A stretch of DNA of 64,000 nucleotides from positions 59 through 64,058 of the forward strand of contig CAYNPY010000001.1 in assembly GCA_964399195.1 (NCBI GenBank). The letters run 5' to 3'. The position numbers and the translations under genes are program-made. Positions 1-64,000 of this stretch are shown piece by piece. The notes beneath the pieces were generated by a model, which ran no database searches, was not told where the DNA came from, and worked only from the letters and a program-made list of their open reading frames with translations. How positions within the stretch are numbered: the first letter of the stretch is position 1; each line of letters opens with the position of its first letter. Source of the DNA: an uncultured Fibrobacteraceae bacterium (GTDB taxonomy: Bacteria > Krumholzibacteriota > Krumholzibacteriia > LZORAL124-64-63).

Positions 1-864
1 TAACGTGAGCTTGGACTGGTAATCACCGCTGACGGGGATGCAGGTCGGGTGAATCTGCGTGTAGCACGGGTTGGCGAAGCACGCACCGCGCTTGTAAGCG
101 CGCCAAATCGCGGTGGCGTTGCTGCCGATCGCGTTGGTCGAGAGGTGGAAGACGTTGCCGTAGCCACCCGTGGCGAGCACCACGGCATCGGCATTGTGGC
201 GCGTGATTTCACCGGTCAGGAGATTGCGGACGATGATGCCCTTTGCGTGCCCGTCCACCACCACGAGGTCGAGCATTTCCGAGTGCGTGTGGGACTTAAC
301 GCCGCCCGCAGCGATCATCTTGTTCAATGCCGAGTACGCACCGAGCAACAACTGCTGGCCGGTCTGGCCGCGCGCGTAGAAGGTGCGGCTGACCTGCACG
401 CCGCCGAACGAGCGGTTGGCCAGCGTGCCTCCGTATTCGCGCGCGAAGGGCACGCCCATGGCCACCGACTGGTCGATGATCGCGGTGGACAGCTGCGCCA
501 GCCGGTAGACGTTGGCCTCCCGCGAACGGTAGTCGCCGCCCTTGATCGTGTCGTAGAACAGCCGCTGCACGCTGTCCGAGTCGTTCTGGTAGTTCTTGGC
601 GGCGTTGATGCCGCCCTGCGCGGCCACGCTGTGGGCGCGGCGCGGCGTGTCCTGGATGCAGAAGTTGAGCACGTTGTAGCCCAGCTCGCCCAGGGTGGCC
701 GCGGCGCCGCCGCCGGCCAGGCCGGTGCCCACCACGATCACGGTGAACTTGCGGCGATTGCCGCCCGGAGCCACCAGCGGGTTGTCCATCGCGTGGCGGT
801 CCCATTTATCGGCCAGCGGGCCGGAGGGGATCCTGGCGTCCAGGACGCGGTTGCCGGTCCTCAT
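1..864 (-). CDS. sdhA: Succinate dehydrogenase/fumarate reductase flavoprotein subunit, N-terminal 288 aa. The gene runs off the window start, so it is truncated at its 3' end.
   Basis: The reverse-strand translation starts with ATG at 864-862 and reads [24 protein letters not shown]...[26 protein letters not shown]...[14 protein letters not shown]...RGQTGQQLL...[15 protein letters not shown]. It contains the FAD-binding GxGxxG motif and the conserved HSVAAQGGI motif of Bacillus/Bacteroidetes-type SdhA. It is missing from the ORF track only because there is no stop codon inside the window. Confidence 0.85.
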
Positions 865-865
865 C

Positions 866-1585
866 TCAGTGACCTCCGTGCGAGACGGCGTTCGGGTCGC
901 CGCTGATGAACAGGACCACCGGCAGCAGGATGAACCCGACCGCCAGCAGGATCGCCACGACCAGCGCCGCCCGGGTCAGCAACGGCAGCGTGCGGTCGTT
1001 CGTCCAGCCCAGTGACTGGAACGCGCTCCAGAAGCCGTGCCGAAGGTGAAGCCCCAGCAGGATCATCGCCACCACCGTGAAGGCGACGAAGGACGGGTCC
1101 TTGAACGCCTTCACGACCACCTGGTAGAGGTTCTTCGTGCCGTCCGCGTTCTTGGGGAACGCGTTGCCGGCGTTGAACTTGAACATGAAGATGTGCGCGA
1201 TCACGAAGACGAGGATGACGATGCCCGAGACGATCATCGAGCGCGAGGCCAGCGTCTTGCGGCTGCGGCCGCCGGCGTTGCGCGCGTACTTGTAGCCCTG
1301 CTTGCGCGCGGCCAGCTTGTCGGTGACCGCCACGGTCACCGCCGCCGCGATGTGGAAGGCGGCGATCACGAGCAGGCCGACCTCGAAGGCGTAGATGAGC
1401 CAGCCGTGCACGGCCGTCTCCAGGAAGTGGGCGTAGCCGTTGAAGGCGTCCGGGCCGAGGAACAGGGTGAGGTTGCCGAGCAGATGGACGACGACGAATC
1501 CGACCAGCAGGAAGCCCGTCAGCCCGGTGATCACCTTCTTCCCGACCGATGACCAGAGGGCCGATCCGAGTGAGGACATGAACAC
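866..1585 (-). CDS. sdhC: Succinate dehydrogenase cytochrome b558 subunit (B. subtilis-type SdhC)
   Basis: The 239-aa product has five predicted TM helices and conserved His residues (HLLGN, HGW, FHI, HLRHG). It sits immediately upstream of sdhA with a 1-bp spacing. Confidence 0.8.
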
Positions 1586-1879
1586 GCACTCCCGGGGCTG
1601 AGGACGGAAGCGACAAGGGTTGTCGGTCCGCGTACTTTAAGTCGATGCCTCGGGCATCTCAACCGCAAATTGGCCGTTGATCGGGGTTCTCAACCGCTTG
1701 TGGCGCCTCGGCTAAGGCCGGGGCGCGCGCGCGCCCGGCCGCGCGCGGGAGGCGGCGCCGCGGGGCGCCCGCGAATCCCGCTTGCCGCGCGGGCGGCCGC
1801 GGCGAATCATTCGGGGCGCCGCCGGGGGACCGGGCCCCGCCAGGCGCGAGAGGGGAGTCTGCCGGTGCGGTTTCGGGGC

Positions 1880-3418
1880 ATGGGGGCGTGGCGCGGCCGC
1901 TGGCCGCTGCTGGCGGTCGCGGCCTACGCCGCGCTGGGCCTGGTCGTGTCGCTGCGGACGGCGCCGCTGGGCGATCTGGGCGTCGAGGCGGACTTCTTCG
2001 CCGAGCTTGCGCCGGCCGCCCAGGAACTGGCGGCCGGACGATTCGCCGTGGCGAACCACCCGTTCAAGGGGCCGCTGCACGCCTTCGTTCTGGTGCCCGT
2101 CCACGCCGCGCTGGCGCCGCTGGGCGTGGGCTGGTACCGGGCGGCGGTCCTGGTCAGCCTGCTGGCCGCCGCGGGCACGCTCCTTCTGCTGCACCGGCTC
2201 GCGCGTGATCTGGCCGGCCCGCGCGCGGCGGCGGTGGCCCTGGCGGTGGCGGCCGCGCTCAAGGTCTTCTTCATCCACGCCCACAAGGCGGCCTCGGACC
2301 CGCTCTTCGTGCTGCTGGTGACGGCCGCGGCCACGATCCTGCTGACGGGCCGGCCGGGGCCGCGCGCCTGGCTGGGCTGCGGCGCCGCTGCGGGCCTGGC
2401 CTGGCTGGCGCGCGACAGCGGCGTGGTGGTCGCCGCCTGGGCGCTCGTCGTGCTGCTGGCGGTCGATCCCTGGCGCCAGTCCTGGCGGCGCCGGTCGTCG
2501 GCAGCGGCCTGCGTCGCGGGGGGCTTCCTGGCGGCGGCCTCGCCGTGGCTCGTCGCCACGCGCGCGCAGACCGGCGGCTGGCTCGCCTCGCGCAACCTGC
2601 AGAACATCGTCGAGGAGTTCTACGGCGGGGAAACGGCGGCCCGGATCCCCGAGGGCGGCTTCGTCTCCCTCGGCCAGTTGGTGGCGCACGACCCGGGCCA
2701 CTTCGTGACGCATTTCCTGGGCAACCTGCCGCGCCACTTCGTCGCCGACCTCAACCAGGTGACCGGACTGACGTTCGGCGCGCTGGCGCTGGCGCTGCTG
2801 GCGCTGCTGGCGTGGCGACGCCCGGACCGCCGCCAGTGGTCGTACCTGCTCCTGGGCGCGCTCATGTTCACGGCGCTCTGCGCCGTCTTCTACCGGCCGC
2901 GCTTCTCGCTGCCGCTGGTGCCGGTGTGGGCGTTCGCGGTGGCGCTGGCCGTCGAGCGGCTGCCCCGCTGGCGCGGCGCCGTGGCCGCCGTGGTCGTGGC
3001 GGCGGCGGTCACGCTGCACGCCGGCCATGCGGCGCGCGCGGTGCGCTTCTACGCCGCCCAGCAGCCCCGGCACCTGGAGGCGGCGATCGCGGCGGCCCCG
3101 CGCTGGGCGGCGGGCGCGGTCGACGACGACGGGCGCCCGGCCGCGCTCATGGCCCGCAAGGCGCACCTGGCCCACTACGCGGGACTGCGCTTCGTGCCGT
3201 ACCCGCTGATGGCGCGCGACCAGCAGGATCTGGTCGACCGCGCGCGGGCGCGCGGGGCGACGTTCCTGGCCGTCAGCCGCATCGAACGCGAGTACCTGCC
3301 CGAGCCCACGATGCTGGACCGGCTCGACGAGCTGCCCGGGGTCTCGGTGGCATGGCGGGATGCGCAGACGCTGGTCTATCGCGTGCGCGAGGCGCGCCGG
3401 GCCGGCGGCGGCTCCTGA
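1880..3418 (+). CDS. Polytopic membrane protein, putative GT-C fold glycosyltransferase (ArnT/PMT-like)
   Basis: The track ORF begins at 1670, but the hydrophobic protein starts at ATG 1880 (MGAWRGRWPLLAVAAYAALG). It has many TM helices in the N-terminal two thirds and a soluble C-terminal domain. The family assignment rests on architecture only. Confidence 0.55.
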   Translation: MGAWRGRWPLLAVAAYAALGLVVSLRTAPLGDLGVEADFFAELAPAAQELAAGRFAVANHPFKGPLHAFVLVPVHAALAPLGVGWYRAAVLVSLLAAAGTLLLLHRLARDLAGPRAAAVALAVAAALKVFFIHAHKAASDPLFVLLVTAAATILLTGRPGPRAWLGCGAAAGLAWLARDSGVVVAAWALVVLLAVDPWRQSWRRRSSAAACVAGGFLAAASPWLVATRAQTGGWLASRNLQNIVEEFYGGETAARIPEGGFVSLGQLVAHDPGHFVTHFLGNLPRHFVADLNQVTGLTFGALALALLALLAWRRPDRRQWSYLLLGALMFTALCAVFYRPRFSLPLVPVWAFAVALAVERLPRWRGAVAAVVVAAAVTLHAGHAARAVRFYAAQQPRHLEAAIAAAPRWAAGAVDDDGRPAALMARKAHLAHYAGLRFVPYPLMARDQQDLVDRARARGATFLAVSRIEREYLPEPTMLDRLDELPGVSVAWRDAQTLVYRVREARRAGGGS

Positions 3419-4548
3419 AGCGCGAGCAAGGCCAGGCCGTGCATCAGGTCGACGCCGGCCGGCAGCAGCGCGTCGTTGAAGTCGTAGCGTTCGGCGTGCA
3501 GGCCGGGGTGCCGGCGGCCGGCGCCCAGCCCGAACATGGCGCCGCGGCCCAGCCGCGCCAGCGCGCCGAAGTCCTCCGACCAGCGGAACGCGCTCTCGCG
3601 CGGGCGCGCCGCGCGCAGGCCGGCCTGCCGCGCCGCGCGCCGCACCAGCTCCGTCGCCGCCGGGTCGTTGCGGACGACCGGGAAGACCTCCTCCCACGAC
3701 AGCTCGCAGGCCAGACCGTGCCGCCTTGCCGCAGCCCGCGACGCGGCCGCCGCGCGCCGTCGCAACGCCGCCAGCGCGCGGTCGTCGTCCGCGCGCAGCG
3801 TCGCCAGCAGCTCGGCCCGGGCCGGAGCGACGCCGAAGGCCGGCTCGCCCAGCCGCGCGTGCGTGACCGTGACCAGTTCCAGCGGGCCGCCGCCGCCGGT
3901 CGGCAGCGTCACCAGCGCGGTGATGAGTTCGGACAGCGCCCGGTCCGGCGAGCGGCCGCGCTCCGGCTCGGCCGCGTGCGCCGACCGGCCGCGCAGGCGC
4001 ACGCGCAGGCCGGCGCTGCCGGCGGCGAACGCGCCCGGGCGGGTCAGCACGCTCCCCTCGGCGTAGCCGGGCAGGTTGTGCAGGGCGAACAACCAGTCCG
4101 GGCGCAGCGCGCGCAGGCGCGGGTCGGCCGCCACGGCGGCGGCGCCGGCGCCGGTCTCCTCGCTGGGCTGGAACAGGAGCACCAGGCGGCCGCGCGGGGG
4201 CGGGGCCTTCGCCAGTCGGCCGGCCACGCCCAGCAGGATCGCCATGTGGCCGTCGTGCCCGCACTTGTGGGCCACGCCGGGGCGGCGCGAGGCGTGGGCG
4301 AGCGGGATCGTCTCGGGTACCGCCACCGCGTCCAGCTCCGCGCGCAGCAGCACCACCGGGCCGGCCGCGCCGGCGGGCGCGTCCCAGACCGCGGCCGCGC
4401 CGTGGCCGCCGAGGCCCTCGATCACCAGCGCCGGCCGGCAGGCGCGCAGACGCGCCGCGACGAACGCCGCCGTGCGCGCCACCGGGCCCGTCGGCTCGGC
4501 CAGCGCGGCCAGGCGCCGGCGCAGCGCGCGCAGCCCCCGCTCAGCCAT
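3376..4548 (-). CDS. M20D family amidohydrolase (N-acyl-amino acid amidohydrolase / hippurate hydrolase-like)
   Basis: It carries the HKCGHDGH metal-binding motif, which is typical of M20D peptidases, and an FQPSEE motif. The start was chosen at MAERGLRAL, which overlaps the stop of the upstream RND gene by 8 bp. It is therefore probably co-transcribed with the efflux operon. Confidence 0.75.
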   Translation of the reverse strand: MAERGLRALRRRLAALAEPTGPVARTAAFVAARLRACRPALVIEGLGGHGAAAVWDAPAGAAGPVVLLRAELDAVAVPETIPLAHASRRPGVAHKCGHDGHMAILLGVAGRLAKAPPPRGRLVLLFQPSEETGAGAAAVAADPRLRALRPDWLFALHNLPGYAEGSVLTRPGAFAAGSAGLRVRLRGRSAHAAEPERGRSPDRALSELITALVTLPTGGGGPLELVTVTHARLGEPAFGVAPARAELLATLRADDDRALAALRRRAAAASRAAARRHGLACELSWEEVFPVVRNDPAATELVRRAARQAGLRAARPRESAFRWSEDFGALARLGRGAMFGLGAGRRHPGLHAERYDFNDALLPAGVDLMHGLALLALQEPPPARRASRTR

Positions 4549-7500
4549 CGCCGGCCGCCGGCAGGGCGTCACCCGCGCGGGCCGCGGTCCCGCGCCGCCG
4601 CGCGGACCAGCGGCGCCGCGCGCGGGCCAGGCCCCAGCCCCAGCGCGTGAAGGTCCAATAGAGGGCCGGCACCACGCCCAGGATCAGCACGGTGCTCGAG
4701 CCGAGGCCGCCGATCGAGGACAAGGCCAGGTTCTCCCAGATGTCGCGGCCGCCGCCGGTGTCGTGCTTGTAGAGCAGGGGCAGCAGGCCGGCGATGGTGG
4801 TGCCGCTGGTCAGCAGGATCGAGCGCAGCTGGATGCGGACGCCGTCGCAGATCGCCCGCCGCAGAAGGTCCTGCCCGACCGGCGCGGGCAATCGCCACAG
4901 GTCGAACCCGCCCGTGCGCCGGCCGGCCGGGAACAGGCCGCCCGCGCCGCCGCCGTCGGCTGCCGAGCCGGCCGCGAGTTCGCGCACCTGCAGCCGGAAG
5001 CGCTCGACCAGCAGGATCGCGTTGTTGACCACGACGCCGAACATCAGGACCAGCCCGATCCGCGCCGACGAGTCGAACTCGGCGCCCGTGGCCCAGAAGA
5101 TGCCCGCGACCCCGACCAGGGACAACGGGACCGCCAGCATCACCAGCAGCGGCAGCAGCAGGCTCTCGAACATCGCGGCCAGCACCATGAACACGAAGGC
5201 GACGGTCAGCCACAGCGTGCTCCGCAGTTCCGCTTCCTCTTCCTGCGTTACCTGCTGCCCGCTCATGTCCTCGGCCGTGTAGCCGTAGGGCAGCGTGATG
5301 CCGGCGATGATCTCCTCGATGAACTGCCGCCGCATGCGGTCGGTGCCGATGTACTCCCAGTTGAGCAGCTGGCTGTAGCGCTGGTCGTGCCGCTCGATGG
5401 AGCCGATCTCCGGCCGCTGTTCCAGCGAGGCGATGCGACCGAGCTGCACCTTCTGCCCGCGGCTGGTGGTCAGCGTGCGCCCGAGCACCTGATCGTACTG
5501 GATCTGGTCGGCGTCGGCGTAGGTCAGCATCAGCCGCTGGTCCTCGCCGTCGACCACCATGTGCCACGGCGTCTCCACGCCCAGCAGGCGGCGGATGTGG
5601 CCCATCACCTCGGCCATGCTCAGGCGGTGCGCGGCCAGCGCCTGCCGGTCGAGGACCACGACGGTCTCGTCGGTGTCCGAGCGGGTGAACTGGTCGCCGC
5701 TGGTCAGGCGCGCGTTCCGCACGCGCCGGTTGCGGTCCAGGCGGGCCAGCACGCCGTCGCTGATCGCCTTGAGCTCCTTGCTGTTGTAGCCGGTCAGCCG
5801 CACGGTCGAGTTCGCCATGCCGCCGCCGCGCCCGCCCTTCATGTACGGGTCGCCGAAGCCGTTGATCCAGATGAACATGCCGCCCAGTTCCTCGGCCAGC
5901 ACGATCACGCGGTTGCGGAACAGCTCGGGCCAGGCGGTGGCCAGCAGCTCGTCGTCGAACTCGATGAACATCCAGGCGCGGTTGCCGGCGGCGCCGCTGC
6001 GCAGGTGGACGCCGTCGGGGACCGGCAGCACCTCCTGCTCGAACAGGCGGATCGTCTCGCTCGACAGCTTCACGTCGGTGCCGGTGGGCTGCTCCAGGAA
6101 GACGATGATCTGCTCCCTGGCGGCCGGCTGCCAGAACCCGCCGGTGCGCACCTTCTCCTTGAAGACCCAGACCGTGCCGGCGCCCAGGGCCACCGTCAGC
6201 GCCAGAGGCACGTACCAGATCCGCAGGCTCACCCGGGTCAGCGCGCCGGCCCAGGCCACGAAGGCGCCGACGGCCACGAGCAGCGCGGCGCCGCCGCCGG
6301 CCCAGGGCAGGGCGCGCCGCAGCGTGCCCGGGTCCTTCCAGAAGTGGATGACCGCGAGCGCGGCCGCGGCCAGCAGCGCCGTCCCCAGCGTCCACCGCCA
6401 GAACAGGGACCGGCCCGTCAGGCCGAACTCGTCGCCGCCGGCCCGCGAGCGGCGCAGTTCGCGCTCGGCCGGCCCGCGCAGGCTGACGGGGATCCAGGCG
6501 AAGGCGACCAGGATCGAGGCCAGCATCGCGATGCCGACGCTGACGGCCAGCGGAACATAGAAGAGCGACAGGCGATCGGTCAGGAAGATGAACGACAGGA
6601 AGGCCACGACCGTGGTGAGGGTCGTGGCCAGGATGGGGAAGGCGACCTCGCGCGTGCCCTCGAGGAGCGCCTGACGGCTGCTGGTGTCGCGCCCGCCGGA
6701 CAGGCGCCGGTGGATGGCGTCGAGCGCCAGGATGCTGTTGTCCAGCAGCATCCCGAAGCACACGGTCAGGCCGCTGATCGTGATGAAGTTGACCGTGACG
6801 CCGAAGAAGTAGAACAGCGACAGGCAGATCACGATCGCCAGGAGGATCGAGGCGATGACGATCGCCACCAGGCGCAGCCGCCGCAGCGCCAGCGCCAGCA
6901 GCGCGAAGAGCAGGCCCAGGATGACCAGCGAGCGCGTCACCAGCTCGCGCAGCTTCTCCTCGAGGTCGGCGCCCTCGTCCTGGTCCACCTCGAACTCGAC
7001 GGGGAACGGGGACTCGGCGCCGACCTTCGGCAGTTCGGCCCGCAGGCGGCGGCTGATCGAGATGGAGTTCTGGCCGCTGCGCTTGGTGACCAGCAGCGTG
7101 ACGACGTTGCTGCCGTCGATGCGGCTGTAGTAGGCGATGTCCTCGAAGGAAGGCTCCACCTCGGCCACGTGGCGCAGCGTCACCGGCTGCCCGCCGCGCA
7201 CGGCCAGCACGGTCGCTCCCAGCGTGCGCGCGCTGGCGGTGTCGCGCACGCTGACCGCCAGCTCGCGGCCGTGGCGCCGGACCGATCCGGCGGGCAGCAG
7301 GTCGTCGCGGGCGTCGAGCCTGGCCGCCACGGCGTCGGCCGTCAGTTGGTAGCGCTCCAGCTTCTCGAGGTCGAGGCGGATCTTCAGCAGGGGGCGGGCG
7401 CCGCCGCGCAGTTCGGCGTCGGCCACGCCCTCGATCGACAGGAAGCGCGGCACGATCCAGTCCTCGGCCCGGTCGCGCAGCTCGTTGATGTCCAGCGGCG

Positions 7501-7936
7501 AGATCAGGCTGACCGAGAAGAACTCCTCAGTCCGCACCTCCTGCGGCACATAGGGACGGATGAACGGCTGGCCCGCCTGCGGCGGCAGCGCGCGCCGCAC
7601 GGCGCCCAGGCGCTCGGAGAGCTCCAGGCGCGCGAATTCCATGTCCGTGCCGCGCTTGTACTTCACGGTGACCGTGCTCTGGTCGTGGCGCGACGTGGAC
7701 TCGACGTCCTCGACGCCGTGGCAGCCGGCCACCGCCTCCTCGATCGGCAGCGTCACCGCGCGCTGGATGGCGCTGGGCGAGGCGCCGTTCCAGCCGGTCA
7801 CGATCGACAGTTCGGGCAGTTCCGTCTCGGGCATCGCCTCGATATCGAGGTGCGGCACCGCGTACAGCCCGGTGACCAGCAGGGCGCCGAAGAGCATCGC
7901 CGTCGAGACGGGGTGGTCCACCGCGAAGCGGATCAT
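4541..7936 (-). CDS. RND efflux transporter permease (HAE1-like), 1131 aa, with extra transmembrane insert
   Basis: It shows the AcrB/MdtC family architecture: TM1 plus a large periplasmic loop, repeated twice. It has an insert of about 110 aa with three additional hydrophobic segments between TM6 and the second periplasmic loop, and a C-terminal tail of about 40 aa. Confidence 0.85.
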   Translation of the reverse strand: MIRFAVDHPVSTAMLFGALLVTGLYAVPHLDIEAMPETELPELSIVTGWNGASPSAIQRAVTLPIEEAVAGCHGVEDVESTSRHDQSTVTVKYKRGTDMEFARLELSERLGAVRRALPPQAGQPFIRPYVPQEVRTEEFFSVSLISPLDINELRDRAEDWIVPRFLSIEGVADAELRGGARPLLKIRLDLEKLERYQLTADAVAARLDARDDLLPAGSVRRHGRELAVSVRDTASARTLGATVLAVRGGQPVTLRHVAEVEPSFEDIAYYSRIDGSNVVTLLVTKRSGQNSISISRRLRAELPKVGAESPFPVEFEVDQDEGADLEEKLRELVTRSLVILGLLFALLALALRRLRLVAIVIASILLAIVICLSLFYFFGVTVNFITISGLTVCFGMLLDNSILALDAIHRRLSGGRDTSSRQALLEGTREVAFPILATTLTTVVAFLSFIFLTDRLSLFYVPLAVSVGIAMLASILVAFAWIPVSLRGPAERELRRSRAGGDEFGLTGRSLFWRWTLGTALLAAAALAVIHFWKDPGTLRRALPWAGGGAALLVAVGAFVAWAGALTRVSLRIWYVPLALTVALGAGTVWVFKEKVRTGGFWQPAAREQIIVFLEQPTGTDVKLSSETIRLFEQEVLPVPDGVHLRSGAAGNRAWMFIEFDDELLATAWPELFRNRVIVLAEELGGMFIWINGFGDPYMKGGRGGGMANSTVRLTGYNSKELKAISDGVLARLDRNRRVRNARLTSGDQFTRSDTDETVVVLDRQALAAHRLSMAEVMGHIRRLLGVETPWHMVVDGEDQRLMLTYADADQIQYDQVLGRTLTTSRGQKVQLGRIASLEQRPEIGSIERHDQRYSQLLNWEYIGTDRMRRQFIEEIIAGITLPYGYTAEDMSGQQVTQEEEAELRSTLWLTVAFVFMVLAAMFESLLLPLLVMLAVPLSLVGVAGIFWATGAEFDSSARIGLVLMFGVVVNNAILLVERFRLQVRELAAGSAADGGGAGGLFPAGRRTGGFDLWRLPAPVGQDLLRRAICDGVRIQLRSILLTSGTTIAGLLPLLYKHDTGGGRDIWENLALSSIGGLGSSTVLILGVVPALYWTFTRWGWGLARARRRWSARRRGTAARAGDALPAAGDG

Positions 7937-7949
7937 GGCGCCCGCCCCC

Positions 7950-10900
7950 TCAGTCCCAGCGCCGGTCGGTGCGGCGGTGGGCCAGCTCGTACAGGGCCGG
8001 CGTCATGAACAGGGTCAGCACCGTGGACAGGCCCAGGCCGCCGATGATCGTGATGGCCAGGGGCCGCTGCATCTGGTCGCCGGTGCCCAGGCCCAGCGCC
8101 ATCGGCAGCAGGCCGACGATGGTGGTCACGGTGGTCATCAGGATCGGCCGCAGGCGCCGGCGGCTGGCCTCCAGCAGCGCCGCCCGGCCGCCGTAGCCCT
8201 CGGCGCGCAGGTCGCGCACGGTGGCCACCTTGACGATGGCGTCGTTGACGTCCACGCCGAGCAGGGCGATCAGGCCGATCAGCGACATGATGTTCAGCGA
8301 CTGGCCGGTGATCGCCAGCGCCGCCAGCGCGGACGCGATGCCCACCGGCAGCACGGCCGTGACGATGAACGGGTCCAGGAAGCTCTCGAACTGCGCGGCC
8401 AGGATCATGTACACCAGCACGCAGGAGAGCAGCAGCGCCCAGCCCAGCGAGCGGAAGCTGGCGTTGATCTCCTCCTGCTCGCCGCCCGCCACGAAGGAGA
8501 CGCCGTCCGGCGTATCCAGCCCCGCCAGCAGCGGCCTGACCTCTGCCCAGGCCTCCGCCACCGAGCGCCCCTCGACGTCGCCGCTGATCGTCACCTGGCG
8601 CCGCTGGTCGCGGCGGACGATCTCGCGCACCGGGATGCCCTCGCTGGCGCCGACGAACGACGCCAGCGGGACCGTCTTGCCGTCGGGCAGGCGCACCGGC
8701 GAGCCCAGCACGAGGTCCAGGTCGTGGCGCTGCTGGCGCGGCAGGCGCACGGCGATGTCGATGCGCTGCTCGATCTCGTTGTAGGTCGTCGCCACCGTGC
8801 CCTGCACGCGGTCGCGCAGCTCGCGGGCCAGGGCGTCGGGCTCCAGGCCGTGCCGCAGCGCCCTCTCGCGGTCGACCGCGATCTCGACCGTCGGGTTGCC
8901 CAGCACGCGCTCGACGTCGACGCTGCCCAGTCCGGGCACGCGGCGCAATCGCGGCAGCAGCGAGCCGGCCACGGCCACGGCCTCGGCCGGATCGTCGGCC
9001 ACGACGCCCAGCGTGAAGGCCGCCTCGCCGCTGGCCATCACCTCGCGCAGGCCCACGCCCTCCTCGGCGAAGGCCCAGGTCGTGCCGGCCAGGGCGTCCA
9101 GGCGCGGCTGCAGGCGCTCGCGCACGGCCTCCAGGTCCCGCCTGCCGTGCCGGGTGGGCACCAGCATGACGCGCAGGCGCGCCGTGTTGGCCGCGCTGTA
9201 CTCCTTGAGGCTGGCCAGCGTGCGCTCGGTGACGCCCACCTGCGTGTACACCGAAGCCACCTCCGGCTGGCGCGCCAGGAACGCCGCCAGATCCGCCGCC
9301 GTGCTCTCGGTCAGTTCCAGCGGCGTGCCGGCCGGCAGTTCCACCGCCAGCGTGAAGTCGCCGCGGGAGCGCTCGGGCATGAACGTGCGCGGCAGCCCCA
9401 GGCCCAGCCAGGCCGCGGCGGCGACGCCGGCGGCCAGGCACGCCAGGAACGGCGCCTTGCGCGCCAGCACCCGCTCCAGCGCCGCGTGGTAGCGCTCGGA
9501 CATCGCCTCGTACAGGCGGTCGAACGGGCGCAGCAGCCGCGGCGGCCGGTCCGGCGGCGTCGAGAGCAGACGGGCCGAGAGCATCGGCTGCAGCAGCACC
9601 GCCGTTAGGATCGAGACCAGCAGCGCGATGGTCACCGTCAGCGCCTGGTCCCGGAAGAAGGCCCCCGCGATGCCGGGCACGTAGATCACCGGGAAGAACA
9701 CGGCCACCGTGGTCAGCGTGGCCGCCACCACCGGCATGGCCACCTCGCGCGTGCCGGCCGCGCACTCGTCCGGGATCGAGGCGCCCGTGCGCAGCCCCAG
9801 CCGCCGGTTGATGTTGTCGAGCACGACGATGGAGTTGTCCACGAGCATGCCGGCGGCCAGCGACAGGCCGCCGAGGCTCATCAGGTTCAACCCGACCTTG
9901 GCGAAGTAGAGGAAGGCGAACGTGGCCAGCACCGACACCGGAATCGCCAGCCCGACGACCACCGGGCTGCGCCAGTCCTTCAGGAACAGGTAGAGCACGA
10001 CGAACGCCAGCAGCGAGCCGTAGACCAGCGAGCTCTGCAGCCCCTCGAAGCTCTCCTGCACGAAGTCGGCGTCGCGGTAGATGAAAGCGTGCCGGAACGC
10101 CGGGTACTGCGTGGAGAGGACCGCGAGCACGCGGTCGATCTCCTCGGTGGTGCGGATCGTGTTCTCGCCGATCTCCTTGTAGAGGTGCAGCGAGACCACC
10201 TCGCCGCCGTCGTGCAGCGTGAAGCCCTCCGGCTCCTTGATCGTGTCGCTGACCTGGGCCACGTCGCCGATGGTGATGCCGGCGCCGGCGGCGGGGATCT
10301 CCGTGCGGCGGATCTCGTCGAGGTTCTCGAACTCGCCCAGGATGCGCAGGGGCAGGTGCAGCGGGCCCTTGCGGATGCGCCCGCCCGGGAAGCTGATGTT
10401 CGCCACGCGCAGCGCGTCAGCCAGGTCGCCCATGTCCAGGCCGTACAGGCGCAGCTTCGCGAAGTCGGGGCTGACCAGGATCTCGCGCTCGGCGCCGCCG
10501 ACCAGTTCGGCCTGGCTGACGCCCTGGATCTGCTCGAGCGCCGGCTTGACCACCTCGCGCGCGAACTCGGTCATGCGCGCCAGCGGCTCGTCACCGCGCA
10601 GGACCATGATGGCGATGGGCCGCGCCGACGGGTCCCAGCGCAGGATCAGCGGCCGGTCGGCGCCGGCCGGGAAGTCGTCGCGGAACGAGACGCGGTCGAT
10701 CGCCTCCCGCAGGTGCAGGTTGGCGAAGTCCATCCCCGTGCCCCAGTCGTATTGCACGGTGATCGTGGAGACGCCTTCGCGCGTCCGCGAAACGACGCGG
10801 CGCACGCCGGCCAGGCCGGTGATCACTTCCTCGAGCGGCTGGGTGACCAGCCGTTCGAGGTCCTCGGCCGGCGCGTCGGCCCAGTTGGTGATGACCGTCA

Positions 10901-11027
10901 GGTTCGGGTAGTTGATGGCCGGCAGCAGGTCCACGGGCAGGCGTTCGCGCGCCTGCCAGCCGATCAGCACCAGGCCCAGGAAGAGCATCAGGACGGCAAC
11001 GGGCCGCCGGACCGCGGCGGCGATCAT
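7950..11027 (-). CDS. RND efflux transporter permease, 1025 aa
   Basis: The track ORF starts at 11207, but the real N-terminus is MIAAAVRRPVAVLMLFLGLVLIGW at 11027. Its ATG overlaps the stop of the MFP gene by 4 bp. It has the canonical 12-TM RND layout. Confidence 0.85.
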   Translation of the reverse strand: MIAAAVRRPVAVLMLFLGLVLIGWQARERLPVDLLPAINYPNLTVITNWADAPAEDLERLVTQPLEEVITGLAGVRRVVSRTREGVSTITVQYDWGTGMDFANLHLREAIDRVSFRDDFPAGADRPLILRWDPSARPIAIMVLRGDEPLARMTEFAREVVKPALEQIQGVSQAELVGGAEREILVSPDFAKLRLYGLDMGDLADALRVANISFPGGRIRKGPLHLPLRILGEFENLDEIRRTEIPAAGAGITIGDVAQVSDTIKEPEGFTLHDGGEVVSLHLYKEIGENTIRTTEEIDRVLAVLSTQYPAFRHAFIYRDADFVQESFEGLQSSLVYGSLLAFVVLYLFLKDWRSPVVVGLAIPVSVLATFAFLYFAKVGLNLMSLGGLSLAAGMLVDNSIVVLDNINRRLGLRTGASIPDECAAGTREVAMPVVAATLTTVAVFFPVIYVPGIAGAFFRDQALTVTIALLVSILTAVLLQPMLSARLLSTPPDRPPRLLRPFDRLYEAMSERYHAALERVLARKAPFLACLAAGVAAAAWLGLGLPRTFMPERSRGDFTLAVELPAGTPLELTESTAADLAAFLARQPEVASVYTQVGVTERTLASLKEYSAANTARLRVMLVPTRHGRRDLEAVRERLQPRLDALAGTTWAFAEEGVGLREVMASGEAAFTLGVVADDPAEAVAVAGSLLPRLRRVPGLGSVDVERVLGNPTVEIAVDRERALRHGLEPDALARELRDRVQGTVATTYNEIEQRIDIAVRLPRQQRHDLDLVLGSPVRLPDGKTVPLASFVGASEGIPVREIVRRDQRRQVTISGDVEGRSVAEAWAEVRPLLAGLDTPDGVSFVAGGEQEEINASFRSLGWALLLSCVLVYMILAAQFESFLDPFIVTAVLPVGIASALAALAITGQSLNIMSLIGLIALLGVDVNDAIVKVATVRDLRAEGYGGRAALLEASRRRLRPILMTTVTTIVGLLPMALGLGTGDQMQRPLAITIIGGLGLSTVLTLFMTPALYELAHRRTDRRWD

Positions 11028-12373
11028 CGGCTTTCCGCGCCGGCGTCCGGCAGCGCCGCGGCCGCGAAGTCCCAGCGGTCGTCCGGCGGCACCCGCCGAC
11101 GGACGGAGATCTTCGCCTCGTGGGCCAGCGTCAGGTGGTCGCTGACCACCACCTCCTGCCCGGCGTCCAGGCTGCCGCCGCTGTGGACGGCCAGGATCTC
11201 CACCCACTGGTCGTTCTGCAGGCCGGTGTCGACGTACAGCCAGCGCGCGCGGTCGTCCTCGCGCTTGAAGACCAGCGGGCGATTGTCGCGCACCAGCACC
11301 GCGTCCTTGGGCACCAGCAGGCGGTCGCGGTAGACCACGCCGGCGATCTGCGCGCGCACGAACATGCCGGGGCGCAGCCGGCCGTCGGGGTTGGCGAAGC
11401 GGATCAGGATCTCGCAGGTGCGGCTGGCCTGGTCGAGCGTGGGGGAGATCACGTCCACCTTGGCGCGCAGCGTGTCGCCGGTCGCGGCCACCGCCAGCAG
11501 CACGGGGCGCCCCACGGCCAGATCGCGCAGGTCGGCCTCCAGCACGTTGACTGCTGCTTCGAGCCGGTCGTTGTTGGTCACCGCGCAGACCTGCGCGCCG
11601 GCGGCGAGGATCTCGCCGACGACCATCGCCAGGCCCTGCACGACGCCGTCGAAGGGAGCGCGGATCTCGGTGTACTCCAGGTTCAGGCGCGCCCGCTCCT
11701 CGGCCAGGCGCGCCTCGGCCAGGCCGGTGCGCTGCTGGAACACGGCCTCGCGGAAGGCGCCGTCCTGGAGCGCGCGCTTCTCCAGGTCGAGCAGCTGTGT
11801 CCGGTAGTCGTCGCGCGCCATTTCGCCGCGGTCGTGCGCGGCGGCGAGCCGGTCGCGCTCGGCCGCGAAGGCGGCGACGGCCGTCGCGTTGGTCGTGAAG
11901 GTGTCGCCCTCGGCCGCCATCTGGCTCAGCGCCGCCAAGTGGCGGTAGCGGCTCTCCTCCAGCGCCAGTTCGTACTCCCGCGGGTCGATGCGCGCCAGGA
12001 CCTGCCCGCGCCGGACGCGGTCGCCGTCGCGGACCCGCACCTCGAGCAGCGGGCCGCCGACCTTGGTCTTGACCGCGGCCGAGCGCGGCGTGCGGATCGC
12101 GCCGTCGGCGTAGACCGGCAGGACCAGATCGCCCCGCCGCACCTCGCCGACGTTCACCTTGATCGACTTCTCCTTCGCGGGCTCCTCCTCGGCGGCCTCG
12201 CCGGCCGCCGCCGCGCTGGAATCGGCGCCGGCCGCCGCGGTCGAATCGGCCGCCGCGCCGCCGCCGCCGCCGCGGCAGCCGGCCCAGGGCAGCAGCAGGA
12301 CGAACAGGAAGGCCGCCAGGAGCACGGCCGGCGCCGCGGCTCGCGCGGCCTGCAGGGGAGAAGATTGCGGCAT
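11024..12373 (-). CDS. RND efflux membrane fusion protein (HlyD/AcrA family periplasmic adaptor), lipoprotein
   Basis: A signal peptide plus lipobox (LLLPWAGC) are followed by coiled-coil, lipoyl and beta-barrel MFP domains (VPKDAVLVRDNRPLVF...). It is translationally coupled to the downstream RND gene. Confidence 0.85.
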   Translation of the reverse strand: MPQSSPLQAARAAAPAVLLAAFLFVLLLPWAGCRGGGGGAAADSTAAAGADSSAAAAGEAAEEEPAKEKSIKVNVGEVRRGDLVLPVYADGAIRTPRSAAVKTKVGGPLLEVRVRDGDRVRRGQVLARIDPREYELALEESRYRHLAALSQMAAEGDTFTTNATAVAAFAAERDRLAAAHDRGEMARDDYRTQLLDLEKRALQDGAFREAVFQQRTGLAEARLAEERARLNLEYTEIRAPFDGVVQGLAMVVGEILAAGAQVCAVTNNDRLEAAVNVLEADLRDLAVGRPVLLAVAATGDTLRAKVDVISPTLDQASRTCEILIRFANPDGRLRPGMFVRAQIAGVVYRDRLLVPKDAVLVRDNRPLVFKREDDRARWLYVDTGLQNDQWVEILAVHSGGSLDAGQEVVVSDHLTLAHEAKISVRRRVPPDDRWDFAAAALPDAGAESR

Positions 12374-12395
12374 GTCCGGCCTTCCGTCGGGATGG

Positions 12396-13613
12396 TTACG
12401 ATTCCAGCTTGTAGCAGGTGATCTCGAGGTCGCTGCCTTCCTCCTCGGCGCCGCCGGCGACCGCCTGCTGGCTCAGGAACGAATCCAGGGCCCCGGTCAC
12501 CACGACCAAGCGGCCGTCGCGCAGGACGAACACGGCGTCCTGCTGCGGGTCGTGCGGACCGGGCAGCGCCACCTGCTGCTCGAACGTGCCGTCGGGAGCG
12601 AAGACGTCCAGCATGCACCAGGTCCCCTTGGGCCGTCCGGGCTGCTCGTCGCCGGTCAGCACCCACACGCGACCGTCGTCGGTGGCCCACAGGCCGGCCA
12701 CGGCCGGGGCCGTGTTCTCGACGGTGATCCGCTTCGGTCGCGTGGGGTAGTTGGCGCCGATCGCCTCGAGGATGCGCCGGGCCTGCTCCTTCTGCGCCGC
12801 GGTGCGCGGGGGCGACTGGTAGGCGCGCGTGAACTCCCGGACCGGCTGACCGTCGGGCGCGTAGGCGCGGATGCGGTACTCGTTCCGCTCGGGCGCCACG
12901 AAGAGGCGGCCGTCCGGCGTGCCCGCCAGGCGCTGCCAGACGAAGTCCATGCCCATCTCGTCCAGCGCGAAGTCTGCGTAGTCCACGCGGTAGGGCTTGG
13001 CCAGCAGCTGCTGGCGGCGCGCGCCGTCGGGGCCGCACAGGGACAGGAAGTACTCCTGGTCGCTGACCGACGAGCCGCCGAAAGTCATCGTGATGCCGGC
13101 CAGGACCATGCCGCCGGGGTGGGGCAGTCCGCGGATCAGCACGGCGAACTGCCCGGCGCCGGGCTGGCCGGTGCCGTACTTCGCCTCGCCGGCGGGCGTG
13201 CCGTCGGCCTTCACCTTGACGACACGGCCCGGGAAGCCCTGCAGCAGGCAGATCGCGCCGTCGCCCGCGATGAACATGTCGCCGGGCCTGCGGACCTCGC
13301 CGGGGCCGTCGCCCTCGCGCGCCAGGGTGCGCACCAGCGCGCCGTCGGGTCCCAGGACCTTGACCTCGGACAGGCGCGTGTCCAGCACCAGCGCCTGGCC
13401 GCCGGGACCGGCGAGCACCGCCGAGGCCGCGCCGAAGAACACGTCGTCGCTCTCGCCGCCGCGCGACCAGACCTCGGTCAGCTTGGCGGTGCGGACGCCC
13501 TTGGCGGGCTTGGCGGGGTTCTGCACGACCGGCGGCGCCGCCACGGCCGAGGTGGTCAGCAGCGCCAGGAGCACGGCCGGCGCCAGCCGCCGGAACTTGC
13601 GGGGGTTCTCCAT
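12396..13613 (-). CDS. Secreted hypothetical beta-propeller protein
   Basis: It has an N-terminal signal peptide (LLALLTTSAVAAPP) and repeated G-x-F / DG-x-[LV] blade-like segments. It ends 22 bp before the MFP start. Confidence 0.5.
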   Translation of the reverse strand: MENPRKFRRLAPAVLLALLTTSAVAAPPVVQNPAKPAKGVRTAKLTEVWSRGGESDDVFFGAASAVLAGPGGQALVLDTRLSEVKVLGPDGALVRTLAREGDGPGEVRRPGDMFIAGDGAICLLQGFPGRVVKVKADGTPAGEAKYGTGQPGAGQFAVLIRGLPHPGGMVLAGITMTFGGSSVSDQEYFLSLCGPDGARRQQLLAKPYRVDYADFALDEMGMDFVWQRLAGTPDGRLFVAPERNEYRIRAYAPDGQPVREFTRAYQSPPRTAAQKEQARRILEAIGANYPTRPKRITVENTAPAVAGLWATDDGRVWVLTGDEQPGRPKGTWCMLDVFAPDGTFEQQVALPGPHDPQQDAVFVLRDGRLVVVTGALDSFLSQQAVAGGAEEEGSDLEITCYKLES

Positions 13614-13794
13614 GGGGGATCCTTTCAGCCGGGCGCGCCCGGACGGATGGCGAGTCTACACGCCCGGTCCACTTCTTCTTCATGCCGCGTGAGGCGGCGG
13701 CCAGGCCCCGGCGTCCCCGCCGGAGACGCCGGGGCACCATACGGAGCCGGCGCCGACGGGTTGCCGTCCCGCCGCCGGGGCCGGGCGCCCCGGT

Positions 13795-15918
13795 TCAGCG
13801 GCCGGCGCCGGCCGCGGCCAGCGCAGCTTCCCACAGGCAGACGCGATCGGCCACCTGCGTGAAGGCGGCGCCGCCCGCCACGTCGATCGACTGCAGTTGC
13901 CAGCCGCGCGCCCGCAGTGCGGCGCCCAGCGCGCGGCCGCCGCCGGCGGCGGCCGTTTCCTGCCTGCACTCCACCCACGTGACCGGCAGCCCCGGCGGGG
14001 GCGGCGGCACCGCGCGGTCGGCCGGCCAGGGTCCGAGCGCGCCGCCGACGAACAGCTGCAGTCCCGCCAACGGAGGCTGGCCGCCGGCGGCCAGCTCCAG
14101 CGCGGGCGCCACGGCCGTCAGTTGCGCGGCCAGCAGGCCGGCGCCGGCGCCGAAGCGGGCGCCGGCCCAGCGCAGGCAGGCGTCAAGCTCGTCGGCGCGG
14201 TCGGCCGCAGCCGGCGCGATCACGAACACCGGCCAGACCTCGCGCCCGCCCGCCGCCGGCAGCGCGCCGTCGCCGCCCGCGGCCAGGAAGCGCAGCACGC
14301 GCTCGGCCAGGCGCGGCGCGTCCGCCTCGGGATGGCCGGCCAGGACCACCGGGCGCAGCGGCGCCTGCGGCGGCCGGCCGGGCGGCAGCACCAGACGGCA
14401 GAGCCGGTCGGCGCCGCCGGGCCCCGGGTAGACGAAGGGCGCCAGACCTTCCTCCGGCAGCAGCGACCCGGACTGCCCGAACCGCGCGAGCATGAGGTTG
14501 AGGTCCGCCAGCGTCGTGGCCAGGGCGCCCGGGTCGCGGCGCCCGCGATGGGCCTCCACCGCGGCCTCGATGCGCTCGAGGAAGTAGCGGGCGGTGGGCT
14601 GTTCGTCGGGCGGCAGCGGCCTGATGGCGTCGAGGTAGGCGGTCTGCCAGTCGGGACCCAGGTTGAGCAGCCAGGTCGCCCACTCGACGCGCTGGCCGCC
14701 GGGCAGCACCAGCCCGGCGCTCACGTGGCACGGTCCCGGCCGCAACCGGCCGAAGTCGACCGCCCGGTTCAGGCGCGTGACGCCGGCATCCAGAGCAACG
14801 TCCTGCGGTCCGGCGGCCTCGGCGGGCAGCAGCGGGTTGCCGTCGCTGTCGCTGAAGGCGAGGGTGAGCGTCCCGGTGCCGGCCGCCGCGCTGACGGCCA
14901 CGAGATTCACGGCCACCTGGCCGCCCTTGACCAGGGTGGCGGACGTGCGGCCGGCGAACGAACCCGGCGCGGCTGACGCCGTCTCGCACTCCAGGCGGGC
15001 GGTCAGGTGCCGCGCTTCGCCGGCGCGCGCGAGCACGCGCGCGGGCATCAGGCGCGGGCCCGGACTCCCGCCGCGGCCGACCAGCGCCACGTTCAGGCCC
15101 AGCTCGGCGTCGACCAGCGGGTGGTAAGGGGCCAGCGCGGTCCACGGGATCGAGACGTCGATCACCAGGCGGTCGCTGCCGGCGCCGCGGATCTTGGGCG
15201 CCAGTTCGCGGACCCGCTGCCAGGCGCCGACGGCCGGCAGGAAGACAGCGCCGACGCCGGCGTTCTTCTCCAGGCCGAAGCCGAAGACGAAGGCGTCGGC
15301 CGTCTCGCCGGAGCCGTCGCCCGCAGCCGGGCCCAGCACGACCAGCAGGCCGCCGCTCCCGCTCCAGGGCGCCGCCTCGCCGGCCGGCAGCCAGCGGCCG
15401 CGCTCGTCGGGAGCCTCCAGGCGCAGTTCCAGGTGCGAGGAACGCCAGGTCACCGTCACCCGTGATCCGTCCGGCGCGCCGTCGCCGGGAGCGGGCTCCA
15501 GCGGGAGCGTCGCGGCCACGCCCTCGACGAGCCGGACGCCCCGGCGCGCGCTCATCTGCGCGCGGCGCTCCCTTTCGTCGGCCAGCAGGCGCGCGAGCCG
15601 GGGCGCCGCGTCGCCCAGGCGCAGATCGGGATCGGCGGTCGCGTGCGCCAGGTCGTCGTAGCCCGCCGCCAGAGCGGCGCGCAGCGAGGCGACCGCGCGA
15701 TCGCCGTGGCCGAGCCGGTTCTCCAGGCAGGCCTGGTTGTACAGGAGCAGCGGGTCGCCGGGCCGGGCCGCCAGTTCCCGCTGCAGCGCGGCCAGCGCCT
15801 CGGCCACGCGCCCGGCCCGCTGCAGTTCGGCGACGCTCTCGGTCTGCGGCGCCGACGCCGGAGCGGACGCGGCCGCCACGAGGGCGGCGAACAACAGCAG
15901 CTGCGCGAGACGTCTCAT
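13795..15918 (-). CDS. Secreted hypothetical protein with N-terminal TPR-like region and C-terminal putative alpha/beta-hydrolase-like domain
   Basis: The track ORF extends to 16146, but the signal peptide begins at MRRLAQLLLFAALVAAASAPASA (15918). The product is about 707 aa. The domain assignment is weak. Confidence 0.5.
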   Translation of the reverse strand: MRRLAQLLLFAALVAAASAPASAPQTESVAELQRAGRVAEALAALQRELAARPGDPLLLYNQACLENRLGHGDRAVASLRAALAAGYDDLAHATADPDLRLGDAAPRLARLLADERERRAQMSARRGVRLVEGVAATLPLEPAPGDGAPDGSRVTVTWRSSHLELRLEAPDERGRWLPAGEAAPWSGSGGLLVVLGPAAGDGSGETADAFVFGFGLEKNAGVGAVFLPAVGAWQRVRELAPKIRGAGSDRLVIDVSIPWTALAPYHPLVDAELGLNVALVGRGGSPGPRLMPARVLARAGEARHLTARLECETASAAPGSFAGRTSATLVKGGQVAVNLVAVSAAAGTGTLTLAFSDSDGNPLLPAEAAGPQDVALDAGVTRLNRAVDFGRLRPGPCHVSAGLVLPGGQRVEWATWLLNLGPDWQTAYLDAIRPLPPDEQPTARYFLERIEAAVEAHRGRRDPGALATTLADLNLMLARFGQSGSLLPEEGLAPFVYPGPGGADRLCRLVLPPGRPPQAPLRPVVLAGHPEADAPRLAERVLRFLAAGGDGALPAAGGREVWPVFVIAPAAADRADELDACLRWAGARFGAGAGLLAAQLTAVAPALELAAGGQPPLAGLQLFVGGALGPWPADRAVPPPPPGLPVTWVECRQETAAAGGGRALGAALRARGWQLQSIDVAGGAAFTQVADRVCLWEAALAAAGAGR

Positions 15919-16163
15919 CCGCGGTGGCTCCTTGCCCGGGGACCGGCGGGGGCGGGCCCGGCGCCGTGCAACCCCCGGCCGGAGTATACGGTTCCGCGGC
16001 CGGCGCCGGCCATCACGTTGTCGGTTCGCCGCTTTTCCTGTATGATGAGAGCCACAGCCTGGTCCAACGATCCATCGCACTCGCGCCGCGCATCCCCGGA
16101 TGCCGCGGCTCCGGCACGAACGGCGGCTCCGCCGGGAAGCCGCCACGGCGAATCGAGGACACC

Positions 16164-17096
16164 ATGGCGATCATCCCCTTCCACATCGTCGATGCGTTCG
16201 CCTCGCGTCCGTTCACGGGCAACCCCGCCGCGATCATCCCGAACGCGTCGTGCCTGACCGAGGCCGAGATGCTGCAGATCACCGGCGAACTGTCGATGGA
16301 GGCGGGCTTCGTGCTGCCGCCGGAGAACCCGCGCGCGGACCTGAAGCTGCGCTTCTTCACGCGGCGGCGCGAGGCGGCCCTCAGCGGCCACGTCGTGATC
16401 GCGGCCTTCGCCTCGATGGCCGACCGCGGCTTCTACCGGCCCACGCCCGAGGGGGTCGACCTGGTGGTCGAGACCGGCGCCGGCATGCTGCCGGTGCGCC
16501 TGCAGCAGGCCGCCGACGGCCAGGCGCTGGTCACGTTGCGCCTGCCCCGGCCGCGTTTCGGCGAGCTGGTTCCCGCGGCCGAGGTGGCGGCCGCCCTCGG
16601 CGTGCCCGAGGCGATGATCGGCCTGGACGGCTGCGGGCCGCAGCGCGTCAGCTGCGGATTCGACCAGGTGGTGGCGCCGGTCTGCGACCGGCAGGCGATC
16701 CGCGGCGCGGTGGGTTCCATCGCCGCGATCGGCGACCTGATCGACCGCCGCGGCGTGGGCGGGCTGACGCTGTTCTGCCCGGACACCTACGGGCAGGCGG
16801 CTGATTTCCACTGCCGCTTCTTCCACCCGCGCGTCGGCGCCGACGAGGACGTGGCCAGCGGCACCGCGCTCGGGGCGGTGGCCGCGTACGTCGTGGAGCG
16901 CGGGCTGCTGCCGGCCGCCGAGCACGTGCGCATGGTCACCGAGCAGGGGCATTCGCTGGGCCGGCCGAACCTGGCCGAGTTGACGGTGCACGCGCCGGCC
17001 GGCAAGGTCGCGGCGGTCGACCTGACCGCAGGCGGCGCCGTGGTGATGCGCGGTTCGTTCCACTTCCAGCGTCAAGCGGCCGTGGTCGGCGCCTGA
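16164..17096 (+). CDS. PhzF family phenazine-biosynthesis-like isomerase
   Basis: The protein starts MAIIPFHIVDAFASRPFTGNPAAII and has the characteristic PhzF/DapF-like fold motifs. Its ATG at 16164 lies inside the longer track ORF 15462..17096. Confidence 0.8.
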   Translation: MAIIPFHIVDAFASRPFTGNPAAIIPNASCLTEAEMLQITGELSMEAGFVLPPENPRADLKLRFFTRRREAALSGHVVIAAFASMADRGFYRPTPEGVDLVVETGAGMLPVRLQQAADGQALVTLRLPRPRFGELVPAAEVAAALGVPEAMIGLDGCGPQRVSCGFDQVVAPVCDRQAIRGAVGSIAAIGDLIDRRGVGGLTLFCPDTYGQAADFHCRFFHPRVGADEDVASGTALGAVAAYVVERGLLPAAEHVRMVTEQGHSLGRPNLAELTVHAPAGKVAAVDLTAGGAVVMRGSFHFQRQAAVVGA

Positions 17097-18430
17097 TGCC
17101 CGGTCGGGCGGTCGCGCGGGCGCCGGTGGCGGCGGCCTGGCTGGCGATCGCCGCGGCGGGCTGCGGGTCGCCCGGGGGCGAGACCGGCGGCCCGTACCTG
17201 GTGGAGGTGCGCGACGAGGCGACGGGCCTGGCGGTGGCCGGCGTGAAGCTCGTGCTCATGGACGCCGCGGCCAACCTGCCGCTGGCCGGCCCGGTCGACA
17301 GCGATGCGGCCGGGCCCGTCGCGCTCGACGCCGGCCCGGGCGTCGGGCTGCCGCGCCTGGCTGTCTTCGGCGGCGCGGACTGGGTGGTCCTCGACCAGCC
17401 GGACTGGCGGGGCGCGCTCCGGCGCGCCGGCCGCCCCGCCCGCGCCGGGTCGGCCGCCGCCCTCGCGCCCCCGTTCGCGCCGGCGGTGGTGAACACGGTC
17501 CACGTGGGGCGGCGCCGCAACCCCGGCGGCCCGCCGGTGTTCAGCGGCACGGTCGTCGATGCCGGCACCGGCGCGCCGCTCGAGCGGGCTTTCGTCTCGT
17601 TGTCGCCGTGGCCCGTGGCCTACGGCGGCGGCGGCGCGCCGAGCGACGACGTCACCGGTCCGGACGGGCGCTTCCTGGTGCGCGACATTCCCGTGGCGAT
17701 GTTCGGCGATACCGGCACCGGTTTCCAGGTGCTGCCACTGGTGGTCGCGCGCCCCGGCTACCGGACGGCCTTCGTGGTGCACGACCCGCCCGGCGGCCTC
17801 GACGCGACCGAGGTCACCGGCCTGGTCGTGGCCCTGATGCCGGTGGACGCGGCGGACACGGGCGCGCTGCGCGGCCGCGTCCTGCGGGCGGGCGCGCCCG
17901 TCGCCGGCCTCGTCGTCGCCCTGGCGCCGTTCGGGGCGAAGGGGGCCGTCGGCGCCGCCGGTCTGGCTGCGCTCACTGGCGCCGACGGCCGCTTCGCCTT
18001 CAGCGGACTGCCTGCCGGCAGCTACCGCGTGCACCCGGGATTTCTCGTGGGCGACGGCGCCTGGTACGGCGGCGGCCCGGCGGTGGCCGTGGGCGCGGGC
18101 GCCGATGCCGACGCGGGAGACGTGCCGGTGCTGCACGAGATCGTCGCGCTGCCGCCGAGCCCCACCCGCCTGGCCGCCGGCGACACGGTGGCGACCTTCG
18201 CCTGGACGGAGGTCCCCGGCGCCGCGCGCTACGGGCTGTTCCTGGGCGGGGAACTGGTCGCCGAAGCGACGAACGCGAGCCTGACGCTCGCGCTGCCGCC
18301 GCTGGCGCCGGGGCGGCACGCCTGGGAGGTCTCCGCGGTCGACGCGTCGGGAAGGCCGGCCGGCGCCATGCAGGTGTGGGCCTGGTTCCGGCAGGAGCCG
18401 CCGGAAGATCCGCCCGACGGCGCGCGCTGA
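17096..18430 (+). CDS. Lipoprotein with repeated carboxypeptidase-regulatory-like (CarbopepD_reg) beta-sandwich domains
   Basis: The start ATG overlaps the phzF stop (TGATG). The lipobox is AIAAAGCG. GTVVDAGTGAPLERAFV and GRVLRAGAPVAGLVVAL...GADGRFAFSGLPAGSYRV repeats are present. Confidence 0.55.
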   Translation: MPGRAVARAPVAAAWLAIAAAGCGSPGGETGGPYLVEVRDEATGLAVAGVKLVLMDAAANLPLAGPVDSDAAGPVALDAGPGVGLPRLAVFGGADWVVLDQPDWRGALRRAGRPARAGSAAALAPPFAPAVVNTVHVGRRRNPGGPPVFSGTVVDAGTGAPLERAFVSLSPWPVAYGGGGAPSDDVTGPDGRFLVRDIPVAMFGDTGTGFQVLPLVVARPGYRTAFVVHDPPGGLDATEVTGLVVALMPVDAADTGALRGRVLRAGAPVAGLVVALAPFGAKGAVGAAGLAALTGADGRFAFSGLPAGSYRVHPGFLVGDGAWYGGGPAVAVGAGADADAGDVPVLHEIVALPPSPTRLAAGDTVATFAWTEVPGAARYGLFLGGELVAEATNASLTLALPPLAPGRHAWEVSAVDASGRPAGAMQVWAWFRQEPPEDPPDGAR

Positions 18431-18432
18431 GT

Positions 18433-19632
18433 TCAGCCGCGGACCAGCTGCGCGGTGTCCCGCGCGATCATCAGCTCCTCGTTCGTCGGCACGATCATGA
18501 TGCGGACGCGCGAGCTGGATTTGCTGATGATCGACTCGTCGTGGCGCGTGGCGTTCTTGAACGGGTCCAGCGCGGCGCCGATGGCGTCGAGACCCTTGCA
18601 GGCCCACTCGCGGATCAGCGAGGCGTGCTCGCCGACGCCGGCGGTGAAGATGATGGCGTCGACCCGCCCGAGCGCCACCGCGTAGGCCCCGATGTACTTG
18701 CGGATGTGGTAGGCGTACGTCTCCATCGCCAGCCGCGCGCGGTCGTTGCCCTTGGCGTACTCGCGCTCGACGTCGCGCAGGTCGCTGCTGATGCCGGAGA
18801 TGCCCAGCAGGCCGCTCTCCTTGTTGAGGATCTTCTCCACGCCGTTGAGATCCAGGTCCAGCGTGCGCGACAGGAACCCGACCAGCGCGGGGTCGATGTC
18901 GCCGCTGCGCGTGCCCATCATCAGGCCCTCGAGCGGGGTTAGGCCCATCGAGGTGTCCACCGACTTCCCGCCGCGCACCGCCGCCACGGAGGCGCCGTTG
19001 CCGAGGTGGCAGCTGATGAAGTTCAGGTCGGCGATGTCGCGCTCGAGCATCTGCGCCGCCCGCGCGGTCACGTAGCGGTGGCTGGTGCCGTGGAAGCCGT
19101 AGCGCCGGATGCGGTGCTCCGTGTAGAGGTGGTAGGGGATGGGGTAGATGTAAGCCTTGTCCGGCATCGTCTGGTGGAAGGCGGTGTCGAACACGCCCAC
19201 CTGCGGAACGCCGGGCAGCACGCTCAGCGCGGCCTCGATGCCCGTGATGTTGGCCGGGTTGTGCAACGGCGCCAGCGGCACGCACTCGCGCAGGGCGTCG
19301 ATGACGTCGTCGGTGATGACCACCGAGGCCGAGTAGCGCTCGCCCGCGTGCACGACGCGGTGCCCGATGGCCGAGATCTGCGCCAGCGACTCCAGGACGC
19401 CGTACTCCGGGTGCAGGAGCGCCGCCAGCACCAGCTCGCAGGCGCGAGCGTGGTCGGGGATGGGCAGCTCCTCCGTCACGGCGGGTTTGCCGGCCGGACT
19501 GAAGGTATGAATGCCCTGGGCCAGACCGATGCGCTCGATCAGGCCCTTGGCCCGCTGCGTCTCGCCGTCCATCTCCATGAGCTGGTACTTCAGCGAGCTG
19601 CTGCCGCAATTGATCACCAGGACGTTGAACAT
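18433..19632 (-). CDS. ackA: Acetate kinase
   Basis: The product reads MFNVLVINCGSSSLKYQL... and carries HLGNGASV and VPTNEELMIAR. These are canonical AckA motifs across the full length of 399 aa. Confidence 0.95.
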   Translation of the reverse strand: MFNVLVINCGSSSLKYQLMEMDGETQRAKGLIERIGLAQGIHTFSPAGKPAVTEELPIPDHARACELVLAALLHPEYGVLESLAQISAIGHRVVHAGERYSASVVITDDVIDALRECVPLAPLHNPANITGIEAALSVLPGVPQVGVFDTAFHQTMPDKAYIYPIPYHLYTEHRIRRYGFHGTSHRYVTARAAQMLERDIADLNFISCHLGNGASVAAVRGGKSVDTSMGLTPLEGLMMGTRSGDIDPALVGFLSRTLDLDLNGVEKILNKESGLLGISGISSDLRDVEREYAKGNDRARLAMETYAYHIRKYIGAYAVALGRVDAIIFTAGVGEHASLIREWACKGLDAIGAALDPFKNATRHDESIISKSSSRVRIMIVPTNEELMIARDTAQLVRG

Positions 19633-19645
19633 CGCGCGCGCGACC

Positions 19646-20641
19646 TCAGGCGCTCTGCAGCGCGGTGATGGCGGCCACGTTGACGATGTCGTCGACGCTG
19701 CAGCCGCGCGACAGGTCGTTGACGCCGCGGGCCATGCCCTGCAGCACCGGGCCCACGGCCTCGGCCCCGGCCAGCCGCTGCACCAGCTTGTAGCCGATGT
19801 TGCCGGCGTCGAGGTCCGGGAAGATCAGCACGTTGGCGCCTCCCGCCACGGCGCTTCCCGGCGCCTTGCGCGAGCCGATGTCCGGCACCAGCGCGGCGTC
19901 GGCCTGCAGCGGCCCGTCGACGGCCAGTCCGGGCGCCTTGCGGCGCACGATCTCCAGCGCGGCCACGACCTTGTCGACGTCGGCGCCGCTGCCGCTGCCC
20001 ATCGTGCTGAAGCTGAGCATGGCCACCTTCGGCTCGAAGCCGCACAGCGCCTTCGCCGTGGCGGCGCTGGCGATGGCGATGTCGGCCAGCTGCTCGGGGT
20101 CCGGCTGCGGGTTGACCGCGCAGTCGCCGAACACCAGACGACCCTCGTCGCCGAACTCCCAGCCCTCCTTGACCATGACGAAGCAGCTCGAGACGATCGA
20201 CGTGCCGGGCGCCATGCCGACGATCTGGAAGCCCGCCCGCAGCACGTTGCCGGTCGAGTTGACCGCGCCGGCGACCATGCCGTCGGCCAGCCCCCGGCGG
20301 ACCAGCATCGCGCCGAAGAACAGCGGGTCTTCCAGCGTGCGGGCCGCTTCACTCTCGGTCATGCCCTTGTGGCGGCGCAGCTCGAAGTACTCGCGCGCGA
20401 ATTCGGCCCGGTAGGTCGAGCGGGCCGGGTCGATCACGCGCAATCCGGCCGCGTCCAGCCCCAGCGCGGCGGCTTTCGCGGCCACGTCCGCCTCGGCCCC
20501 CAGCACGACGACGTGGGCGAAGCCCTCGTCGCGGATCCGGGCGGCGGCCTTCAGGGTGCGGTCGTCGAGCAGGCACTCGGGCAGGACGATCGTCCTGCCC
20601 AGGCGGGCGGCCCGCGCGCGCAGGGTGGCGGTGAAGTCCAT
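19646..20641 (-). CDS. pta: Phosphate acetyltransferase (short form)
   Basis: The product is [23 protein letters not shown]...[17 protein letters not shown]. It contains the PTA_PTB domain and lies immediately upstream of ackA. Confidence 0.9.
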
Positions 20642-20741
20642 GTTCAGCCTCCGGGAGGGGCGGCGGGCCGGCGCCCGGCCGCGTCGTGGGCGCGACGCGG
20701 CTCCCGGCACCGGGCCGGGAGCCGGCGGCGCCGCGGTCCGC

Positions 20742-21206
20742 TCAGTGCTGCCCGGCCGGACTGCCGGCGTCCAGCGCCTGGAGATCCAGGCCGCCCTCGT
20801 CGCGCATCGCGCGGATCAGGTCGGCCAGCGTGAACCCGTTCCAGAATTCCTTGAGGCGCCGGTCCAGCAGAGTCCAGATCGATCGCGTCAGGCAGCCGTC
20901 GGCGCGATCGCAGGTCTGCGGCTCGGGCACGCAGTCCACCGGCGCCGTGTGCGCGTCGAGGGCGCCGATGACGTCCCACAGCGTGACCTCGGAAGGCGGA
21001 CGGCTCAGCGTGTAGCCGCCGCGCACGCCCTTGCGGCTGACGATCAGGCCGGAGCGGCGCAGCGCCCCGACGACCTGCTCGAGGTATTTGCCGCTGATCT
21101 CCTGGCTCTCGGCGATGGCGCTGATGGGAACCGGTTCGCCGCCGTAGTGCTCGGCGATCTGCAGGATGGCGCGCAACCCGTAGCGGACTCTCGTATTGAC
21201 CTTCAT
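20742..21206 (-). CDS. Rrf2 family transcriptional regulator with Cys-x7-C-x5-C cluster ligands (IscR/NsrR-like)
   Basis: The product is [20 protein letters not shown]..., with a wHTH at [29 protein letters not shown] and three Cys residues ([14 protein letters not shown]). Confidence 0.8.
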
Positions 21207-21470
21207 CGCAGTGCCTGCCCCGCTCGCGGACCCGCTGCGGATCCGCCACCTCCCCGCGGGCGGGCACCCCGGTTGGCGCCGTTCGGCGTCACGGGCGCCC
21301 GCGCCCAAGTGATTGCCTACGGTCGAAATCTATCGCCGCGGGGTCCGGAAGTCCAAGAACTTCCGCTGCCCTTTACACGGCGCGCATTCCTGCTTAACGT
21401 GCCCGGAATTTACCCGGACCCGGGCCGGCCCGAAGACGGGCGCCGGCCGGCCCCAGCGAAAAGGAGAATC

Positions 21471-22499
21471 ATGACCTCACAGGACAGGCGGGAGTTCATC
21501 CGCACGCTGAATCTGTCGGACATCCACCGCCACTTCGACGGCTCGATCCGGCCGGCCACCCTCTGGGAACTCTCCGAGAAGTACTACAGCGCCGTGCCCG
21601 GCCTCGATTTCGAGCAGTTCCGGCACTATCTGCAGTGGGACGAGAAGACCGACAGCACCCTGCTCGACTACCTCGACAAGTTCCACGTTCCCCTGCAGTA
21701 CACGCAGTTCTACGACAACATCAAGCGGATCGCCTACGAACTGGCCGAGGACGCCTACCTGGACGGCGTGCGCCTGCTGGAGCTGCGCATCAACCCGCTG
21801 ATCCACCGGCGCGCCGGCCTGACCAGCCGCCAGGTGCTCGCGGCCACGCGCAAGGGCTTCGACGCCTTCACGGAGAAGCACCCGGACTTCAAGGTGGGCA
21901 TCATCGTCATCGCGATGCGCAACCACGGCGGCAACATGGCGCGCATCCTCCTGCGGGAGATCCTCGGCGAGAAAGAGGAGTTCCACAACGGCGCCGGCGT
22001 CGTCGGCTTCGACATCGCGGGCCATGAGGCGCCCTTCCCGCCCATCCTGTTCAAGGACGCCTACGCCCTGGCCGCGAAGATGGGCTTGAAGACCACCGCC
22101 CACGCCGGCGAGAGCGAGGGCCCCGAGCGCATCTGGGAGGCGCTCGAGAACCTGAACCCCGACCGCATCGGCCACGGCACCAGCGCCGGGCAGGACCCCG
22201 AGCTGATGAAGCGCCTGGCCCGCGACGGCATCTATCTGGAGGTCTGCCTGTCGTCGAACCTCCAGACGGGCGCCGTGCCTTCGCTGCAGGAACACCCGCT
22301 GCCCCGGTTTCTGGATGCCGGCATCAAGGTGGCGCTCTGCACCGACAACCCCACCGTCAGCAGCACGACCCTGTCGCGCGAATACGAGCTGGCGATGGAG
22401 ACCTTCGGCTTCAGCGAGGACGACATGCGCGCCATCGCCCGCATGTCCTGCCGCGGCACCTTTCTGGCCGGCGGCTGCCCGGAGGCGGGCGGCGGCTGA
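21471..22499 (+). CDS. add: Adenosine deaminase family protein
   Basis: An RBS (AAGGAGAA) precedes the ATG at 21471. The product carries HRHFDGS, HAGE and a TDNP-type C-terminal region (CTDNPTVSSTTL), consistent with the metal-dependent amidohydrolase A_deaminase fold. Confidence 0.8.
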   Translation: MTSQDRREFIRTLNLSDIHRHFDGSIRPATLWELSEKYYSAVPGLDFEQFRHYLQWDEKTDSTLLDYLDKFHVPLQYTQFYDNIKRIAYELAEDAYLDGVRLLELRINPLIHRRAGLTSRQVLAATRKGFDAFTEKHPDFKVGIIVIAMRNHGGNMARILLREILGEKEEFHNGAGVVGFDIAGHEAPFPPILFKDAYALAAKMGLKTTAHAGESEGPERIWEALENLNPDRIGHGTSAGQDPELMKRLARDGIYLEVCLSSNLQTGAVPSLQEHPLPRFLDAGIKVALCTDNPTVSSTTLSREYELAMETFGFSEDDMRAIARMSCRGTFLAGGCPEAGGG

Positions 22500-22606
22500 G
22501 CCGGCGCCGGGCGGAAGGCCGCCGGCGGGACTTGCCGCGCCCTGCCCGCGAACCGATAATGCACGGTCGGGCGGGGAAAACGGTTTCAGCAGGAGGATGA
22601 GGGGAC

Positions 22607-23770
22607 ATGTCCAGGAAACTGCGCCGCATCGCGATCCTGACCGGGGGCGGCGACGTGCCGGGCCTCAACGCGGCCATCAAGCAGGTCGTCACCAGGGCCA
22701 AGAACGAGGGCATCGCGGTCGTGGGCATCCGCCGCGGCTGGGGCGGGCTTATCAACTACCGGCCCGAGGCCGACGAGGACTGGAACCGCCACTGGCGGAC
22801 GGAGCTGGACTGGACCCATGTGCGGACCATCGACCGCACCGGCGGCACCTTCCTGCACACCTCGCGCACGAACCCGGGCCGGGTGAAGGAGAAGGACATG
22901 CCGGAGCACCTGCACCGGCCCGACCGCTCCTACCCGGCTGACCTGACCGACGTCGTGGTGGCGAATCTCGAGCACCTCCAGATCGACGCGCTGGTCCCCA
23001 TCGGCGGCGACGACACGCTCAGCTACGCGGCGCGCCTGCACCAGGCGGGCTACCCGCAGGTGGCGATCCCCAAGACGATGGACAACGACGTCTACGGGAC
23101 CGACTTCTGCATCGGGTTCAGCACGGCCGTGACGCGTTCGGTGCAGGCCATCAGCGACCTGCGGACGCCGATCGGCTCGCACGAGCGCATCGGCCTGGTC
23201 GAACTGTTCGGACGCAACAGCGGCGAGACCTGCCTCGTCTCCAGCTACCTGGCGCACGTCGACCGCGCGGTCATCAGCGAGGTGCCGTTCGACATCGAGC
23301 GCCTGGCCGAGATGATCAACCGCGACAAGCGCGACAACCCGAGCCACTACGCGATGGTCACGATCAGCGAGGGCGCCGTCCCCCACGGCGGGGGCATCGT
23401 CGAGACCGGCGAGGAGGACGCCTACGGCCATCGCAAACTGGGCGGCGTCGGCATGTGGGCGGCCGAGCAGCTGAAGAGGCTGACCGGGCACGGCATCACC
23501 TACCAGCAGCTCGGCTACATGATGCGCTGCGGCGCTCCCGACGCGCTGGACCGCATGGTGGCCATGAACTTCGGCAACCTGGCGATGGACCTGCTGCTGG
23601 AGGGCCGCACCGGCCTGATGACGGCGCTGCGCGACGGCCGCTACGCGGCGGTGGACCTGGCGGCCATCACCAGCGGCGTCAAGCGCGTGGACGTCGCCCG
23701 CTTCTACGACCCGCGCGAGTACCGCCCGGTCATCCGCGGCGTCGAGGCGCTGCCGATGTTCCTGCGCTGA
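22607..23770 (+). CDS. pfk: 6-phosphofructokinase (ATP- or PPi-dependent)
   Basis: The product is [17 protein letters not shown] with GGDDT and PKTMDNDV motifs. A GGAGGA RBS lies upstream. Confidence 0.85.
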
Positions 23771-23849
23771 GCGCCAGACCGCTCCGCCACCGAGCGCCCG
23801 CGCCTTCTGGCCGCTGGACGGCGCGGGCGCGGGCGCGTATGCTCCCGCA

Positions 23850-25547
23850 ATGCCTCGCCCGCGCCTCATCCGCCTGCTGATCGCCCTCGGCATCCTGGCC
23901 GCGGGCGCCGGGCTGCTGCGGGGCTACACCACCGACGACACGTTCATCCACCTGCGTTACGCGCAGCACCTGCTCGAGCGCGGCGAGATCGCCTTCAACC
24001 CCGGCGAGCCCACCTACGGCGCGACCAGTCCCCTGTGGATCTTCGGTCTGGCCCTGCTGCTGAAGCTGGGCGCGGCGCCGGACCTGGCGGCCTGGCTGCT
24101 GGGGGCGCTCTGCGGCCTGGGCGTGGTGCTGGTCGCCGACGGCATCCTCTGCCGCTTCACCTATCCCGAGCGCTGGAAGGCGATCGTGCTCGCGCTGATC
24201 GTCGCCGAGCCGTGGTTCCTGCGCTGGACGTTCTCCGGCATGGAGACGCCGCTGGCGACCCTGGCGCTGCTGGTGCTGTTGTGGCCCCTGGTCTCGGGCC
24301 GGGACCTCGGCTGGGGCGTCACCCGCGAGCCGCTGTGGCAACGCTACCTGGGCTGGGGCGTGGCGGCTGGCCTGGCCGGCCTGGTGCGCCCGGAGTTCCT
24401 GCTCCTGGCGCCGGCCGCCCTGCCCGTCCTGCTGTGGTTCGAGTACTACCGCGCCAGCGCCGTCGGCGGGGTGAAGGCCCGGCACCGGGCGCGCCCCGTC
24501 GCCCCGGCCGTCGCCGCGGCCGCCGGCTGGCTGGCCGCGGCGGGTCCCTGGCTGCTCTACGCGCGCTGGGCCTTCGGGGGCGCGCTGCCGGACACGGCCG
24601 CGGCCAAGAGCGGCGCACCGGCCGGCGACCCGCTCGCGCTGGCCGGGGGCCTCTGGCAGGCGGCGAAGCCGCTGCTGGCGGTGGCGGGCTTCTACGTCCT
24701 GGTGCCCGTCGTGCTGGTCGTGCTGGTCCTGGCCTCGCGGCGCGAACCGGTCGAGGAGCCCGATGAAGAGGGGGCCGACGCGACGGAGCCGGCCGCTGAA
24801 GCCGCGCCGCCCGGCTCGTTCGGCGCCTGGTCGGTCTGGGGTCCGGTCGCCTTCGTCGGCGTGGCCGTGACGTGGACGGTGCTGCTGCTGGGGGGCTACG
24901 CGGCGCGCGGGGTCTGGGTGATCTCGCGCTACGTCAGCCCCCTGGTGCCGGTCGGCGTGCTGGCCCTGAGCCTGCTGGTGGAGTGGCTGTTGCACGGCCC
25001 GGGGCTCAGCCGGGCCGCCCGCCGGGCGGGCCGGGCGGTGGCGCTCGCCGGCATCGCCCTGGGGCTGGGCGTGAATGCCTGGATCTTCGGCGCACAGGTC
25101 GTGCCGCATGCGCGGGCGTTCCCGCCGGGAGTGCGCGAGTGCTACGGCGGCATCGGCCGCTGGCTGGCGGCCAACCTCGAACCCGGGGGCACGGTGGCGG
25201 CGCTGGACATCGGCGCGGTCGCCGCCCACAGCGACCGGCGCGTCCTGGACCTGATGGGGCTGGTCAGCCCGTCGGTGCGGGAGCTGGGGCGGCGGCAGGG
25301 CTTCGCCGCCATGGTCGAGTCCGGCTCCTGGCTCCGGGCCGAGCCGGACCACCCGCCGGCCTACCTGGTCGACCGCACCGACGGTCCGCCGCGCTGGCAG
25401 GGGCGCACCGTGGAAGGCGTCCGCTTCGAGCTGCTGCAGACGTGCGAACTGGCCGGCGTCGGGCTGCGCGAGAGCCAGACGTGGACCGTGGCCCTCTACC
25501 GCCTGGAGCCCGTGGCCAGGCTCGCCAGTCCGCCCGCCGGCGGGTAG
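23850..25547 (+). CDS. Polytopic membrane protein, putative GT-C glycosyltransferase (arabinofuranosyl/mannosyltransferase-like)
   Basis: It has at least 10 TM helices and an N-terminal TDDTFIHLRYAQHL...GEPTYGATSPLW motif resembling GT-C family N-termini. Confidence 0.5.
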   Translation: MPRPRLIRLLIALGILAAGAGLLRGYTTDDTFIHLRYAQHLLERGEIAFNPGEPTYGATSPLWIFGLALLLKLGAAPDLAAWLLGALCGLGVVLVADGILCRFTYPERWKAIVLALIVAEPWFLRWTFSGMETPLATLALLVLLWPLVSGRDLGWGVTREPLWQRYLGWGVAAGLAGLVRPEFLLLAPAALPVLLWFEYYRASAVGGVKARHRARPVAPAVAAAAGWLAAAGPWLLYARWAFGGALPDTAAAKSGAPAGDPLALAGGLWQAAKPLLAVAGFYVLVPVVLVVLVLASRREPVEEPDEEGADATEPAAEAAPPGSFGAWSVWGPVAFVGVAVTWTVLLLGGYAARGVWVISRYVSPLVPVGVLALSLLVEWLLHGPGLSRAARRAGRAVALAGIALGLGVNAWIFGAQVVPHARAFPPGVRECYGGIGRWLAANLEPGGTVAALDIGAVAAHSDRRVLDLMGLVSPSVRELGRRQGFAAMVESGSWLRAEPDHPPAYLVDRTDGPPRWQGRTVEGVRFELLQTCELAGVGLRESQTWTVALYRLEPVARLASPPAGG

Positions 25548-26821
25548 GCGTCCGCCGGCAGCCGGCGGATCACGACCACGCTGACGTCGTCGGCCAGCGG
25601 CGCGTCGCGGCCGAAGGCGCGCACCGCCGCGACGACCGCCTCGGCGATCTCCGGCGCCGGCCGCGCGCGCAGGCCGGCCAGCAGCTCCACCAGCCGCTCC
25701 CGCCCGAACTCGTGCAACTCGTCCTCGCCGCCGGGTCCCCGGGGATCGAGCCGCTCGGTGACGCCGTCGGTGTAGACCAGCAGCACGTCGCCGGGCTCCA
25801 GCGAGACGTAGCCGCGCCGGTAGACGGCGTCCGGCAGCGGCCCCAGCACCGGGCCGCAGGTCATCAGCTCGCGGACCTCGCCGTCGGCCTTCGCCAGCAG
25901 CGGCGGCGGGTGGCCGCCGTTGACGTAGACCAGGCTGCCGGTCGCCTCCAGCTCCCCGTAGAAGAGCGAGATGAAGCGGCTGGCCAGGCCGCCCTGGTTG
26001 ATGACGCGGTTGAGCCGCGCGATGGTGGCGTTGATCTTCTCGCCCCGCGCCTGGCCCATGCGCATGCCGACCACGACGTCGCGCGCCTGCAGGGCCGCCG
26101 GCAGGCCGTGGCCGCTGGCGTCCGCCAGCAGGAACCCGATCGTGCCCGGCTCCACGTCCTGCAGGTCGTAGACGTCGCCGCCCACCTCGTCGGCCGGCAG
26201 GCTGGTGGCCGCCAGGTCGAAGCCCGGCAGCGACGGCAGGCATCCCGGCAGCAGCGAATGCTGGATGCTTCGCGCCTGGCGCATCTGCGAGGCGAGGGCC
26301 AGCATGCGCAGCTTCAGGCCGACGGCGGCGCGGATCGTCTCGAGCAGGACCAGCAGGTCCTCCTCGCTGCCGTGGTGGCGGATGCTGAGGCTCAGGATGT
26401 AGTTCGGATCGCGGCCGACCAGGATCGCGGCCGAGTCCTCGTCCCCGAACTGCGACTCGACGGCCGGATCGAAGCCCGGCGAGCTGGGGGAGATGACCCA
26501 CAGGCGGCGCCGCTCGATGTCGCGCACCACCTGGTAGTCCTTGCTGATCGTCTTGCCGGCCAGCGCGGCGCCCAGGCCGCCGACGCTCTCGATCAGGCAG
26601 TAGTCCTGCTTGCGCTCGCGGTAGAGGCGGCCGCTCGTGATGCCGAGCCGCTCCGCTGCGGGGTTGTTCACCAGGAGGTGGAGCACCTCGCGAAGCATCG
26701 CCTCGCCGCCGGCCGAGTCGTCGATGGTCCCGAGCAGCGTCTCCACGGTCCGATACAAGCGCTTGTGCACGCGCCGCCGTCCTTCCCGGCGCGGAACCCG
26801 CGCCGTCGCCGAAGGTATCAC
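25496..26821 (-). CDS. GAF-domain PP2C-type (SpoIIE/RsbU-like) serine/threonine phosphatase
   Basis: The C-terminal PP2C motifs are GDVYD, LADASGHG and YTDGVTE. The N-terminal region is GAF-like. The start is uncertain, with GTG 26821, GTG 26768 or ATG 26698 all possible. Confidence 0.75.
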   Translation of the reverse strand: MIPSATARVPRREGRRRVHKRLYRTVETLLGTIDDSAGGEAMLREVLHLLVNNPAAERLGITSGRLYRERKQDYCLIESVGGLGAALAGKTISKDYQVVRDIERRRLWVISPSSPGFDPAVESQFGDEDSAAILVGRDPNYILSLSIRHHGSEEDLLVLLETIRAAVGLKLRMLALASQMRQARSIQHSLLPGCLPSLPGFDLAATSLPADEVGGDVYDLQDVEPGTIGFLLADASGHGLPAALQARDVVVGMRMGQARGEKINATIARLNRVINQGGLASRFISLFYGELEATGSLVYVNGGHPPPLLAKADGEVRELMTCGPVLGPLPDAVYRRGYVSLEPGDVLLVYTDGVTERLDPRGPGGEDELHEFGRERLVELLAGLRARPAPEIAEAVVAAVRAFGRDAPLADDVSVVVIRRLPADAYPPAGGLASLATGSRR

Positions 26822-26925
26822 CGGGCCGCCGCCCGGGCCAGCGCGAGGCAGTGGACGGGGATCGCCCGCGGCCTTATCGTCCCTGTCCCGGCCGCGTGCC
26901 CCCGGAACCCCGAAAGGACGACACC

Positions 26926-27905
<980 letters not shown>

Positions 27906-27909
<4 letters not shown>

Positions 27910-28802
27910 GCTCCCAGCTGCTGACCCCGGAACTGGCGGGGCAGCTCGGCCGGATCGACCTGGTGGCGCGGCTGGTCGTCGAGGGCTTCCTGCTGGGCCT
28001 CCACAAGAGCCCCTACCACGGCTTCTCGGCGGAGTTCGCCGAGTACCGGCAGTACATCCCCGGCGAGCCGGTGGCCAACATGGACTGGCGGGCCTACGCC
28101 AAGTCCGACCGGCACTACCTGAAGGTCTTCACCGAGGAGACGAACCTCCGCGCCACGATCCTGCTCGACTGCTCGGCGAGCATGGACTTCCGCGGCGACC
28201 AGCGGCGACCCGGCAAGAAGCGGTACGCCGCCTACCTCGCCGCGGCGCTCAGCTACCTCCTGCTGCGCCAGAACGACGCCGTGGGCCTGCTCACGTTCGA
28301 CCAGGCGCCCCTGGTCTCGGTGCCGGCGCGCTCGCTGCGCCGGCAGTTCTTCCAGGTGCTGAAGGTGCTCGACGACCTGCCCCCCGGCACGGGCACGGAC
28401 CTGGGCGCCGTGCTGCACCGCGTCGCCGAGCGCGTGCCGCGCCGGGGCTTGATCATCCTGTTGAGCGACCTGATGGACGACCCGGCGCGAATCATCGCGG
28501 GCCTCAAGCACTTCCGGCACCGCGGCCATGAGGTGATCGTGTTCCAGATCCTCGATCCCCGCGAGGTGGACCTCGATTATCGCGGCGAGGTCGAATTCGA
28601 GGCCCTCGAGCAGCCGGGACAGCGCGTGAGGCTGGAGCCCGCCCACCTCCGTGACGCCTATCGCGAGCGCTTCGAAGCGTGGCGCGCCGACCTGCGCCGC
28701 GAGTGCCGCCGCCAGCGTGTGGATCTGGTCGAGATCACGACCGACACCCCGTTCGCGCGGGGCCTGGGGGCCTACCTGCGCAAGCGCCGGCGGCTCTACT
28801 GA
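27906..28802 (+). CDS. DUF58 domain protein (vWA-like MoxR partner)
   Basis: The GTG start overlaps the MoxR stop (GTGA). The product carries HKSPYHGFSAEFAEYRQYIPGE and LLDCSASM, the canonical DUF58 signatures. Confidence 0.8.
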
Positions 28803-30922
28803 TGCCCCTGTCGTTCCTCAATCCCGGCCTGTTGCTGGGGGCGGTCGCGGCGGCGCTGCCGGTGGTGCTGCATTTCCTCAGCCGGCGTCGCGCGCGCCGC
28901 GAGCGCTTCAGCGATCTGCGCTTCCTCGAGCAGGCGCGCGCGGGGCAGGCGCGCGCGCTCGGCGTGCGGCGCTGGCTGCTGCTGCTGCTGCGCGTGCTGG
29001 CGCTGCTGCTGGTGGTCGTCGGCGCCGCGGGGCCGCGCTGGGGCGGCGTCGGCGGCTCCGGCGCGGCCGGCGGCGCCTACCTTCTGGTCGTCGACGCCAG
29101 CGCCAGCGCCGGCGCCCGGCGCGGAGCGGGCACCGTCCTGGACGCCGTCCGCCAGGACGCCGCGGAACTCGTGCGCCGGCTCCCGTCGGGGGCCGCCGTC
29201 CAGGTCGTCGTCGCCGGCGGACTCCCGCAGGCCCTGTTCGGCGACTGGCTGCCGGCCGGCGAAGCGGTCGTCGCCGCGCTGGCCGACGTGCAGCCCACCG
29301 AAGGCGGATTCGAACTGGCGGCCGTGCTGCGCGAAGCCGCGCGCCAGGCGGTCCGCGCGCCGGGGGCCCCGGTCAACCTGGTGCTGCTGGGCGACCTCCA
29401 GGAGCCGGCAGCCGGTCCCGCCGCCGCCGAGGCGGCGCGCGCCCTGCGCGCCGCGCGCGAGGTGCGCGTGCTTCTGCGCGAGGTGGCGCCCGACCGCGGG
29501 GCCGGCGGCGGCGTCGTCGCGGTCCAGGCGCCGCGCCGGGCGCTGCGGCCCGGCGAGACGGCGATCGTCAGGGCGACCGTCGTGCCGGCGCGGGCGGGCC
29601 AGGTCTTCGCCCTCGAACTGGGCGGCCTGACGGTGGCCGAAGCCGTGGCCGCCGGGCCGGCCGGCCGCGCGGCGGAACTGGAGTTCGCCGTGGCGGCGCC
29701 GGGCCCCGGCCTGCACGCCGGCTGGGTGCGCACCGAGAGCGACGTCATGGCCGCGGACGATCGGCGACCGTTCGTGCTGGCGGTGCCGCCCAGCCTGGGC
29801 GTCCTGGTCGTGCACGGCGCCGACCGGCCCGGCGACGGCCCGGGCGGGCGCGGCGGCTGGCGCTATCTGGCCCAGGCGCTGGCCCCGGGCGGGGCGCCCG
29901 GCCCGTTCACGGTGACCGCGCGCGCGAGCGACGAGGTGACCAGCGAGGCCGTGGCGCAGGCCGGGGTCGTGGCGCTGGTCGACCCGGGGCCGCTCGGGCG
30001 CGCCGGGCTGGACGCGCTCACGGCGCGACTGGCGGGCGGGGGCGGCGCGCTGCTCGCGGCCGGCGATCCGCTGGTCGTCGCGCACCTCGACCAGGTGCTG
30101 CTGCCTGCGCTCGGGCTGCCCGCGCCGGCGCCGGCCGCCTCGGCGCCGGGCGCCGGCGTCCACGCGCGCATCGTGGACGCCTCGCACCCGCTGCTGGCCG
30201 GACTGGACGCCGGCGCGCGCCGCGCGCTGGAGGACGTGCTCTGGCGGCGCTGGCTCGCGCACCGGGCCGACGGCTCGCGGGTCGTGCTGGAACTGGCCGG
30301 CGGCCAGCCGCTGCTGCTCGAGCGCGAGACCGGGTCCGGGCGCCTGGCGGTGCTGGCGTCCGACCTCAGCGACGACGCGGGCGACTTCGCGCGCAGCCCT
30401 CTGGCCGTGCCGCTGCTGCAGCGCACGTGCTCCTGGCTGGGCGGCGGCAGCGCCCAGGACGGCGCGGCGTCGACGCTGGTCGGCGAGCCGACCGGCGTGC
30501 GGCCGCGCCCGGGCGTGGCGCCGGCGGCGTTGGCGGCCGGGGTGGTGGCGGCCGGCCCGCGGCCCGGCTCCGGCGCCGCGGCGGAGCTGGAATGGCGCGA
30601 CGGGTTGCCGTGGTTGACGGCCGGCGCGGCGGACCGCGCGGGTTTCGTCGCCTTCCTGGCCGGCTCCGACACCGTCGGGCTGGTCGCGGTCGGGGTGCCG
30701 CCGGACGAGACGCTGCGCCCCCGGGAGGGCGCCGACGGCTGGAGCCGCCGCCTGCGCGGCCTGGACCTGCCGGTCGCCGCTCCTCTGGCCGGCGACGGGC
30801 CCGACGCGCTGGCGGACGCGCTGGCCGGCCGGGACCTGGCGCCCTGGGCGTTCCTGCTGGCGGTCTGCCTGCTGGCGCTGGAACTCGCGGTCGGCGCCGG
30901 GCGCGCCCGGCGCGGGAGTTGA
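28802..30922 (+). CDS. Membrane protein with BatA_N (aerotolerance regulator N-terminal) domain and large C-terminal region, 706 aa
   Basis: The ATG overlaps the DUF58 stop. The N-terminus MPLSFLNPGLLLGAVAAALPVVLHFLSRRRARRERFSDLRFL matches the BatA N-terminal double-TM domain. The rest of the protein is low-complexity and Ala/Gly-rich. Confidence 0.65.
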   Translation: MPLSFLNPGLLLGAVAAALPVVLHFLSRRRARRERFSDLRFLEQARAGQARALGVRRWLLLLLRVLALLLVVVGAAGPRWGGVGGSGAAGGAYLLVVDASASAGARRGAGTVLDAVRQDAAELVRRLPSGAAVQVVVAGGLPQALFGDWLPAGEAVVAALADVQPTEGGFELAAVLREAARQAVRAPGAPVNLVLLGDLQEPAAGPAAAEAARALRAAREVRVLLREVAPDRGAGGGVVAVQAPRRALRPGETAIVRATVVPARAGQVFALELGGLTVAEAVAAGPAGRAAELEFAVAAPGPGLHAGWVRTESDVMAADDRRPFVLAVPPSLGVLVVHGADRPGDGPGGRGGWRYLAQALAPGGAPGPFTVTARASDEVTSEAVAQAGVVALVDPGPLGRAGLDALTARLAGGGGALLAAGDPLVVAHLDQVLLPALGLPAPAPAASAPGAGVHARIVDASHPLLAGLDAGARRALEDVLWRRWLAHRADGSRVVLELAGGQPLLLERETGSGRLAVLASDLSDDAGDFARSPLAVPLLQRTCSWLGGGSAQDGAASTLVGEPTGVRPRPGVAPAALAAGVVAAGPRPGSGAAAELEWRDGLPWLTAGAADRAGFVAFLAGSDTVGLVAVGVPPDETLRPREGADGWSRRLRGLDLPVAAPLAGDGPDALADALAGRDLAPWAFLLAVCLLALELAVGAGRARRGS

Positions 30923-31037
30923 AATCGGGCCGATGCGCCCCCATCTTGCCGGTGTGGCCGGCCCGTCGGCGCCGCCGCCGGACCGGCGGGCGCGGGCGCC
31001 CGCGCCGGTTACCGACCTCCCCGCGGCAGGTGCTGTC

Positions 31038-31943
31038 ATGTGGAACTACTCCGACAAGGTCATGGACCACTTCCTCAACCCGCGCAACGTGGGCGAGCTG
31101 CCGGACGCCGACGGCGTGGGCGAGGTGGGCTCCATGGCCTGCGGCGACGCCCTGCGGTTGAGCTTCCGGCTCGCGCCCGACGGACGGATCGCCGAGGCGA
31201 AGTTCCAGACCTTCGGCTGCGGCAGCGCCATCGCCTCCAGCAGCATCCTGACCGAGATGATCCGCGGCCTCACCCTCGAGGAGGCGTCGCGCGTCACCAA
31301 CGAGGACATCGCGCGCGAACTGGGCGGCCTGCCGCGCGAGAAGATGCACTGCTCGGTGATGGGCCGCGAGGCGCTCGAGGCGGCGATGCTCGACTACTAC
31401 CGCCGCCAGGGGCGCGAGGTGCCGTGCCACCTGCTGGTGGGCACGTCGCTGCTCTGCCACTGCTACCAGGTGACGAAGGAGACGGTGCGCGAGGCGATCG
31501 AGCGGCACGGGCTCGAGAGCGTCGAGGACGTCACCCACCATACGAAGGCCGGCGGCGGCTGCGGCGACTGCCACCACGAGATCGCCGACCTGCTGCGCGA
31601 GTACGCCGACCGGCAGGCCGCGGCGCCGGCCGGCGCGCCGGGCCGGCTCGTGGAACTGGCGCCGCTGGCGCCGCGCGGCGCGCCCGGCCCGGACCATGAC
31701 CCCGCCGATGCGGAGATCGTCGGGCGCATCGCGGACCTGCTGGAAGCGGAGATCGCCCCGGCGCTCCGTGGCGACGGCGGCGACATCGAGTTCGTCCGTT
31801 ACCGCGACCTGCGCGTCCACGTGCGGCTGACGGGCAACTGCGCCGCCTGCCGCTCGTCGGCGGTCACGATCGGCGGGCTGGTCGAGCCGCGCCTGCGCGA
31901 GTTCGTCGACCCGCGCCTCGTCGTGGTCGAGGTGGACCGGTGA
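31038..31943 (+). CDS. nifU: Fe-S cluster assembly scaffold NifU (three-domain: IscU-like N-term, BFD-like [2Fe-2S] central, Nfu C-term)
   Basis: The N-terminal IscU-like domain reads MWNYSDKVMDHFLNPRNVGEL...GSMACGDALRL...TFGCGSAIASSS. The central domain reads CHCYQVT...GGGCGDCHHEI. The C-terminal Nfu domain reads DIEFVRYRDLRVHVRLTGNCAACRSS. Confidence 0.9.
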   Translation: MWNYSDKVMDHFLNPRNVGELPDADGVGEVGSMACGDALRLSFRLAPDGRIAEAKFQTFGCGSAIASSSILTEMIRGLTLEEASRVTNEDIARELGGLPREKMHCSVMGREALEAAMLDYYRRQGREVPCHLLVGTSLLCHCYQVTKETVREAIERHGLESVEDVTHHTKAGGGCGDCHHEIADLLREYADRQAAAPAGAPGRLVELAPLAPRGAPGPDHDPADAEIVGRIADLLEAEIAPALRGDGGDIEFVRYRDLRVHVRLTGNCAACRSSAVTIGGLVEPRLREFVDPRLVVVEVDR

Positions 31944-33172
31944 TGAGCGACACGCCGCGTCCCCCGAGCCTCCTGGACGGATTGCCGCCGCGGCCGCCGG
32001 CCGGCGTCTACTTCGACAACAACGCGACGACGCCCGTCGCGCCGGAAGTCGTGGCCAGGATGGTGCCGCTGCTGAGCGAGCACTACGGCAACCCGTCCAG
32101 CATGCACTCGTTCGGCGCCCGCGCCGGCGACGAGGTGGCGCGCGCGCGGGAGAAGGTCGCCGCGCTGCTCGGCGCCGCGCAGCCGGGCGAGATCGTCTTC
32201 ACCAGCGGCGGCTCCGAGAGCGACAACCTGGCCATCGTCGGCACGCTGCACGCGCATCCGGACAAGCGGCACCTGGTCACGACCGCGGTCGAGCACCCGG
32301 CCGTGCTGGGCCTGTGCCGCGAGCTGCAGAAGCGCCACGGCTACGACGTGACGTTCCTCGGCGTCGACGGCGCCGGCCGCCTGGACCCGGCGCAGGTGGC
32401 CGCCGCGCTGCGGCCGGACACGGCGCTCGTCTCGGTGATGATGGCGAACAACGAGACCGGCGTGCTGTTCGACATCGAGGCGATCGGGCGCGTGGTCAAG
32501 GAGCGCGGCGTGGTCTTCCACGTCGACGGCGTCCAGGCCGTCGGCAAGCTGCCGCTGGACCTCGAGCGCTCGCCCGTCGACCTGTTCGCCGTCTCCGGCC
32601 ACAAGCTGCACGCCGCGAAGGGCGTCGGCGCGCTCTACGTGCGGCGCGGCACCAAGCTGCGGCCCCTGATCGTCGGCGGACACCAGGAGCGCGGCCGGCG
32701 CGCGGGCACCGAGAACGTGGCCGCCATCGCCGGCCTGGGCGTGGCCTGCGACCTGGCGGCCGCCGGCCTCGCGGTCGAGGACGTCCAGGTCAGGCGCCTG
32801 CGCGACCGGCTCGAGCAGGGCCTGCTGGCGGCGATCCCCGACTGCCAGGCCAACGGCGACCCGGCGCAGCGGCTGCCGAACACGACCAACATCAGCTTCC
32901 GTTACATCGAGGGCGAGGGCATCCTGCTCCTGCTGGACCGCGCGGGCGTGGCCGCCAGCAGCGGCTCGGCCTGCACCAGCGGCAGCCTCGAGCCCTCGCA
33001 CGTGCTGCGCGCGATGGGCCTGCCGTTCACGCTGACCCACGGCTCGATCCGCTTCTCGCTGTCGCGCTACAACACCGAGGCCGAGGTCGACTACGTCCTG
33101 GCCGTGCTGCCGCGGATCGTCGAGCGCCTGCGGGCGATCACCCCGTTCAACGAGCAGAGGGCCACCTTCTGA
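31943..33172 (+). CDS. nifS: Cysteine desulfurase NifS (class I aminotransferase V)
   Basis: The start overlaps the nifU stop. The product has the PLP-lysine region SGHKLHAAKGVGALYV and the active-site SSGSACTS. Confidence 0.9.
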   Translation: MSDTPRPPSLLDGLPPRPPAGVYFDNNATTPVAPEVVARMVPLLSEHYGNPSSMHSFGARAGDEVARAREKVAALLGAAQPGEIVFTSGGSESDNLAIVGTLHAHPDKRHLVTTAVEHPAVLGLCRELQKRHGYDVTFLGVDGAGRLDPAQVAAALRPDTALVSVMMANNETGVLFDIEAIGRVVKERGVVFHVDGVQAVGKLPLDLERSPVDLFAVSGHKLHAAKGVGALYVRRGTKLRPLIVGGHQERGRRAGTENVAAIAGLGVACDLAAAGLAVEDVQVRRLRDRLEQGLLAAIPDCQANGDPAQRLPNTTNISFRYIEGEGILLLLDRAGVAASSGSACTSGSLEPSHVLRAMGLPFTLTHGSIRFSLSRYNTEAEVDYVLAVLPRIVERLRAITPFNEQRATF

Positions 33173-33205
33173 ACCAGGGGCCGCCGCCGCGCGCCCGGAA
33201 GGAAC

Positions 33206-36760
<3,555 letters not shown>

Positions 36761-36807
36761 CCGGCCGGGCCTTCCCACAATCGTACCGGCGTTGCCAAGG
36801 AGTCCCC

Positions 36808-38667
36808 ATGCGTTCGTTGCGTCTTACCGTGTCCGTCCCGCCGCGGATCCAGCCGCTGGTGGCGCCGTTCTTCCTGGCGGCGGCCCTCGCGGCGGTCCTG
36901 CTGGCCGCCGCCGGCTGCGGCGGCAAGGGCAAGGAGTTGTCGCCGGACACCGTTCTGGCCAAGGTCGGCGAAACGAAGATCACGGTCGGCTACTACGAGA
37001 AGAAGCTCGGCCGCCTGCACCCGGTCGACCTGCCCCGCGACGACGCCGGCAACACCCTGGACACCGCGCAGATGCCCGGCAAGCGCAAGTTCCTCGACAC
37101 CATCATCAACAAGGACGTGATGGTGGAGGTCGCGACGCAGCTCGGGTTCCTCGAGGACGCGCAGATCGACTACGCCCGCAAGACCCTCATCTCGAACGAG
37201 GCGGTGGGCGCGGCCCGCAAGCGCTTCGTCGACGAGCCGGCCTCGAAGTTCACCGAGGAGGACGTCCAGAAGTTCTACGAGAAGTTCGGCACCGTGCGCC
37301 ACTGCCGCTACTTCATCACGAACACGCTGGAGGACGCCCGCCGCGGGCGCGAGAAGGCCCTGGCGGGCGCGGACTGGGCCGACCTCTGGAACGAGTTCCA
37401 CGCCGGGCTCACCGGGCCGACGATCAGCTACGAGATCGATCTGCACTACGGGCGTTTCATCACCTCGTTCGAGGACCCGATCTTCGCGGCCAAGATCGGC
37501 GACATCACCGAGCCGGTGCAGAGCACCTACGGCTGGTGGGTCGTGAAGATCGACGGCGAGGACCAGGCCGAGCGGCCGCCGCTCGAGGAGGCCCGGCAGC
37601 GCATCGAGGCCTCGATCATCAGCCGCAACCAGATGCGCCTGATCGACGCCTTCAAGGCCGAGATCCGCCGCAAGCACGACATGTACATCCGCGAGGACGC
37701 TCTGGTGAAGGCGTACGCCGGCCTGCCGCGCGACGAGGAGATGTTCTATCCCGGCACCAAGGATCCGGTCAGGCGCGAGGACCTGAAGCCGCTGGCTCTG
37801 GAGCCGGCGGACTACGACATGGACTTCTACGGCTACACGGTCAAGGGCGAACCGCGCAAATACACGCTGGGCGACTTCAAGGCGGCCTACGACCGCATGA
37901 GCGTCTTCGAGCGTCCCAAGTGGGCCGAGATGGTCGGCGGCCTGCGCACCAAGATCACCGACGAGATCGACCGCGCGCTGCTCAACTTCGACGCCCAGGA
38001 TCGCGGCCTGGACAAGGATCCGGAGGTGCTCGCGGCCGTGGACGAGCGCATTGACGAGATGCTCGTGGGCAAGCTCTTCGACGAGGGCGTGCACTACGAC
38101 GAGGTCGTGTCGCCCGCGGCGCTCGACTCCGCCTGGGCGCTGCTCAAGGGCGACTACAACCTGCCGGAGACCCGCTCGGGCAAGCGCATTCTCGTCGCGG
38201 ATCAGACGCAGGCGGACAAGGCCCACGCCGCTCTCGAGGCGGGCGAGCCCTGGCGGCGCGTGCTCAACACCTACGGCAGCGACGAGGCGGACAAGGCGCT
38301 GAACGGCAAGCTGGGCCCGATCCGCGCGGACGCGCAGGGCCCCGAGCACGACGCCCTGTTCAGCCTGCAGCCCGGCCAATACAGCACGCCGCGCCGGCTC
38401 GACGACGGTCGTTACTCGATCGTGATGCTGGAGGAGATCGCCGCGCCGCGCAGCCAGGAGCTGGCCGAGGTGGCCGACGCCGTCGTCACGCGCATCCGGA
38501 ACAAGCGCGAGGAGATGGCGTTCCGCGCGGCACTGGACGGCTGGAAGCAGAAGGTCAAGATCGAGGTCTTCGAGGACCGTCTGGCCAAGACCCGCTCGTG
38601 GGAGGAACTGGTCGATGCAGCGAAGCAGGGCAAGCAGCCGCCCGGCGCCACCCCCGCGGGTGGCTGA
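36808..38667 (+). CDS. Peptidyl-prolyl cis-trans isomerase, parvulin-type lipoprotein (PrsA/SurA-like)
   Basis: A real ATG with an AAGGAG RBS lies inside the artefactual 4.9-kb track ORF. The lipobox is LLAAAGCGG, and parvulin regions include HCRYFI and TYGWWVVK. Confidence 0.75.
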   Translation: MRSLRLTVSVPPRIQPLVAPFFLAAALAAVLLAAAGCGGKGKELSPDTVLAKVGETKITVGYYEKKLGRLHPVDLPRDDAGNTLDTAQMPGKRKFLDTIINKDVMVEVATQLGFLEDAQIDYARKTLISNEAVGAARKRFVDEPASKFTEEDVQKFYEKFGTVRHCRYFITNTLEDARRGREKALAGADWADLWNEFHAGLTGPTISYEIDLHYGRFITSFEDPIFAAKIGDITEPVQSTYGWWVVKIDGEDQAERPPLEEARQRIEASIISRNQMRLIDAFKAEIRRKHDMYIREDALVKAYAGLPRDEEMFYPGTKDPVRREDLKPLALEPADYDMDFYGYTVKGEPRKYTLGDFKAAYDRMSVFERPKWAEMVGGLRTKITDEIDRALLNFDAQDRGLDKDPEVLAAVDERIDEMLVGKLFDEGVHYDEVVSPAALDSAWALLKGDYNLPETRSGKRILVADQTQADKAHAALEAGEPWRRVLNTYGSDEADKALNGKLGPIRADAQGPEHDALFSLQPGQYSTPRRLDDGRYSIVMLEEIAAPRSQELAEVADAVVTRIRNKREEMAFRAALDGWKQKVKIEVFEDRLAKTRSWEELVDAAKQGKQPPGATPAGG

Positions 38668-40030
38668 CGGGGCGCGGGCCGGCGGGGTGGTCGGGGCCGT
38701 TTTCGGCGCGGGCGCGCTCGCCGGCGCGCCGGCGGCGCCGGCTCAGGAAGCCGAGCCGGCCGCGGCGACGCCGCCCGCGACCCCGGCGGAGGCGCCGACG
38801 CCGGTGCTGGTCGACCGGATCGTGGCGATCGTGGACGAGGAGCCGATCCTCCAGAGCGACCTCGAGCGCGAGACCGAGTTGTACCGGCTCGAACGCCAGT
38901 ACGCCGGCCAGCCCGTGGCCGACGATCCGGCCGTGGTGCGCCGGGAGATTCTCGACCGGCTGATCGAGAGCAAGCTCATCATCGCCGCGGCCAAGCAGGC
39001 CGACATGAGCGTCGACCCGGAAGCCGTCTCCGGCAGCGTCGACCAGAAGATCCGTCAGTTCGACGAGCACTTCGGCGGCCGCGAAGCGTTCGAGCGCGAG
39101 CTGGCGCGCGCAGGCATGACCCTGGCCGACTACCGCGCGCGCATGGCCGCCCAGCTGCGCGACCAGCAGTACCTGCGCCTGGTCGTGGGCAAGTTCATCC
39201 GGCCGGACATCGAGGTGCTCGAGAACGAGGTGCGGGACTACTACCTGGCGAACCTCGCCGAGATGCCCGCCGAGCCCGACAGCCTGACCATCGCCGACAT
39301 CCTGGTGCCCGTGCAGCCGTCGGTCGAGGCGCGTCGTCGCGTGCAGGAGAAGGTGGAGCGCATCCAGGCCGACCTGAAGGGCGGCCTGCCCTTCGCCGAC
39401 GCGGCGCGGCGCCATTCCGAGGACGCGGCCGCCGCGCGCGGCGGCCTGGTCGGTGCGGTCGGCAGGGAGGACCTCTACGACGCGGGCCTGGCGCGGGCAG
39501 TGTTCGCGCTCGCGGCCGGTCAGGTGAGCGAGCCTGTGGTGACCCCGCGGGGCGTGCACCTGGTGCGCGTGGACGAGGTGCGCGGTGACGGCAAGCGCGT
39601 CATCAGCCAGATCTTCCTGCCGGTCAGCGCCACCGAGCAGGACGTGGCGGCGGCGCGAGCGCAGGCCGACGCGGCGCGGGCGCGCGTGACCGGCGGCGAG
39701 TCGTTCGCGCTGGTTGCCTCCGAGGTCAGCGCCGATCTGGCTTCGGCCCGCAACGGCGGCGTCCTGGGCACGTTCCGGCTGGAGGACCTGAGCGAGACCT
39801 TCCAGGCGGCGCTGGCCGATCTGCCGGAAGGCGCGGTCAGCGAGCCCGTGCTGACGACCGCCGGCTGGTACGTGTTCAAGGTGCTCGCGCGCAAGCCGGG
39901 CCACATGTACACCTACGAGGAACTGTCGGAGCAGCTGCGGCAGGCGGTCGAATCGCAGAAGATCGAGGCGGCGCTCACCGAGTACGTCAAGGGCCTGCGC
40001 AAGCGCTTCTTCATCGAAGAGAAGAGCTGA
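38615..40030 (+). CDS. surA: SurA-like chaperone / peptidyl-prolyl isomerase (SurA_N + two parvulin domains)
   Basis: It has a signal peptide, a SurA N-terminal domain (VDRIVAIVDEEPILQSDL) and parvulin domains (RHSEDAAAARGGLVGAV, VVTPRGVHLVRVDE). The start is either ATG 38615 or GTG 38660, the latter overlapping the previous stop by 8 bp. Confidence 0.75.
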   Translation: MQRSRASSRPAPPPRVADGARAGGVVGAVFGAGALAGAPAAPAQEAEPAAATPPATPAEAPTPVLVDRIVAIVDEEPILQSDLERETELYRLERQYAGQPVADDPAVVRREILDRLIESKLIIAAAKQADMSVDPEAVSGSVDQKIRQFDEHFGGREAFERELARAGMTLADYRARMAAQLRDQQYLRLVVGKFIRPDIEVLENEVRDYYLANLAEMPAEPDSLTIADILVPVQPSVEARRRVQEKVERIQADLKGGLPFADAARRHSEDAAAARGGLVGAVGREDLYDAGLARAVFALAAGQVSEPVVTPRGVHLVRVDEVRGDGKRVISQIFLPVSATEQDVAAARAQADAARARVTGGESFALVASEVSADLASARNGGVLGTFRLEDLSETFQAALADLPEGAVSEPVLTTAGWYVFKVLARKPGHMYTYEELSEQLRQAVESQKIEAALTEYVKGLRKRFFIEEKS

Positions 40031-41471
40031 CCGCCGTTCCGCGCTCGGCCAGCCACCCATCCAGCCAGGGGAACGCCGCGGTCAGGGCCGCCGACCGCCC
40101 GCAGAGGGCTTCGCGCAGATCTCGTCGGCCGGACGCCCAGAGCGCCTCCAGCCAGGCGCGCAGTTCGCCCGACGCTTCCGCGGGCGCCAGCGCGATCTCG
40201 ACGTCGCGCCCCAGCCCCAGGACCAGCGACAGCAGAGCCACCCCCAGCAGCCCGGCCGGGCCGCCTTCGCCCGCCTCCAGCGCGGCCAGCGCGGCTTCAG
40301 GGCGGCCGGTCGCCAGAAGCGCCCTGGCCAGCGGCACGGCCGCTTCCGGGTGGTCCCGCAGGTGGCGCGCAGCGACGCCGCCGGCGTCCGTTCCGCCGAA
40401 ACAGACCAGAGCCAGCAGCGCCTCGGGATCGCGCGGGGCATCGGCGGCCGCGCGGGCGGCCAGCTCCGCCGCGCCCGGGCGGTCGCCGGACCGCGCCGCC
40501 AATCGGCACAGGCCCAGCAACGGGCGCGCCGGAACCACGCCGCCCGCCCCGGCGCCGGCGCCGGCCAGCCGGTCCAGGCATGACCGGTATGCCGCGCGCG
40601 CCTCGTCAGTTCGCCCCGCCGCTTCCAGCAGCAGGCCGCGGCGAAGGTCCACGGCCGGTCCGGACTCCACGCGACGCGCCTGGCGGTCGAGCCAGCCCAG
40701 CGCGGCCGCCGGCTGCGCCGACAGCGATTGTGCGATCAGCGCCGCGAGTTCGCCGCTCCAGGCGCGGCCGGCCAGGCGCGCCCGCGGCGTCCGCTCCAGC
40801 GCGCTGCGCGCCGCGTCGACCTCGGCGGCGAACAGTTCGCGGTCGTCCCAGAAGCGGGCCAGCTCCAGCAGCTTGAACCGGCAGTAGAGATCGTCCGGAT
40901 CCTCCCGCAGGGCGCGGCGCAGCAATTCCGTGTCGCGCGCCTTCTTCTGGCGGGCGGCCGCCACCGACCGCACGTAGCCGAGATGATCGACGCCGCCCGG
41001 CAGGTGGCGCAGCGCCAGGCGCTCGCGCGCGAGGTACTCCGCGACGTCGTCGGCGACGTCCTCGTGGATGCGGTGCCGGAAGCGGATCCGCGGCGTGCCC
41101 CGGAAGCAGCGCAGCAGGCGCGCCTGCCGCTGGCCGCCGTCGGGCATCGCGTTGCGCATGACCACGGTTGCGGCGCCGGCGCCCTCGTCGGCCGCCGCCA
41201 GCCGCCGCAGCGCGGCCTTCAGCTCCGCGTCCGGGCGCTCGTCCGCGTCCAGGCAGACCAGCCAGCGGCCGGTCGCGGCGGCCAGCGAGGCGTTGCGCGC
41301 CGCGGCGAAGTCGTCGCTCCAGGCGAAGTCCACCACCCGGCCGCCCGCCGCGCGCACCAGGTCCGGGCCGCCATCGCGCGAGCCGGTGTCCACCACCACC
41401 AGTTCGTCCCAGAGGCCGGCGACCGACGCCAGGAATCCGGGCAGCATGGCGGCCTCGTCGCGCACGATCAT
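40011..41471 (-). CDS. Family 2 glycosyltransferase fused to C-terminal TPR-like repeats
   Basis: The GT2 core motifs are SLCMIVRDE, VVVDTGSRDG and CLDADE. The C-terminal half is Ala/Leu-rich and TPR-like. The start is approximate, since the track ORF extends to 41657. Confidence 0.7.
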   Translation of the reverse strand: MIVRDEAAMLPGFLASVAGLWDELVVVDTGSRDGGPDLVRAAGGRVVDFAWSDDFAAARNASLAAATGRWLVCLDADERPDAELKAALRRLAAADEGAGAATVVMRNAMPDGGQRQARLLRCFRGTPRIRFRHRIHEDVADDVAEYLARERLALRHLPGGVDHLGYVRSVAAARQKKARDTELLRRALREDPDDLYCRFKLLELARFWDDRELFAAEVDAARSALERTPRARLAGRAWSGELAALIAQSLSAQPAAALGWLDRQARRVESGPAVDLRRGLLLEAAGRTDEARAAYRSCLDRLAGAGAGAGGVVPARPLLGLCRLAARSGDRPGAAELAARAAADAPRDPEALLALVCFGGTDAGGVAARHLRDHPEAAVPLARALLATGRPEAALAALEAGEGGPAGLLGVALLSLVLGLGRDVEIALAPAEASGELRAWLEALWASGRRDLREALCGRSAALTAAFPWLDGWLAERGTAVSSSLR

Positions 41472-41671
41472 GCACAGGCTCAGGTCGATGCGGGACAAGG
41501 AACTACCTCGTGCGGGGGCCTTCGTTCGGGGCGGGCATCGCCGCGTTCGGGCACGGAACGTGCAATTCCGGGGCCGAATGGGCCGAACCGGGCCCCAACG
41601 AGCCCGAACCGCGGAGGCGTCCCCGCCGGGTCGTCCTGCGGCCGCCGCCACGCCCACGCAGGGGGAGTCGC

Positions 41672-42494
<823 letters not shown>

Positions 42495-42502
<8 letters not shown>

Positions 42503-43379
42503 CCAGGCGCAGTTGCGCTATCTGGCCGCCGAGTCGCTCGCCGGCTTCCGCCGGCGGAAGCTGACCACCGGTGTCACGATCCTGATCATGGCCTCGGCCC
42601 TGCTGGTGCTGGCGGCGCTGACGCTGGTGACTCTGAACCTGGGAACCGTCCTCGAGAGCGCGCGCGGGGGGCTGGACCTGCGCGTCTACCTGCGCGACGA
42701 CGTTCCGGCCGAGCAGCTGGCGGCGCTCCGCCCGCGCCTGCTGGCGATCCCCGGCGTGGACGAGGTTACCTGGATCGACAGCGAGGCGGCCCTGGCCGAG
42801 TTCCGCCAGCAGCTGGGCGACGACGCGCCCCTGCTCGAACTCTTGGACCGCAACCCCCTGCCGTCCTCCTACCACCTCACGTTCACGGCCGGCGCGCGCG
42901 ATCCCGAATCGGTGCGCGCCATCAGGGACGAGGTGGCGCGCTGGGCCGAGGTCTCGGAGATCCTCTTCAACCAGGACTGGGTCGACGCGCTGGAACGCTG
43001 GACCTTCCGGTTCCAGATGGCCTCGCTGGTGGTGGGCCTGCTGGTCTTCCTGGCGGCGATCTTCGTCATCTCCAACACGGTCAAGCTGACCATCGCCTCG
43101 AGTTCGCGCATCATCCAGATCCAGAAGCTGGTCGGCGCGACCAACGCCTTCATCCGCACGCCATTCCTCTGCGAGGGCATGATCCAGGGCCTACTGGCCG
43201 GCGTCCTGGCGATGACCCTGCTGCTGGTGTGCGGGCGCCTGCTGGGCGCCAGCCTGGGCGGCATGGTCTTCTTCACCGCGGCGCAGACCGTCGGCTTCGT
43301 CGCCTTCTGCGTGCTGCTGGGACTGCTCGGGAGCTGGGCGGCGATGCGCAAGTACCTGACCCTCAGGAGCGATATCTGA
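42495..43379 (+). CDS. ftsX: Cell division permease FtsX
   Basis: The ATG overlaps the ftsE stop. It has four TM segments, a periplasmic domain and the conserved IQKLVGAT motif. Confidence 0.9.
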
Positions 43380-44605
43380 TGCGTCCCCGCCGCGCCGGAG
43401 CGGGAGTCCCGCTCACGTTCGCCCTGGCGGCCGTGGCGCTGCTGGCCGCGGCGTCGGCGGGCGGGGCGGGCGCGCAGCCCGCACCGGCGCCGTCGGCCGC
43501 GCCGGCCGCCCTCTCCCCGGACAACGCGCTGCAGCTCGAGAAGGTGCGCGCGGAGATCAGGCGCCAGCAGGACCTGATCCGCAGCCTCAACGCGCAGGCC
43601 GCCGAGGCGCGCCGCGACAACGACGCGATCTCGCAGGAGATCGAGGCCACCCAGCGGCTGCTGGGAGGCATGGTCCGCAAGGAGTCGCTGCTCCTGGCCG
43701 AGAGCCGCCGCCTGGAGGATGAGCTGGCGCGCCGCGTCGACACCTACGACGGCCGGCGCGCGGCTCTGGCGAGCAGCCTGCGCCGGGTCTACCTGCGCGG
43801 GCAGCGCAGCGATCTCGAACTGATCCTGACCGCCCGCAGCTTCTCGGGCCTGATGGCGTCCGTGCGCCTCGAGCGCACGCTGGCCCGGCTGAACGCGGGC
43901 CTGGTCGAGCGCACCCGCGACGAGGGGCAGGCCGTGGTGCGCGAGCGCCGCGACCTGGAAGCGGCGCTGAGCGAGATCCGCCAGACCCGCGAGGAGAATT
44001 CGCAGCAGAACCAGCGACTGCAGGGGCTGCAGGCCGAGCAGGTGGCGGCGTTGCGCCAGCTCGACGACCGCCGCCGGGGCGTCAACAACCGCCTGCTCGA
44101 ACTGTCGCTCAACGAGCAGAAGCTCAACCACGTGCTGGACGACCTCGAGGACCGCCGCCGGCAGTCGCCGCCGCCTGTGCTCTCGGGCCAGACCGAGCCG
44201 CTGGCGCAGCTGGCTGGCCGCCTCGAGTGGCCCGTGCGGGGCGAGGTACTGCGTGCGTTCGGGCGCTCGGTCCATCCCCGGTTCAAGACCGTGACGCTGA
44301 ACAACGGCATCAACATCAGCGCCGCGCCGGGGGCGCCCGTGGCGGCCGTCGGCGCCGGCCGCGTCGAGTTCAGCGACCATTTGCCCGGCTTCGGCCGATG
44401 CGTTATCCTGGACCACGGCGAGGGTTACTACACGCTCTACGCCTACCTGGACGGGGTCTTCGTCCCGCGCGGCGCCGAGGTGGCCCAGGGACAGGTGATC
44501 GCCGAGGTCGGCGGACCCGGCGGCGGCGACCCGTCCCAGCTCTACTTCGAGGTCCGGCACGGCCGCACGCCGCTGGATCCCGCCGACTGGCTGCGCTCCC
44601 GCTGA
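43379..44605 (+). CDS. envC: Murein hydrolase activator EnvC-like / peptidase M23 (coiled-coil + LytM domain)
   Basis: The ATG overlaps the ftsX stop. It has a signal peptide, a long coiled coil and a C-terminal LytM domain (GINISAAPGAPVAAVGAGRVEFSDHLPGFGRCVILDHGEGYYTLYAYL). Confidence 0.85.
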   Translation: MRPRRAGAGVPLTFALAAVALLAAASAGGAGAQPAPAPSAAPAALSPDNALQLEKVRAEIRRQQDLIRSLNAQAAEARRDNDAISQEIEATQRLLGGMVRKESLLLAESRRLEDELARRVDTYDGRRAALASSLRRVYLRGQRSDLELILTARSFSGLMASVRLERTLARLNAGLVERTRDEGQAVVRERRDLEAALSEIRQTREENSQQNQRLQGLQAEQVAALRQLDDRRRGVNNRLLELSLNEQKLNHVLDDLEDRRRQSPPPVLSGQTEPLAQLAGRLEWPVRGEVLRAFGRSVHPRFKTVTLNNGINISAAPGAPVAAVGAGRVEFSDHLPGFGRCVILDHGEGYYTLYAYLDGVFVPRGAEVAQGQVIAEVGGPGGGDPSQLYFEVRHGRTPLDPADWLRSR

Positions 44606-44682
44606 GCGGCTCCGGCGCGGGTCGGCGCCGGCCGGCCGCGCCGCCGGCGGGCCGGCCCGGCCGCCGCCTGACGGGAGCCCGC

Positions 44683-45852
44683 GTGCCGATCTCTCCGTTC
44701 ATCGCCCGCGACGCGATGCTGGCCCGTCTGGTGCGCCTGCGCGACCGCGACCGCCTGGCCCAGCCGCTGCTGCTGGTGGGCCCGGAGGGCTCGGGCAAGG
44801 AGGGCACCGCGCTCGAGTTCGCGCGCCTGCTCAACTGCCGCGGCCCGCAGGCATGCCGGGACGGCGCGCCCTGCGAGAGCTGCGCGAAGGCCGCCAGCTT
44901 CCAGCACCCGGACATCCGCCTGATCGCGCCGGCGCCGGCGGCCGTGACCGAGACCGAGGCGCGGGCGCTGCTGGAGCAGAAACTCGCCGAACCCTTCGCG
45001 CGCTCGCCCGAGGCCGCGACCTCGCAGGTCAACATCGGCGACCCCGAGAATCCCGGGCCCCTGAGCGTGCGCTCGCTGATCCGCTTCACCCGCGTGCGCG
45101 CGTTCCAGGGCGCCTGGAAGGTGGCGATCGTCGTCGACGCCCACCGTCTGGGCACGGCGGCGGCCAACGCCTTCCTCAAGACCCTCGAGGAACCGCCGGC
45201 CGGCACCGTCATCATGCTCACCAGCCCCGGCACCGAGGGGATGTTGCCGACCATCCTTTCGCGCTGCCAGAAGCTGCGCTTCGAGCCGTGGCCGGAGACC
45301 GAGCTGGCGGCGCGCCTGGCCGCCCTCGGCGACGTCGACGCGCAGGCGGCGCGCTGGGCGGCCCGCCTGGCGCAAGGCAACGCGCGGCTCGCCTGGGATC
45401 TGCTGCAGCCGGAATCCCGGGCGCTGGCCGAGTGGGCGGGCCTGTTGTTCGCCTGGATCGCGGACGGCGCCCGCGGGCAGGCCGCCATCGCCGCCGACGA
45501 ATTGCACCGCGGCGCCTGGTCGCACGCGCTGGCGTCCCCGCCCGCCGCCCGCGGCGCGGCCGGCGAACAGGGCGCCTCCGAGCGCCGCGCCCGCGCCATC
45601 CGCTTGTGCGAACTGCTGAACCTCCACTACAGTGACGCTCTGGCCTGCCGCGAGGCCGGCGACGGCTGGCAGCCGAGGTTTCCGGCCGCCGCCGCCACGG
45701 TCAGGCGGGTCGCCGCGGCGCAGTCGACCGCGGCGCTGCTGGCGGACATGGCGCGGATCGACGCCGCCGCCGGCGAGATCGACCGCAACCTCAACCTCGG
45801 TCTGGTGATGGCGGTGCTGTTCGAGGGGCTGCAGGACCATGAACGACGGTAA
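44683..45852 (+). CDS. holB: DNA polymerase III subunit delta'
   Basis: A GTG start with a GGGAG RBS gives a product carrying LLLVGPEGSGKEGTALEFARLLNC...C..C zinc module, IVVDAHRL and the SRCQ sensor. Confidence 0.8.
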   Translation: MPISPFIARDAMLARLVRLRDRDRLAQPLLLVGPEGSGKEGTALEFARLLNCRGPQACRDGAPCESCAKAASFQHPDIRLIAPAPAAVTETEARALLEQKLAEPFARSPEAATSQVNIGDPENPGPLSVRSLIRFTRVRAFQGAWKVAIVVDAHRLGTAAANAFLKTLEEPPAGTVIMLTSPGTEGMLPTILSRCQKLRFEPWPETELAARLAALGDVDAQAARWAARLAQGNARLAWDLLQPESRALAEWAGLLFAWIADGARGQAAIAADELHRGAWSHALASPPAARGAAGEQGASERRARAIRLCELLNLHYSDALACREAGDGWQPRFPAAAATVRRVAAAQSTAALLADMARIDAAAGEIDRNLNLGLVMAVLFEGLQDHERR

Positions 45853-46771
45853 CCGGCCGGCCGGACCCGCCAGCGCGGCGGCCGCCGCGCCGCCGCCGCC
45901 GGCCGACGGCGAACCCCTGGTGCTGCTGCGCTTCAAGGGGCGCCGAAAAGGCTACTACCACAACCGCCGGGGCGTGCCGCTGCGGGTCGGCGACCACTGT
46001 CTGGTCGAGGCGGACCGCGGCCGCGATCTTGGACGCGTCGTGTACATCGGCCCCGGCAGGCCGGAATGGTGGGCGGTCGCCCGGCGCCAGGGCGTCCTGC
46101 AGAAGGCGGCCGCGGAGGACCTGACGCGACTGACGGCGACGCGCGCCGAAGAGGACGCGATGTGGTCCGTCTGCGCCGATCGCATCCGCCGGCGCGGCCT
46201 GGACATGAACCTGGTGACGGTCGAGCGCCAGCACGACGGCCGCAAGATCACCTTCTACTTCACGTCCGACGGACGCGTCGATTTCCGGGAGCTGGTGCGC
46301 GACCTGGCGGCCGTCTACCGCGCGCGGATCGAGTTGCGCCAGATCGGCGTGCGCGACGAGACGCGGCTGCAGGGCGGCCTGGCGATGTGCGGCCGCGAGT
46401 ACTGCTGCTCCGGCTTCCTCCACGAATTCGTGCCGGTCACGCTGAAGATGGCCAAGACGCAGCAACTGCCGCTGAACCCGGCCAAGCTGTCCGGCCCCTG
46501 CGGCCGGCTGCGCTGCTGCCTGGCCTACGAGGACTCCCAGTACCGCGAGGCGCGGCAGCGCCTGCCGCGGACCGGAACGCTCGTGCAGACGCCCGACGGC
46601 CCGGCTACGGTGCGGCAGGTGGACCTGCTGCGCGAAGCGGTGACCGTCGACGGGCGCGAGCCCGGCAGCCTGGCCGAGTGGCCGGCCGATCGCCTGCGCT
46701 GGGGCGAGTCCGCGTCCGGCGCGGCCCCGGGTGCGGGCGGTTGCCCAGGCTGCGGCGGGGGCCGGCGGTGA
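45839..46771 (+). CDS. PSP1 domain protein (RicT/YaaT homologue)
   Basis: It has the PSP1 C-terminal conserved region and a Cys-rich segment (CGREYCCSGFL...CGRLRCCLAYE). Its position immediately after holB is typical. Confidence 0.8.
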   Translation: MNDGNRPAGPASAAAAAPPPPADGEPLVLLRFKGRRKGYYHNRRGVPLRVGDHCLVEADRGRDLGRVVYIGPGRPEWWAVARRQGVLQKAAAEDLTRLTATRAEEDAMWSVCADRIRRRGLDMNLVTVERQHDGRKITFYFTSDGRVDFRELVRDLAAVYRARIELRQIGVRDETRLQGGLAMCGREYCCSGFLHEFVPVTLKMAKTQQLPLNPAKLSGPCGRLRCCLAYEDSQYREARQRLPRTGTLVQTPDGPATVRQVDLLREAVTVDGREPGSLAEWPADRLRWGESASGAAPGAGGCPGCGGGRR

Positions 46772-47574
46772 TCGACAGCCACGTCCACCTCGACCGCAGC
46801 GAGTTCGCGGGCGCCGGGCTGGCGGCCGCCGAGCGCGCGCGCGCGGTCGGGGTCACCGGGTTCCTGAACATCGGGTACGATCCTGACTCCAGCCGCGCCT
46901 CGGTGGCGCTGGCGAACGAGTCGCCGGACATCTGGGCCTCGGTCGGCGTGCACCCGCACGACGCGCTGCTCCTGGCGGACGGGGACGGCCGCCTGCACGA
47001 CGCCGGCAGGCGGGTGCTGGCGGAGCTGGGACGGCTGGCGGCCGATCCGCGCGTGGTGGCGATCGGCGAGATCGGCCTGGACTTCTACCGCGACCTCTCG
47101 CCGCGGCCGGCCCAGTTCGCGGCCCTGGCTGCCCAACTGGAACTGGCCGCGGCCGCCGGCAAGCCGGCCGTGTTCCACGTCCGCGACGCCTGGCCAGATC
47201 TGATGTCGTTCCTGGACGCCCGCGGCCTGCCGCCGCGCGGCGGCGTGCTGCACGCCTTCAGCGGCGACGAAGCGGCCCTCGACTGGGCGCTCGAACGCGG
47301 GCTGCGCCTGGGGATCGGCGGCGTGGTCACCTACCGGCAGTCGACCCTGCCGGCGATGGTCGCGCGCGCGGGCCCGGACCACCTGCTGCTGGAGACCGAC
47401 GCGCCCTGGCTGCCGCCGGTGCCGCACCGGGGCGAACGGAACGAACCGGCCCGGCTGCCCCTGGTGCTTGACAAGGTGGCCGCGATCTTGCAAATGGATC
47501 CCGGCGAGGTGGAGCGCAGGACCGACGCCGGCTTCGCCGCGCTGTTCCTCGGGCCCGCGGGCGGTGCGCCTTGA
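46768..47574 (+). CDS. tatD: TatD family metal-dependent DNase/hydrolase
   Basis: The GTG start overlaps the PSP1 stop. The motifs VIDSHVHLD, GEIGLDFY and LLETDAPWL are present. Confidence 0.85.
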   Translation: MIDSHVHLDRSEFAGAGLAAAERARAVGVTGFLNIGYDPDSSRASVALANESPDIWASVGVHPHDALLLADGDGRLHDAGRRVLAELGRLAADPRVVAIGEIGLDFYRDLSPRPAQFAALAAQLELAAAAGKPAVFHVRDAWPDLMSFLDARGLPPRGGVLHAFSGDEAALDWALERGLRLGIGGVVTYRQSTLPAMVARAGPDHLLLETDAPWLPPVPHRGERNEPARLPLVLDKVAAILQMDPGEVERRTDAGFAALFLGPAGGAP

Positions 47575-48410
47575 CCCGCAGCCAGCAGGAGCTCCTGCGG
47601 CAATACGGCATCCGGCCGGTCAAGCGGCGGGGCCAGAACTTCCTGCTGGACGGCAACCTGGCGCGCGCCATCGCCGCCGACGCGCTGGCGCTGGGCGACG
47701 AGGTCCTGGAGCTGGGGGCCGGCGGGGGGGCGCTGACCGTGCACCTGCTCGAAGGCGCGCGCTCCGTGGCCTGCGTCGAGGTGGACCGCGGCTTGTACGC
47801 GGTGCTGCAGGGGGAGTTCGGGGGCCGCCCGGGCTTCCAGGCGATCCTCGGCGACTTGACCCGGCTGGACTGGGACGGAGCCTTGGCCGCGGCCGGGGCG
47901 CGACCTGTGATCGCGGGCAATCTGCCGTACGTGCTGACCAGCCTGGTCCTGTTCAAGGCCGCCGAGCTGCGCGCGCGCATCGCCGGCGCCGTGTTCATGA
48001 TCCAGAAGGAGGTCGCCGAGCGGCTGGTCGCCGCGCCGGGCGGCCGCGATTATGGCGTGCTGGCGGTCGTGCTCGGTTCCGTGTTTGCGATCCGCCAGGT
48101 GCGCACGGTGCCGGCGGACGTGTTCTGGCCGCGGCCGCAGGTGAGCTCGGCGGTGGTCAGCCTGACCCCGGCCGGGGACATGCCCGACGCCGAGTTCGCC
48201 TGGTTTCGCGAGGTGGTCAAGCGCCTGTTCGCCCAGCGGCGCAAGCAGCTGACATCTGGGCTGCGGGGGCAGTTCGGGCTGTCGCCCGAGGCGGCGGACG
48301 AGCTGGCGGCGGCCGCCGGGCTGGACCCCGGCGCGCGGCCGGAGCAGATCGCGCCGGAGGGCTACCGGCGCCTGGCCCGCCTCCTGGGGCCGAAGGATGG
48401 GGACGGATGA
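47571..48410 (+). CDS. rsmA: 16S rRNA (adenine1518/1519-N6)-dimethyltransferase
   Basis: The product carries GQNFLLD, LELGAGGGALT and GNLPY. The TTG start overlaps the tatD stop. Confidence 0.9.
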   Translation: MTRSQQELLRQYGIRPVKRRGQNFLLDGNLARAIAADALALGDEVLELGAGGGALTVHLLEGARSVACVEVDRGLYAVLQGEFGGRPGFQAILGDLTRLDWDGALAAAGARPVIAGNLPYVLTSLVLFKAAELRARIAGAVFMIQKEVAERLVAAPGGRDYGVLAVVLGSVFAIRQVRTVPADVFWPRPQVSSAVVSLTPAGDMPDAEFAWFREVVKRLFAQRRKQLTSGLRGQFGLSPEAADELAAAAGLDPGARPEQIAPEGYRRLARLLGPKDGDG

Positions 48411-50536
48411 CCGGATCCCGGCAGCCTGCACGTCGCCTTGGCGCCGCCTGCGCGGTTGCGCTGCTGTTGGGGGTGTGCCTGACGGCGGCGGCGCCGCAGG
48501 TCCGGGCGCAGTCCGCGGGCGGGGATGACGGCGAGTCCGGGCAGCAACAGTCGCCACCGCCCGGCGGCGCCCTGCGCGCGGCGCGCGAGAAGGCCGCCGC
48601 CGCGCTCGCGGCGGGCGACTCGCTCGCGGCGGCGTCCTGGGACTCCGTGGCCGCCGCCGAGGAGGCCGCGATTCCCGAGGTTCCGGGCCGGTTCCTGCAG
48701 GGGCTGACCTTCTCGCCGGTGGCCGGCGTGCGCGCGAACGTCCGCCAGTACACGTACTACTCCGACTGGACGACAACGGCGAGATTCGCCGGCGCCGCCT
48801 CGGCCAACCAGGCGCTCAACTGGAGCTGGGAGGAGTACCGCAAGCAGGACAAGACGGTCGAGAACCGCAAAGGCTCGCTCGACTACAATTTCGGCCGGCA
48901 GTTGCCGCTGGTGACCGTCATCAACGGCAACTGGAACTGGAGCGAGGACCGCACGACCAACACCGCCGGCTTCGCCAACCTGCTGAAGGTCGACAACAAG
49001 ACCGTCAACCTCAACGCGACGCAGCAGAAGTTCACCGCGCTGGGATTGGTGAATTCCGTGCGCGTGGGCGGCAATTTCACCGACCAGGCCAGCCTGAACC
49101 AGGAACAGCGCAACGACTTCAGCGAGGGCACGGCGGGCGCCAACGCGCAGAGCGGGTGGCGGGCGCTGCCGGGAGTCACGGTGGTGGGGCGCCTGGCGGG
49201 GACCGCCACGGGCGGCACGCGGCTGTTGGCCGGTCTGTCGAGTCCCTCGTCGGCCTCGGGCGACAGCCTCGGCATGGGCGTCTACGTGCAGCGCGGCCTG
49301 GGGACGGCCTTCTTCGAGGTGACGCGCAGCAACTTCGAGAAGAAGTACCTGGAGTTCCGGCGCAACGCGAACGGCCTGATCGACACCGTGGGCGTGCCGG
49401 AAGCCGAAAAGGTCGTGAGCGAGCTGGAGACGCGCGACGCGGTGGCGATGAAGCTGGACTACAAGCTGGCTTACGGCGGCCTCAAGTCGGAGTTCACCGG
49501 CACGCACCTGACGGACGACCTCCAGCTGGCCACCGGCCTGGCGGGGCTGAAGCAGCGGGCCTCGGACGAGGCCAACCTCAAGGTGGGCTTCAAGGCCGGG
49601 CGCGACTCGGTGTCCGTCGCCTGGAAGTACGGCCTGAAGTGGGACGATCAGCGCATCAGGGCCGCCACCGTGAGCCGCGGCCGGCAGTACGTGCAGGAGC
49701 GCGACCTGGTGCTGAACTGGAAGCGCACCCTGTTCACCGCGACGCGGCTGGACCTGCAGTACCACGAGGGCCTCACCCAGGACATCGCCGAGGGCGGCTT
49801 CAACGCGAACGACAAGGACCGCCTGACGCGGGACTTCTCCAGCCGGCTGGAGCGCGGCTGGCGCGACCGCTTCCGCACCTCGATGGTCTTCAGCTGGCGG
49901 CAGACGCAGGACCTGTCCATCCGCGGCGCGAGCTCCTCCAACAACAACGTGAAGGACTCCTACGAGCTGACGCCCGGCTTCACCTGGAAGATCTCGCCGC
50001 TGATCGACCTGGACCAGAGCTACCGCCTCTACATCCAGTACACGGACTACGTGTATTCCTATCTCGCGGCCGTCACGCGCAAGGACGACTACAACAAGCG
50101 CGGCGACCTCGTGACCAAGGTCACCTGCCGTCCCAGCAAGCGGCTGACGGTCACGATCCGCCACGACTGGAACCGGCGCTTCAACGCCACCAAGTCCAGC
50201 GAGGACGCCGCGGGCCGCTCGCTCTACCAGCGCGACCTGGAGCAGGACATCTCGCGGATCGACCTGGACCTGGCCTACGTGGCGGCGCCCGGCATCACGC
50301 TCGAGGCGGGCACCTACCGCACGCGGGACGAGAAGACGGCCAGGGGCAGCTCGGTGACGACGCGGACCGATTCGGGCGAGATGGTCGTGGGCGGCCGCGT
50401 CGACCGGAAGCTGGGCCGGCAGCAGCGCGTCCAGGTGTCGGCGATGGTCAAGAAGATCAACGCCTACGGCCCGAGCGTGACCGCCAGCAGCTCCGATTTC
50501 TGGGAGGCCGACGCATGGCTCAAGTGGACGTTCTGA
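48407..50536 (+). CDS. Putative outer-membrane beta-barrel protein, 709 aa
   Basis: The ATG overlaps the rsmA stop and lies inside a longer track ORF. It has a signal peptide (LLLGVCLTAAAPQVRAQS), alternating amphipathic beta-strand patterns throughout, and a C-terminal aromatic ending (DAWLKWTF) typical of OM barrels. Confidence 0.6.
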   Translation: MTGSRQPARRLGAACAVALLLGVCLTAAAPQVRAQSAGGDDGESGQQQSPPPGGALRAAREKAAAALAAGDSLAAASWDSVAAAEEAAIPEVPGRFLQGLTFSPVAGVRANVRQYTYYSDWTTTARFAGAASANQALNWSWEEYRKQDKTVENRKGSLDYNFGRQLPLVTVINGNWNWSEDRTTNTAGFANLLKVDNKTVNLNATQQKFTALGLVNSVRVGGNFTDQASLNQEQRNDFSEGTAGANAQSGWRALPGVTVVGRLAGTATGGTRLLAGLSSPSSASGDSLGMGVYVQRGLGTAFFEVTRSNFEKKYLEFRRNANGLIDTVGVPEAEKVVSELETRDAVAMKLDYKLAYGGLKSEFTGTHLTDDLQLATGLAGLKQRASDEANLKVGFKAGRDSVSVAWKYGLKWDDQRIRAATVSRGRQYVQERDLVLNWKRTLFTATRLDLQYHEGLTQDIAEGGFNANDKDRLTRDFSSRLERGWRDRFRTSMVFSWRQTQDLSIRGASSSNNNVKDSYELTPGFTWKISPLIDLDQSYRLYIQYTDYVYSYLAAVTRKDDYNKRGDLVTKVTCRPSKRLTVTIRHDWNRRFNATKSSEDAAGRSLYQRDLEQDISRIDLDLAYVAAPGITLEAGTYRTRDEKTARGSSVTTRTDSGEMVVGGRVDRKLGRQQRVQVSAMVKKINAYGPSVTASSSDFWEADAWLKWTF

Positions 50537-51195
50537 ACCGGCGGCGCGGCCGTGGCGCTCCGGGCGCGACGCACGCGACGGGCGCGACCCGCGCGCGGGC
50601 CGCCCTCGTGCCGCTCGCCTGCGCGCTGCTCGCCGCGCTGGCGGGCGGCGGCTGCCTGCTGCAGCCCCGCGAGGCCGAACCCCCGCAGACGGGGGAGATC
50701 GTGCGCTATCTCGAGCAGATCGACCCGGCCAACACCTGGGACAACCTCGAGACCTCGGCCGAGGCGACGCACGCCCCCGGCTGGGAGGACGCGATCAACG
50801 CGACCGACTTCCGCTACATCCCCGACTCGGCGGCCGAGGCCCAGTTCCCGGGCGTGTTCACCAACTGGGGCACGGCGCAGGAAGTCGCGTTCATCAACGC
50901 GCTCTACAACGCCGACGTGACCATCGTGGCGACGATGCGCAACCCGGGTTTCGTCGTGCCGCCGTCCTCCGGCAGCGAGTCGATCTGGGAGAACGTCATC
51001 TACGACCTGCGCGTCACCAGCGTCGTGGACGGTTCGTCGGTGCGCTACCGGGGATCGGCCATCATCACCTTTACGCTGGTGGGCAATTTTTGGTATATTA
51101 CGGAATGGCGCGACCAGCAGGGGGAGAGCGACCCCGATTCCGGTCAGCTGCTGTCGACGCTGGGGGTGCTGCGGGGCAATTTTGCTAGCAAATAA
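50515..51195 (+). CDS. Hypothetical lipoprotein, 226 aa
   Basis: It has a signal peptide with a lipobox (LAALAGGGC). Its ATG overlaps the end of the barrel gene by 22 bp. There is no recognisable catalytic motif. Confidence 0.55.
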   Translation: MAQVDVLNRRRGRGAPGATHATGATRARAALVPLACALLAALAGGGCLLQPREAEPPQTGEIVRYLEQIDPANTWDNLETSAEATHAPGWEDAINATDFRYIPDSAAEAQFPGVFTNWGTAQEVAFINALYNADVTIVATMRNPGFVVPPSSGSESIWENVIYDLRVTSVVDGSSVRYRGSAIITFTLVGNFWYITEWRDQQGESDPDSGQLLSTLGVLRGNFASK

Positions 51196-51209
51196 TCGTC
51201 TCATATACT
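51182..51209 (+). promoter_or_regulatory. Near-consensus sigma70-type promoter (TTGCTA-16 nt-TATACT) in AT-rich islet
   Basis: TTGCTA lies at 51182-51187 and TATACT at 51204-51209, with a 16-nt spacer. The element overlaps the stop of the upstream lipoprotein gene. It is followed by a GC hairpin (51215-51231) and a GGAGG RBS for the ATG at 51304. Confidence 0.45.
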
Positions 51210-51303
51210 AAAATCGGGGGATGGCCCCCCGAGCAGGACGCGGGCTTCTTCCCATTCGAATGTCCCTGTCACCCCGGGAGAGCCCAGGCACGTGGAGGAC
51301 AAG

Positions 51304-51924
51304 ATGTTGAAAACGAAGTACTTGCTGCTGCTGCTCCTGAGCCTGGCCCTGACCGCAGGCGGCGGCTGCATCTTCTCGCCCGGCGACGACGGGTGCGAAG
51401 GGCCGGATTGCGGCGAGCAGCCCGTGGTGCGGCCGTGGCCGGACACGCCGGACAAGCTGATGGCGAACTTCCAGGCCATCTACGAGGACATGGATTTCGC
51501 GGACTTCGCGCAGATGCTGCACCCGCAGTACGTGACCATCCTGCAGGAGAGCACCTACAACCAGTTCCCGGACGTCGGCCTCACGCTGGACCTCGAGGAG
51601 GAACTGCGCATCCATGAGCGCATGTTCTCCAAGCAGGACGTGACCGACCCGGAGGGCAACCTGGTGCCGGGCGTGCAGTCCATCGATTTCCAGACGTTCC
51701 AGCGCCAGGGCGCCTGGAGCGTCTCGCCGGCCAACGACCAGATCCCGAACGCCGAGTACGCGCTCTACGACGCGGTGTTCCTGTTCGACCGCGGCGCGGG
51801 CCACACCATCCTGAAGGTGCAGGGCGCGATCAAGTTCTACGTGGTCGCGCGCGACTCGCTGGTCAACGGCGTGCCGAAGCCCTACTACCGGATGCGCGGG
51901 CAGGTGGACCTGACCGACAACTAG
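51304..51924 (+). CDS. Hypothetical lipoprotein, 206 aa
   Basis: The product starts MLKTKYLLLLLLSLALTAGGGC, giving a lipobox. The GGAGG RBS is 5 nt upstream. The track start at 51292 is a GTG further upstream. Confidence 0.6.
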   Translation: MLKTKYLLLLLLSLALTAGGGCIFSPGDDGCEGPDCGEQPVVRPWPDTPDKLMANFQAIYEDMDFADFAQMLHPQYVTILQESTYNQFPDVGLTLDLEEELRIHERMFSKQDVTDPEGNLVPGVQSIDFQTFQRQGAWSVSPANDQIPNAEYALYDAVFLFDRGAGHTILKVQGAIKFYVVARDSLVNGVPKPYYRMRGQVDLTDN

Positions 51925-51966
51925 CCCGTCTTGACGCGGCGGAGACCGCCGTCCAGCGGCAGCGCA

Positions 51967-51995
51967 GCAAGGGGGAGCCGGCGGTTCCCCCTTGC
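51967..51995 (+). terminator. GC-rich hairpin (10-bp perfect stem GCAAGGGGGA/TCCCCCTTGC) downstream of lipoprotein gene
   Basis: It is a perfect inverted repeat with a 9-nt loop, 43 bp after the stop codon. It has no U-tract, so it is a terminator-like structure only. Confidence 0.35.
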
Positions 51996-52059
51996 GCGTG
52001 TCCGCACGCCGGACAAGCGCGGGCTGGTCGCAGCGCCGCCCCGCGCTTACCATGCGCGC

Positions 52060-53079
52060 ATGTCCAGCGGCCACGCCATCCCAACTTCTCCGCGGCAGGG
52101 TAAGCCGCGACCCCGGCAGCGGCGGGGATCTGCGGCGCTCGTCGCGTGCGCGCTGCTCGCGCTGGCGACCCTGGCCGGCTGCGGCCGCGACGACGCCCCT
52201 GACAGGATGGACACCTCGCGCGGCGACGCTCCGCGCGCGGCGACGGATCGGGCCACCGGGCCGGAGCCGGGCTCGGCGGCGGCGCCCGCGCCCGCGCTCC
52301 CGGCGGCGCCGGCGACCGAACCGGCCGACGGCGGCGCCTCCGCCGGTCCGCGCGTGGCGCTGGTGATCGACGACCTCGGCCAGAGGCTCGGCGGGCCCGA
52401 CGCCGCTCTGCTTGACCTGCCCGTGCCGCTGACGCTGGCGGTGCTGCCGGGCCGCCCGCAATCGCGCGCGATCGCCGACCGGGCGACGACGCCGCGCGGT
52501 CCGGACGACCCCGCCCGCCGCGAGCTGTTCCTGCACCTGCCGATGGAGCCCGAGGGCTACCCGAGCCCGGATCCCGGCCCGGGCGCGCTGCTGCGCGGGC
52601 AGTCGCCGGCGCAGGTGGCCGGGCTGCTGGACGGCGCCCTGGCCTCGGTGCCCGGCGCCGTGGGCGTCAACAACCACATGGGCAGCGCCGCGACCGCCGA
52701 CTCGCTGCTGATGTCGGCGCTGATGGCGGCCCTCGCCGAGCGGGGACTGCGCTTCCTGGACAGCCTGACCACGCCGCGCTCGGTCGCCTGGCGCGCCGCG
52801 CGGGAGGCGGGGGTGCCGACGGCGAGGAACCGGATCTTCCTGGACGCCGAGCCCGCGGACGAAGCCACCATCGCGGCCCGGCTGGCCGAACTGGTGGCCA
52901 CCGCGCGCCGGTCGGGCGCGGCGGTCGGGATCGCCCATCCGCACGCGGCGACCGCCGCGGTGCTGGCGCGCGACGTTCCGCGTTACCAGCAGGAGGGAGT
53001 GCGTTTCGTGACCGTCTCGGAACTGATGCCGCCGGCCGTGGCGGCGCTGGTCGAAGGCGGGGAGGACCATGGCCGCTGA
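52060..53079 (+). CDS. Divergent polysaccharide deacetylase family protein (YibQ-like), lipoprotein
   Basis: The lipobox is LATLAGCG. The domain carries RVALVIDDLGQ...LTLAVLP...HLPMEP...GVNNHMGS, which are YibQ/DUF610 signatures. The start is placed at ATG 52060 inside the track ORF 51931..53079. Confidence 0.7.
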   Translation: MSSGHAIPTSPRQGKPRPRQRRGSAALVACALLALATLAGCGRDDAPDRMDTSRGDAPRAATDRATGPEPGSAAAPAPALPAAPATEPADGGASAGPRVALVIDDLGQRLGGPDAALLDLPVPLTLAVLPGRPQSRAIADRATTPRGPDDPARRELFLHLPMEPEGYPSPDPGPGALLRGQSPAQVAGLLDGALASVPGAVGVNNHMGSAATADSLLMSALMAALAERGLRFLDSLTTPRSVAWRAAREAGVPTARNRIFLDAEPADEATIAARLAELVATARRSGAAVGIAHPHAATAAVLARDVPRYQQEGVRFVTVSELMPPAVAALVEGGEDHGR

Positions 53080-54166
53080 GGTCCTGTTCTGGCCGCTGCC
53101 GGCGGGCCCGGGCGCGGACCTCGCTCCGCCCGATCCCCGGCCCGGGTTGCGCCGGCTGGTCGCGGCCGCCGGCCTCGTCGGCGCCGCGCGCCCGGGCGAG
53201 CGCTGGCTGCTGAAGGCGCCCGTGCCGGCCCCGGGCCGGCCGCCGGCCGTACCGCCGGCCTGGCTCGAGGAACTCGGCGCCTCACTGGCCGGGCGCGCGG
53301 CGCCGCCCGCGCCGGCGGCCATCCATGTCACCGACACGCTGTCGATCTCCACGCGGGGCCTCGAGACGCCGGCCGGCCTGCGCGAGGCGGCCCTGGGCCG
53401 CGGCTACGGGGCGCCCGGCGCGCTGCCGTTCGTGGTCGGCGACGACCCGGCCGGGCCGCCGGCCTGGCCGCTGGCTGACGGGCCGCAGGGACACGCGCTG
53501 GCCGGCGTTCTGGCCGCGGCGGCCGGCCTGGCCGTCGTGGCCCCGCTGCGTCCGCACCCGCACCTGGGCGCGGTCGGCGCGGTGGCCGCGCTGGGCCTGG
53601 ACCTGGCCGACCGTGCTTCGCGCCTGGCCCTGCACCGGGGCATCAGGCCGCAGGTCGACACCCCGCTGTGCGCGGGCTGCGGCAGCTGCCTGGATGTGTG
53701 CCTCTACGACGCGATCGTCATCCGTGCCGGGCGCGCCGTGATCGACCACCGCCTGTGCACCGGCTGCGGGGAATGCATGGGCGTCTGCTTCATGGCCGGC
53801 ATCGCCCCCGAAGCGGCCGCCGGCGTGGCGGCCTTCCGGGCCGCGGTGGCCGCGGCGGCCGCCGGGACGGCCCGGCAGCTGGCCGCAGGGCCGGCGCGGC
53901 CGCTCCTGCACCTGGTCCTTTTGCTGAAACTGGACGCCCACGGGGGCGGCGGCCGGGCTCGCCGCCGGCCGCCGGTGGCCGGGATCGGGATCCTGGCCGG
54001 GCGCGATCCGGTGGCCGTCGACAGCGCAGCCTTCGACCTGCTGGCCGGGCGGCTGGGTGAACCCCTCAGCGGGTGGAGCGGGTACGCCCAGGCCCCCGAG
54101 CCGCTGCTGGACCACGCGGCGGCGCTGGGCCTGGGCACGCGGGAATACCGGCTGCGCGAGGTCTGA
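53069..54166 (+). CDS. DUF362 domain protein with two 4Fe-4S ferredoxin-type motifs
   Basis: The two Cys motifs are CAGCGSCLDVC and CTGCGECMGVC. It overlaps the previous gene by 11 bp. Confidence 0.55.
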   Translation: MAAEVLFWPLPAGPGADLAPPDPRPGLRRLVAAAGLVGAARPGERWLLKAPVPAPGRPPAVPPAWLEELGASLAGRAAPPAPAAIHVTDTLSISTRGLETPAGLREAALGRGYGAPGALPFVVGDDPAGPPAWPLADGPQGHALAGVLAAAAGLAVVAPLRPHPHLGAVGAVAALGLDLADRASRLALHRGIRPQVDTPLCAGCGSCLDVCLYDAIVIRAGRAVIDHRLCTGCGECMGVCFMAGIAPEAAAGVAAFRAAVAAAAAGTARQLAAGPARPLLHLVLLLKLDAHGGGGRARRRPPVAGIGILAGRDPVAVDSAAFDLLAGRLGEPLSGWSGYAQAPEPLLDHAAALGLGTREYRLREV

Positions 54167-54350
54167 GCCGCGCCCTAAATTCTGGATAATCAGGCGCCCG
54201 TGTGCTATCATGGCGGGCGCTGTTTCGCGAAGGGACAGGCCGGGAGCGGCGGGTGCCGGCCCGGTCTGCGCGCGCTTTTTTTTGTCGCGGTCGAGGATCC
54301 TCGTGCCGCCCGGGCCCGCAGCCGGGGGCAGAAGTCCCGGGAGAGCCAAG

Positions 54351-55961
54351 ATGAACCGTTCCCTGCAGATCCGGGCAGGGCTGAGCGCCGTGGTCGTCCT
54401 GCTGTCGATCTACGGCCTGCTGCCGACCTTCAAGGCCCTGTCGATCTCGCACGCCGAGCGGGAGGCCGCCAAGGCCAACCCCGAGCGGCTGGCCGAGATC
54501 GAGGCCATCGACGCCAAGGCGATCCGCCGCGGGCTCGACCTCAAGGGCGGCATGTACCTGGTCCTCGAGGTCGACCAGACCGGCATGGACGCGGGCCAGG
54601 CCCAGGACGCCCTGCAGAGGGTCAAGGAGATCCTCTACAACCGCATCGACAAGTTCGGCGTCTCGGAGCCCGAGATCACGACCTTCGGCTCCAGCCGCAT
54701 CGTCGTCAAGCTGCCCGGCCTTCAGGATCCCGAGCGCGCCAAGGCGCTGCTGGGCACCACGGCCAAGCTGGAGTTCCGGCTGGTGCGCCAGCCTGACGAC
54801 CTGCAGGACGCGTTGACGCGCCTGGACCAGGCGTTCGCCGGCAGCGTGCAGGCGCCGGCGGTCGCTCCCGGGGACTCGGCGCTGGTCGACCAGGAGCAGC
54901 TGCTGGCGCAGCGCCCGTTCAGCGGCCTGGTCGTCATGCAGCAGGGCATCGCCTCGACGCCGCTGTTCGTGGCGGAGGAAAACGTCGACCGCCTGCAGGC
55001 CATGCTGGACGATCCGCGCACGAAGGCGCGCCTGCGCGGCGTCGAGTTCCAGCTGGGCATGGATCCCATGAACTTCGGCGGCGCCACCCAGATGCGGCCG
55101 CTCTACCTGGTGGACGCCGAGCCGATCATCAGCGGCGACCAGCTGACCGACGCCCTCAGCACCGCCGACAACGAGCGGCCGGGCATGTGGCAGGTCAACT
55201 TCACCCTGGGCAGCCGCGGCGCCCGCGATTTCGGCCGCGCCACGGGCGAGAACGTGGGCCGTTTCCTGGCCATCTCGCTGGACGGGCGCATCTCCTCGGC
55301 GCCGGTCATCCAGTCGCGCATCACCAGCAACGGCTCGATCACCGGCAACTTCAGCAACGCCGAGGCCAGCGACCTGGCGCTGCTGCTGCGCGCCGGCGCG
55401 CTGCCGACGGACATCACCATCGCCGAGGAGCGCACCGTGGGACCGAGCCTGGGCTCGGACTCGATCCGCATGGGCGTGAACGCCGCCCGCTGGGGCGCGC
55501 TGCTGGTGGTCGTGTTCATGCTGATCTACTACCGCGGCGTCGGGCTGGTGGCCGTCACCGCGCTGGCGGCGAACATTCTGATCGTGCTGGCCGTGCTGGC
55601 CCAGTTCGACCTGGTGCTGACGCTGCCGGGCCTGGCCGGCATCGCGCTGACGGTCGGCATGGCGGTCGACGCCAACGTGCTGATCAACGAGCGCATCCGC
55701 GAGGAGCTGCGCAAGGACAAGACGGTGCGCGCCGCGGTGGAGGCCGGCTACCAGAACGCGACGCGCACGATCATCGACGCCAACGTGACGACGCTGATCG
55801 CCGGCGGCGTGCTGCTGTGGTTCGGCACCGGTCCGGTCAAGGGTTTCGCCGTCACGATGTGCATCGGCATCCTGACGAGCATGTTCACCGCCCTGGTCCT
55901 GACCCACGCGATCATGGACCTGGTCACGCGCAACCGGAATCGGCAGACGCTGAGCATCTGA
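54351..55961 (+). CDS. secD: Protein translocase subunit SecD
   Basis: The ATG at 54351 has a GGGAGAG RBS and lies inside the longer track ORF. The product has a SecD periplasmic domain and the six-TM SecD/SecF core (GLAGIALTVGMAVDANVLINERIREE). Confidence 0.9.
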   Translation: MNRSLQIRAGLSAVVVLLSIYGLLPTFKALSISHAEREAAKANPERLAEIEAIDAKAIRRGLDLKGGMYLVLEVDQTGMDAGQAQDALQRVKEILYNRIDKFGVSEPEITTFGSSRIVVKLPGLQDPERAKALLGTTAKLEFRLVRQPDDLQDALTRLDQAFAGSVQAPAVAPGDSALVDQEQLLAQRPFSGLVVMQQGIASTPLFVAEENVDRLQAMLDDPRTKARLRGVEFQLGMDPMNFGGATQMRPLYLVDAEPIISGDQLTDALSTADNERPGMWQVNFTLGSRGARDFGRATGENVGRFLAISLDGRISSAPVIQSRITSNGSITGNFSNAEASDLALLLRAGALPTDITIAEERTVGPSLGSDSIRMGVNAARWGALLVVVFMLIYYRGVGLVAVTALAANILIVLAVLAQFDLVLTLPGLAGIALTVGMAVDANVLINERIREELRKDKTVRAAVEAGYQNATRTIIDANVTTLIAGGVLLWFGTGPVKGFAVTMCIGILTSMFTALVLTHAIMDLVTRNRNRQTLSI

Positions 55962-56046
55962 CGCGGCTGCGGCCGCCACGCGAACCGCCGCGCCCCGCGC
56001 GGCCCGACAGGAGCCGGGTCCCGACCCGGGAAAGGCCAAGAGCGAC

Positions 56047-56982
56047 ATGCTGCAGTTCTTCCGGAACGCCAACTTCAATTTCGTCGGCGCCATGAAGCCG
56101 TGCTTCGTCGCCTCGGCGGCGCTGGTGGTCGTCAGCCTGGTCCTGATGCTGATCCACGGCGGACCGCGGCTGAGCATCGACTTCACCGGCGGCTCCGTGC
56201 TTCAGGTGAAGTTCGCCGCCAGCCCCGGCATCAGCCAGGTGCGCGCCGACCTCGAGGCCAAGGGCTACGCCGGCGTCCAGGTGACGGAGTTCGGCGCCGC
56301 CAACGAGTACCTGATCACGGTGGCCTCGGCGAAGAACGCCAGCGGCGAGCAGGCGGCCGACACGGCCCAGAAGCTGCTGGAAGACCTGCGCACCACCTTC
56401 CCCGCCGCCGGCGTGGAGCTGCGGCGCGTGGAGTCGGTCGGTCCGAAGATCGGCGGCGAGCTGCGCACGGCGGCCATCAACTCGATCATCGCCGGCCTGT
56501 TCATGATCATCATCTACATCTGGCTGCGCTTCGTGCTGCGTTACGGTTTCGCGGCCATCGCGGCCCTGGTCCACGACGTGACGCTGACCCTGGGCATCTT
56601 CTCGCTGCTGGACCTGGAGGTCAGCCTGCAGATCGTGGCCGCGCTGCTGACGATCGTCGGCTACTCGATCAACGACACCATCGTGGTCTTCGACCGCATC
56701 CGCGAGAACATGAAGCTGCGCCGCAAGGAGAGCTACCGCGAGGTCATCAACCGCTCGATCAACGAGACGCTCAGCCGCACCATCCTGACCTCGGCCACGA
56801 CGATGGTGGTCTCGGTGATGCTGTGGACCATGGGCGGGCCGGTGATCCGGGACTTCGCCTTCGCGCTGAGCTTCGGCATCTTCATCGGCACGTACAGCTC
56901 GATCTTCATCGCCAGCCCGCTGCTGGTCTGGTGGTACGAGCGCCGGGCCGTCGATTCGAAGCGGGCGGCGCCGACGATGTAG
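56047..56982 (+). CDS. secF: Protein translocase subunit SecF
   Basis: The product carries IDFTGGS, a six-TM core and VVFDRIREN. It follows secD. Confidence 0.9.
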   Translation: MLQFFRNANFNFVGAMKPCFVASAALVVVSLVLMLIHGGPRLSIDFTGGSVLQVKFAASPGISQVRADLEAKGYAGVQVTEFGAANEYLITVASAKNASGEQAADTAQKLLEDLRTTFPAAGVELRRVESVGPKIGGELRTAAINSIIAGLFMIIIYIWLRFVLRYGFAAIAALVHDVTLTLGIFSLLDLEVSLQIVAALLTIVGYSINDTIVVFDRIRENMKLRRKESYREVINRSINETLSRTILTSATTMVVSVMLWTMGGPVIRDFAFALSFGIFIGTYSSIFIASPLLVWWYERRAVDSKRAAPTM

Positions 56983-57023
56983 CCGGGCAGGGGCGATCTC
57001 GCCCGTGCCTGCCGAGCCCATGC

Positions 57024-57067
57024 ATCAAAAACGCGGCCGCGCCCTGCAGGGCGCGGCCGCTTTCGTC
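57024..57067. terminator. Bidirectional rho-independent terminator (perfect 14-bp palindrome GCGGCCGCGCCCTG/CAGGGCGCGGCCGC flanked by A-run and T-run)
   Basis: The sequence CATCAAAAAC-stem-loop-TTTCGTC lies between the convergent secF (+) and cytochrome (-) genes. Confidence 0.75.
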
Positions 57068-57096
57068 GGGACTGGAGCGCGGGGCGGCCCGTCCGG

Positions 57097-58227
57097 TCAG
57101 GGATCCAGAGGCTGGACGCCGGGGACGGTCGCGCGGTGGCATTCGAGGCAGGCCCTGCCCTGGTCGTGGTTCTGCCCGTGGCACTTGCGGCACAGCTGGC
57201 GCTGATCCGGGTCGGGGTAGGGGCTCGGCAGGGGCCAGGAGCCGGAGGCGACGCCGTCGTCGGCCAGGTGGTAGACGCGGAAGTCCCAGCGCCCGGACGC
57301 CGGCGCCGACGAGGCGTGCGCGCGGTGGCAGGTCAGGCAGTGCAGGCGCCCGGCGGTGCCCGGCCCGGCGGTGCGGTCGACCGCGGCGTCGGCGGCCTCG
57401 AAGGGGACCTCCGGCAGGTACGACGTCCCGGCCGCGCCGCCGGTGGGGTTCGCATCGCCGTCGTACATCTCGTAACGCCGCCGCACGCCGGAATCGAGCA
57501 GTTCGTCGACAGGATGCCCGAAGGCCGTCCCGCCGCTGTCGTGGTAGAAGCCGTGGCAGTTCGCGCACCAGCGCGTCATGCCCGAGACGTAGGCGCTGTG
57601 CGCCAGCCTCGACTCCACCGCCGCCGGATCGGTCACCGGGAGCCCGACGGCCACCGGCGCCGGGTAGGCGAAGTGGGCGATGCCGCCCTGCACGGGTCCA
57701 ACGCCGCGCAACATCCGGAAGCCGGCGGTGCCGTGCGGGTCGTGGCAGCTGGTGCAGCCCAGCGAGGCGGACGGAAACGTGCCGCCGGGCGCGCGGGACC
57801 AGCGGCTCTCGGCGGTCAGCCCCCAGGCCGGGGAGACGATGCTGTGGCCGGCGGCCTCGCCGGGCAGGCGCGGCGCCAGGGGGTCGGTGGCGTCGTCCAG
57901 GTCGTCCTCCAGCAGGAACACGAAGTTGCCCGCGCCGAGTTCGCGCGGCGGCTGCAGCGGGTTGAGTCCCATGACGCCGTCGCCGTGGCAGGTCAGGCAG
58001 AGGTCGGTCGAGGAGGCGGCCAGCAGCAGCGGCCGCAGCCCGTCCAGCGCCACCTGTCCGGCGGCGGCGTCGTGCATCACGTGGCAGCGTTCGCAGGTGC
58101 CCACGCCGCCGTCGTGGAACGCGCCGGCCGCGGGCGGAAGGCAGGCGCCGACGGCGGCCAGCGCAACCGCGGCAGCCGCGGCGCGCGGGCGCCGGGAATC
58201 TGAGGATCGGTATGCAGGGATCGCCAT
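57097..58227 (-). CDS. Multiheme c-type cytochrome (7 CxxCH motifs), secreted, 376 aa
   Basis: The ATG at 58227 gives a product starting MAIPAYR with a signal peptide. The heme-binding motifs are CERCH, CLTCH, CTSCH, CANCH, CLTCH, CRKCH and CLECH. It is a paralogue of the next gene. Confidence 0.85.
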   Translation of the reverse strand: MAIPAYRSSDSRRPRAAAAAVALAAVGACLPPAAGAFHDGGVGTCERCHVMHDAAAGQVALDGLRPLLLAASSTDLCLTCHGDGVMGLNPLQPPRELGAGNFVFLLEDDLDDATDPLAPRLPGEAAGHSIVSPAWGLTAESRWSRAPGGTFPSASLGCTSCHDPHGTAGFRMLRGVGPVQGGIAHFAYPAPVAVGLPVTDPAAVESRLAHSAYVSGMTRWCANCHGFYHDSGGTAFGHPVDELLDSGVRRRYEMYDGDANPTGGAAGTSYLPEVPFEAADAAVDRTAGPGTAGRLHCLTCHRAHASSAPASGRWDFRVYHLADDGVASGSWPLPSPYPDPDQRQLCRKCHGQNHDQGRACLECHRATVPGVQPLDP

Positions 58228-58368
58228 GGACCGTCCGCCGGTGCGCGTGGGGGTGATCGCCGCCGCATCCGGGGCGGATCGCACGGAAAAATCATAGCAC
58301 ACGGGCCCGCGCGGCACCAGCGCGTCCGCCCCCGGCGGGCCGCGTGGAGCGGCAAGGCGGCGAAAGCG

Positions 58369-58400
58369 AGGGGCCCCGCGCGATCGCTCGCGCGGGGCCC
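58369..58400 (-). terminator. Strong hairpin (14-bp perfect stem GGGGCCCCGCGCGA/TCGCGCGGGGCCCC, 4-nt loop) between the two small cytochrome genes
   Basis: It lies 24 bp downstream of the stop of the 58424..59530 gene on the minus strand. It is followed on that strand by CGCTTTCG. Confidence 0.5.
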
Positions 58401-58423
58401 CGGAACAGCCGTCGGTCCTGGCC

Positions 58424-59530
58424 CTAGTGGGTGGCGCCGGGATGGTCGTACTGATCCTTCGCGTGGCACTTGTTGCACAGCGAGCGCTGGTTGGCCACGA
58501 ACGTGTAGTTGTAGTACTTGCGGTCGACGTCGGTCTGCACGAAGCCGACATCCGACGTGTTCGGGTGCGACTGCGAGATGAAGTTCACGCCCATGTCCCA
58601 GCGCGCGATGTCCGCGAACGGCGAGGCGTGCGCGCGGTGGCAGCTCAGGCACATGACTTCATCGACGCCCGTCGGGCCCTGCGTGTAGTTCGCGGGATCG
58701 GCGGTGGCCAGGTCGACGTTGACGGCCTCGAACGGCACCAGACCCCAGTACGAGGTGGCTTCGTTGCCGCTGACCAGGTCGTCCGAGCTCACGTACGCGT
58801 TGTAGGTCGCCGCGACCAGCGAGCCCATGGGCCGCGTCGGGTGCGTGAAGTCGGTCGTGTAGTCGGAGTGGAAGTCCCGGTGGCAGTTGGCGCACCAGTC
58901 GCTCATGCCGCTCTTGTAGATGGTGTGGTCGGTGTTCGTCTCCACGCCCGGCTGCGTGCCGTACGTGTTGCGCGAGTTGCCCTTGGCCAGCGGGGCCGGG
59001 TACTGGAAGCTGTACCGGGTGCCGCCGTAGATCGGGCCCATCTGGGTGCCGTAGAGCAGGCGGAAGTTCTCGTTGCCGTGCGGGTCGTGGCAGCTCGTGC
59101 AGCCGAGGCGCGAGCTGAGGAAGCTGCCGCCCGGGGCCGACGCCAGGGTGGCGTCCTGCGCGATGCCGCGCGCCGGCGAGATCACGTTGTGGCCGTGGCT
59201 GTCACCGGTGCTGTTGTACGTCGTGCCGCGCGACACCCAGGAGAAGGTGCGCGTGACCCAGTAGAAGTCGCCGCCGGGGCCGTAGCCCTCGCCGCTGCGG
59301 AACTGGCCGTAGTTGGCGTGGCAGCGCAGGCAGGTGTCCGAGGCACTGCCGGCGTTCAGCAGGTAGGCGTTGCCGTTCGGGTGAGCGGCGTCCACCGGCG
59401 CGCCGTTCTGGCTGTTGTGCATGGTATGGCAGCCGGCGCAGTAGGCGACGCCGGCGTCGTGGAACGCCAGCACCGAGCTGGCCGACAGGCCGAGCGCCAG
59501 CACCAGGGCGATCTTGATGAAAGTCTTCAC
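58424..59530 (-). CDS. Multiheme c-type cytochrome (6 CxxCH motifs), secreted, 368 aa
   Basis: The GTG start has a GGAGG RBS. The product starts MKTFIKIALVLALGLSASSVLA. The motifs are CAGCH, CLRCH, CTSCH, CANCH, CLSCH and CNKCH. It shares the LGCTSCHDPHG / WCANCH / CL[ST]CHRAHAS blocks with the 57097..58227 gene. Its composition is Asn/Tyr/Thr/Ser-rich and its GC is lower than its neighbours. Confidence 0.85.
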   Translation of the reverse strand: MKTFIKIALVLALGLSASSVLAFHDAGVAYCAGCHTMHNSQNGAPVDAAHPNGNAYLLNAGSASDTCLRCHANYGQFRSGEGYGPGGDFYWVTRTFSWVSRGTTYNSTGDSHGHNVISPARGIAQDATLASAPGGSFLSSRLGCTSCHDPHGNENFRLLYGTQMGPIYGGTRYSFQYPAPLAKGNSRNTYGTQPGVETNTDHTIYKSGMSDWCANCHRDFHSDYTTDFTHPTRPMGSLVAATYNAYVSSDDLVSGNEATSYWGLVPFEAVNVDLATADPANYTQGPTGVDEVMCLSCHRAHASPFADIARWDMGVNFISQSHPNTSDVGFVQTDVDRKYYNYTFVANQRSLCNKCHAKDQYDHPGATH

Positions 59531-59712
59531 GTGTGAGCCTCCGAGTGCGAGTTGACGTTTCCCGCGTGGCGGGACGCTTGCGAACTGTCGGCCGCGGGCC
59601 CGGGCTTCATCTCCCGGCGGGCCTGCGGCGCGCGATCGATCCTCCTTCAGGTCGACGCCCCTCAGACGAGCGATTCCCCGTACCAGGCCCGGTCCCGCAG
59701 GACCGGGCGCGT

Positions 59713-60702
59713 CTATTCAACCGTCCCGGCGGCCAGGACGCTGAACACCTGCACGCGACCGCGATAGCCCTGCGCCACGTAGAGGCGCCCGCCGGCGTCC
59801 GTCGCGATGGACACCGGATGGTAGAAGGCGCCCGGCGCGTCGCCGACCACGCCGAATTCACCGCTGAACTCCTGCCGGGCGTCGAAGGCCAGGACCTTGT
59901 GCCGCATCTGGTCCAAAACCAGCAGCGAGCCGTCCGGGCCGGCCGCCACGGCCACCGGCGCCACGAACCGGCCGGGCGAGGCGCCGAAGCGCCCGAACGA
60001 CGCGCGCACGGCGCCGCCTTCCTCGACCAGCAGGATCCGGTGCAGGTTGGCGCCGGGCACCGCGTAGGTGCCGTCCGGCAGCTGGACCGGCCGCCCGAGG
60101 CCCAGTTCGAGTCCGCGGTCGCCGCTCTCGGGCTCGGCGATGACTGCCGACCACAGGACGGCGCCGGTTTCGGCGTCGTGCTTGGCCATCAGGCCGCTCG
60201 CGTCGTCGACCGTGACGTAGTTGCCGTCGCGGGCGACCAGCACGCGACCCGGGCGCCAGCCTTCGCGCGGCGCCTGGGCGGCCCAGCCGTCGGGCTCGCC
60301 GTACACGTCCAGCCGCGCGAGCGTGCGCCGGGCGCCTCCGCTGAGCGAGACGGCGACCAGGCGGCCGGCGTGGTCGATGGCGCCGTCGACCGGCTGCGAC
60401 AGTTCCGCGTAGCCGGAGGTGCGGAAGGCCTCGACGCCCGCGGCGTTGAACACGTGCAGCACGCCGTGCGCGGCGTCGGTCACGACCATGCCGCCGGTGC
60501 GGTCGTCGCAGGTGACGGCCGCGGGCAGCAGGCGCCCGTCCTCGTGGCGCTGCAGTTCAAGGCTCGATTCGTAACGGAACTCGAAACGGTATCCGGCTGT
60601 CCTCGCGTCGGTTGCGGACAGGGCCGGCGCAGGGAGGGCAGATGCGAGCAGGGCCAGCGCCGCGCTTGTCAGCGCGCCAACACCCCACGGGTGTCGGTGC
60701 AT
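59713..60702 (-). CDS. Secreted NHL-repeat beta-propeller protein
   Basis: It has a signal peptide (ALTSAALALLASALPAPALSA) and repeated [YF]-x-P-x-G[IV]A / GR[LI][YL]VAD-like NHL blades (GRLYVAQGYRGRVQVF). Confidence 0.65.
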   Translation of the reverse strand: MHRHPWGVGALTSAALALLASALPAPALSATDARTAGYRFEFRYESSLELQRHEDGRLLPAAVTCDDRTGGMVVTDAAHGVLHVFNAAGVEAFRTSGYAELSQPVDGAIDHAGRLVAVSLSGGARRTLARLDVYGEPDGWAAQAPREGWRPGRVLVARDGNYVTVDDASGLMAKHDAETGAVLWSAVIAEPESGDRGLELGLGRPVQLPDGTYAVPGANLHRILLVEEGGAVRASFGRFGASPGRFVAPVAVAAGPDGSLLVLDQMRHKVLAFDARQEFSGEFGVVGDAPGAFYHPVSIATDAGGRLYVAQGYRGRVQVFSVLAAGTVE

Positions 60703-60920
60703 GCAAACTGCGGCCAAGGTGCGGGGCATCTGTCACGCTCACGTCATGAAGCCGGGGTTTGCGGCGCCCAAGCGGGCTTTTCTTGTCACGGAGATATCAT
60801 ATCACATGGGCGGTGGATGTCAATCATGTCGCCAAAAAAAAAACGTGGGTTCGGTCATGCAGATGACTTTCGCTATCAAAACCTGACCGACCGTCATTCG
60901 GGAAGCCGGTCGCCATGGTG

Positions 60921-60962
60921 GAAAAAACGGCCCCGGCGGCGCCGCGAGGGCACCGCCGGGGC
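60921..60962 (-). terminator. Rho-independent terminator of the giant cytochrome gene (10-bp stem GCCCCGGCGG/CCGCCGGGGC, then U6 on minus strand)
   Basis: On the minus strand the hairpin is followed by CGUUUUUUC. It lies 49 bp downstream of the stop at 61011, in a 300-bp lower-GC intergenic region that also contains an A10/T10 run (60836-60845). Confidence 0.65.
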
Positions 60963-61010
60963 TCGCTGTCCGTGGTCCGCCGAACGGGCCGCGGGCGGCT
61001 GCGCCGCCGC

Positions 61011-64000
61011 TCAGCCTCCCGTCCGCAGCTTGTCGGAGTGGCAGCCGACGCAGAGCTTGCCCTCCGGATCGTCGCGCATGAACCGCGCGAACGGCGAGCC
61101 ATGGGGGTCGTGGCAGCTGCCGCAGGTCATCGTCCGGCCTGTCCGGGGGTCGATCGCGTCCTCGCCGATCGGGTGGTCGGTGTGGTCGCGATAGGTGTGG
61201 CAGCTGAGGCAGACTTCCCGCTGGGTCTTGCCGTCGGCGCCGATTCCGCTCAGGTGCGGGTCGTGGCAGGCGGTGCAGTCGCGGCCGTCGACCACCGGAT
61301 GCCGGTGCGCCGCGGTCCGGTTGGCGTCCGCCTCGGCCTGGTGGCAGCGGGCGCAGACCAGCGCCTGGCGGGCCGGCAGCAGCGGCGAGACCGGCGCCGT
61401 GTGCGCCGCGTGGCAGTTGGTGCAGGCATCTTCGCCGGCCAGCGCGCCGTGCAGCTTGGCGTCCTTCAGGCTGGCCGCCAGGCCGGGGTGGCAGGACAGG
61501 CACAGCGCCGGCTGGGCCTGCTTGGTCGCCACGGCCGTGCCGGCATGGCAGGCGGCGCAGTTGCCGGCCCCGAAGGGCTGGTGCACGTGTTCGTGCGGCA
61601 GGTTCGCGCGCTTGGCCGCGTGCGGAGCGTGGCAACCCGAGCAGTCGGCCTGTGCGACCGGGAAGCCGCGGTGCTTGGCCGGCAACCCTGCCGGCGCGTG
61701 GCACCTGGCGCACAAGACGCTCGGCTGGTCCAGGAGGCTCATCGCCTGATTCGTGCCGTGCGGGTCGTGGCAGCGCGTGCAGTCGCCCGAGCGCAGCGGC
61801 GCGTGCACGACCGGCCACTTCTTCTGGGCCTCGACCGCCTCGTGGCAGCTCGAGCAGAGCGCGGCGGCCGGCTTGACCAGCAGCTTCGGCTCGCTCGAGG
61901 CGTGCGCCTGGTGGCAGGCTTCGCAGCGGCCGTCCCGCACCGGCGTGTGGGCCAGCTCGGGCTTCGGGGCCAGGTCGGCCGGCGCGTGGCAGGCGGCGCA
62001 GGCGTCGCTGGTCCGCGCCGACGGCAGCAGGGCCGGGCCGCGGGCCACGTGCGGGTTGTGGCAGGAGGCGCAGTCGCCTTCGGCGAACGGCGCGTGCGTC
62101 GTCTGCCGCGGCGCCGACGGCTCCGGCAGGCCGTCGTGGCACTGCAGGCACGTCTGGCGCTGGTCGGTCACCGGCGCGGCGCCCTCGTGGCACGAGGCGC
62201 AGTCGCGGTCGCCGAACGGGGCGTGCGCGGCGGCGGCCATCAGCCCCGGCGCGGTGGAGTGGTGCGGCTCGTGGCAGCCCAGGCAGTCCATCCGCAGCGG
62301 ATCGCGCCCGAGATGCTTGTCGGCGAAACCGGCGCTCTTCTCGTCGTGGCAGCCGAAGCAGAGGCCCGGGGCCGGCTCGCGCAGGAACCCGGCGCCCGCG
62401 CCGCCATGCGGCAGATGGCAGTCCAGGCAGGCGTCGCGGCTCGGGGGGTGGATGGACACCGCGCCCTTCGGCGCGGCCACGTCCTCGTGGCACAGGGCGC
62501 AGAGCTTGTCGGCGTCGGTCGCCAGCAGCGCCTTGCGCGGCGAGCGGTGCGCGTCGTGGCACGCGGTGCAGTTGCCGGCGGCCACCGGTTCGTGCCCGCG
62601 CCAGTCGCCTCCCGCCGGCGTTCCCGTGTCGTGGCAGGCGGCGCACGTCGCCCCCGGCGCCTGGCGCAGCAGGCCGCGCTCGGGTCCGCCGTGGGGCAGG
62701 TGGCAGTCCAGGCAGGCGCCCTCGGCAGCGGGCGCGTGGAGCGTCCCTCCGGCCGGCTGCTGGTCGAAGCCGGCGTGACAGCCGGCGCACAGGGCGGCCG
62801 AGGCGTTCTTGAGCAGCGCGGGCTGCGGCGCCGTGTGCGGCAGGTGGCAGGCGGTGCACTCGCCGCGCGCGGCGACCGCGTGCGGGTACGTCGCGATCGT
62901 CTCCATCTGCACCTTGGTGTGGCAGCCCAGGCAGAGCGAGCCGACGGTGTCGACCAGCAGCGTCTTGCGCTCGGAACTGTGCGGCGTATGGCAGACCGTG
63001 CAATCCCGCTTGACCAGCGGCGCGTGCACCGAGGCCGGAGCCGGCGCGGCATCGTCCGGCAGGACGCCCGCATGGCAGCCCGCGCAGAGCGTGTTGGTCG
63101 CCTCCTTCAGCAGCCCCTTGTGGTCGGAGCCGTGGGCGCCATGGCAGGTGGTGCAGTCCCCGCTGGCCACGGGTTCGTGGCGCACCGGCAGCTGGAACGG
63201 CTGCTCCTCGTGGCACTCCAGGCACAGACGCCGCTCCTCGGCGACCAGCAGCGCCGGACGCGCGCTGCCGTGCGGCGCATGGCACTGCCCGCATTCCTTC
63301 GACGCGGCGGGCTCGTGCGGCACCTTGAAGGCCGCCGACGGATCCTCGTGGCACTGCAGGCAGAGCTCGGCGGCCGGCACGGCCAGCGCGGCGCCGCCCG
63401 CCGCGTCGGCGGCATGGCACGCCGAGCAGTCGTTGTCCTGCATCGGCGCGTGGGTCACGGCGTGCAACAGGCCCTCGGAGTCCGAGCTGTGCGGGTCGTG
63501 GCAGGAGACGCAGCCGGCCAGCCCGCCCTGCCCGCCATGGTCGCGCTGGAGGCGCGCGCGGTCGGCATGGCAGCCGAAGCAGAGATCGTCGCCGGCGCGG
63601 ACCAGGAGCCCCCGGTGCGCCGAGGAGTGCGGGTCGTGGCAGGCCGCGCAGCCCTCGCGGGCGAGCGGCCGGTGGACGTGGCGGCGCTTGAAGGGGGCAT
63701 CCTCGTGGCAGGCCAGGCAGGACTGCCACCCGGGAGCGGACAGCAGCCCGGGGTGGCCCGAGCCGTGCGGATCGTGGCAGGCCGAGCAATCGCCCTCGCG
63801 CAGCGGCTCGTGGACGACCGCGGCGCGCGTCACGTCCTTGTAGCCCTCGTGGCAGGCCAGACACAGGTCCCGGCCCGAGGCCTGCAGGACCAGCTTGCCG
63901 ATCACGCCGTGCCGCCGGTGGCAGCCCTCGCAGTTGCGCGTCGCGAACGGCTCGTGCGCGTTCTTGGTCGGCACCTGCTTGAGCGTTTCCTGATGGCAGT
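61011..64000 (-). CDS. Giant polyheme c-type cytochrome, at least 41 CxxCH motifs in the window; 5' end lies beyond the window
   Basis: The 61011..63974 frame is an uninterrupted series of CxxCH motifs (CEGCH, CLACH, CSACH, ...) in repeating units of about 75 aa with about 3 hemes each, resembling c7/c3-type triheme modules. The reading frame stays open to the window edge, where the upstream codons read ...CHQETLKQ, another heme motif. The alternative frame 60820..63864 has no heme motifs and is Arg/Pro/Gly-rich, so it is rejected. Confidence 0.85.
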   Translation of the reverse strand, partial: CHQETLKQVPTKNAHEPFATRNCEGCHRRHGVIGKLVLQASGRDLCLACHEGYKDVTRAAVVHEPLREGDCSACHDPHGSGHPGLLSAPGWQSCLACHEDAPFKRRHVHRPLAREGCAACHDPHSSAHRGLLVRAGDDLCFGCHADRARLQRDHGGQGGLAGCVSCHDPHSSDSEGLLHAVTHAPMQDNDCSACHAADAAGGAALAVPAAELCLQCHEDPSAAFKVPHEPAASKECGQCHAPHGSARPALLVAEERRLCLECHEEQPFQLPVRHEPVASGDCTTCHGAHGSDHKGLLKEATNTLCAGCHAGVLPDDAAPAPASVHAPLVKRDCTVCHTPHSSERKTLLVDTVGSLCLGCHTKVQMETIATYPHAVAARGECTACHLPHTAPQPALLKNASAALCAGCHAGFDQQPAGGTLHAPAAEGACLDCHLPHGGPERGLLRQAPGATCAACHDTGTPAGGDWRGHEPVAAGNCTACHDAHRSPRKALLATDADKLCALCHEDVAAPKGAVSIHPPSRDACLDCHLPHGGAGAGFLREPAPGLCFGCHDEKSAGFADKHLGRDPLRMDCLGCHEPHHSTAPGLMAAAAHAPFGDRDCASCHEGAAPVTDQRQTCLQCHDGLPEPSAPRQTTHAPFAEGDCASCHNPHVARGPALLPSARTSDACAACHAPADLAPKPELAHTPVRDGRCEACHQAHASSEPKLLVKPAAALCSSCHEAVEAQKKWPVVHAPLRSGDCTRCHDPHGTNQAMSLLDQPSVLCARCHAPAGLPAKHRGFPVAQADCSGCHAPHAAKRANLPHEHVHQPFGAGNCAACHAGTAVATKQAQPALCLSCHPGLAASLKDAKLHGALAGEDACTNCHAAHTAPVSPLLPARQALVCARCHQAEADANRTAAHRHPVVDGRDCTACHDPHLSGIGADGKTQREVCLSCHTYRDHTDHPIGEDAIDPRTGRTMTCGSCHDPHGSPFARFMRDDPEGKLCVGCHSDKLRTGG

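Follow-up and report, generated by a model that had tools for sequence, protein, structure and literature searches.

What kind of transport system is encoded where two RND permease genes lie in tandem behind a single adaptor gene and run directly into a gene for an M20D amidohydrolase? This arrangement occurs in a 64-kb stretch of DNA (hereafter, the window), and we examined it through profile searches, structure models and a survey of related loci. Our preferred reading, to which we give a probability of roughly 60%, is a lineage-specific efflux module with the amidohydrolase as an accessory neighbour. RND-1 and RND-2 would form one obligate heterotrimeric transporter, as MdtB and MdtC do, a proposal drawn from gene linkage; a single lipoprotein adaptor would serve both permeases and the outer-membrane channel would be encoded elsewhere. 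Accessory or substrate-handling roles would fall to the periplasmic propeller(s) and the TPR-like protein, and the substrate would probably be endogenous, a compound of the envelope or of metabolism, and not a drug.

Gene cluster and its conservation

All six genes lie on the minus strand in the order that the initial annotation gave, with identities that the searches support: a secreted TPR-like protein of 707 aa (13795..15918), a secreted, putatively six-bladed NHL/DUF5128-type beta-propeller of 405 aa (12396..13613), an MFP lipoprotein of 449 aa that is the periplasmic adaptor (11024..12373), RND-1, a 12-TM permease of 1025 aa (7950..11027), RND-2, a divergent permease of 1131 aa (4541..7936), and an M20D-family amidohydrolase of 390 aa from the ATG at 4548 (3376..4548). 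The adaptor matches TIGR01730 (180 bits, cut-off 94.9) as well as HlyD_D23, HlyD_3 and lipoyl-like domains, and carries a hydrophobic leader followed by a lipobox-like PWAGC. RND-1 matches PF00873 over the whole profile (751 bits, positions 1–1020). Read directly from the sequence, the MFP stop overlaps the RND-1 start (ATGA; −4 nt), RND-1 and RND-2 are spaced by 13 nt, and RND-2 and the M20D gene overlap by 8 nt, ATGGCTGA (32 nt with the GTG at 4572 as M20 start). These junctions (−4, +13 and −8 nt) bear out the original description of the last three as overlapping or separated by 14 bp or less. The propeller gene is 22 nt from the adaptor gene and 181 nt from the gene for the TPR-like protein.

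The survey of gene order covered 80 related genomic loci, down to 47% RND-2 identity, and the propeller(s)–MFP–RND-1–RND-2 core was nearly universal across them. RND-1 and RND-2 were adjacent in 63 of the 65 loci with an assessable upstream side, and the gap between them was typically an ATGA overlap (median, −4 nt; range, −4 to 78 nt; 63 loci). The pairing was broken in L056, where RND-2 directly follows the MFP, and in L065, where RND-2 and an M20 gene occur without an MFP and RND-1 of their own. Conservation in the region is highest for RND-1, RND-2 and the MFP—they reach 70–75% identity where the propeller reaches 45–55% and the TPR-like protein 32–38%—and the MFP ranges from 45 to 91% identity among related loci. 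The module is lineage-specific, being found in Krumholzibacteriota and the allied candidate phyla Eisenbacteria and Latescibacterota and in Fermentibacteria-labelled MAGs. The efflux-pump gene cluster is genuine and is conserved among uncultured Krumholzibacteria-like bacteria.

Fold, extra helices and relay residues of RND-2

RND-2 matches PF00873 in three stretches (437.6 bits), and its AlphaFold model (pLDDT 74.9) gave Foldseek TM-scores of 0.63–0.75 to AcrD, AcrB, BpeF and CusA. The model can be aligned with AcrB, periplasmic domains included, indicating that the AcrB-like fold is complete. In RND-1 and AcrB a single helix (TM7) separates TM6 from the second periplasmic loop; RND-2 contains at this place three hydrophobic segments (residues 511–534, 542–568 and 571–592) that are modelled as helices 509–533, 536–561 and 563–594 (pLDDT ~70–85; residues 509–594, 6155..6412). 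In the model, residues 509–561 form a predicted additional TM hairpin and 563–594 the predicted equivalent of TM7, and the charges of the loops are compatible with an in-out-in-out path. The initial annotation had described an insert of about 110 aa that adds three TM helices for a total of 14. The total stands (12 + 2), but two helices are added and the third is the canonical TM7; likewise, the segment from TM6 to the loop does measure 116 aa, but the net gain relative to RND-1, AcrB, MdtB and MdtC is only ~50 aa (41 + 9 alignment columns).

Alignments also confirmed the extended cytoplasmic loops and C-terminal tail ascribed to this protein: the TM10–TM11 loop contains a conserved insert of ~30 aa (residues 989–1025; 4862..4972) with the motif P-x3-R-x-G-x2-D-L-W-R-L-P, common to long-linker and short-linker RND-2 clades, and the tail is present. 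RND-2 thereby differs from the homotrimeric permeases of the AcrB/AcrD/CusA type (17–22% identity), with which it shares the overall fold (12 core TM helices, plus two large periplasmic loops that contain porter and docking subdomains), and to which it adds the two predicted TM helices at TM6–TM7, the TM10–TM11 insert and the tail. An assembly artefact as the source of the TM6–TM7 insert is ruled out, because the exact 1131-aa protein is present on contigs of three separate sequencing runs (three independent assemblies) and nearly all of the best 120 homologue clusters (58–90% identity) have similar lengths (1103–1180 aa). Five homologue entries were shorter (909–1085 aa; query coverage, 80–95%), four of which are marked as partial by NCBI.

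The length of ~116 aa between TM6 and the loop is kept in 57 members of the RND-2 family, and nine deeper-branching members have 81–82 aa and one helix in its place. The hairpin is a derived character, with an older RND-2 clade that does not have the two helices. Its gain coincides exactly with the disappearance of the arginine that corresponds to AcrB R971, glutamine (Q1036) standing in its place in 57 of 57 hairpin-bearing proteins. The AcrB-type proton relay (D407/D408/K940/R971) is matched by neither permease: RND-2 reads D/N/N/Q, with N, N and Q at D408, K940 and R971, and RND-1 reads D/N/N(+D929)/R, having D397, N398, N928, D929, K933 and R958 at the relay positions (conserved in 63–65 of 65 orthologues). 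These residues should be read as a variant of the clade and not as a sign of lost activity, given that D-N/N-N/R is the majority state among 140 distant relatives. A 'dead proton relay' in RND-2 was considered and dropped, the uncharged 'NN' in TM10 being the majority state (60/140) among distant single RND relatives; only the R971-to-Q change is distinctive.

The best-scoring NCBIfam model for both permeases was NF033617 ('RND_permease_2'), with 609 bits for RND-1 and 405 bits for RND-2, both below its cut-off of 1250. Many metagenomic transporters of this type have D-N / N-N / R-R at the relay positions, as here, and ~12 of 140 representatives have extra hydrophobic segments between TM6 and TM7, so that extra helices at this position are a feature of other uncharacterized RNDs as well. 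Three traits distinguish the RND-2 family from the NF033617 type: a second paralogue as constant partner, the LGGxDLWRLP loop motif and the change of R971 to Q.

One pump or two

We read the pair as an obligate two-RND pump that would be analogous to MdtB2C, on the grounds that the core is nearly universal in the 80 loci and that the two permease genes typically overlap in an ATGA. The same design—one MFP followed by two adjacent RND genes—is found in MdtABC–TolC of Escherichia coli, MuxABC–OpmB of Pseudomonas aeruginosa and SmeIJK, in which the OMF gene is often located elsewhere; here, too, the genes are tightly coupled and the more divergent RND comes second. The pair is not orthologous to MdtBC: the two paralogues are 28% identical, compared with 50% for MdtB and MdtC. 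Identity to MdtB/C is 26% for RND-1 and 21% for RND-2, and the scores of the two against the MdtB and MdtC equivalogs (373 and ~391–392 bits for RND-1; 222 and 190 bits for RND-2) are far below the cut-offs (1584 and 1774). Whereas MdtBC reportedly arose from a single duplication confined to Proteobacteria (PMC7015380), the present pair occurs in FCB-type candidate phyla. It further differs from the MdtBC type in its relay positions (D-N / N-D or N-N, rather than DD / K), the extra TM helices and cytoplasmic insert of RND-2 and the secreted propeller genes of the module. The original comparison with MdtBC-type pumps is therefore reasonable as an analogy, given the conserved adjacency, but not as a statement of descent.

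We consider it rather unlikely that RND-1 and RND-2 are instead two independent homotrimeric pumps with different substrates that have one adaptor gene and a promoter in common. An adaptor can be shared in this way, as AcrA is by AcrB and AcrD; both permeases keep a complete AcrB-like fold, the residue patterns of their relay positions recur widely among single RND relatives, and RND-2 lacks an adjacent RND-1 in the two exceptional loci, L056 and L065. Against this, the pair is adjacent in all other assessable loci over several phyla, and a fixed 1:1 coupling and order over such divergence is typical of the subunits of one complex. In addition, R971 is essential in AcrB, and the absence of the equivalent arginine from all long-linker RND-2 proteins argues against self-sufficiency of RND-2. 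The closest experimental parallel points both ways: MdtB2C is active only as a heterotrimer, with subunits that divide the labour (PMC4462101, PMC12802153), but MdtB has been reported to form homotrimers as well (PMC12802153).

Amidohydrolase, outer-membrane channel and secreted proteins

The amidohydrolase matches TIGR01891 (184.5 bits, cut-off 153.75), PF01546 (102 bits) and the dimerisation domain PF07687; no equivalog was assigned (DoeB2, 132 versus 550; CpsA, 121 versus 500). Its relatives in the PDB are 4EWT of Staphylococcus aureus, ILL2 (1XMB) and YxeP (1YSJ), and the family signature and dimerisation domain are common to it, 4EWT, Bacillus subtilis YxeP, plant ILR1-like proteins and N-acyl-glutamine aminoacylase, also a relative. 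Given that there is no intergenic space between RND-2 and the M20D gene, the latter is almost certainly co-transcribed with the pump in the window genome. The initial annotation called for a survey of the RND–RND–M20 arrangement among homologues, and this showed that M20 is not a conserved partner: an M20 gene stands immediately after RND-2 in 10 of 69 loci, and these ten belong to a single clade. In five other loci it lies 1–6.5 kb away behind opposite-strand genes, and most of the remainder have none within the available downstream sequence (at least 9 kb in 34 loci, 9 of which have an M20 gene within 10 kb). None of the other pump-bearing clades has M20 at all. The amidohydrolase thus appears to be an accessory neighbour of one clade and not part of the pump machine.

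These data bear on the model of the initial annotation, a dedicated export-and-processing system in which the coupled M20 enzyme would act on a transported peptide, siderophore-like metabolite or envelope precursor, for instance by deacylating a precursor before export or by salvaging an N-acyl amino acid. The 8-nt overlap of the RND-2 stop with the M20 start supports such coupling, as does the occurrence of a same-strand M20 gene right after RND-2 in loci that span 51–90% RND-2 identity and include deep branches of their clade (L026 and L035); the metal-binding motifs look intact in the translation. We nevertheless find this explanation distinctly unlikely, since M20 is absent or displaced in most loci. 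In L092, the M20 gene is 6.5 kb from the pump behind opposite-strand genes, and therefore has its own promoter there, yet it remains beside the same sdh genes as in the window. The enzyme has no signal peptide and is therefore taken to be cytoplasmic, whereas the general view is that pumps of the AcrB type pick up their substrates in the periplasm or in the outer leaflet of the inner membrane. We know of no described linkage of the M20D family to an RND pump. Inside the M20-adjacent clade, a functional link with the pump may exist. The suggestion of a peptide or siderophore substrate found no evidence, as there are no biosynthetic genes, TonB-type genes or riboswitches nearby. What survives of the proposed dedicated function is the conserved propeller and TPR-like neighbourhood, which fits such a function better than generic drug efflux.

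As the initial annotation stated, no TolC-like gene is present: searches of all six-frame ORFs of at least 150 aa in the 64-kb window with TolC/CusC/MdtP HMMs and jackhmmer found no OMF, and none of 36 further large ORFs outside the cluster gave an OEP domain in Pfam scans. As a sensitivity control, the same TolC/CusC/MdtP search did find OMFs in four other loci; overall, 4 of 86 related loci have an OMF-like ORF no more than 10 kb away, mostly in other operons. The missing gene is ordinary and carries no weight, given that E. coli acrAB and mdtABC are likewise without one and that OMFs exist in these lineages. A system that does not span the envelope, handing its substrate to the propeller(s) and TPR-like protein instead of a TolC-type channel, in the manner of envelope-biogenesis exporters such as MmpL3 and HpnN, would agree with the lack of a linked OMF gene in 82 of 86 loci, the conserved upstream genes for secreted propellers and an apparently non-catalytic, multi-domain binding-type protein, and the very high conservation of the RND and MFP sequences, as expected of a housekeeping role, but it is very unlikely. 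The periplasmic porter and docking regions are complete in both permeases and can be aligned with AcrB over ~1150 columns, and the MFP of the module includes a long helical segment; MmpL and HpnN-type exporters have, to our knowledge, neither these regions nor an MFP. Moreover, in many tripartite pumps the OMF gene is normally not linked.

The 707-aa protein begins at 15918 with a signal peptide, and is predicted by AlphaFold (pLDDT 86, pTM 0.74) to consist of TPR-like helices (residues 29–126), two beta-sandwich domains (128–419), a helical linker and a C-terminal domain with an alpha/beta-hydrolase fold (491–705). It had no Pfam or PDB sequence match; Foldseek matches were to S9 peptidase and feruloyl-esterase domains and RbmA-like sandwiches. 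Both parts of its original description as 'TPR/hydrolase-like' hold for the fold, but a catalytic Ser-Asp-His triad with a GxSxG elbow is absent: the nucleophile-elbow position reads LLAAQxxAVAP with an invariant Q599, and neither a Ser nor a His is conserved among 21 homologues. The propeller, which adjoins the adaptor gene on its upstream side, has NHL propellers among its PDB matches (E = 3e-7, spanning one or two blades) and weakly matches the ScyF NHL model; the window protein has no Pfam match, and PF17170 (DUF5128) is carried by its orthologues in L086, L092 and L093. A propeller is present in 51 of 55 loci, as one, two or three tandem copies in 21, 26 and 4 loci, respectively, and a homologue of the TPR-like protein is encoded upstream in 32 of 51 loci.

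Organization and conservation of the gene cluster

The cluster lies in a region of ~73–79% G+C and comprises six minus-strand genes with the codon-position bias of real genes: a TPR-like secreted protein (13795–15918; 707 aa), a beta-propeller (12396–13613; 405 aa), an MFP adaptor (11024–12373; 449 aa), the first RND permease behind this adaptor (RND-1; 7950–11027; 1025 aa), the second (RND-2; 4541–7936; 1131 aa) and an M20 hydrolase (3376–4548; 390 aa). In profile searches both permeases were confirmed as RND proteins, the adaptor as RND_mfp and the hydrolase as an M20D amidohydrolase (TIGR01891, above the cut-off). Read directly from the sequence, the MFP and RND-1 genes overlap through ATGA, the RND-1/RND-2 junction consists of TGA, 13 nt and ATG, and RND-2 and M20 overlap by 8 nt (ATGGCTGA). 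Coordinates, profile searches and junctions thus bear out the gene order and tight junctions described in the initial annotation. A scan of positions 3000–16600, uninformative for a GC-rich, non-proteobacterial genome, gave no minus-strand promoter-like site and terminator-like matches at chance level, and an Rfam scan of the cluster (E ≤ 1) gave no match.

Scanning species-representative genomes yielded 145 relatives, and the best 80 of these 145 loci were analysed with 10-kb flanks. Essentially all sufficiently flanked loci in this set had the order propeller(s)–MFP–RND-1–RND-2, down to an RND-2 identity of 47%, in MAGs labelled Krumholzibacteriia, Eiseniibacteriota, Latescibacterota and Fermentibacteria. 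Locus L001, on the complete 4.7-Mb contig JADJQR010000001.1, encodes a pump with 90% identity to that of the window. The gap between RND-1 and RND-2 had a median of −4 nt (range, −4 to 78 nt; 63 loci). Two loci were exceptions to this pairing. At L056 (7228–11917), the sole case of its kind, the MFP gene is followed directly by RND-2, RND-1 is missing and the contig ends inside RND-2. L065 (9031–13656) has an RND-2 homologue followed by M20, lacks its own MFP, RND-1 and propeller genes, and adjoins a divergently oriented conventional MFP–RND–OMF operon; this arrangement stems from rearrangement or from chimeric co-assembly.

Of 55 loci, 51 had propeller genes: 21 carried a single copy, 26 a tandem pair and 4 three copies in tandem. 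The window has one copy; in most relatives the gene has undergone tandem duplication or triplication (for example, L092, 1770–5522, and 5′ of the MFP gene in L007, L008 and L011). The propeller matched NHL propellers in the PDB (E = 3e-7), and its orthologues are annotated as DUF5128. The TPR-like gene was found in 32 of 51 loci. Pfam and PDB sequence searches with its product gave no useful match, and domain-level information comes from structure prediction alone: the AlphaFold model (pLDDT 86, pTM 0.74) begins with a signal peptide and TPR-like helices, continues through two beta-sandwich domains and a helical linker, and ends in a C-terminal alpha/beta domain. Foldseek, domain by domain, matched RbmA-like sandwiches and the catalytic domains of S9 peptidases and feruloyl esterases. 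The earlier label 'TPR/hydrolase-like' is apt as a description of the fold. The C-terminal domain is unlikely to be a serine hydrolase: its sequence at the nucleophile elbow is LLAAQ, with an invariant Q599, and a conserved Ser or His is absent among the 21 homologues.

Predicted extra membrane helices and relay residues of RND-2

Hydropathy analysis revealed three hydrophobic segments (residues 511–534, 542–568 and 571–592) between TM6 and the second periplasmic loop of RND-2, compared with one at the same site in RND-1. Modelled with AlphaFold from 75 family members (pLDDT 74.9, pTM 0.60), RND-2 has helices at 509–533, 536–561 and 563–594 with a local pLDDT of 70–85; in superpositions of the entire model, TM-scores to AcrD, AcrB, BpeF and CusA were 0.63–0.75. 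Aligned with AcrB, MdtB, MdtC and RND-1, RND-2 has a surplus of 41 + 9 columns at the TM6–TM7 site, which corresponds to a net insertion of ~50 residues and two helices (hereafter, the hairpin) and a predicted total of 14 TM helices. The initial annotation had described an insert of about 110 residues and three helices; the extra helices and the predicted 14-TM topology stand, at this smaller size. Loop composition is consistent with an in–out–in–out path: the 534–541 loop, predicted to be periplasmic, is mixed or acidic throughout the family and the 566–572 loop, predicted to be cytoplasmic, contains conserved T567 and R572. RND-2 also has a conserved insert of ~30 residues in the TM10–TM11 cytoplasmic loop (motif LVPAKxRLGGxDLWRLP) and an extended C-terminal helix and tail.

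That the insert is a sequencing or assembly artefact can be rejected, as the identical 1131-aa protein is encoded on contigs of three independent sequencing runs and a search of 5.8 billion proteins recovered more than 120 homologue clusters (58–90% identity; labelled Krumholzibacteria, Eisenbacteria and similar), nearly all of 1103–1180 aa. Samples in which the identical operon occurs include SRR31730567 and SRR31730572. Nine deeper-branching RND-2 proteins (47–49% identity) have a linker of 81–82 aa with a single hydrophobic helix, and these short-linker proteins retain the synteny, the cytoplasmic loop motif and a periplasmic GYNSK motif. The two extra helices are therefore a derived insertion within the family.

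The proton-relay positions differ between the two permeases. At the equivalents of AcrB D407, D408, K940 and R971, RND-1 has D, N, N (followed by D929, and with K933) and R, and RND-2 has D, N (N400), N (N971, followed by N972) and Q (Q1036); these residues are nearly invariant within each family. An exhaustive search with RND-1 returned 13,579 proteins at E ≤ 1e-30, from which 140 representatives were aligned. The commonest pattern among these distant representatives was D-N/N-N/R-R (60 of 140), and the RND-1 pattern occurred in 19 of 140. Reading N400, N971/N972 and Q1036 as the degeneration of a 'dead proton relay' in RND-2 accordingly loses most of its force; with D-N/N-N/R-R so prevalent among relatives, only the change of R971 to Q is distinctive for RND-2. 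All 57 long-linker RND-2 proteins, that is, those with the hairpin, have Q at this position (codon at ~4829–4831 in the window), and the short-linker proteins have R (8/9) or C (1/9). Gain of the hairpin and the R971-to-Q change probably took place in a single evolutionary step, which deprives the correlation of statistical independence; the co-occurrence is nevertheless suggestive of a functional link.

Extra helices at this site are not unique to RND-2, because at least three hydrophobic segments were present there in ~12 of 140 unrelated RND representatives. The distant, uncharacterized representatives P0145, P0147, P0172, P0242, P0259, P0282, P0167 and P0211 have 2–5 extra hydrophobic segments at the TM6–TM7 junction. 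This junction is a recurrent insertion hot spot for extra membrane helices in RND proteins. Current reviews contain no description of such helices there, and topologies exceeding 12 TM helices seem to recur among RND proteins as an undescribed theme.

A two-RND module resembling MdtBC in architecture

To our knowledge, heteromeric RND pumps are known solely from the proteobacterial Mdt/Mux lineage and are thought to represent one ancient duplication. RND-1 and RND-2 share 28% identity (MdtB and MdtC, 50%), RND-1 is 26% and RND-2 21% identical to MdtB or MdtC, and the NCBIfam Mdt equivalog scores of both are far under the cut-offs. Previous studies place the Mdt duplication inside Proteobacteria and treat two-RND pumps as rare (PMC7015380, PMC8277102, PMC12802153). 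On the basis of these low identities, the sub-cut-off scores and the reported placement of the Mdt duplication, the cluster is an analogue of MdtBC by architecture, with an independent origin. The MdtBC-type likeness noted previously thus holds for two RNDs behind one adaptor and does not extend to membership of the Mdt family. Literature searches on Krumholzibacteriota RND, DUF5128, and 14-TM or heterotrimeric RND proteins gave no description of this two-RND system.

A TolC-type outer-membrane factor (OMF) is absent from the window, as initially annotated: no OEP domain was found in the 36 further large ORFs outside the cluster, and no OMF among six-frame ORFs of at least 150 aa by HMM and jackhmmer searches from E. 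coli TolC, CusC and MdtP. The same approach found OMFs in four of the related loci (L080, L065, L028 and L051), indicating that the method works, that these lineages possess OMFs and that an OMF is not linked to the module. In L028, from an Eiseniibacteriota MAG, an OMF-like ORF (15720–17426) lies on the same strand ~1.2 kb 3′ of RND-2, and this is the only locus in which an OMF might belong to the pump operon. The absence carries no special meaning, because E. coli acrAB and mdtABC also have no linked OMF gene.

The cluster is best read as a conserved, lineage-specific two-RND efflux module with accompanying periplasmic accessory proteins. The two permeases most likely assemble into a heteromeric pump that is served by a single adaptor and by an OMF encoded elsewhere, and the substrate is probably endogenous. 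Gene content, synteny, residue patterns and the prediction of extra helices are direct results; the heteromer, the use of an OMF and the class of substrate are inferred. MdtB2C is active only as a heterotrimer, with its subunits dividing labour (PMC4462101). A more far-reaching scheme, which we consider unlikely in its entirety, would make RND-2 an obligate, mechanistically specialized subunit of a heterotrimer with an origin separate from that of MdtBC, in which the hairpin was gained with loss of the TM11 arginine and re-wired or replaced proton coupling; RND-1 would energize the pump and RND-2 would handle the substrate. The cargo exported by this complex, together with the secreted NHL propellers and the TPR/pseudo-hydrolase protein, would be an endogenous component of the envelope on which Krumholzibacteriota and related phyla depend.

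As a second, independent and far more diverged two-RND system, fixed across several candidate phyla, the module offers a natural comparison for why pumps need two different RNDs. Only one of its subunits has the extra TM helices and the cytoplasmic insert and has lost the arginine equivalent to R971, and these clear asymmetries would make the division of labour in RND trimers directly testable. The uncultured state of the organisms limits the practical impact.

The M20 gene and other features of the window

Because there is no intergenic space, M20 is almost certainly co-transcribed with the pump in this genome, in agreement with the coupling proposed initially. The RND–RND–M20 order is not conserved: of 69 loci, 10 have M20 directly 3′ of RND-2 in the same orientation, and five more have it 1–6.5 kb downstream; among the 34 loci whose downstream sequence reaches 9 kb or more, only 9 have M20 within 10 kb. 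In a neighbour-joining tree of RND-2, all M20-adjacent cases fall, patchily, in one Krumholzibacteriia clade, and the other clades are without M20. The M20 protein lacks a signal peptide, and among solved structures it is closest to cytoplasmic N-acyl-amino-acid hydrolases. M20 is a clade-restricted accessory outside the conserved machine.

A recent deletion that brought M20 to RND-2 is partly tenable. In its favour, 6.5 kb, including opposite-strand genes, separate RND-2 and M20 in L092, where M20 adjoins succinate dehydrogenase genes, its neighbours in the window too; against it, M20 is adjacent to RND-2 in the deep branches L026 and L035, and adjacency may therefore be ancestral to the clade. 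In the window, positions 1–3418 encode, on the minus strand, a succinate dehydrogenase/fumarate reductase flavoprotein (1–975) and cytochrome b (866–1636) and, on the plus strand, a PMT_2-type glycosyltransferase (1670–3418), the 3′ end of which overlaps the 3′ end of M20 convergently by 43 nt.

Elsewhere in the window, the SecD and SecF genes (53928–56982) are the other RND-superfamily members and have no relation to the efflux cluster. An aerotolerance (Bat)-like operon (26641–30922) encodes a MoxR-type AAA ATPase and, after it, a BatA/VWA protein, and two large ORFs with strong coding bias (23622–25547, plus strand, 641 aa; 42869–44698, minus strand, 609 aa) had no Pfam match. Multihaem c-type cytochromes of very large size are clustered at positions 57097–63998 (minus strand): an ORF that passes the window end (61011–63998) has 19 paired-CXXCH matches and MtrC/MtrF-like domains, and two more CXXCH proteins are encoded at 57097–59716. 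Together with an NHL-repeat protein at 59713–60732 (minus strand), these cytochromes suggest extracellular electron transfer.

Follow-up and report, generated by a model that had tools for sequence, protein, structure and literature searches.

The locus described here raises the question of whether a large predicted outer-membrane barrel encoded directly behind ksgA, together with the lipoproteins that follow it, represents the LptD/LptE translocon of its lineage or an outer-membrane complex of another kind. An earlier note on this DNA had considered both an LPS or lipid translocon and a novel barrel-plug pair. The genes concerned lie on the plus strand of the window, by which we mean the whole analyzed stretch of 64,000 nucleotides from an uncultured member of the Krumholzibacteriota:

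47571..48410, plus strand: ksgA/rsmA, 16S rRNA dimethyltransferase, 279 aa, with TIGR00755 and PF00398 matches
48407..50536, plus strand: predicted outer-membrane beta-barrel of 709 aa (AF2 model), no family match
50515..51195, plus strand: lipo1, predicted lipoprotein of 226 aa with lipobox Cys47 and a modeled NTF2-like fold (AF2)
51182..51214, plus strand: promoter-like AT-rich element, from a consensus scan and cross-locus conservation
51304..51924, plus strand: lipo2, predicted lipoprotein of 206 aa, from homologue starts, Shine-Dalgarno sequence and lipobox
51931..53079, plus strand: YibQ-like "divergent polysaccharide deacetylase" gene, given as context (PF04748 at 8.4e-69)

The KsgA assignment is supported by matches to TIGR00755 (4.5e-60, 203 bits against a cutoff of 171 bits) and PF00398 (1.1e-41). 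We found that the ksgA stop codon TGA (48408-48410) and the barrel ATG (48407) share the sequence ATGA at 48407-48410, while the barrel stop codon (50534-50536) falls inside the lipo1 ORF, giving an overlap of 22 nt; the lipo1 ATG at 50515 has GGGAGG just 5' of it. Both overlaps had been recognized in the earlier note, as had a second lipoprotein of about 200 aa downstream, and all three observations hold. For lipo2, the ORF lister proposed a GTG start at 51292 (210 aa). Since MLKTK opens the homologues and 51294-51299 holds an invariant Shine-Dalgarno sequence, GGAGGA, the real start is the ATG at 51304. Each of the three proteins (barrel, lipo1 and lipo2) has 70-145 homologues at E < 1e-50; thus, the genes are not chance features.

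Judging from its structure model, the 709-aa product is a beta-barrel of the outer membrane and represents a family not yet described. The single-chain AF2 model (pLDDT 81.9, pTM 0.65) is all-beta over residues 97-708 and comprises about 28 long strands (26-28, as counted from the DSSP string and not from coordinates); its loops are all of 18 aa or less, and it contains neither a plug nor an extra folded domain. A partly conserved Pro104 may mark a weak seam where the first and last strands meet. The protein also fits the general description of outer-membrane barrels, which have a Sec signal peptide, an even number of antiparallel amphipathic strands and an aromatic beta-signal at the C-terminus: residues 1-34 form an N-terminal signal peptide (ending ...APQVRA/QS), and the chain closes with ...WLKWTF, the last residue of which, F709, is invariant in 34 sequences. 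This agrees well with the large barrel ending in an aromatic residue that had been predicted earlier. Residues 35-96 form a low-confidence linker with a conserved A-x-x-D-S motif, modeled as disordered or as short helices (pLDDT 25-58) with no beta-sandwich. We collected 70 homologues, all of about 700 aa, and 172 relatives in a profile search. The window protein had no match in Pfam, NCBIfam or PDB sequences, nor did a Pfam search with 34 family members assign them to any well-characterized family. Foldseek against the PDB returned a probability of 1.00 to many outer-membrane barrels, all of them generic large barrels, with a best TMq of 0.41 (MtrB, 6R2Q chain B).

Giant single-chain barrels are exemplified by SprA with 36 strands and Deinococcus SlpA with 30, in which the pore is closed by partners or by the protein's own domains. 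The barrel described here resembles them in having a strand count above the usual range of 8-26, yet it shows no sequence relation to either, its TMq to SprA is 0.31, and it lacks an SLH or coiled-coil domain as well as a T9SS context. Its predicted strand count is far larger than that of Omp85/BamA/TamA (16 strands) or Slam (14 strands), and neither the window protein nor the 34 family members matched PF01103, PF07244 or DUF560 at E up to 1. Our literature search on 28-stranded barrels returned nothing specific. When the model and the alignment were combined, the best-conserved motifs of the family (YRxQDR, NxND, SSNNN, DDYNKRG and GPSV) were located at short loops on the extracellular side, where mean column conservation reaches 0.69 vs 0.53 for the periplasmic turns. 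The opposite holds for ordinary porins, so that a conserved partner or gate is suggested at that face. Sequence change in the barrel is faster than in KsgA and SecD, so its conservation does not imply essentiality, and the broad alignment is nowhere conserved enough to yield a block for scanning loci.

Both downstream proteins are predicted bacterial lipoproteins, as each combines a signal peptide with a lipobox cysteine. In lipo1 the lipobox reads ...LAGGGC, with G46-C47 invariant in 25 homologues; the mature N-terminus displays the conserved motif C-L-F-x-P-R-[DE] and the C-terminus a helix with ...T[MW]G[VF]L[RK]G. In lipo2 it reads ...AGGGC, with Cys26 nearly invariant in 24 sequences, and the mature form begins with C-I-F-S-P and is devoid of the C-terminal helix of lipo1. 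A conserved post-cysteine tether, C-[ILF]-[LF]-x-P, is common to both, and the Latescibacteria orthologues retain the lipobox cysteine as well. A C-terminal WGxVKALYR segment was considered as a sorting signal and rejected in favor of a structural helix, the homologous segment of lipo1 being a confidently modeled helix.

Neither lipoprotein matched Pfam, NCBIfam or PDB sequences, and no family member reaches a Pfam gathering score. The single-chain AF2 model of lipo1 (pLDDT 89.5, pTM 0.81) has the secondary-structure order H-H-H-E-E-E-E(-H) and is an NTF2-like alpha+beta cone, with three helices on a curved antiparallel sheet. Foldseek gave 77 PDB matches at E <= 1e-3, and among the matches listed almost all are NTF2-like; the top ones are NTF2-like, SnoaL and CaMKII-association-domain proteins with TM values of 0.55-0.70, normalized by target length. 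Some members also show weak sequence matches to this superfamily: in the lipo2 family, sub-threshold SnoaL_3 matches occur in 4 of 24 members (best E 0.022), and DUF4440 appears faintly in locus L008. The module lipoproteins therefore share the cone fold with the NTF2-like superfamily (SnoaL, DUF4440, CaMKII association domain). They differ from it in their predicted lipid anchor, in their genetic tie to a giant barrel, and in carrying the C-L-F-x-P-R-[DE] tether and a C-terminal [ST]WGx[LVI][KR] helix.

The earlier suggestion that lipo2 is a distant paralogue of lipo1 proved right in a form that depends on the profiles used. A first comparison with signal peptides kept scored 94.6%, and the probability fell to 1.4% when the signal peptides were removed from Krumholzibacteria-only profiles; the initial score thus reflected the signal peptide and lipobox. 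With signal peptides removed and Latescibacteria included, hhalign returned a probability of 98.2% (E 4e-14). On the strength of these broader profiles lipo1 and lipo2 are distant paralogues and, being homologous to lipo1, lipo2 counts as NTF2-like too.

With the two folds in hand, the LptD/LptE question can be addressed directly. In E. coli the operon order is lptD-surA-pdxA-ksgA, and the neighborhood examined here recalls it, with a SurA gene at 38615-40030 of the window, ksgA adjoining the barrel gene, and pdxJ in loci L009 and L010. The likeness extends to the architecture: the predicted barrel has about 28 strands against the 26 of LptD, and the co-translated lipoprotein of about 180 aa (~20 kDa) is a potential plug. 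One could therefore read barrel and lipo1 as the lineage's strongly diverged LptD/LptE, i.e., an LPS translocon, yet the evidence makes this scarcely credible. The HMM searches recommended in the earlier note came back empty, as up to E = 1 neither the window proteins nor the 34 barrel-family members matched PF04453, PF03968 (OstA_N) or PF04390 (LptE), and the PDB sequence profile search with the barrel did not retrieve LptD. The barrel model lacks the N-terminal beta-jellyroll (OstA_N) that docks LptA and would receive LPS from it. Its TMq to LptD (9ia5, 9fz5, 7omm, 5ixm and 9rpw) is 0.20-0.29, which is below the value for MtrB and similar to those for unrelated TonB-dependent receptors. LptE is absent among the best 50 of the 77 PDB matches of lipo1, whose modeled fold is NTF2-like and not the alpha/beta sandwich of LptE, and which is accompanied by a paralogue. 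Moreover, the annotation of Latescibacteria single-cell genomes in the supplement of one study lists LptBCDEF/G (PMC4454575). A literature search on LptD in Krumholzibacteriota or Latescibacteria yielded nothing specific. We therefore reject homology with LptD/LptE, so that the relation raised earlier does not stand; the module is at most an architectural analogue, not a member of that group.

We found homologues of the barrel, lipo1 and lipo2 only in Krumholzibacteriota and Latescibacterota. Across these two phyla, the lipo1 orthologue lies directly 3' of the barrel gene in 20/20 loci, which makes it a conserved neighbor and confirms the barrel-plus-lipoprotein unit postulated in the earlier note. 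The ksgA gene is located directly 5' of the barrel gene in all 18 loci with upstream DNA, and the PF04748 gene is found downstream in 18 of 19. The spacing between barrel and lipo1 genes ranges from the 22-nt overlap to a gap of ~65 nt, and a core lipo2 orthologue is present in both phyla, with barrel identities down to about 22%. Carriers of the module include the Latescibacteria chromosome OY970173.1, the 4.7-Mb contig JADJQR010000001.1 and the 2.8-Mb contig of L002. The wider array ftsEX-M23-holB-ricT-tatD-ksgA...PF04748-secDF is conserved across the phylum too, and the conserved adjacency could merely mirror a rigid housekeeping gene order. In that event the barrel would be a large diffusion pore, either general or specific to a substrate, and the two lipoproteins would be independent of it, neighbors only through the frozen ftsE-to-secF order. 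The occurrence of lipo2-family members elsewhere without barrels fits such a reading, as do the weak, generic porin-type Pfam matches (OMP_b-brl, OmpG-like and DUF2490) of a few barrel-family members. We nevertheless consider it unlikely. The barrel and lipo1 genes overlap or nearly do so in 20/20 loci, even in L004, L009 and L010 with their different surroundings; conserved motifs on the extracellular side are not typical of porins; and a porin of ~28 strands left open, with short loops and an unconstricted lumen, would be without precedent and hazardous.

In most loci the downstream PF04748 protein carries a membrane anchor; a lipobox occurs in just two, the window and L001. A polysaccharide export system of the PgaA/PgaB type involving it was set aside, since the protein is anchored in the inner membrane in most loci and no synthase is linked to it. 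In E. coli, yibQ adjoins envC, an arrangement that fits the ftsEX-M23 genes found upstream here.

The lipo2 family is multi-copy, and some of its members are encoded far from any barrel; lipo2 therefore need not be an obligate subunit. In Latescibacteria loci, up to 7 lipo2-like genes (L010) follow lipo1 directly in tandem, and such paralogues diversify with extra N-terminal repeats. Many of them carry acidic residues immediately after the cysteine predicted to be lipid-modified (C-E-D-E-E, C-S-D-D-D, C-G-E-D-D), a pattern similar to the known lipoprotein export signal of Bacteroidota. All this would suit an exporter, composed of the barrel and a lipo1 subunit, that brings lipo2-family lipoproteins to the cell surface in the manner of Slam/type 11 secretion or of a Bacteroidota surface-lipoprotein flippase, the adjacent paralogues being its cargo. 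We regard this as distinctly unlikely: similarity to Slam/DUF560 is absent, the core lipo2 next to the barrel has the lipo1-type tether instead of the acidic motif, and the limitation to two phyla means that it cannot be a general FCB exporter.

The variable copy number of the lipoproteins, the short loops with a conserved extracellular rim, and a susCD-type gene order, with the barrel first and the lipoproteins behind it, also bring to mind a SusC/SusD-like uptake unit, in which the lipoproteins would cover the barrel from outside as lids and capture a nutrient. An outer-membrane barrel gene followed by genes for lipoprotein partners is likewise shared with BAM-type systems. In contrast to both, the module has no plug, TonB box or POTRA domains and no homology to them, and its lipoprotein folds differ. 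With a plug-less model and no TonB box or match to PF07715 or PF00593 in the window protein or the 34 family members, there is no apparent energy coupling; the lipoproteins are NTF2-like and not SusD-like, and the locus is a housekeeping one and not a polysaccharide-utilization locus. A SusC/SusD-like role is thus very improbable.

As for MtrB/PioB (PF11854), the 26-stranded MtrB is the best PDB structural match of the barrel; MtrB forms a sheath around a partner protein and bears the lipoprotein MtrC. The window protein and the 34 family members do not match PF11854, the module contains no multihaem partner, and no CXXCH was found in the lipo1/lipo2 neighbors of 20 loci. The window does hold a multihaem cytochrome cluster at 57-64 kb, 6.5 kb from the module and on the other strand. 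We rejected an MtrCAB-like link to this cluster on account of its strand, its absence from L003-L006, L009 and L010, and the lack of haem motifs in the lipoproteins.

Taken together, the best overall explanation is that the three genes constitute a module specific to Krumholzibacteriota and Latescibacterota whose products act as an outer-membrane complex, a view in which our confidence is evenly balanced. The barrel would be co-translated with the NTF2-like lipo1, the paralogous lipo2 would be expressed from its own promoter, and the three proteins would assemble into one complex in which one lipoprotein, or a lipo1-lipo2 heterodimer, fills or caps the barrel lumen. We infer such occlusion because a barrel of 28 strands that has short loops and no plug of its own would, if left unfilled, form an opening of about 4 nm. 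The resulting architecture, a barrel with a trans-acting lipoprotein plug, would be like that of LptDE and independently evolved; of the readings offered earlier, the "novel barrel-plug pair" is, by this analysis, the best remaining one. Hydrophobic molecules are common ligands of NTF2-like cones. An NTF2-like domain is described for MlaC, which carries lipids in the periplasm (PMC12153054) and, considering both points, a job with hydrophobic cargo seems most likely. The complex may thus handle, or let through in a gated manner, an envelope component that is hydrophobic or amphipathic (a lipid, glycolipid or lipoprotein) rather than export LPS, the cargo itself being a guess. The fullest version of this proposal, an undescribed class of machine in which a heterodimer of the paralogous NTF2-like lipoproteins gates a ~28-strand barrel larger than LptD, which passes hydrophobic cargo (a lipid, glycolipid or surface lipoprotein) through the outer membrane or inserts it there, and which arose in evolution separately from the Lpt, Bam, Slam and Sus systems, is conceivable and we advance it tentatively, rating it as doubtful.

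Outer-membrane barrel-lipoprotein machines are few (LptDE, BAM, SusCD and MtrCAB), and each has revealed a basic principle of envelope biology. The module adds a conserved, unannotated three-protein unit from two widespread uncultured phyla, rigidly linked to a ribosome-biogenesis gene (ksgA) and with a predicted barrel strand count outside the usual range; to our knowledge, an NTF2-like lipoprotein has not previously been described as a barrel partner. If the complex is real, the "plugged giant barrel" would be a solution that was reached independently here, and three new protein families would also be gained for annotation. If there is no complex, the genes still provide a clean case of cell-envelope genes conserved at the phylum level with no assigned function.

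A final point concerns the expression of lipo2, for which the earlier note had proposed a separate promoter. Rfam gave no match in the whole window, and a conserved RNA structure in the lipo2 5'UTR is weakly supported (6 pairs, -0.36 kcal/mol). A sigma-70-like match, TTGCTA-16-TATACT, is located at 51182-51209, in the element at and just after the lipo1 stop codon; within 7.7 kb we observed 3 such sites vs 0.1 expected. In the window and in loci L001, L002, L004 and L005, an AT-rich TGnTAAAAT block (an extended -10 in the relatives) lies just 3' of the lipo1 stop codon, although the proteins of those four other loci are only 35-57% identical. The scan and the four other loci thus support a conserved promoter-like element at this position, with predicted activity.

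The earlier note had described four collinear genes on the forward strand, and we found all of them to be present as described:

47571-48410, + strand: ksgA (RsmA), matching TIGR00755 (4.5e-60, above cutoff) and PF00398
48407-50536, + strand: barrel ORF (outer-membrane beta-barrel), 709 codons, signal peptide, C-terminal end ...WLKWTF
50515-51195, + strand: lipo1 (first lipoprotein), 226 aa, GGGAGG Shine-Dalgarno sequence, lipobox at Cys47
51304-51924, + strand: lipo2 (second lipoprotein), 206 aa from ATG 51304; start in the ORF lister, GTG 51292

Judging from its sequence matches, the ksgA product is a bona fide RsmA. The ksgA TGA shares bases with the ATG of the barrel ORF in an ATGA junction, the barrel stop falls 22 nt within lipo1, and lipo1 and lipo2 are separated by a spacer of 96-108 nt. 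The lipo2 start is placed at ATG 51304, because homologues begin with MLKTK and the GGAGGA 5' of this codon is invariant. We show that a very large barrel lacking a plug and a pair of NTF2-like lipoproteins, paralogues of each other, are encoded by a three-gene module that is coupled translationally to ksgA and has been kept across two phyla. This ksgA-linked feature is real, conserved and unannotated; its general type, a barrel combined with lipoproteins, is known, whereas the three families that make it up are undescribed.

Searches with the three proteins against Pfam and NCBIfam (E up to 1) gave nothing beyond noise, and profile searches against PDB sequences gave no match. In the AF2 model of the barrel (pLDDT 81.9, pTM 0.65), residues 35-96 are of low confidence and residues 97-708 form 29 DSSP strand elements. 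The strand number should be even, because both termini must be periplasmic, and the preferred interpretation, in which the first elements make up a single kinked strand, would give about 28 strands; the count, read from DSSP elements and not from coordinates, is given as 26-28. A 2026 strand-counting preprint (bioRxiv 10.64898/2026.03.07.710327) states that single-chain outer-membrane barrels generally have 8-26 strands and sets labels such as 28 apart as uncommon or doubtful. Every inter-strand connection of the model spans at most 18 residues, and the model contains neither a plug nor a jellyroll, a POTRA or any further folded domain. From the PDB, Foldseek retrieved only generic large barrels, with MtrB as the best match (TMq 0.41), while LptD structures scored TMq 0.20-0.29.

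When connections are numbered starting from the periplasmic C-terminus, the best-conserved motifs fall at short extracellular-side loops (YRxQDR 143-148, NxND 466-469, SSNNN 509-513, DDYNKRG 559-566 and GPSV 688-691), where mean column conservation is 0.69, versus 0.53 at periplasmic turns. This pattern is the reverse of that of ordinary porins, and we consider it rather doubtful that the barrel is a porin with unrelated neighbour genes. Both phyla also share, with almost no variation, an A-x-x-D-S motif within the N-terminal segment on the periplasmic side. The barrel diverges faster (43-48% identity) than KsgA (58-68%) or SecD (53-66%) in the same genome pairs.

We detected 70 barrel homologues of ~700 aa (E below 1e-117), none with a Pfam domain and all from organisms named only Candidatus Krumholzibacteria or "bacterium". 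Profile searching among 1.84 billion representative proteins yielded 172 relatives, some of them full-length (620-720 aa) with identities of 17-24%, and a genome scan with the distant group retrieved loci named Candidatus Latescibacterota/Latescibacteria and Krumholzibacteriia. Taken together, these searches confine the family, as far as HMMER can see, to two related FCB phyla, Krumholzibacteriota and Latescibacterota. The 20 loci gathered for their barrel homologue (L001-L020) all have a lipo1 orthologue directly 3' of it; ksgA lies directly upstream in 18 of the 18 with upstream DNA, and the PF04748 (YibQ-like) gene and secDF lie downstream in 18/19. The wider array in Krumholzibacteria reads ftsE-ftsX-M23-holB-ricT-tatD-ksgA-barrel-lipo1-lipo2-PF04748-DUF362/Fer4-secD-secF, with SurA further upstream (38615-40030 in the window). 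The PF04748 protein has a lipobox in the window and L001, whereas elsewhere among the loci it is membrane-anchored. In E. coli, envC adjoins yibQ; here the ftsE-ftsX-M23 peptidase (EnvC-like) genes at 41.7-44.6 kb and the YibQ-like gene at 51931-53079 are separated by holB-ricT-tatD-ksgA-barrel-lipo1-lipo2. Several conserved genes appear as two or three ORFs each, namely ricT, tatD and secF in L002 (5221-6350, 6320-6916, 15964-17237) and the lipo2 orthologue in L009 (11707-12298); these are probably assembly frameshift errors rather than pseudogenes.

The lipo1 model (pLDDT 89.5, pTM 0.81) is an NTF2-like alpha+beta cone with a confident C-terminal helix; the lipidated Cys is followed by a ~24-residue linker, which lacks regular structure and bears an invariant C-L-F-x-P-R-[DE] motif. 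Its best PDB structural matches are CaMKII-association-domain-like and SnoaL/NTF2-like proteins, scytalone dehydratase and dioxygenase beta subunits; LptE is absent from the top matches. The E. coli operon is lptD-surA-pdxA-ksgA, and the proximity of surA, ksgA and pdxJ to the barrel offers a circumstantial parallel for a diverged LptDE. Yet none of the testable defining features of LptD or LptE was found, and LptBCDEF/G, together with BamA and BamD, are listed for single-cell genomes of Latescibacteria in the supplement to Youssef et al. 2015 (PMC4454575). Such an identity is thus very improbable, and of the earlier proposal of an LptDE-like or novel unit, the conserved pairing of barrel and lipoprotein genes is supported while the LptDE part is not.

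BLASTP detects no similarity between lipo1 and lipo2. A first hhalign comparison gave 94.6%, owing to the signal peptide and lipobox, and dropped to 1.4% upon trimming of signal peptides. With Latescibacteria orthologues included and signal peptides removed, the probability is 98.2% (E 4e-14, 153 columns), and 97.9% (E 3.7e-13) for lipo1 against the "tailed" paralogues with the same broader profiles. Common features are an N-terminal helix (..NVWANLE.. / ..KLMANFQ.. / ..VLNNLELSY..), a last strand W..WRD and a C-terminal [ST]WGx[LVI][KR] helix. This trimmed-profile homology and the common features indicate that the two are ancient paralogues, which arose by a duplication before the two phyla diverged. 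The core lipo2 orthologue, the first gene 3' of lipo1 in both phyla, has a mature N-terminus C-[ILF]-[LF]-x-P and no C-terminal helix. The family is multi-copy, with some paralogues at other genome sites carrying N-terminal repeat domains. In Krumholzibacteria, paralogues away from any barrel (L021 5592-7004 and 7001-7669; L023 7001-7888) have one to several ~45-aa repeats (APWQLxGP...YTxTWG) before the NTF2-like domain and a WGxVKAxFR C-terminal helix. Additional lipo2-like genes lie between lipo1 and PF04748, as many as eight in a single locus (L010). In Latescibacteria, tandem arrays of 2-7 lipo2-like genes (~200 aa) come after lipo1, in L010 (11693-16335) and also in L009, L013-L016 and L018. 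Many of their products end in TWGxVKALY[RK] and have acidic residues just after the lipobox Cys (C-E-D-E-E, C-S-D-D-D). These acidic residues are suggestive of a surface-lipoprotein exporter with the tandem paralogues as cargo, a reading we hold to be unlikely.

We infer instead that the barrel, lipo1 and lipo2 assemble into a joint outer-membrane complex, with a single lipoprotein or a lipo1-lipo2 heterodimer that would occlude or cap the barrel lumen. The barrel lacks a plug domain and, unplugged, would leave a pore several nanometres across (textbook geometry with n = 28 and ~40° tilt gives a radius of ~25 Å to C-alpha); the one partner gene that accompanies it without exception codes for a lipoprotein domain of ~18 kDa, comparable in size to LptE; and, to our knowledge, every barrel of at least 22 strands is closed by its own plug domain or a partner protein (TBDTs, ushers, LptDE, MtrAB, SprA). 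A further argument is that NTF2-like proteins commonly dimerise. NTF2-like cones also typically hold hydrophobic ligands. Such a domain is contained in MlaC, the periplasmic phospholipid carrier (PMC12153054). Because of these two points we favour a function in which some hydrophobic component of the envelope would be handled, the weakest step of the proposal; that the barrel and lipoproteins constitute a SusCD-like uptake unit seems distinctly unlikely.

The remark that lipo2 has its own promoter gains phylogenetic support, since an AT-rich TGnTAAAAT block directly 3' of the lipo1 stop is kept among loci with protein identities of no more than 35-57%; the putative promoter is a sigma-70-like site at 51182-51209 (3 such sites in 7.7 kb versus 0.1 expected by shuffling). 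Two stretches of the lipo2 5'UTR (51214-51232 and 51250-51283) comprise a GC hairpin (GGGGGAUGGCCCCC) and the block GGGCTTC...CCCTGTCACCCCGGGRRAGCCC; this block is conserved in the window, L001 and L004. RNAalifold predicts a weak 6-bp stem only (-0.36 kcal/mol), and Rfam has no matches across the whole window. G+C is 0.67-0.71 across the barrel and lipoprotein genes (48001-52000) versus 0.72-0.79 in the flanks (window ~72%), most simply explained by Asn/Lys/Tyr/Thr-rich outer-membrane proteins and the AT-rich spacer rather than by foreign origin.

A multihaem cytochrome cluster on the - strand (57097-63974) encodes a 987-aa protein with ~19 paired-CXXCH matches and MtrC/MtrF-like domain matches, along with two further, smaller multihaem proteins and a beta-propeller of NHL repeats (59713-60729), and its sequence suggests a capacity for extracellular electron transfer. 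It also occurs in L001, but is not tied to the barrel, since most syntenic loci lack it. Three sizeable ORFs with coding-like GC3 have no Pfam match at E <= 1e-3 (12396-13613, -, 405 aa; 13795-16146, -, 783 aa; 23850-25547, +, 565 aa); the first two lie beside a cluster of RND efflux genes, with two AcrB-like genes (4541-11207) and HlyD (11024-12472). A Bat-like aerotolerance cluster (26851-30922), in which a BatA/VWA protein comes after a MoxR AAA+ ATPase, adjoins NifU/NifS (30933-33172) and mfd (33206-36760).

What the first reader, a model, noticed from the sequence alone, without database searches (positions are those of the whole stretch)
61011..64000. Giant cytochrome is built from a tandemly repeated triheme unit of about 75 aa and continues past the window
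Within 987 aa I count about 41 CxxCH motifs. They fall into a recurring pattern: C-x2-CH-x(8-12)-H-x(10-20)-C-x2-CH-x(10-14)-C-x2-CHxPH. This is the signature of concatenated cytochrome c7/c3 modules, where the extra His residues would give bis-His ligation. The open frame reaches the window edge inside another heme motif, so the protein is larger still. The alternative overlapping frame in the ORF track (60820..63864) is an artefact. Proteins with this many hemes are rare. They are candidates for nanowire-like or capacitor-like function.
Basis: seen in the sequence. Interest (0 to 1): 0.8.

Follow-up and report, generated by a model that had tools for sequence, protein, structure and literature searches.

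The report
Fused 42-heme cytochrome wire gene
The window ends inside a real gene for a 42-heme electron-carrying protein that is a fusion of two neighbouring cytochromes (26 + 16 hemes) of the gene cluster that builds OmcS-type "nanowires"; it is built from two-heme units, not three-heme units, and only 51 amino acids lie beyond the window.

Summary
The motif count is right: 41 CxxCH plus one cut motif in 995 codons on the minus strand, against 0.6 expected by chance. A 99.9%-identical contig gives the whole gene: 1046 aa, a Sec signal peptide and 42 CxxCH. Only 51 aa lie outside the window.

The architecture 9+17+9+7 hemes is identical in 79 homologues at 33-39% identity, from Zixibacteria, Krumholzibacteria, Latescibacteria and Gemmatimonadota. 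In Geobacter and many other lineages the same 42 hemes are split over two adjacent genes of 26 and 16 hemes. These occupy the positions of OscI/GSU2495 and OscJ/GSU2494. The window protein is their fusion.

Its neighbours are an OmcS homologue (E 4e-51 to PDB 6EF8), an OmcS-like paralogue, an NHL propeller, a prolyl isomerase, LpoB-like proteins and a large outer-membrane barrel. This is an osc-type nanowire cluster in a Krumholzibacteriota genome.

Most likely function: an all-bis-His periplasmic wire feeding OmcS-like cytochromes. I rate it a new variant of a known kind.

The parts
61011..64000 (-). 42-heme c-type cytochrome gene. The window holds the C-terminal 995 codons plus the stop. The gene start lies about 151 nt beyond the window edge (equivalent coordinate 64151).
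   Evidence: Open frame and 41 CxxCH. Full gene of 1046 aa with 42 CxxCH on L001 6579-9719, which is 99.86% identical to the window. PF09699 x22, TIGR01905 x21.
62151..64000 (-). OscI-like part (hemes 1-26, aa 1-667 of the full protein; blocks of 9 and 17 hemes)
   Evidence: End-to-end BLASTP matches to separate 26-heme proteins from Geobacter sp., Zixibacteria, Krumholzibacteria, Acidobacteriota and Ignavibacteria loci: 34-39% id, E 1e-138 to 1e-160. Same a/B architecture string.
61014..62150 (-). OscJ-like part (hemes 27-42, aa 668-1046; blocks of 9 and 7 hemes). It is joined to the first part by a 12-aa linker, with no signal peptide.
   Evidence: Best BLASTP matches are the separate 16-heme proteins that follow the 26-heme gene in other genomes: 32-38% id, E 1e-68 to 1e-92. 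Linker sequence.
60930..60962 (-). Intrinsic-terminator-like hairpin 49 nt after the cytochrome stop codon
   Evidence: 14-bp stem with 13 G-C pairs, followed by a T run. This is a consensus match only.
60796..60823 (-). Sigma-70-like promoter ahead of the NHL gene
   Evidence: TTGACA-16-TATGAT with an upstream TG, 11 of 12 matches. It is the only such site in 4.2 kb; shuffles give 0.1.
59713..60729 (-). NHL-repeat beta-propeller protein (338 aa, signal peptide)
   Evidence: Pfam NHL. The identical protein lies on 22 public contigs. Homologues sit next to OmcS-like genes in Geomonas, Zixibacteria, Ignavibacteria and Nitrospirae loci.
58424..59530 (-). OmcS homologue (368 aa, 6 CxxCH). The mature N-terminus FHDAGVAYCAGCHTMH resembles FHSGGVAECEGCHTMH of OmcS.
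   Evidence: phmmer E 3.8e-51 to PDB 6EF8/6NEF OmcS, covering both halves of the protein. 43% identity in alignment A4.
57097..58227 (-). Second OmcS-like cytochrome (376 aa, 7 CxxCH), followed by a terminator-like hairpin at 57060-57033
   Evidence: 39% identical to the first OmcS-like protein and shares its motifs GM(S/T)xWCANCH and CL(S/T)CHRAHAS. Hairpin.

Best explanation
The feature is the gene for a secreted, all-bis-His, 42-heme c-type cytochrome of a Krumholzibacteriota bacterium.

Building block. The protein is made of 19 diheme 'doubled CXXCH' units of 46-53 aa. Each unit is CxxCH...HxP...CxxCHxxH, so it supplies the two distal histidines for its own two hemes. Three further single hemes each follow a degenerate unit that has lost one heme site together with the matching His, and one single heme ends the chain.

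Fusion. The chain joins two cytochromes that most other lineages encode as adjacent, often overlapping genes. One has 26 hemes and sits in the position of OscI/GSU2495 of Geobacter sulfurreducens. The other has 16 hemes and sits in the position of OscJ/PccJ/GSU2494.

Cluster. The gene sits in an osc-type (omcS-companion) cluster. The order is: a 7-heme cytochrome, a large outer-membrane beta-barrel, an LpoB-like lipoprotein, a 345-aa protein, a periplasmic prolyl isomerase, the 42-heme fusion, then an NHL propeller and two OmcS homologues.

Inferred mechanism. The hemes form one continuous MtrA-like chain. This chain carries electrons through the periplasm, and possibly through the barrel, between inner-membrane or periplasmic redox partners and the extracellular OmcS-like cytochromes.

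What the fusion implies. By Rosetta-stone logic, the separate 26- and 16-heme proteins of Geobacter dock end to end into the same 42-heme wire.

Shown versus inferred. Shown: gene integrity, heme count, diheme unit, fusion, homology of the neighbours, and the MtrA-like predicted fold. Inferred: localisation, direction of electron flow, contact with the barrel and the OmcS-like filaments, and the overall shape.
For: - Integrity and count.
- Diheme period: 22 PF09699 stretches, lag-2 autocorrelation, 18 regex matches at about 48 aa.
- Bis-His: every motif Cys/His plus about 40 extra His are invariant in 53 sequences. In the three degenerate units, the missing heme site and the missing CxxCHxxH histidine are lost together.
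- Fixed architecture: 79 of the 120 best homologues share the identical 42-heme string at 33-39% id. 22 have 26 hemes, equal to the first two blocks.
- Split form: adjacent 26- and 16-heme genes in 16 loci. The gap is -4 or -1 nt in 9 of them. The hemes sum to 42 in 13 of the 16; in the other three the 16-heme gene is cut by the locus end.
- N and C parts match the separate proteins end to end.
- Neighbours: OmcS homologue at E 3.8e-51 to 6EF8; PPIase, LpoB and NHL. The same set occurs in the same order around the 26-heme gene in Geomonas edaphica and G. silvestris.
- Literature: GSU2495 is a 26-heme, ~70 kDa protein (PMC12977616). GSU2495 = oscI and GSU2494 = oscJ, both predicted periplasmic, in the osc operon with OscH (folding), OscEFG (secretion) and OscD (PMC13194489). 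The eight-gene block GSU2500-2493 always accompanies the OmcS-like GSU2501 (PMC12977616). 21-27-heme periplasmic cytochromes are judged long enough to span the periplasm (PMC10734462).
- Lineage: Mfd is 66-77% identical to named Krumholzibacteriia proteins.
Against: - No experiment bears on this protein.
- I could not obtain the GSU2495 or GSU2494 sequences, so the link to OscI/OscJ rests on heme count, gene order and homologues in Geobacter sp. and Geomonas loci.
- A GSU2494 mutant is reported to have a wild-type phenotype on Fe(III) oxide (cited in PMC9248073), so the wire may be dispensable or redundant.
pTM is only 0.52.
- In one complete Zixibacteria genome the 42-heme gene sits without OmcS-like neighbours within 10 kb.
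- A terminator-like hairpin and a promoter-like site separate the cytochrome gene from the OmcS-like genes, so co-expression is not guaranteed.
Confidence: 0.6

Rival explanations
1. One reading: a concatemer of triheme cytochrome c7/c3 modules of about 75 aa, like the dodecaheme GSU1996 type, expanded by recent tandem duplication.
For: Pfam Cytochrome_C7 (E 7e-43, 13 stretches) and Cytochrom_c3_2 (E 2e-42) do match. Three intervals of 71-73 aa between CxxCHxxH motifs exist.
Against: - These Pfam hits are far weaker than PF09699 (E 7e-201).
- The lag-3 similarity is as low as lag 1, while lag 2 is three times higher.
- There is no DNA tandem repeat with the unit period.
- Units are only 25% identical to each other outside Cys/His, and the architecture is fixed across phyla. 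The duplications are therefore ancient.
Confidence: 0.04
2. A periplasmic electron store (capacitor). The 42 hemes mainly buffer charge when external acceptors are unavailable, rather than forming a directed conduit to the OmcS-like proteins.
For: There are 42 low-spin bis-His hemes at about 24 aa per heme. A capacitor role is discussed for large periplasmic multiheme cytochromes in PMC10734462. A GSU2494 mutant has no phenotype (PMC9248073).
Against: Storage does not explain three observations:
- the total is held at exactly 42 in both fused and split forms across many phyla;
- the fold is MtrA-like;
- the gene is tightly linked with a barrel, a PPIase and OmcS-like genes.
The two roles are not mutually exclusive.
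Confidence: 0.2
3. An exported, cell-surface or extracellular wire. The protein is itself secreted through the barrel/LpoB-like machinery and acts outside the cell, alone or together with the OmcS-like filaments.
For: The cluster is reported to be a secretion and assembly machinery for cytochrome filaments (PMC13194489, PMC12977616). The protein has a plain Sec signal and no lipobox. Some loci carry CsgG-like or LpoB-like genes directly upstream.
Against: GSU2495 and GSU2494 are listed as periplasmic, a localisation prediction (PMC13194489). The fold resembles the periplasmic/trans-barrel MtrA, not surface cytochromes such as MtrC or OmcS. No inter-subunit motif comparable to that of OmcS is evident.
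Confidence: 0.12
4. Artefact: a pseudogene, or a misassembly or frameshift that joined two genes.
For: None, beyond the general risk in metagenome assemblies.
Against: - The frame is uninterrupted with GC3 0.94.
- An independent assembly differs at 12 of 8321 nt and by one residue. 22 contigs carry the identical neighbouring gene.
- 79 independent homologue clusters have the same fused architecture with in-frame linkers of 16-29 aa.
Confidence: 0.02

Closest known systems
OscI (GSU2495, 26 hemes) and OscJ/PccJ (GSU2494) of the Geobacter sulfurreducens omcS-companion (osc) cluster (Shen et al. 2025, Cell Chem Biol; as cited in PMC13194489 and PMC12977616)
   Same: - The 26-heme count and the position directly after the prolyl-isomerase gene.
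- It is followed by a second cytochrome and lies in a cluster with an OmcS-like gene, LpoB-like lipoproteins, a protein of about 730 aa and NHL/propeller proteins.
- 26- and 16-heme proteins from Geobacter sp. and Geomonas loci align end to end with the two halves.
   Different: - Here the two are one polypeptide with a 12-aa linker and a single signal peptide.
- The gene order of the cluster is rearranged: the OmcS-like genes lie downstream, behind a terminator and a promoter.
- The host is Krumholzibacteriota, not Desulfuromonadota.
- Sequence identity is only about 32-39%.
- The GSU sequences themselves were not compared.
MtrA / DmsE-family decaheme cytochromes (Shewanella Mtr complex, PDB 6R2Q chain A)
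   Different: It has 42 hemes instead of 10. The profile matches as ten partial stretches, not as one decaheme domain. No MtrC-type surface decaheme is present; OmcS-like hexahemes take that place. Insertion into the barrel is untested.
PCC3 periplasmic multiheme cytochromes (21-27 hemes) and the Uet complex (UetJ doubled-CXXCH undecaheme with a PPIase, NHL proteins and a porin) of iron-oxidising and electrotrophic Proteobacteria (PMC10734462)
   Same: Long, peptide-minimised doubled-CXXCH cytochromes encoded with a porin, a prolyl isomerase and NHL-repeat proteins. They are proposed to span the periplasm.
   Different: The heme counts and partner cytochromes differ, and there are no OmcS-like genes. 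Homology to those proteins was not tested here.
Polymeric c7-type cytochromes such as the dodecaheme GSU1996
   Same: Repetitive, heme-dense, proposed 'nanowire' proteins of metal reducers, from the same Pfam clan of multiheme cytochromes.

Membership tests
Doubled-CXXCH multiheme cytochromes (Pfam PF09699 Paired_CXXCH_1 / TIGR01905) | Profile match above the curated cut-off | tested here: met
   PF09699: 650 bits against a cut-off of 20.6, 22 stretches. TIGR01905: 621 bits against 25.2, 21 stretches.
Doubled-CXXCH multiheme cytochromes (Pfam PF09699 Paired_CXXCH_1 / TIGR01905) | Two CxxCH motifs per unit of about 40-50 aa, each unit with its own distal His | tested here: met
   19 units of 46-53 aa. 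18 regex matches. About 40 invariant extra His in 53 homologues.
Triheme cytochrome c7/c3 concatemers (GSU1996 type) | Repeat unit of three hemes in about 70-80 aa | tested here: not met
Lag-3 score 4.9 against lag-2 score 15.2.
Triheme cytochrome c7/c3 concatemers (GSU1996 type) | c7/c3 fold | tested here: not met
MtrA/DmsE decaheme family (TIGR03508) | Single decaheme domain of about 300 aa | tested here: not met
   42 hemes. The profile is hit in 10 partial stretches, the best covering positions 73-225 of 258.
MtrA/DmsE decaheme family (TIGR03508) | MtrA-like heme-chain fold | tested here: met
MtrA/DmsE decaheme family (TIGR03508) | Threaded through a cognate outer-membrane barrel | not testable with these tools
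   A large barrel is encoded three genes upstream, but no complex prediction was possible.
OscI + OscJ of the osc (omcS-companion) cluster | 26-heme cytochrome followed by a second multiheme cytochrome | tested here: met
   The N part has the 26-heme architecture and the C part the 16-heme architecture. End-to-end BLASTP to separate proteins. GSU2495 has 26 hemes (PMC12977616).
OscI + OscJ of the osc (omcS-companion) cluster | Encoded in a cluster with an OmcS-like hexaheme, a prolyl isomerase directly upstream, LpoB-like lipoproteins, a protein of about 730 aa and a propeller protein | tested here: met
   The same components lie in the same order around the 26-heme gene in Geomonas.
OscI + OscJ of the osc (omcS-companion) cluster | Orthology to the G. 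sulfurreducens proteins GSU2495 and GSU2494 themselves | not testable with these tools
   Their sequences were not retrievable, and Shen et al. 2025 (PMC11845295) is not held. The link is through Geobacter sp. and Geomonas homologues and published gene order.
OmcS family (neighbour gene 58424-59530) | Sequence homology over the whole hexaheme protein, six CxxCH, OmcS-like mature N-terminus with CxxCHTMH | tested here: met
   E 3.8e-51 to 6EF8 over residues 23-359. 6 CxxCH. Whether it polymerises was not tested.

The most novel reading that the evidence does not exclude
The fixed total of 42 hemes acts as a molecular ruler. It is held constant whether encoded as one chain or as 26 + 16, across at least seven phylum-level lineages. 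On this reading the fused protein is a single-polypeptide wire about 30 nm or more in length (scaled from MtrA). It reaches from the inner membrane across the whole periplasm and through the OscE-like barrel to the foot of an OmcS-like filament. The fusions, which probably arose more than once, would also reveal that Geobacter OscI and OscJ dock end to end into the missing periplasmic link of the OmcS nanowire pathway.
Probability: 0.25. Interest if true: 0.8.

Novelty: new variant of a known kind. Interest (0 to 1): 0.55.

Why it matters
How electrons get from the inner membrane to OmcS-type filaments is unsettled, and the roles of the large osc-cluster cytochromes OscI and OscJ are undefined in the papers I could read.

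A natural fusion of the two, found in many uncultured lineages and with the heme total conserved at 42, gives a concrete and testable prediction: the two proteins form one continuous heme chain.

The result also extends complete OmcS-type clusters to Krumholzibacteriota and their relatives, where they bear on iron cycling in sediments.

For the scan itself, it corrects the unit (diheme, not triheme), the size (1046 aa, not open-ended) and the context.

Tried and rejected
- Plus-strand reading of 61011-64000: Ala/Arg/Gly-rich with no CxxCH. The gene is on the minus strand.
- Triheme periodicity: rejected.
- Recent tandem duplication: TRF finds only trivial 9-18-nt repeats. Units are about 25% identical.
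- The search for related loci with the 26-heme alignment A2 failed because no stretch was conserved enough. I used an OmcS-based alignment instead. That search did not return G. sulfurreducens itself or the window's own genome; the best hit was a Krumholzibacteriia MAG at 71%.
- The Foldseek afdb50 library was unavailable.
- Shen et al. 2025 could not be read, and no preprint was found.
- Literature searches for '42 heme' found nothing relevant.
- Model coordinates are not exposed, so I could not measure the length or shape of the predicted chain or check which His faces which heme.
- NJ trees of the two halves suggest that the fused genes are not monophyletic. The window and L012 fall among split forms, apart from a 73-member fused clade, and linker lengths differ. 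Distance trees of repetitive proteins are weak evidence, so I give this only as a probability.
Full report
OBSERVATION

Read from base 63998 downwards, the frame is open for 995 codons and ends at a stop at 61011-61013. It contains 41 CxxCH motifs plus a 'CH' cut by the window edge, with 83 Cys and 93 His. Shuffling the same residues gives 0.63 motifs on average and at most 5.

Codon-position GC is 0.74/0.57/0.94, as expected for a true gene in this 73% G+C genome.

FULL LENGTH

The neighbouring NHL protein occurs with an identical sequence on 22 public contigs. Contig L001 overlaps the window over 8321 nt with 12 mismatches and extends beyond it. There the gene is 1046 aa with 42 CxxCH. It starts with a Sec-type signal peptide (MHRTG...AAAPALA/AGPF) and has no lipobox.

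Only 51 residues therefore lie outside the window, and the protein is not open-ended. It differs from the window copy by one residue.

REPEAT UNIT

The triheme model fails.
- Pfam finds 22 copies of the doubled-CXXCH domain PF09699 (E 7e-201), and NCBIfam finds 21 of TIGR01905. Cytochrome_C7 and c3 profiles match far more weakly.
- I cut the protein at each CxxCH and aligned the segments without their motif. The mean score is 15.2 at lag 2, against 3.8 at lag 1 and 4.9 at lag 3.
- Two segment types alternate. Type 'a' is CxxCH followed after 8-20 residues by H-x-P. Type 'B' is CxxCHxxH, often CxxCHxPH, followed by LL.
The diheme pattern has 18 matches about 48 aa apart.
- There are 19 regular units of 46-53 aa.
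- At three places a B segment carries an extra H-x-P tail and is followed by a heme that lacks the xxH histidine. This looks like a unit that lost one heme site and, with it, the histidine that would have ligated that heme.

The architecture is (aB)4-a, (aB)8-a, (aB)4-a, (aB)3-a, which makes 9+17+9+7 = 42 hemes.

In an alignment of 53 homologues, every motif Cys and His and about 40 additional His are invariant.

There is no DNA-level tandem repeat of the unit. Units are on average 25% identical outside Cys/His, with a maximum of 40%. The duplications are old.

FAMILY

Of the 120 best database matches, 79 have exactly 42 CxxCH and the identical a/B string, although they are only 33-39% identical to the query. 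They are 986-1100 aa long. Where named, they come from Zixibacteria, Krumholzibacteria, Latescibacteria, Gemmatimonadaceae and 'FCB group' MAGs, annotated only as 'cytochrome c3 family protein'. Another 22 have 26 hemes, with the string of the first two blocks.

CONTEXT

Downstream on the same strand lie:
- an NHL-repeat propeller (59713-60729);
- a 368-aa hexaheme cytochrome (58424-59530);
- a 376-aa paralogue (57097-58227).

The 368-aa protein is a clear OmcS homologue: E 3.8e-51 to PDB 6EF8 over its whole length. Its mature N-terminus FHDAGVAYCAGCHTMH compares with FHSGGVAECEGCHTMH of OmcS.

Upstream, outside the window on L001, lie:
- a 7-heme cytochrome;
- a 732-aa protein with no Pfam match that ends in ...YWTF;
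- an LpoB-like lipoprotein;
- a 345-aa secreted protein;
- a secreted PPIC-type prolyl isomerase.

This gene set corresponds to the omcS-companion (osc) cluster of Geobacter sulfurreducens as described in papers I could read:
- OscH is the folding factor, OscE/F/G act in secretion and OscD in filament morphology. GSU2501 (oscC) is OmcS-like. GSU2495 is oscI and GSU2494 is oscJ, both predicted periplasmic (PMC13194489).
- GSU2495 has 26 hemes and about 70 kDa. The block GSU2500-2493 always accompanies the GSU2501-type gene (PMC12977616).

The primary paper (Shen et al. 2025) was not available.

In the isolate Geomonas edaphica the order is: NHL, OmcS-like, a 465-aa lipoprotein, a 745-aa protein ending in F, an LpoB-like protein of 189 aa, a 365-aa lipoprotein, a 609-aa PPIase, a 26-heme cytochrome, then a further cytochrome. 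tblastn links the window organism's LpoB-like, PPIase, NHL and OmcS-like proteins to it.

THE FUSION

I scanned 79 GTDB loci that encode OmcS relatives.
- 25 carry a 26-heme gene.
- In 16 of these it is directly followed by a gene whose heme string is the 16-heme pattern (aB)4-a-(aB)3-a. In three of the 16 that gene is cut by the locus end.
- The apparent gap between the two genes is -4 or -1 nt in 9 cases.
- 26 + 16 = 42, and 9+17 followed by 9+7 is exactly the window protein's architecture.

BLASTP confirms the fusion. Residues 1-667 match the separate 26-heme proteins end to end (34-39% id, E 1e-138 to 1e-160). Residues 668-1046 match the separate 16-heme proteins best (32-38% id, E 1e-68 to 1e-92). 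The loci compared are from Geobacter sp., Zixibacteria, Krumholzibacteria, Acidobacteriota, Ignavibacteria and Thermodesulfobacteriota.

The separate 16-heme proteins have their own signal peptides. In the window protein the junction is a 12-residue linker (CASCH-EGAAPVTDQRQT-CLQCH).

The linker spacing is 17 aa in the window and in its closest full relative L012 (51% id, same gene order). It is 19-29 aa in the main fused clade, 24 in a third group and 16 in P0015.

In neighbour-joining trees of both halves, the window and L012 fall among split forms rather than with the 73-member fused clade. Fusion has probably happened more than once, but these trees are rough.

STRUCTURE

I could not access the coordinates, so the overall shape and length are not measured. 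From my own knowledge, MtrA's ten hemes span about 80 A. Scaling from that, a straight 42-heme chain would exceed 30 nm. PMC10734462 notes that 21-27-heme periplasmic cytochromes could already span the periplasm.

ORGANISM

The window encodes Mfd (33173-36760). Its best named relatives are Krumholzibacteriia at 66-77% identity, with unnamed 'bacterium' MAG proteins at 88-95%. The OmcS-like protein's best GTDB hit is a Krumholzibacteriia MAG at 71%. OmcS genes in Krumholzibacteria from an iron-fed bioreactor were reported before (PMC7914226).

MECHANISM

Shown:
- an intact, secreted cytochrome with 42 CxxCH sites and a matching set of conserved distal His, built of diheme units;
- a fusion of the two large osc-cluster cytochromes;
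- an MtrA-like predicted fold;
- a location in a cluster with a large outer-membrane barrel, a periplasmic PPIase and OmcS homologues.

Inferred:
- the hemes form one continuous chain that moves electrons across the periplasm, and perhaps through the barrel, to or from extracellular OmcS-like cytochromes;
- the split proteins of Geobacter assemble into the same chain.

Against a strong claim:
- the GSU2494 mutant has a wild-type phenotype (PMC9248073);
- the barrel and lipoproteins are proposed to be a secretion channel for OmcS;
- one Zixibacteria genome has the gene without OmcS-like neighbours;
- a terminator-like hairpin (60962-60930) and a near-consensus promoter (60823-60796) separate the cytochrome gene from the NHL and OmcS-like genes.

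A capacitor role and an extracellular location remain possible.

VERDICT

It is a member of a well-populated yet essentially uncharacterised family. The specific points I could not find in the literature searched are the fixed total of 42 hemes and the OscI-OscJ fusion. I rate it a new variant of a known kind, of moderate interest.

Noticed in passing
window 58424-59530 (-) and 57097-58227 (-): Two OmcS-family cytochromes (6 and 7 CxxCH). The first is 43% identical to Geobacter OmcS and keeps the CxxCHTMH N-terminus. This is an OmcS-type system in a Krumholzibacteriota genome. Whether either protein polymerises is unknown.
   Followed up: partly
window 60930-60962 and 60796-60823 (-): A strong terminator-like hairpin lies just after the 42-heme gene. 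A near-consensus extended -10 sigma-70 promoter lies ahead of the NHL gene. The cluster therefore seems to be split into at least two transcription units.
   Followed up: no
L001 1358-3556 (outside the window, upstream of the cytochrome gene): A 732-aa protein with no Pfam match is predicted to be a large outer-membrane beta-barrel with an inserted domain of about 170 aa. It is likely the OscE equivalent. It is conserved at 37-88% identity in 26 database clusters.
   Followed up: partly
L010, L043, L024, L057, L028, L032 and other loci: The 16-heme cytochrome has the same heme string as the first 16 hemes of the 26-heme one, so the pair is itself an old duplication. Many separate 26-heme proteins have a lipobox-like 'AC' at the N-terminus, whereas the fused protein has a plain signal peptide.
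   Followed up: no
P0042 (1629 aa, 52 CxxCH) and P0087/P0118 (35 CxxCH): Other relatives show different regular super-repeats, for example (aB)2-a-(aB)4-a repeated, or aaa(Ba)3 repeated. The diheme unit has been assembled into several distinct fixed architectures.
   Followed up: no
L074 (contig labelled Candidatus Heimdallarchaeota MAG): A 26-heme plus 15-heme pair and an OmcS-like gene lie on a contig binned as an Asgard archaeon. This is possibly a binning error or a transfer.
   Followed up: no
window 61195-63843 (+): Three long antisense ORFs (184-344 aa) with GC3 0.94-0.96 lie opposite the cytochrome gene. This is the usual mirror-frame artefact of a 73% G+C genome.
   Followed up: partly
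window 53069-54166 (+), 51931-53079 (+), 54057-56982 (+): A DUF362/4Fe-4S protein, a divergent polysaccharide deacetylase and SecD/SecF lie convergent to the cytochrome cluster. Elsewhere the window holds Mfd (33173-36760), a SurA-like PPIase (38426-40030), an RND pump (4541-8002), BatA/VWA (28655-30922) and a SpoIIE-type phosphatase (25496-26995).
   Followed up: no
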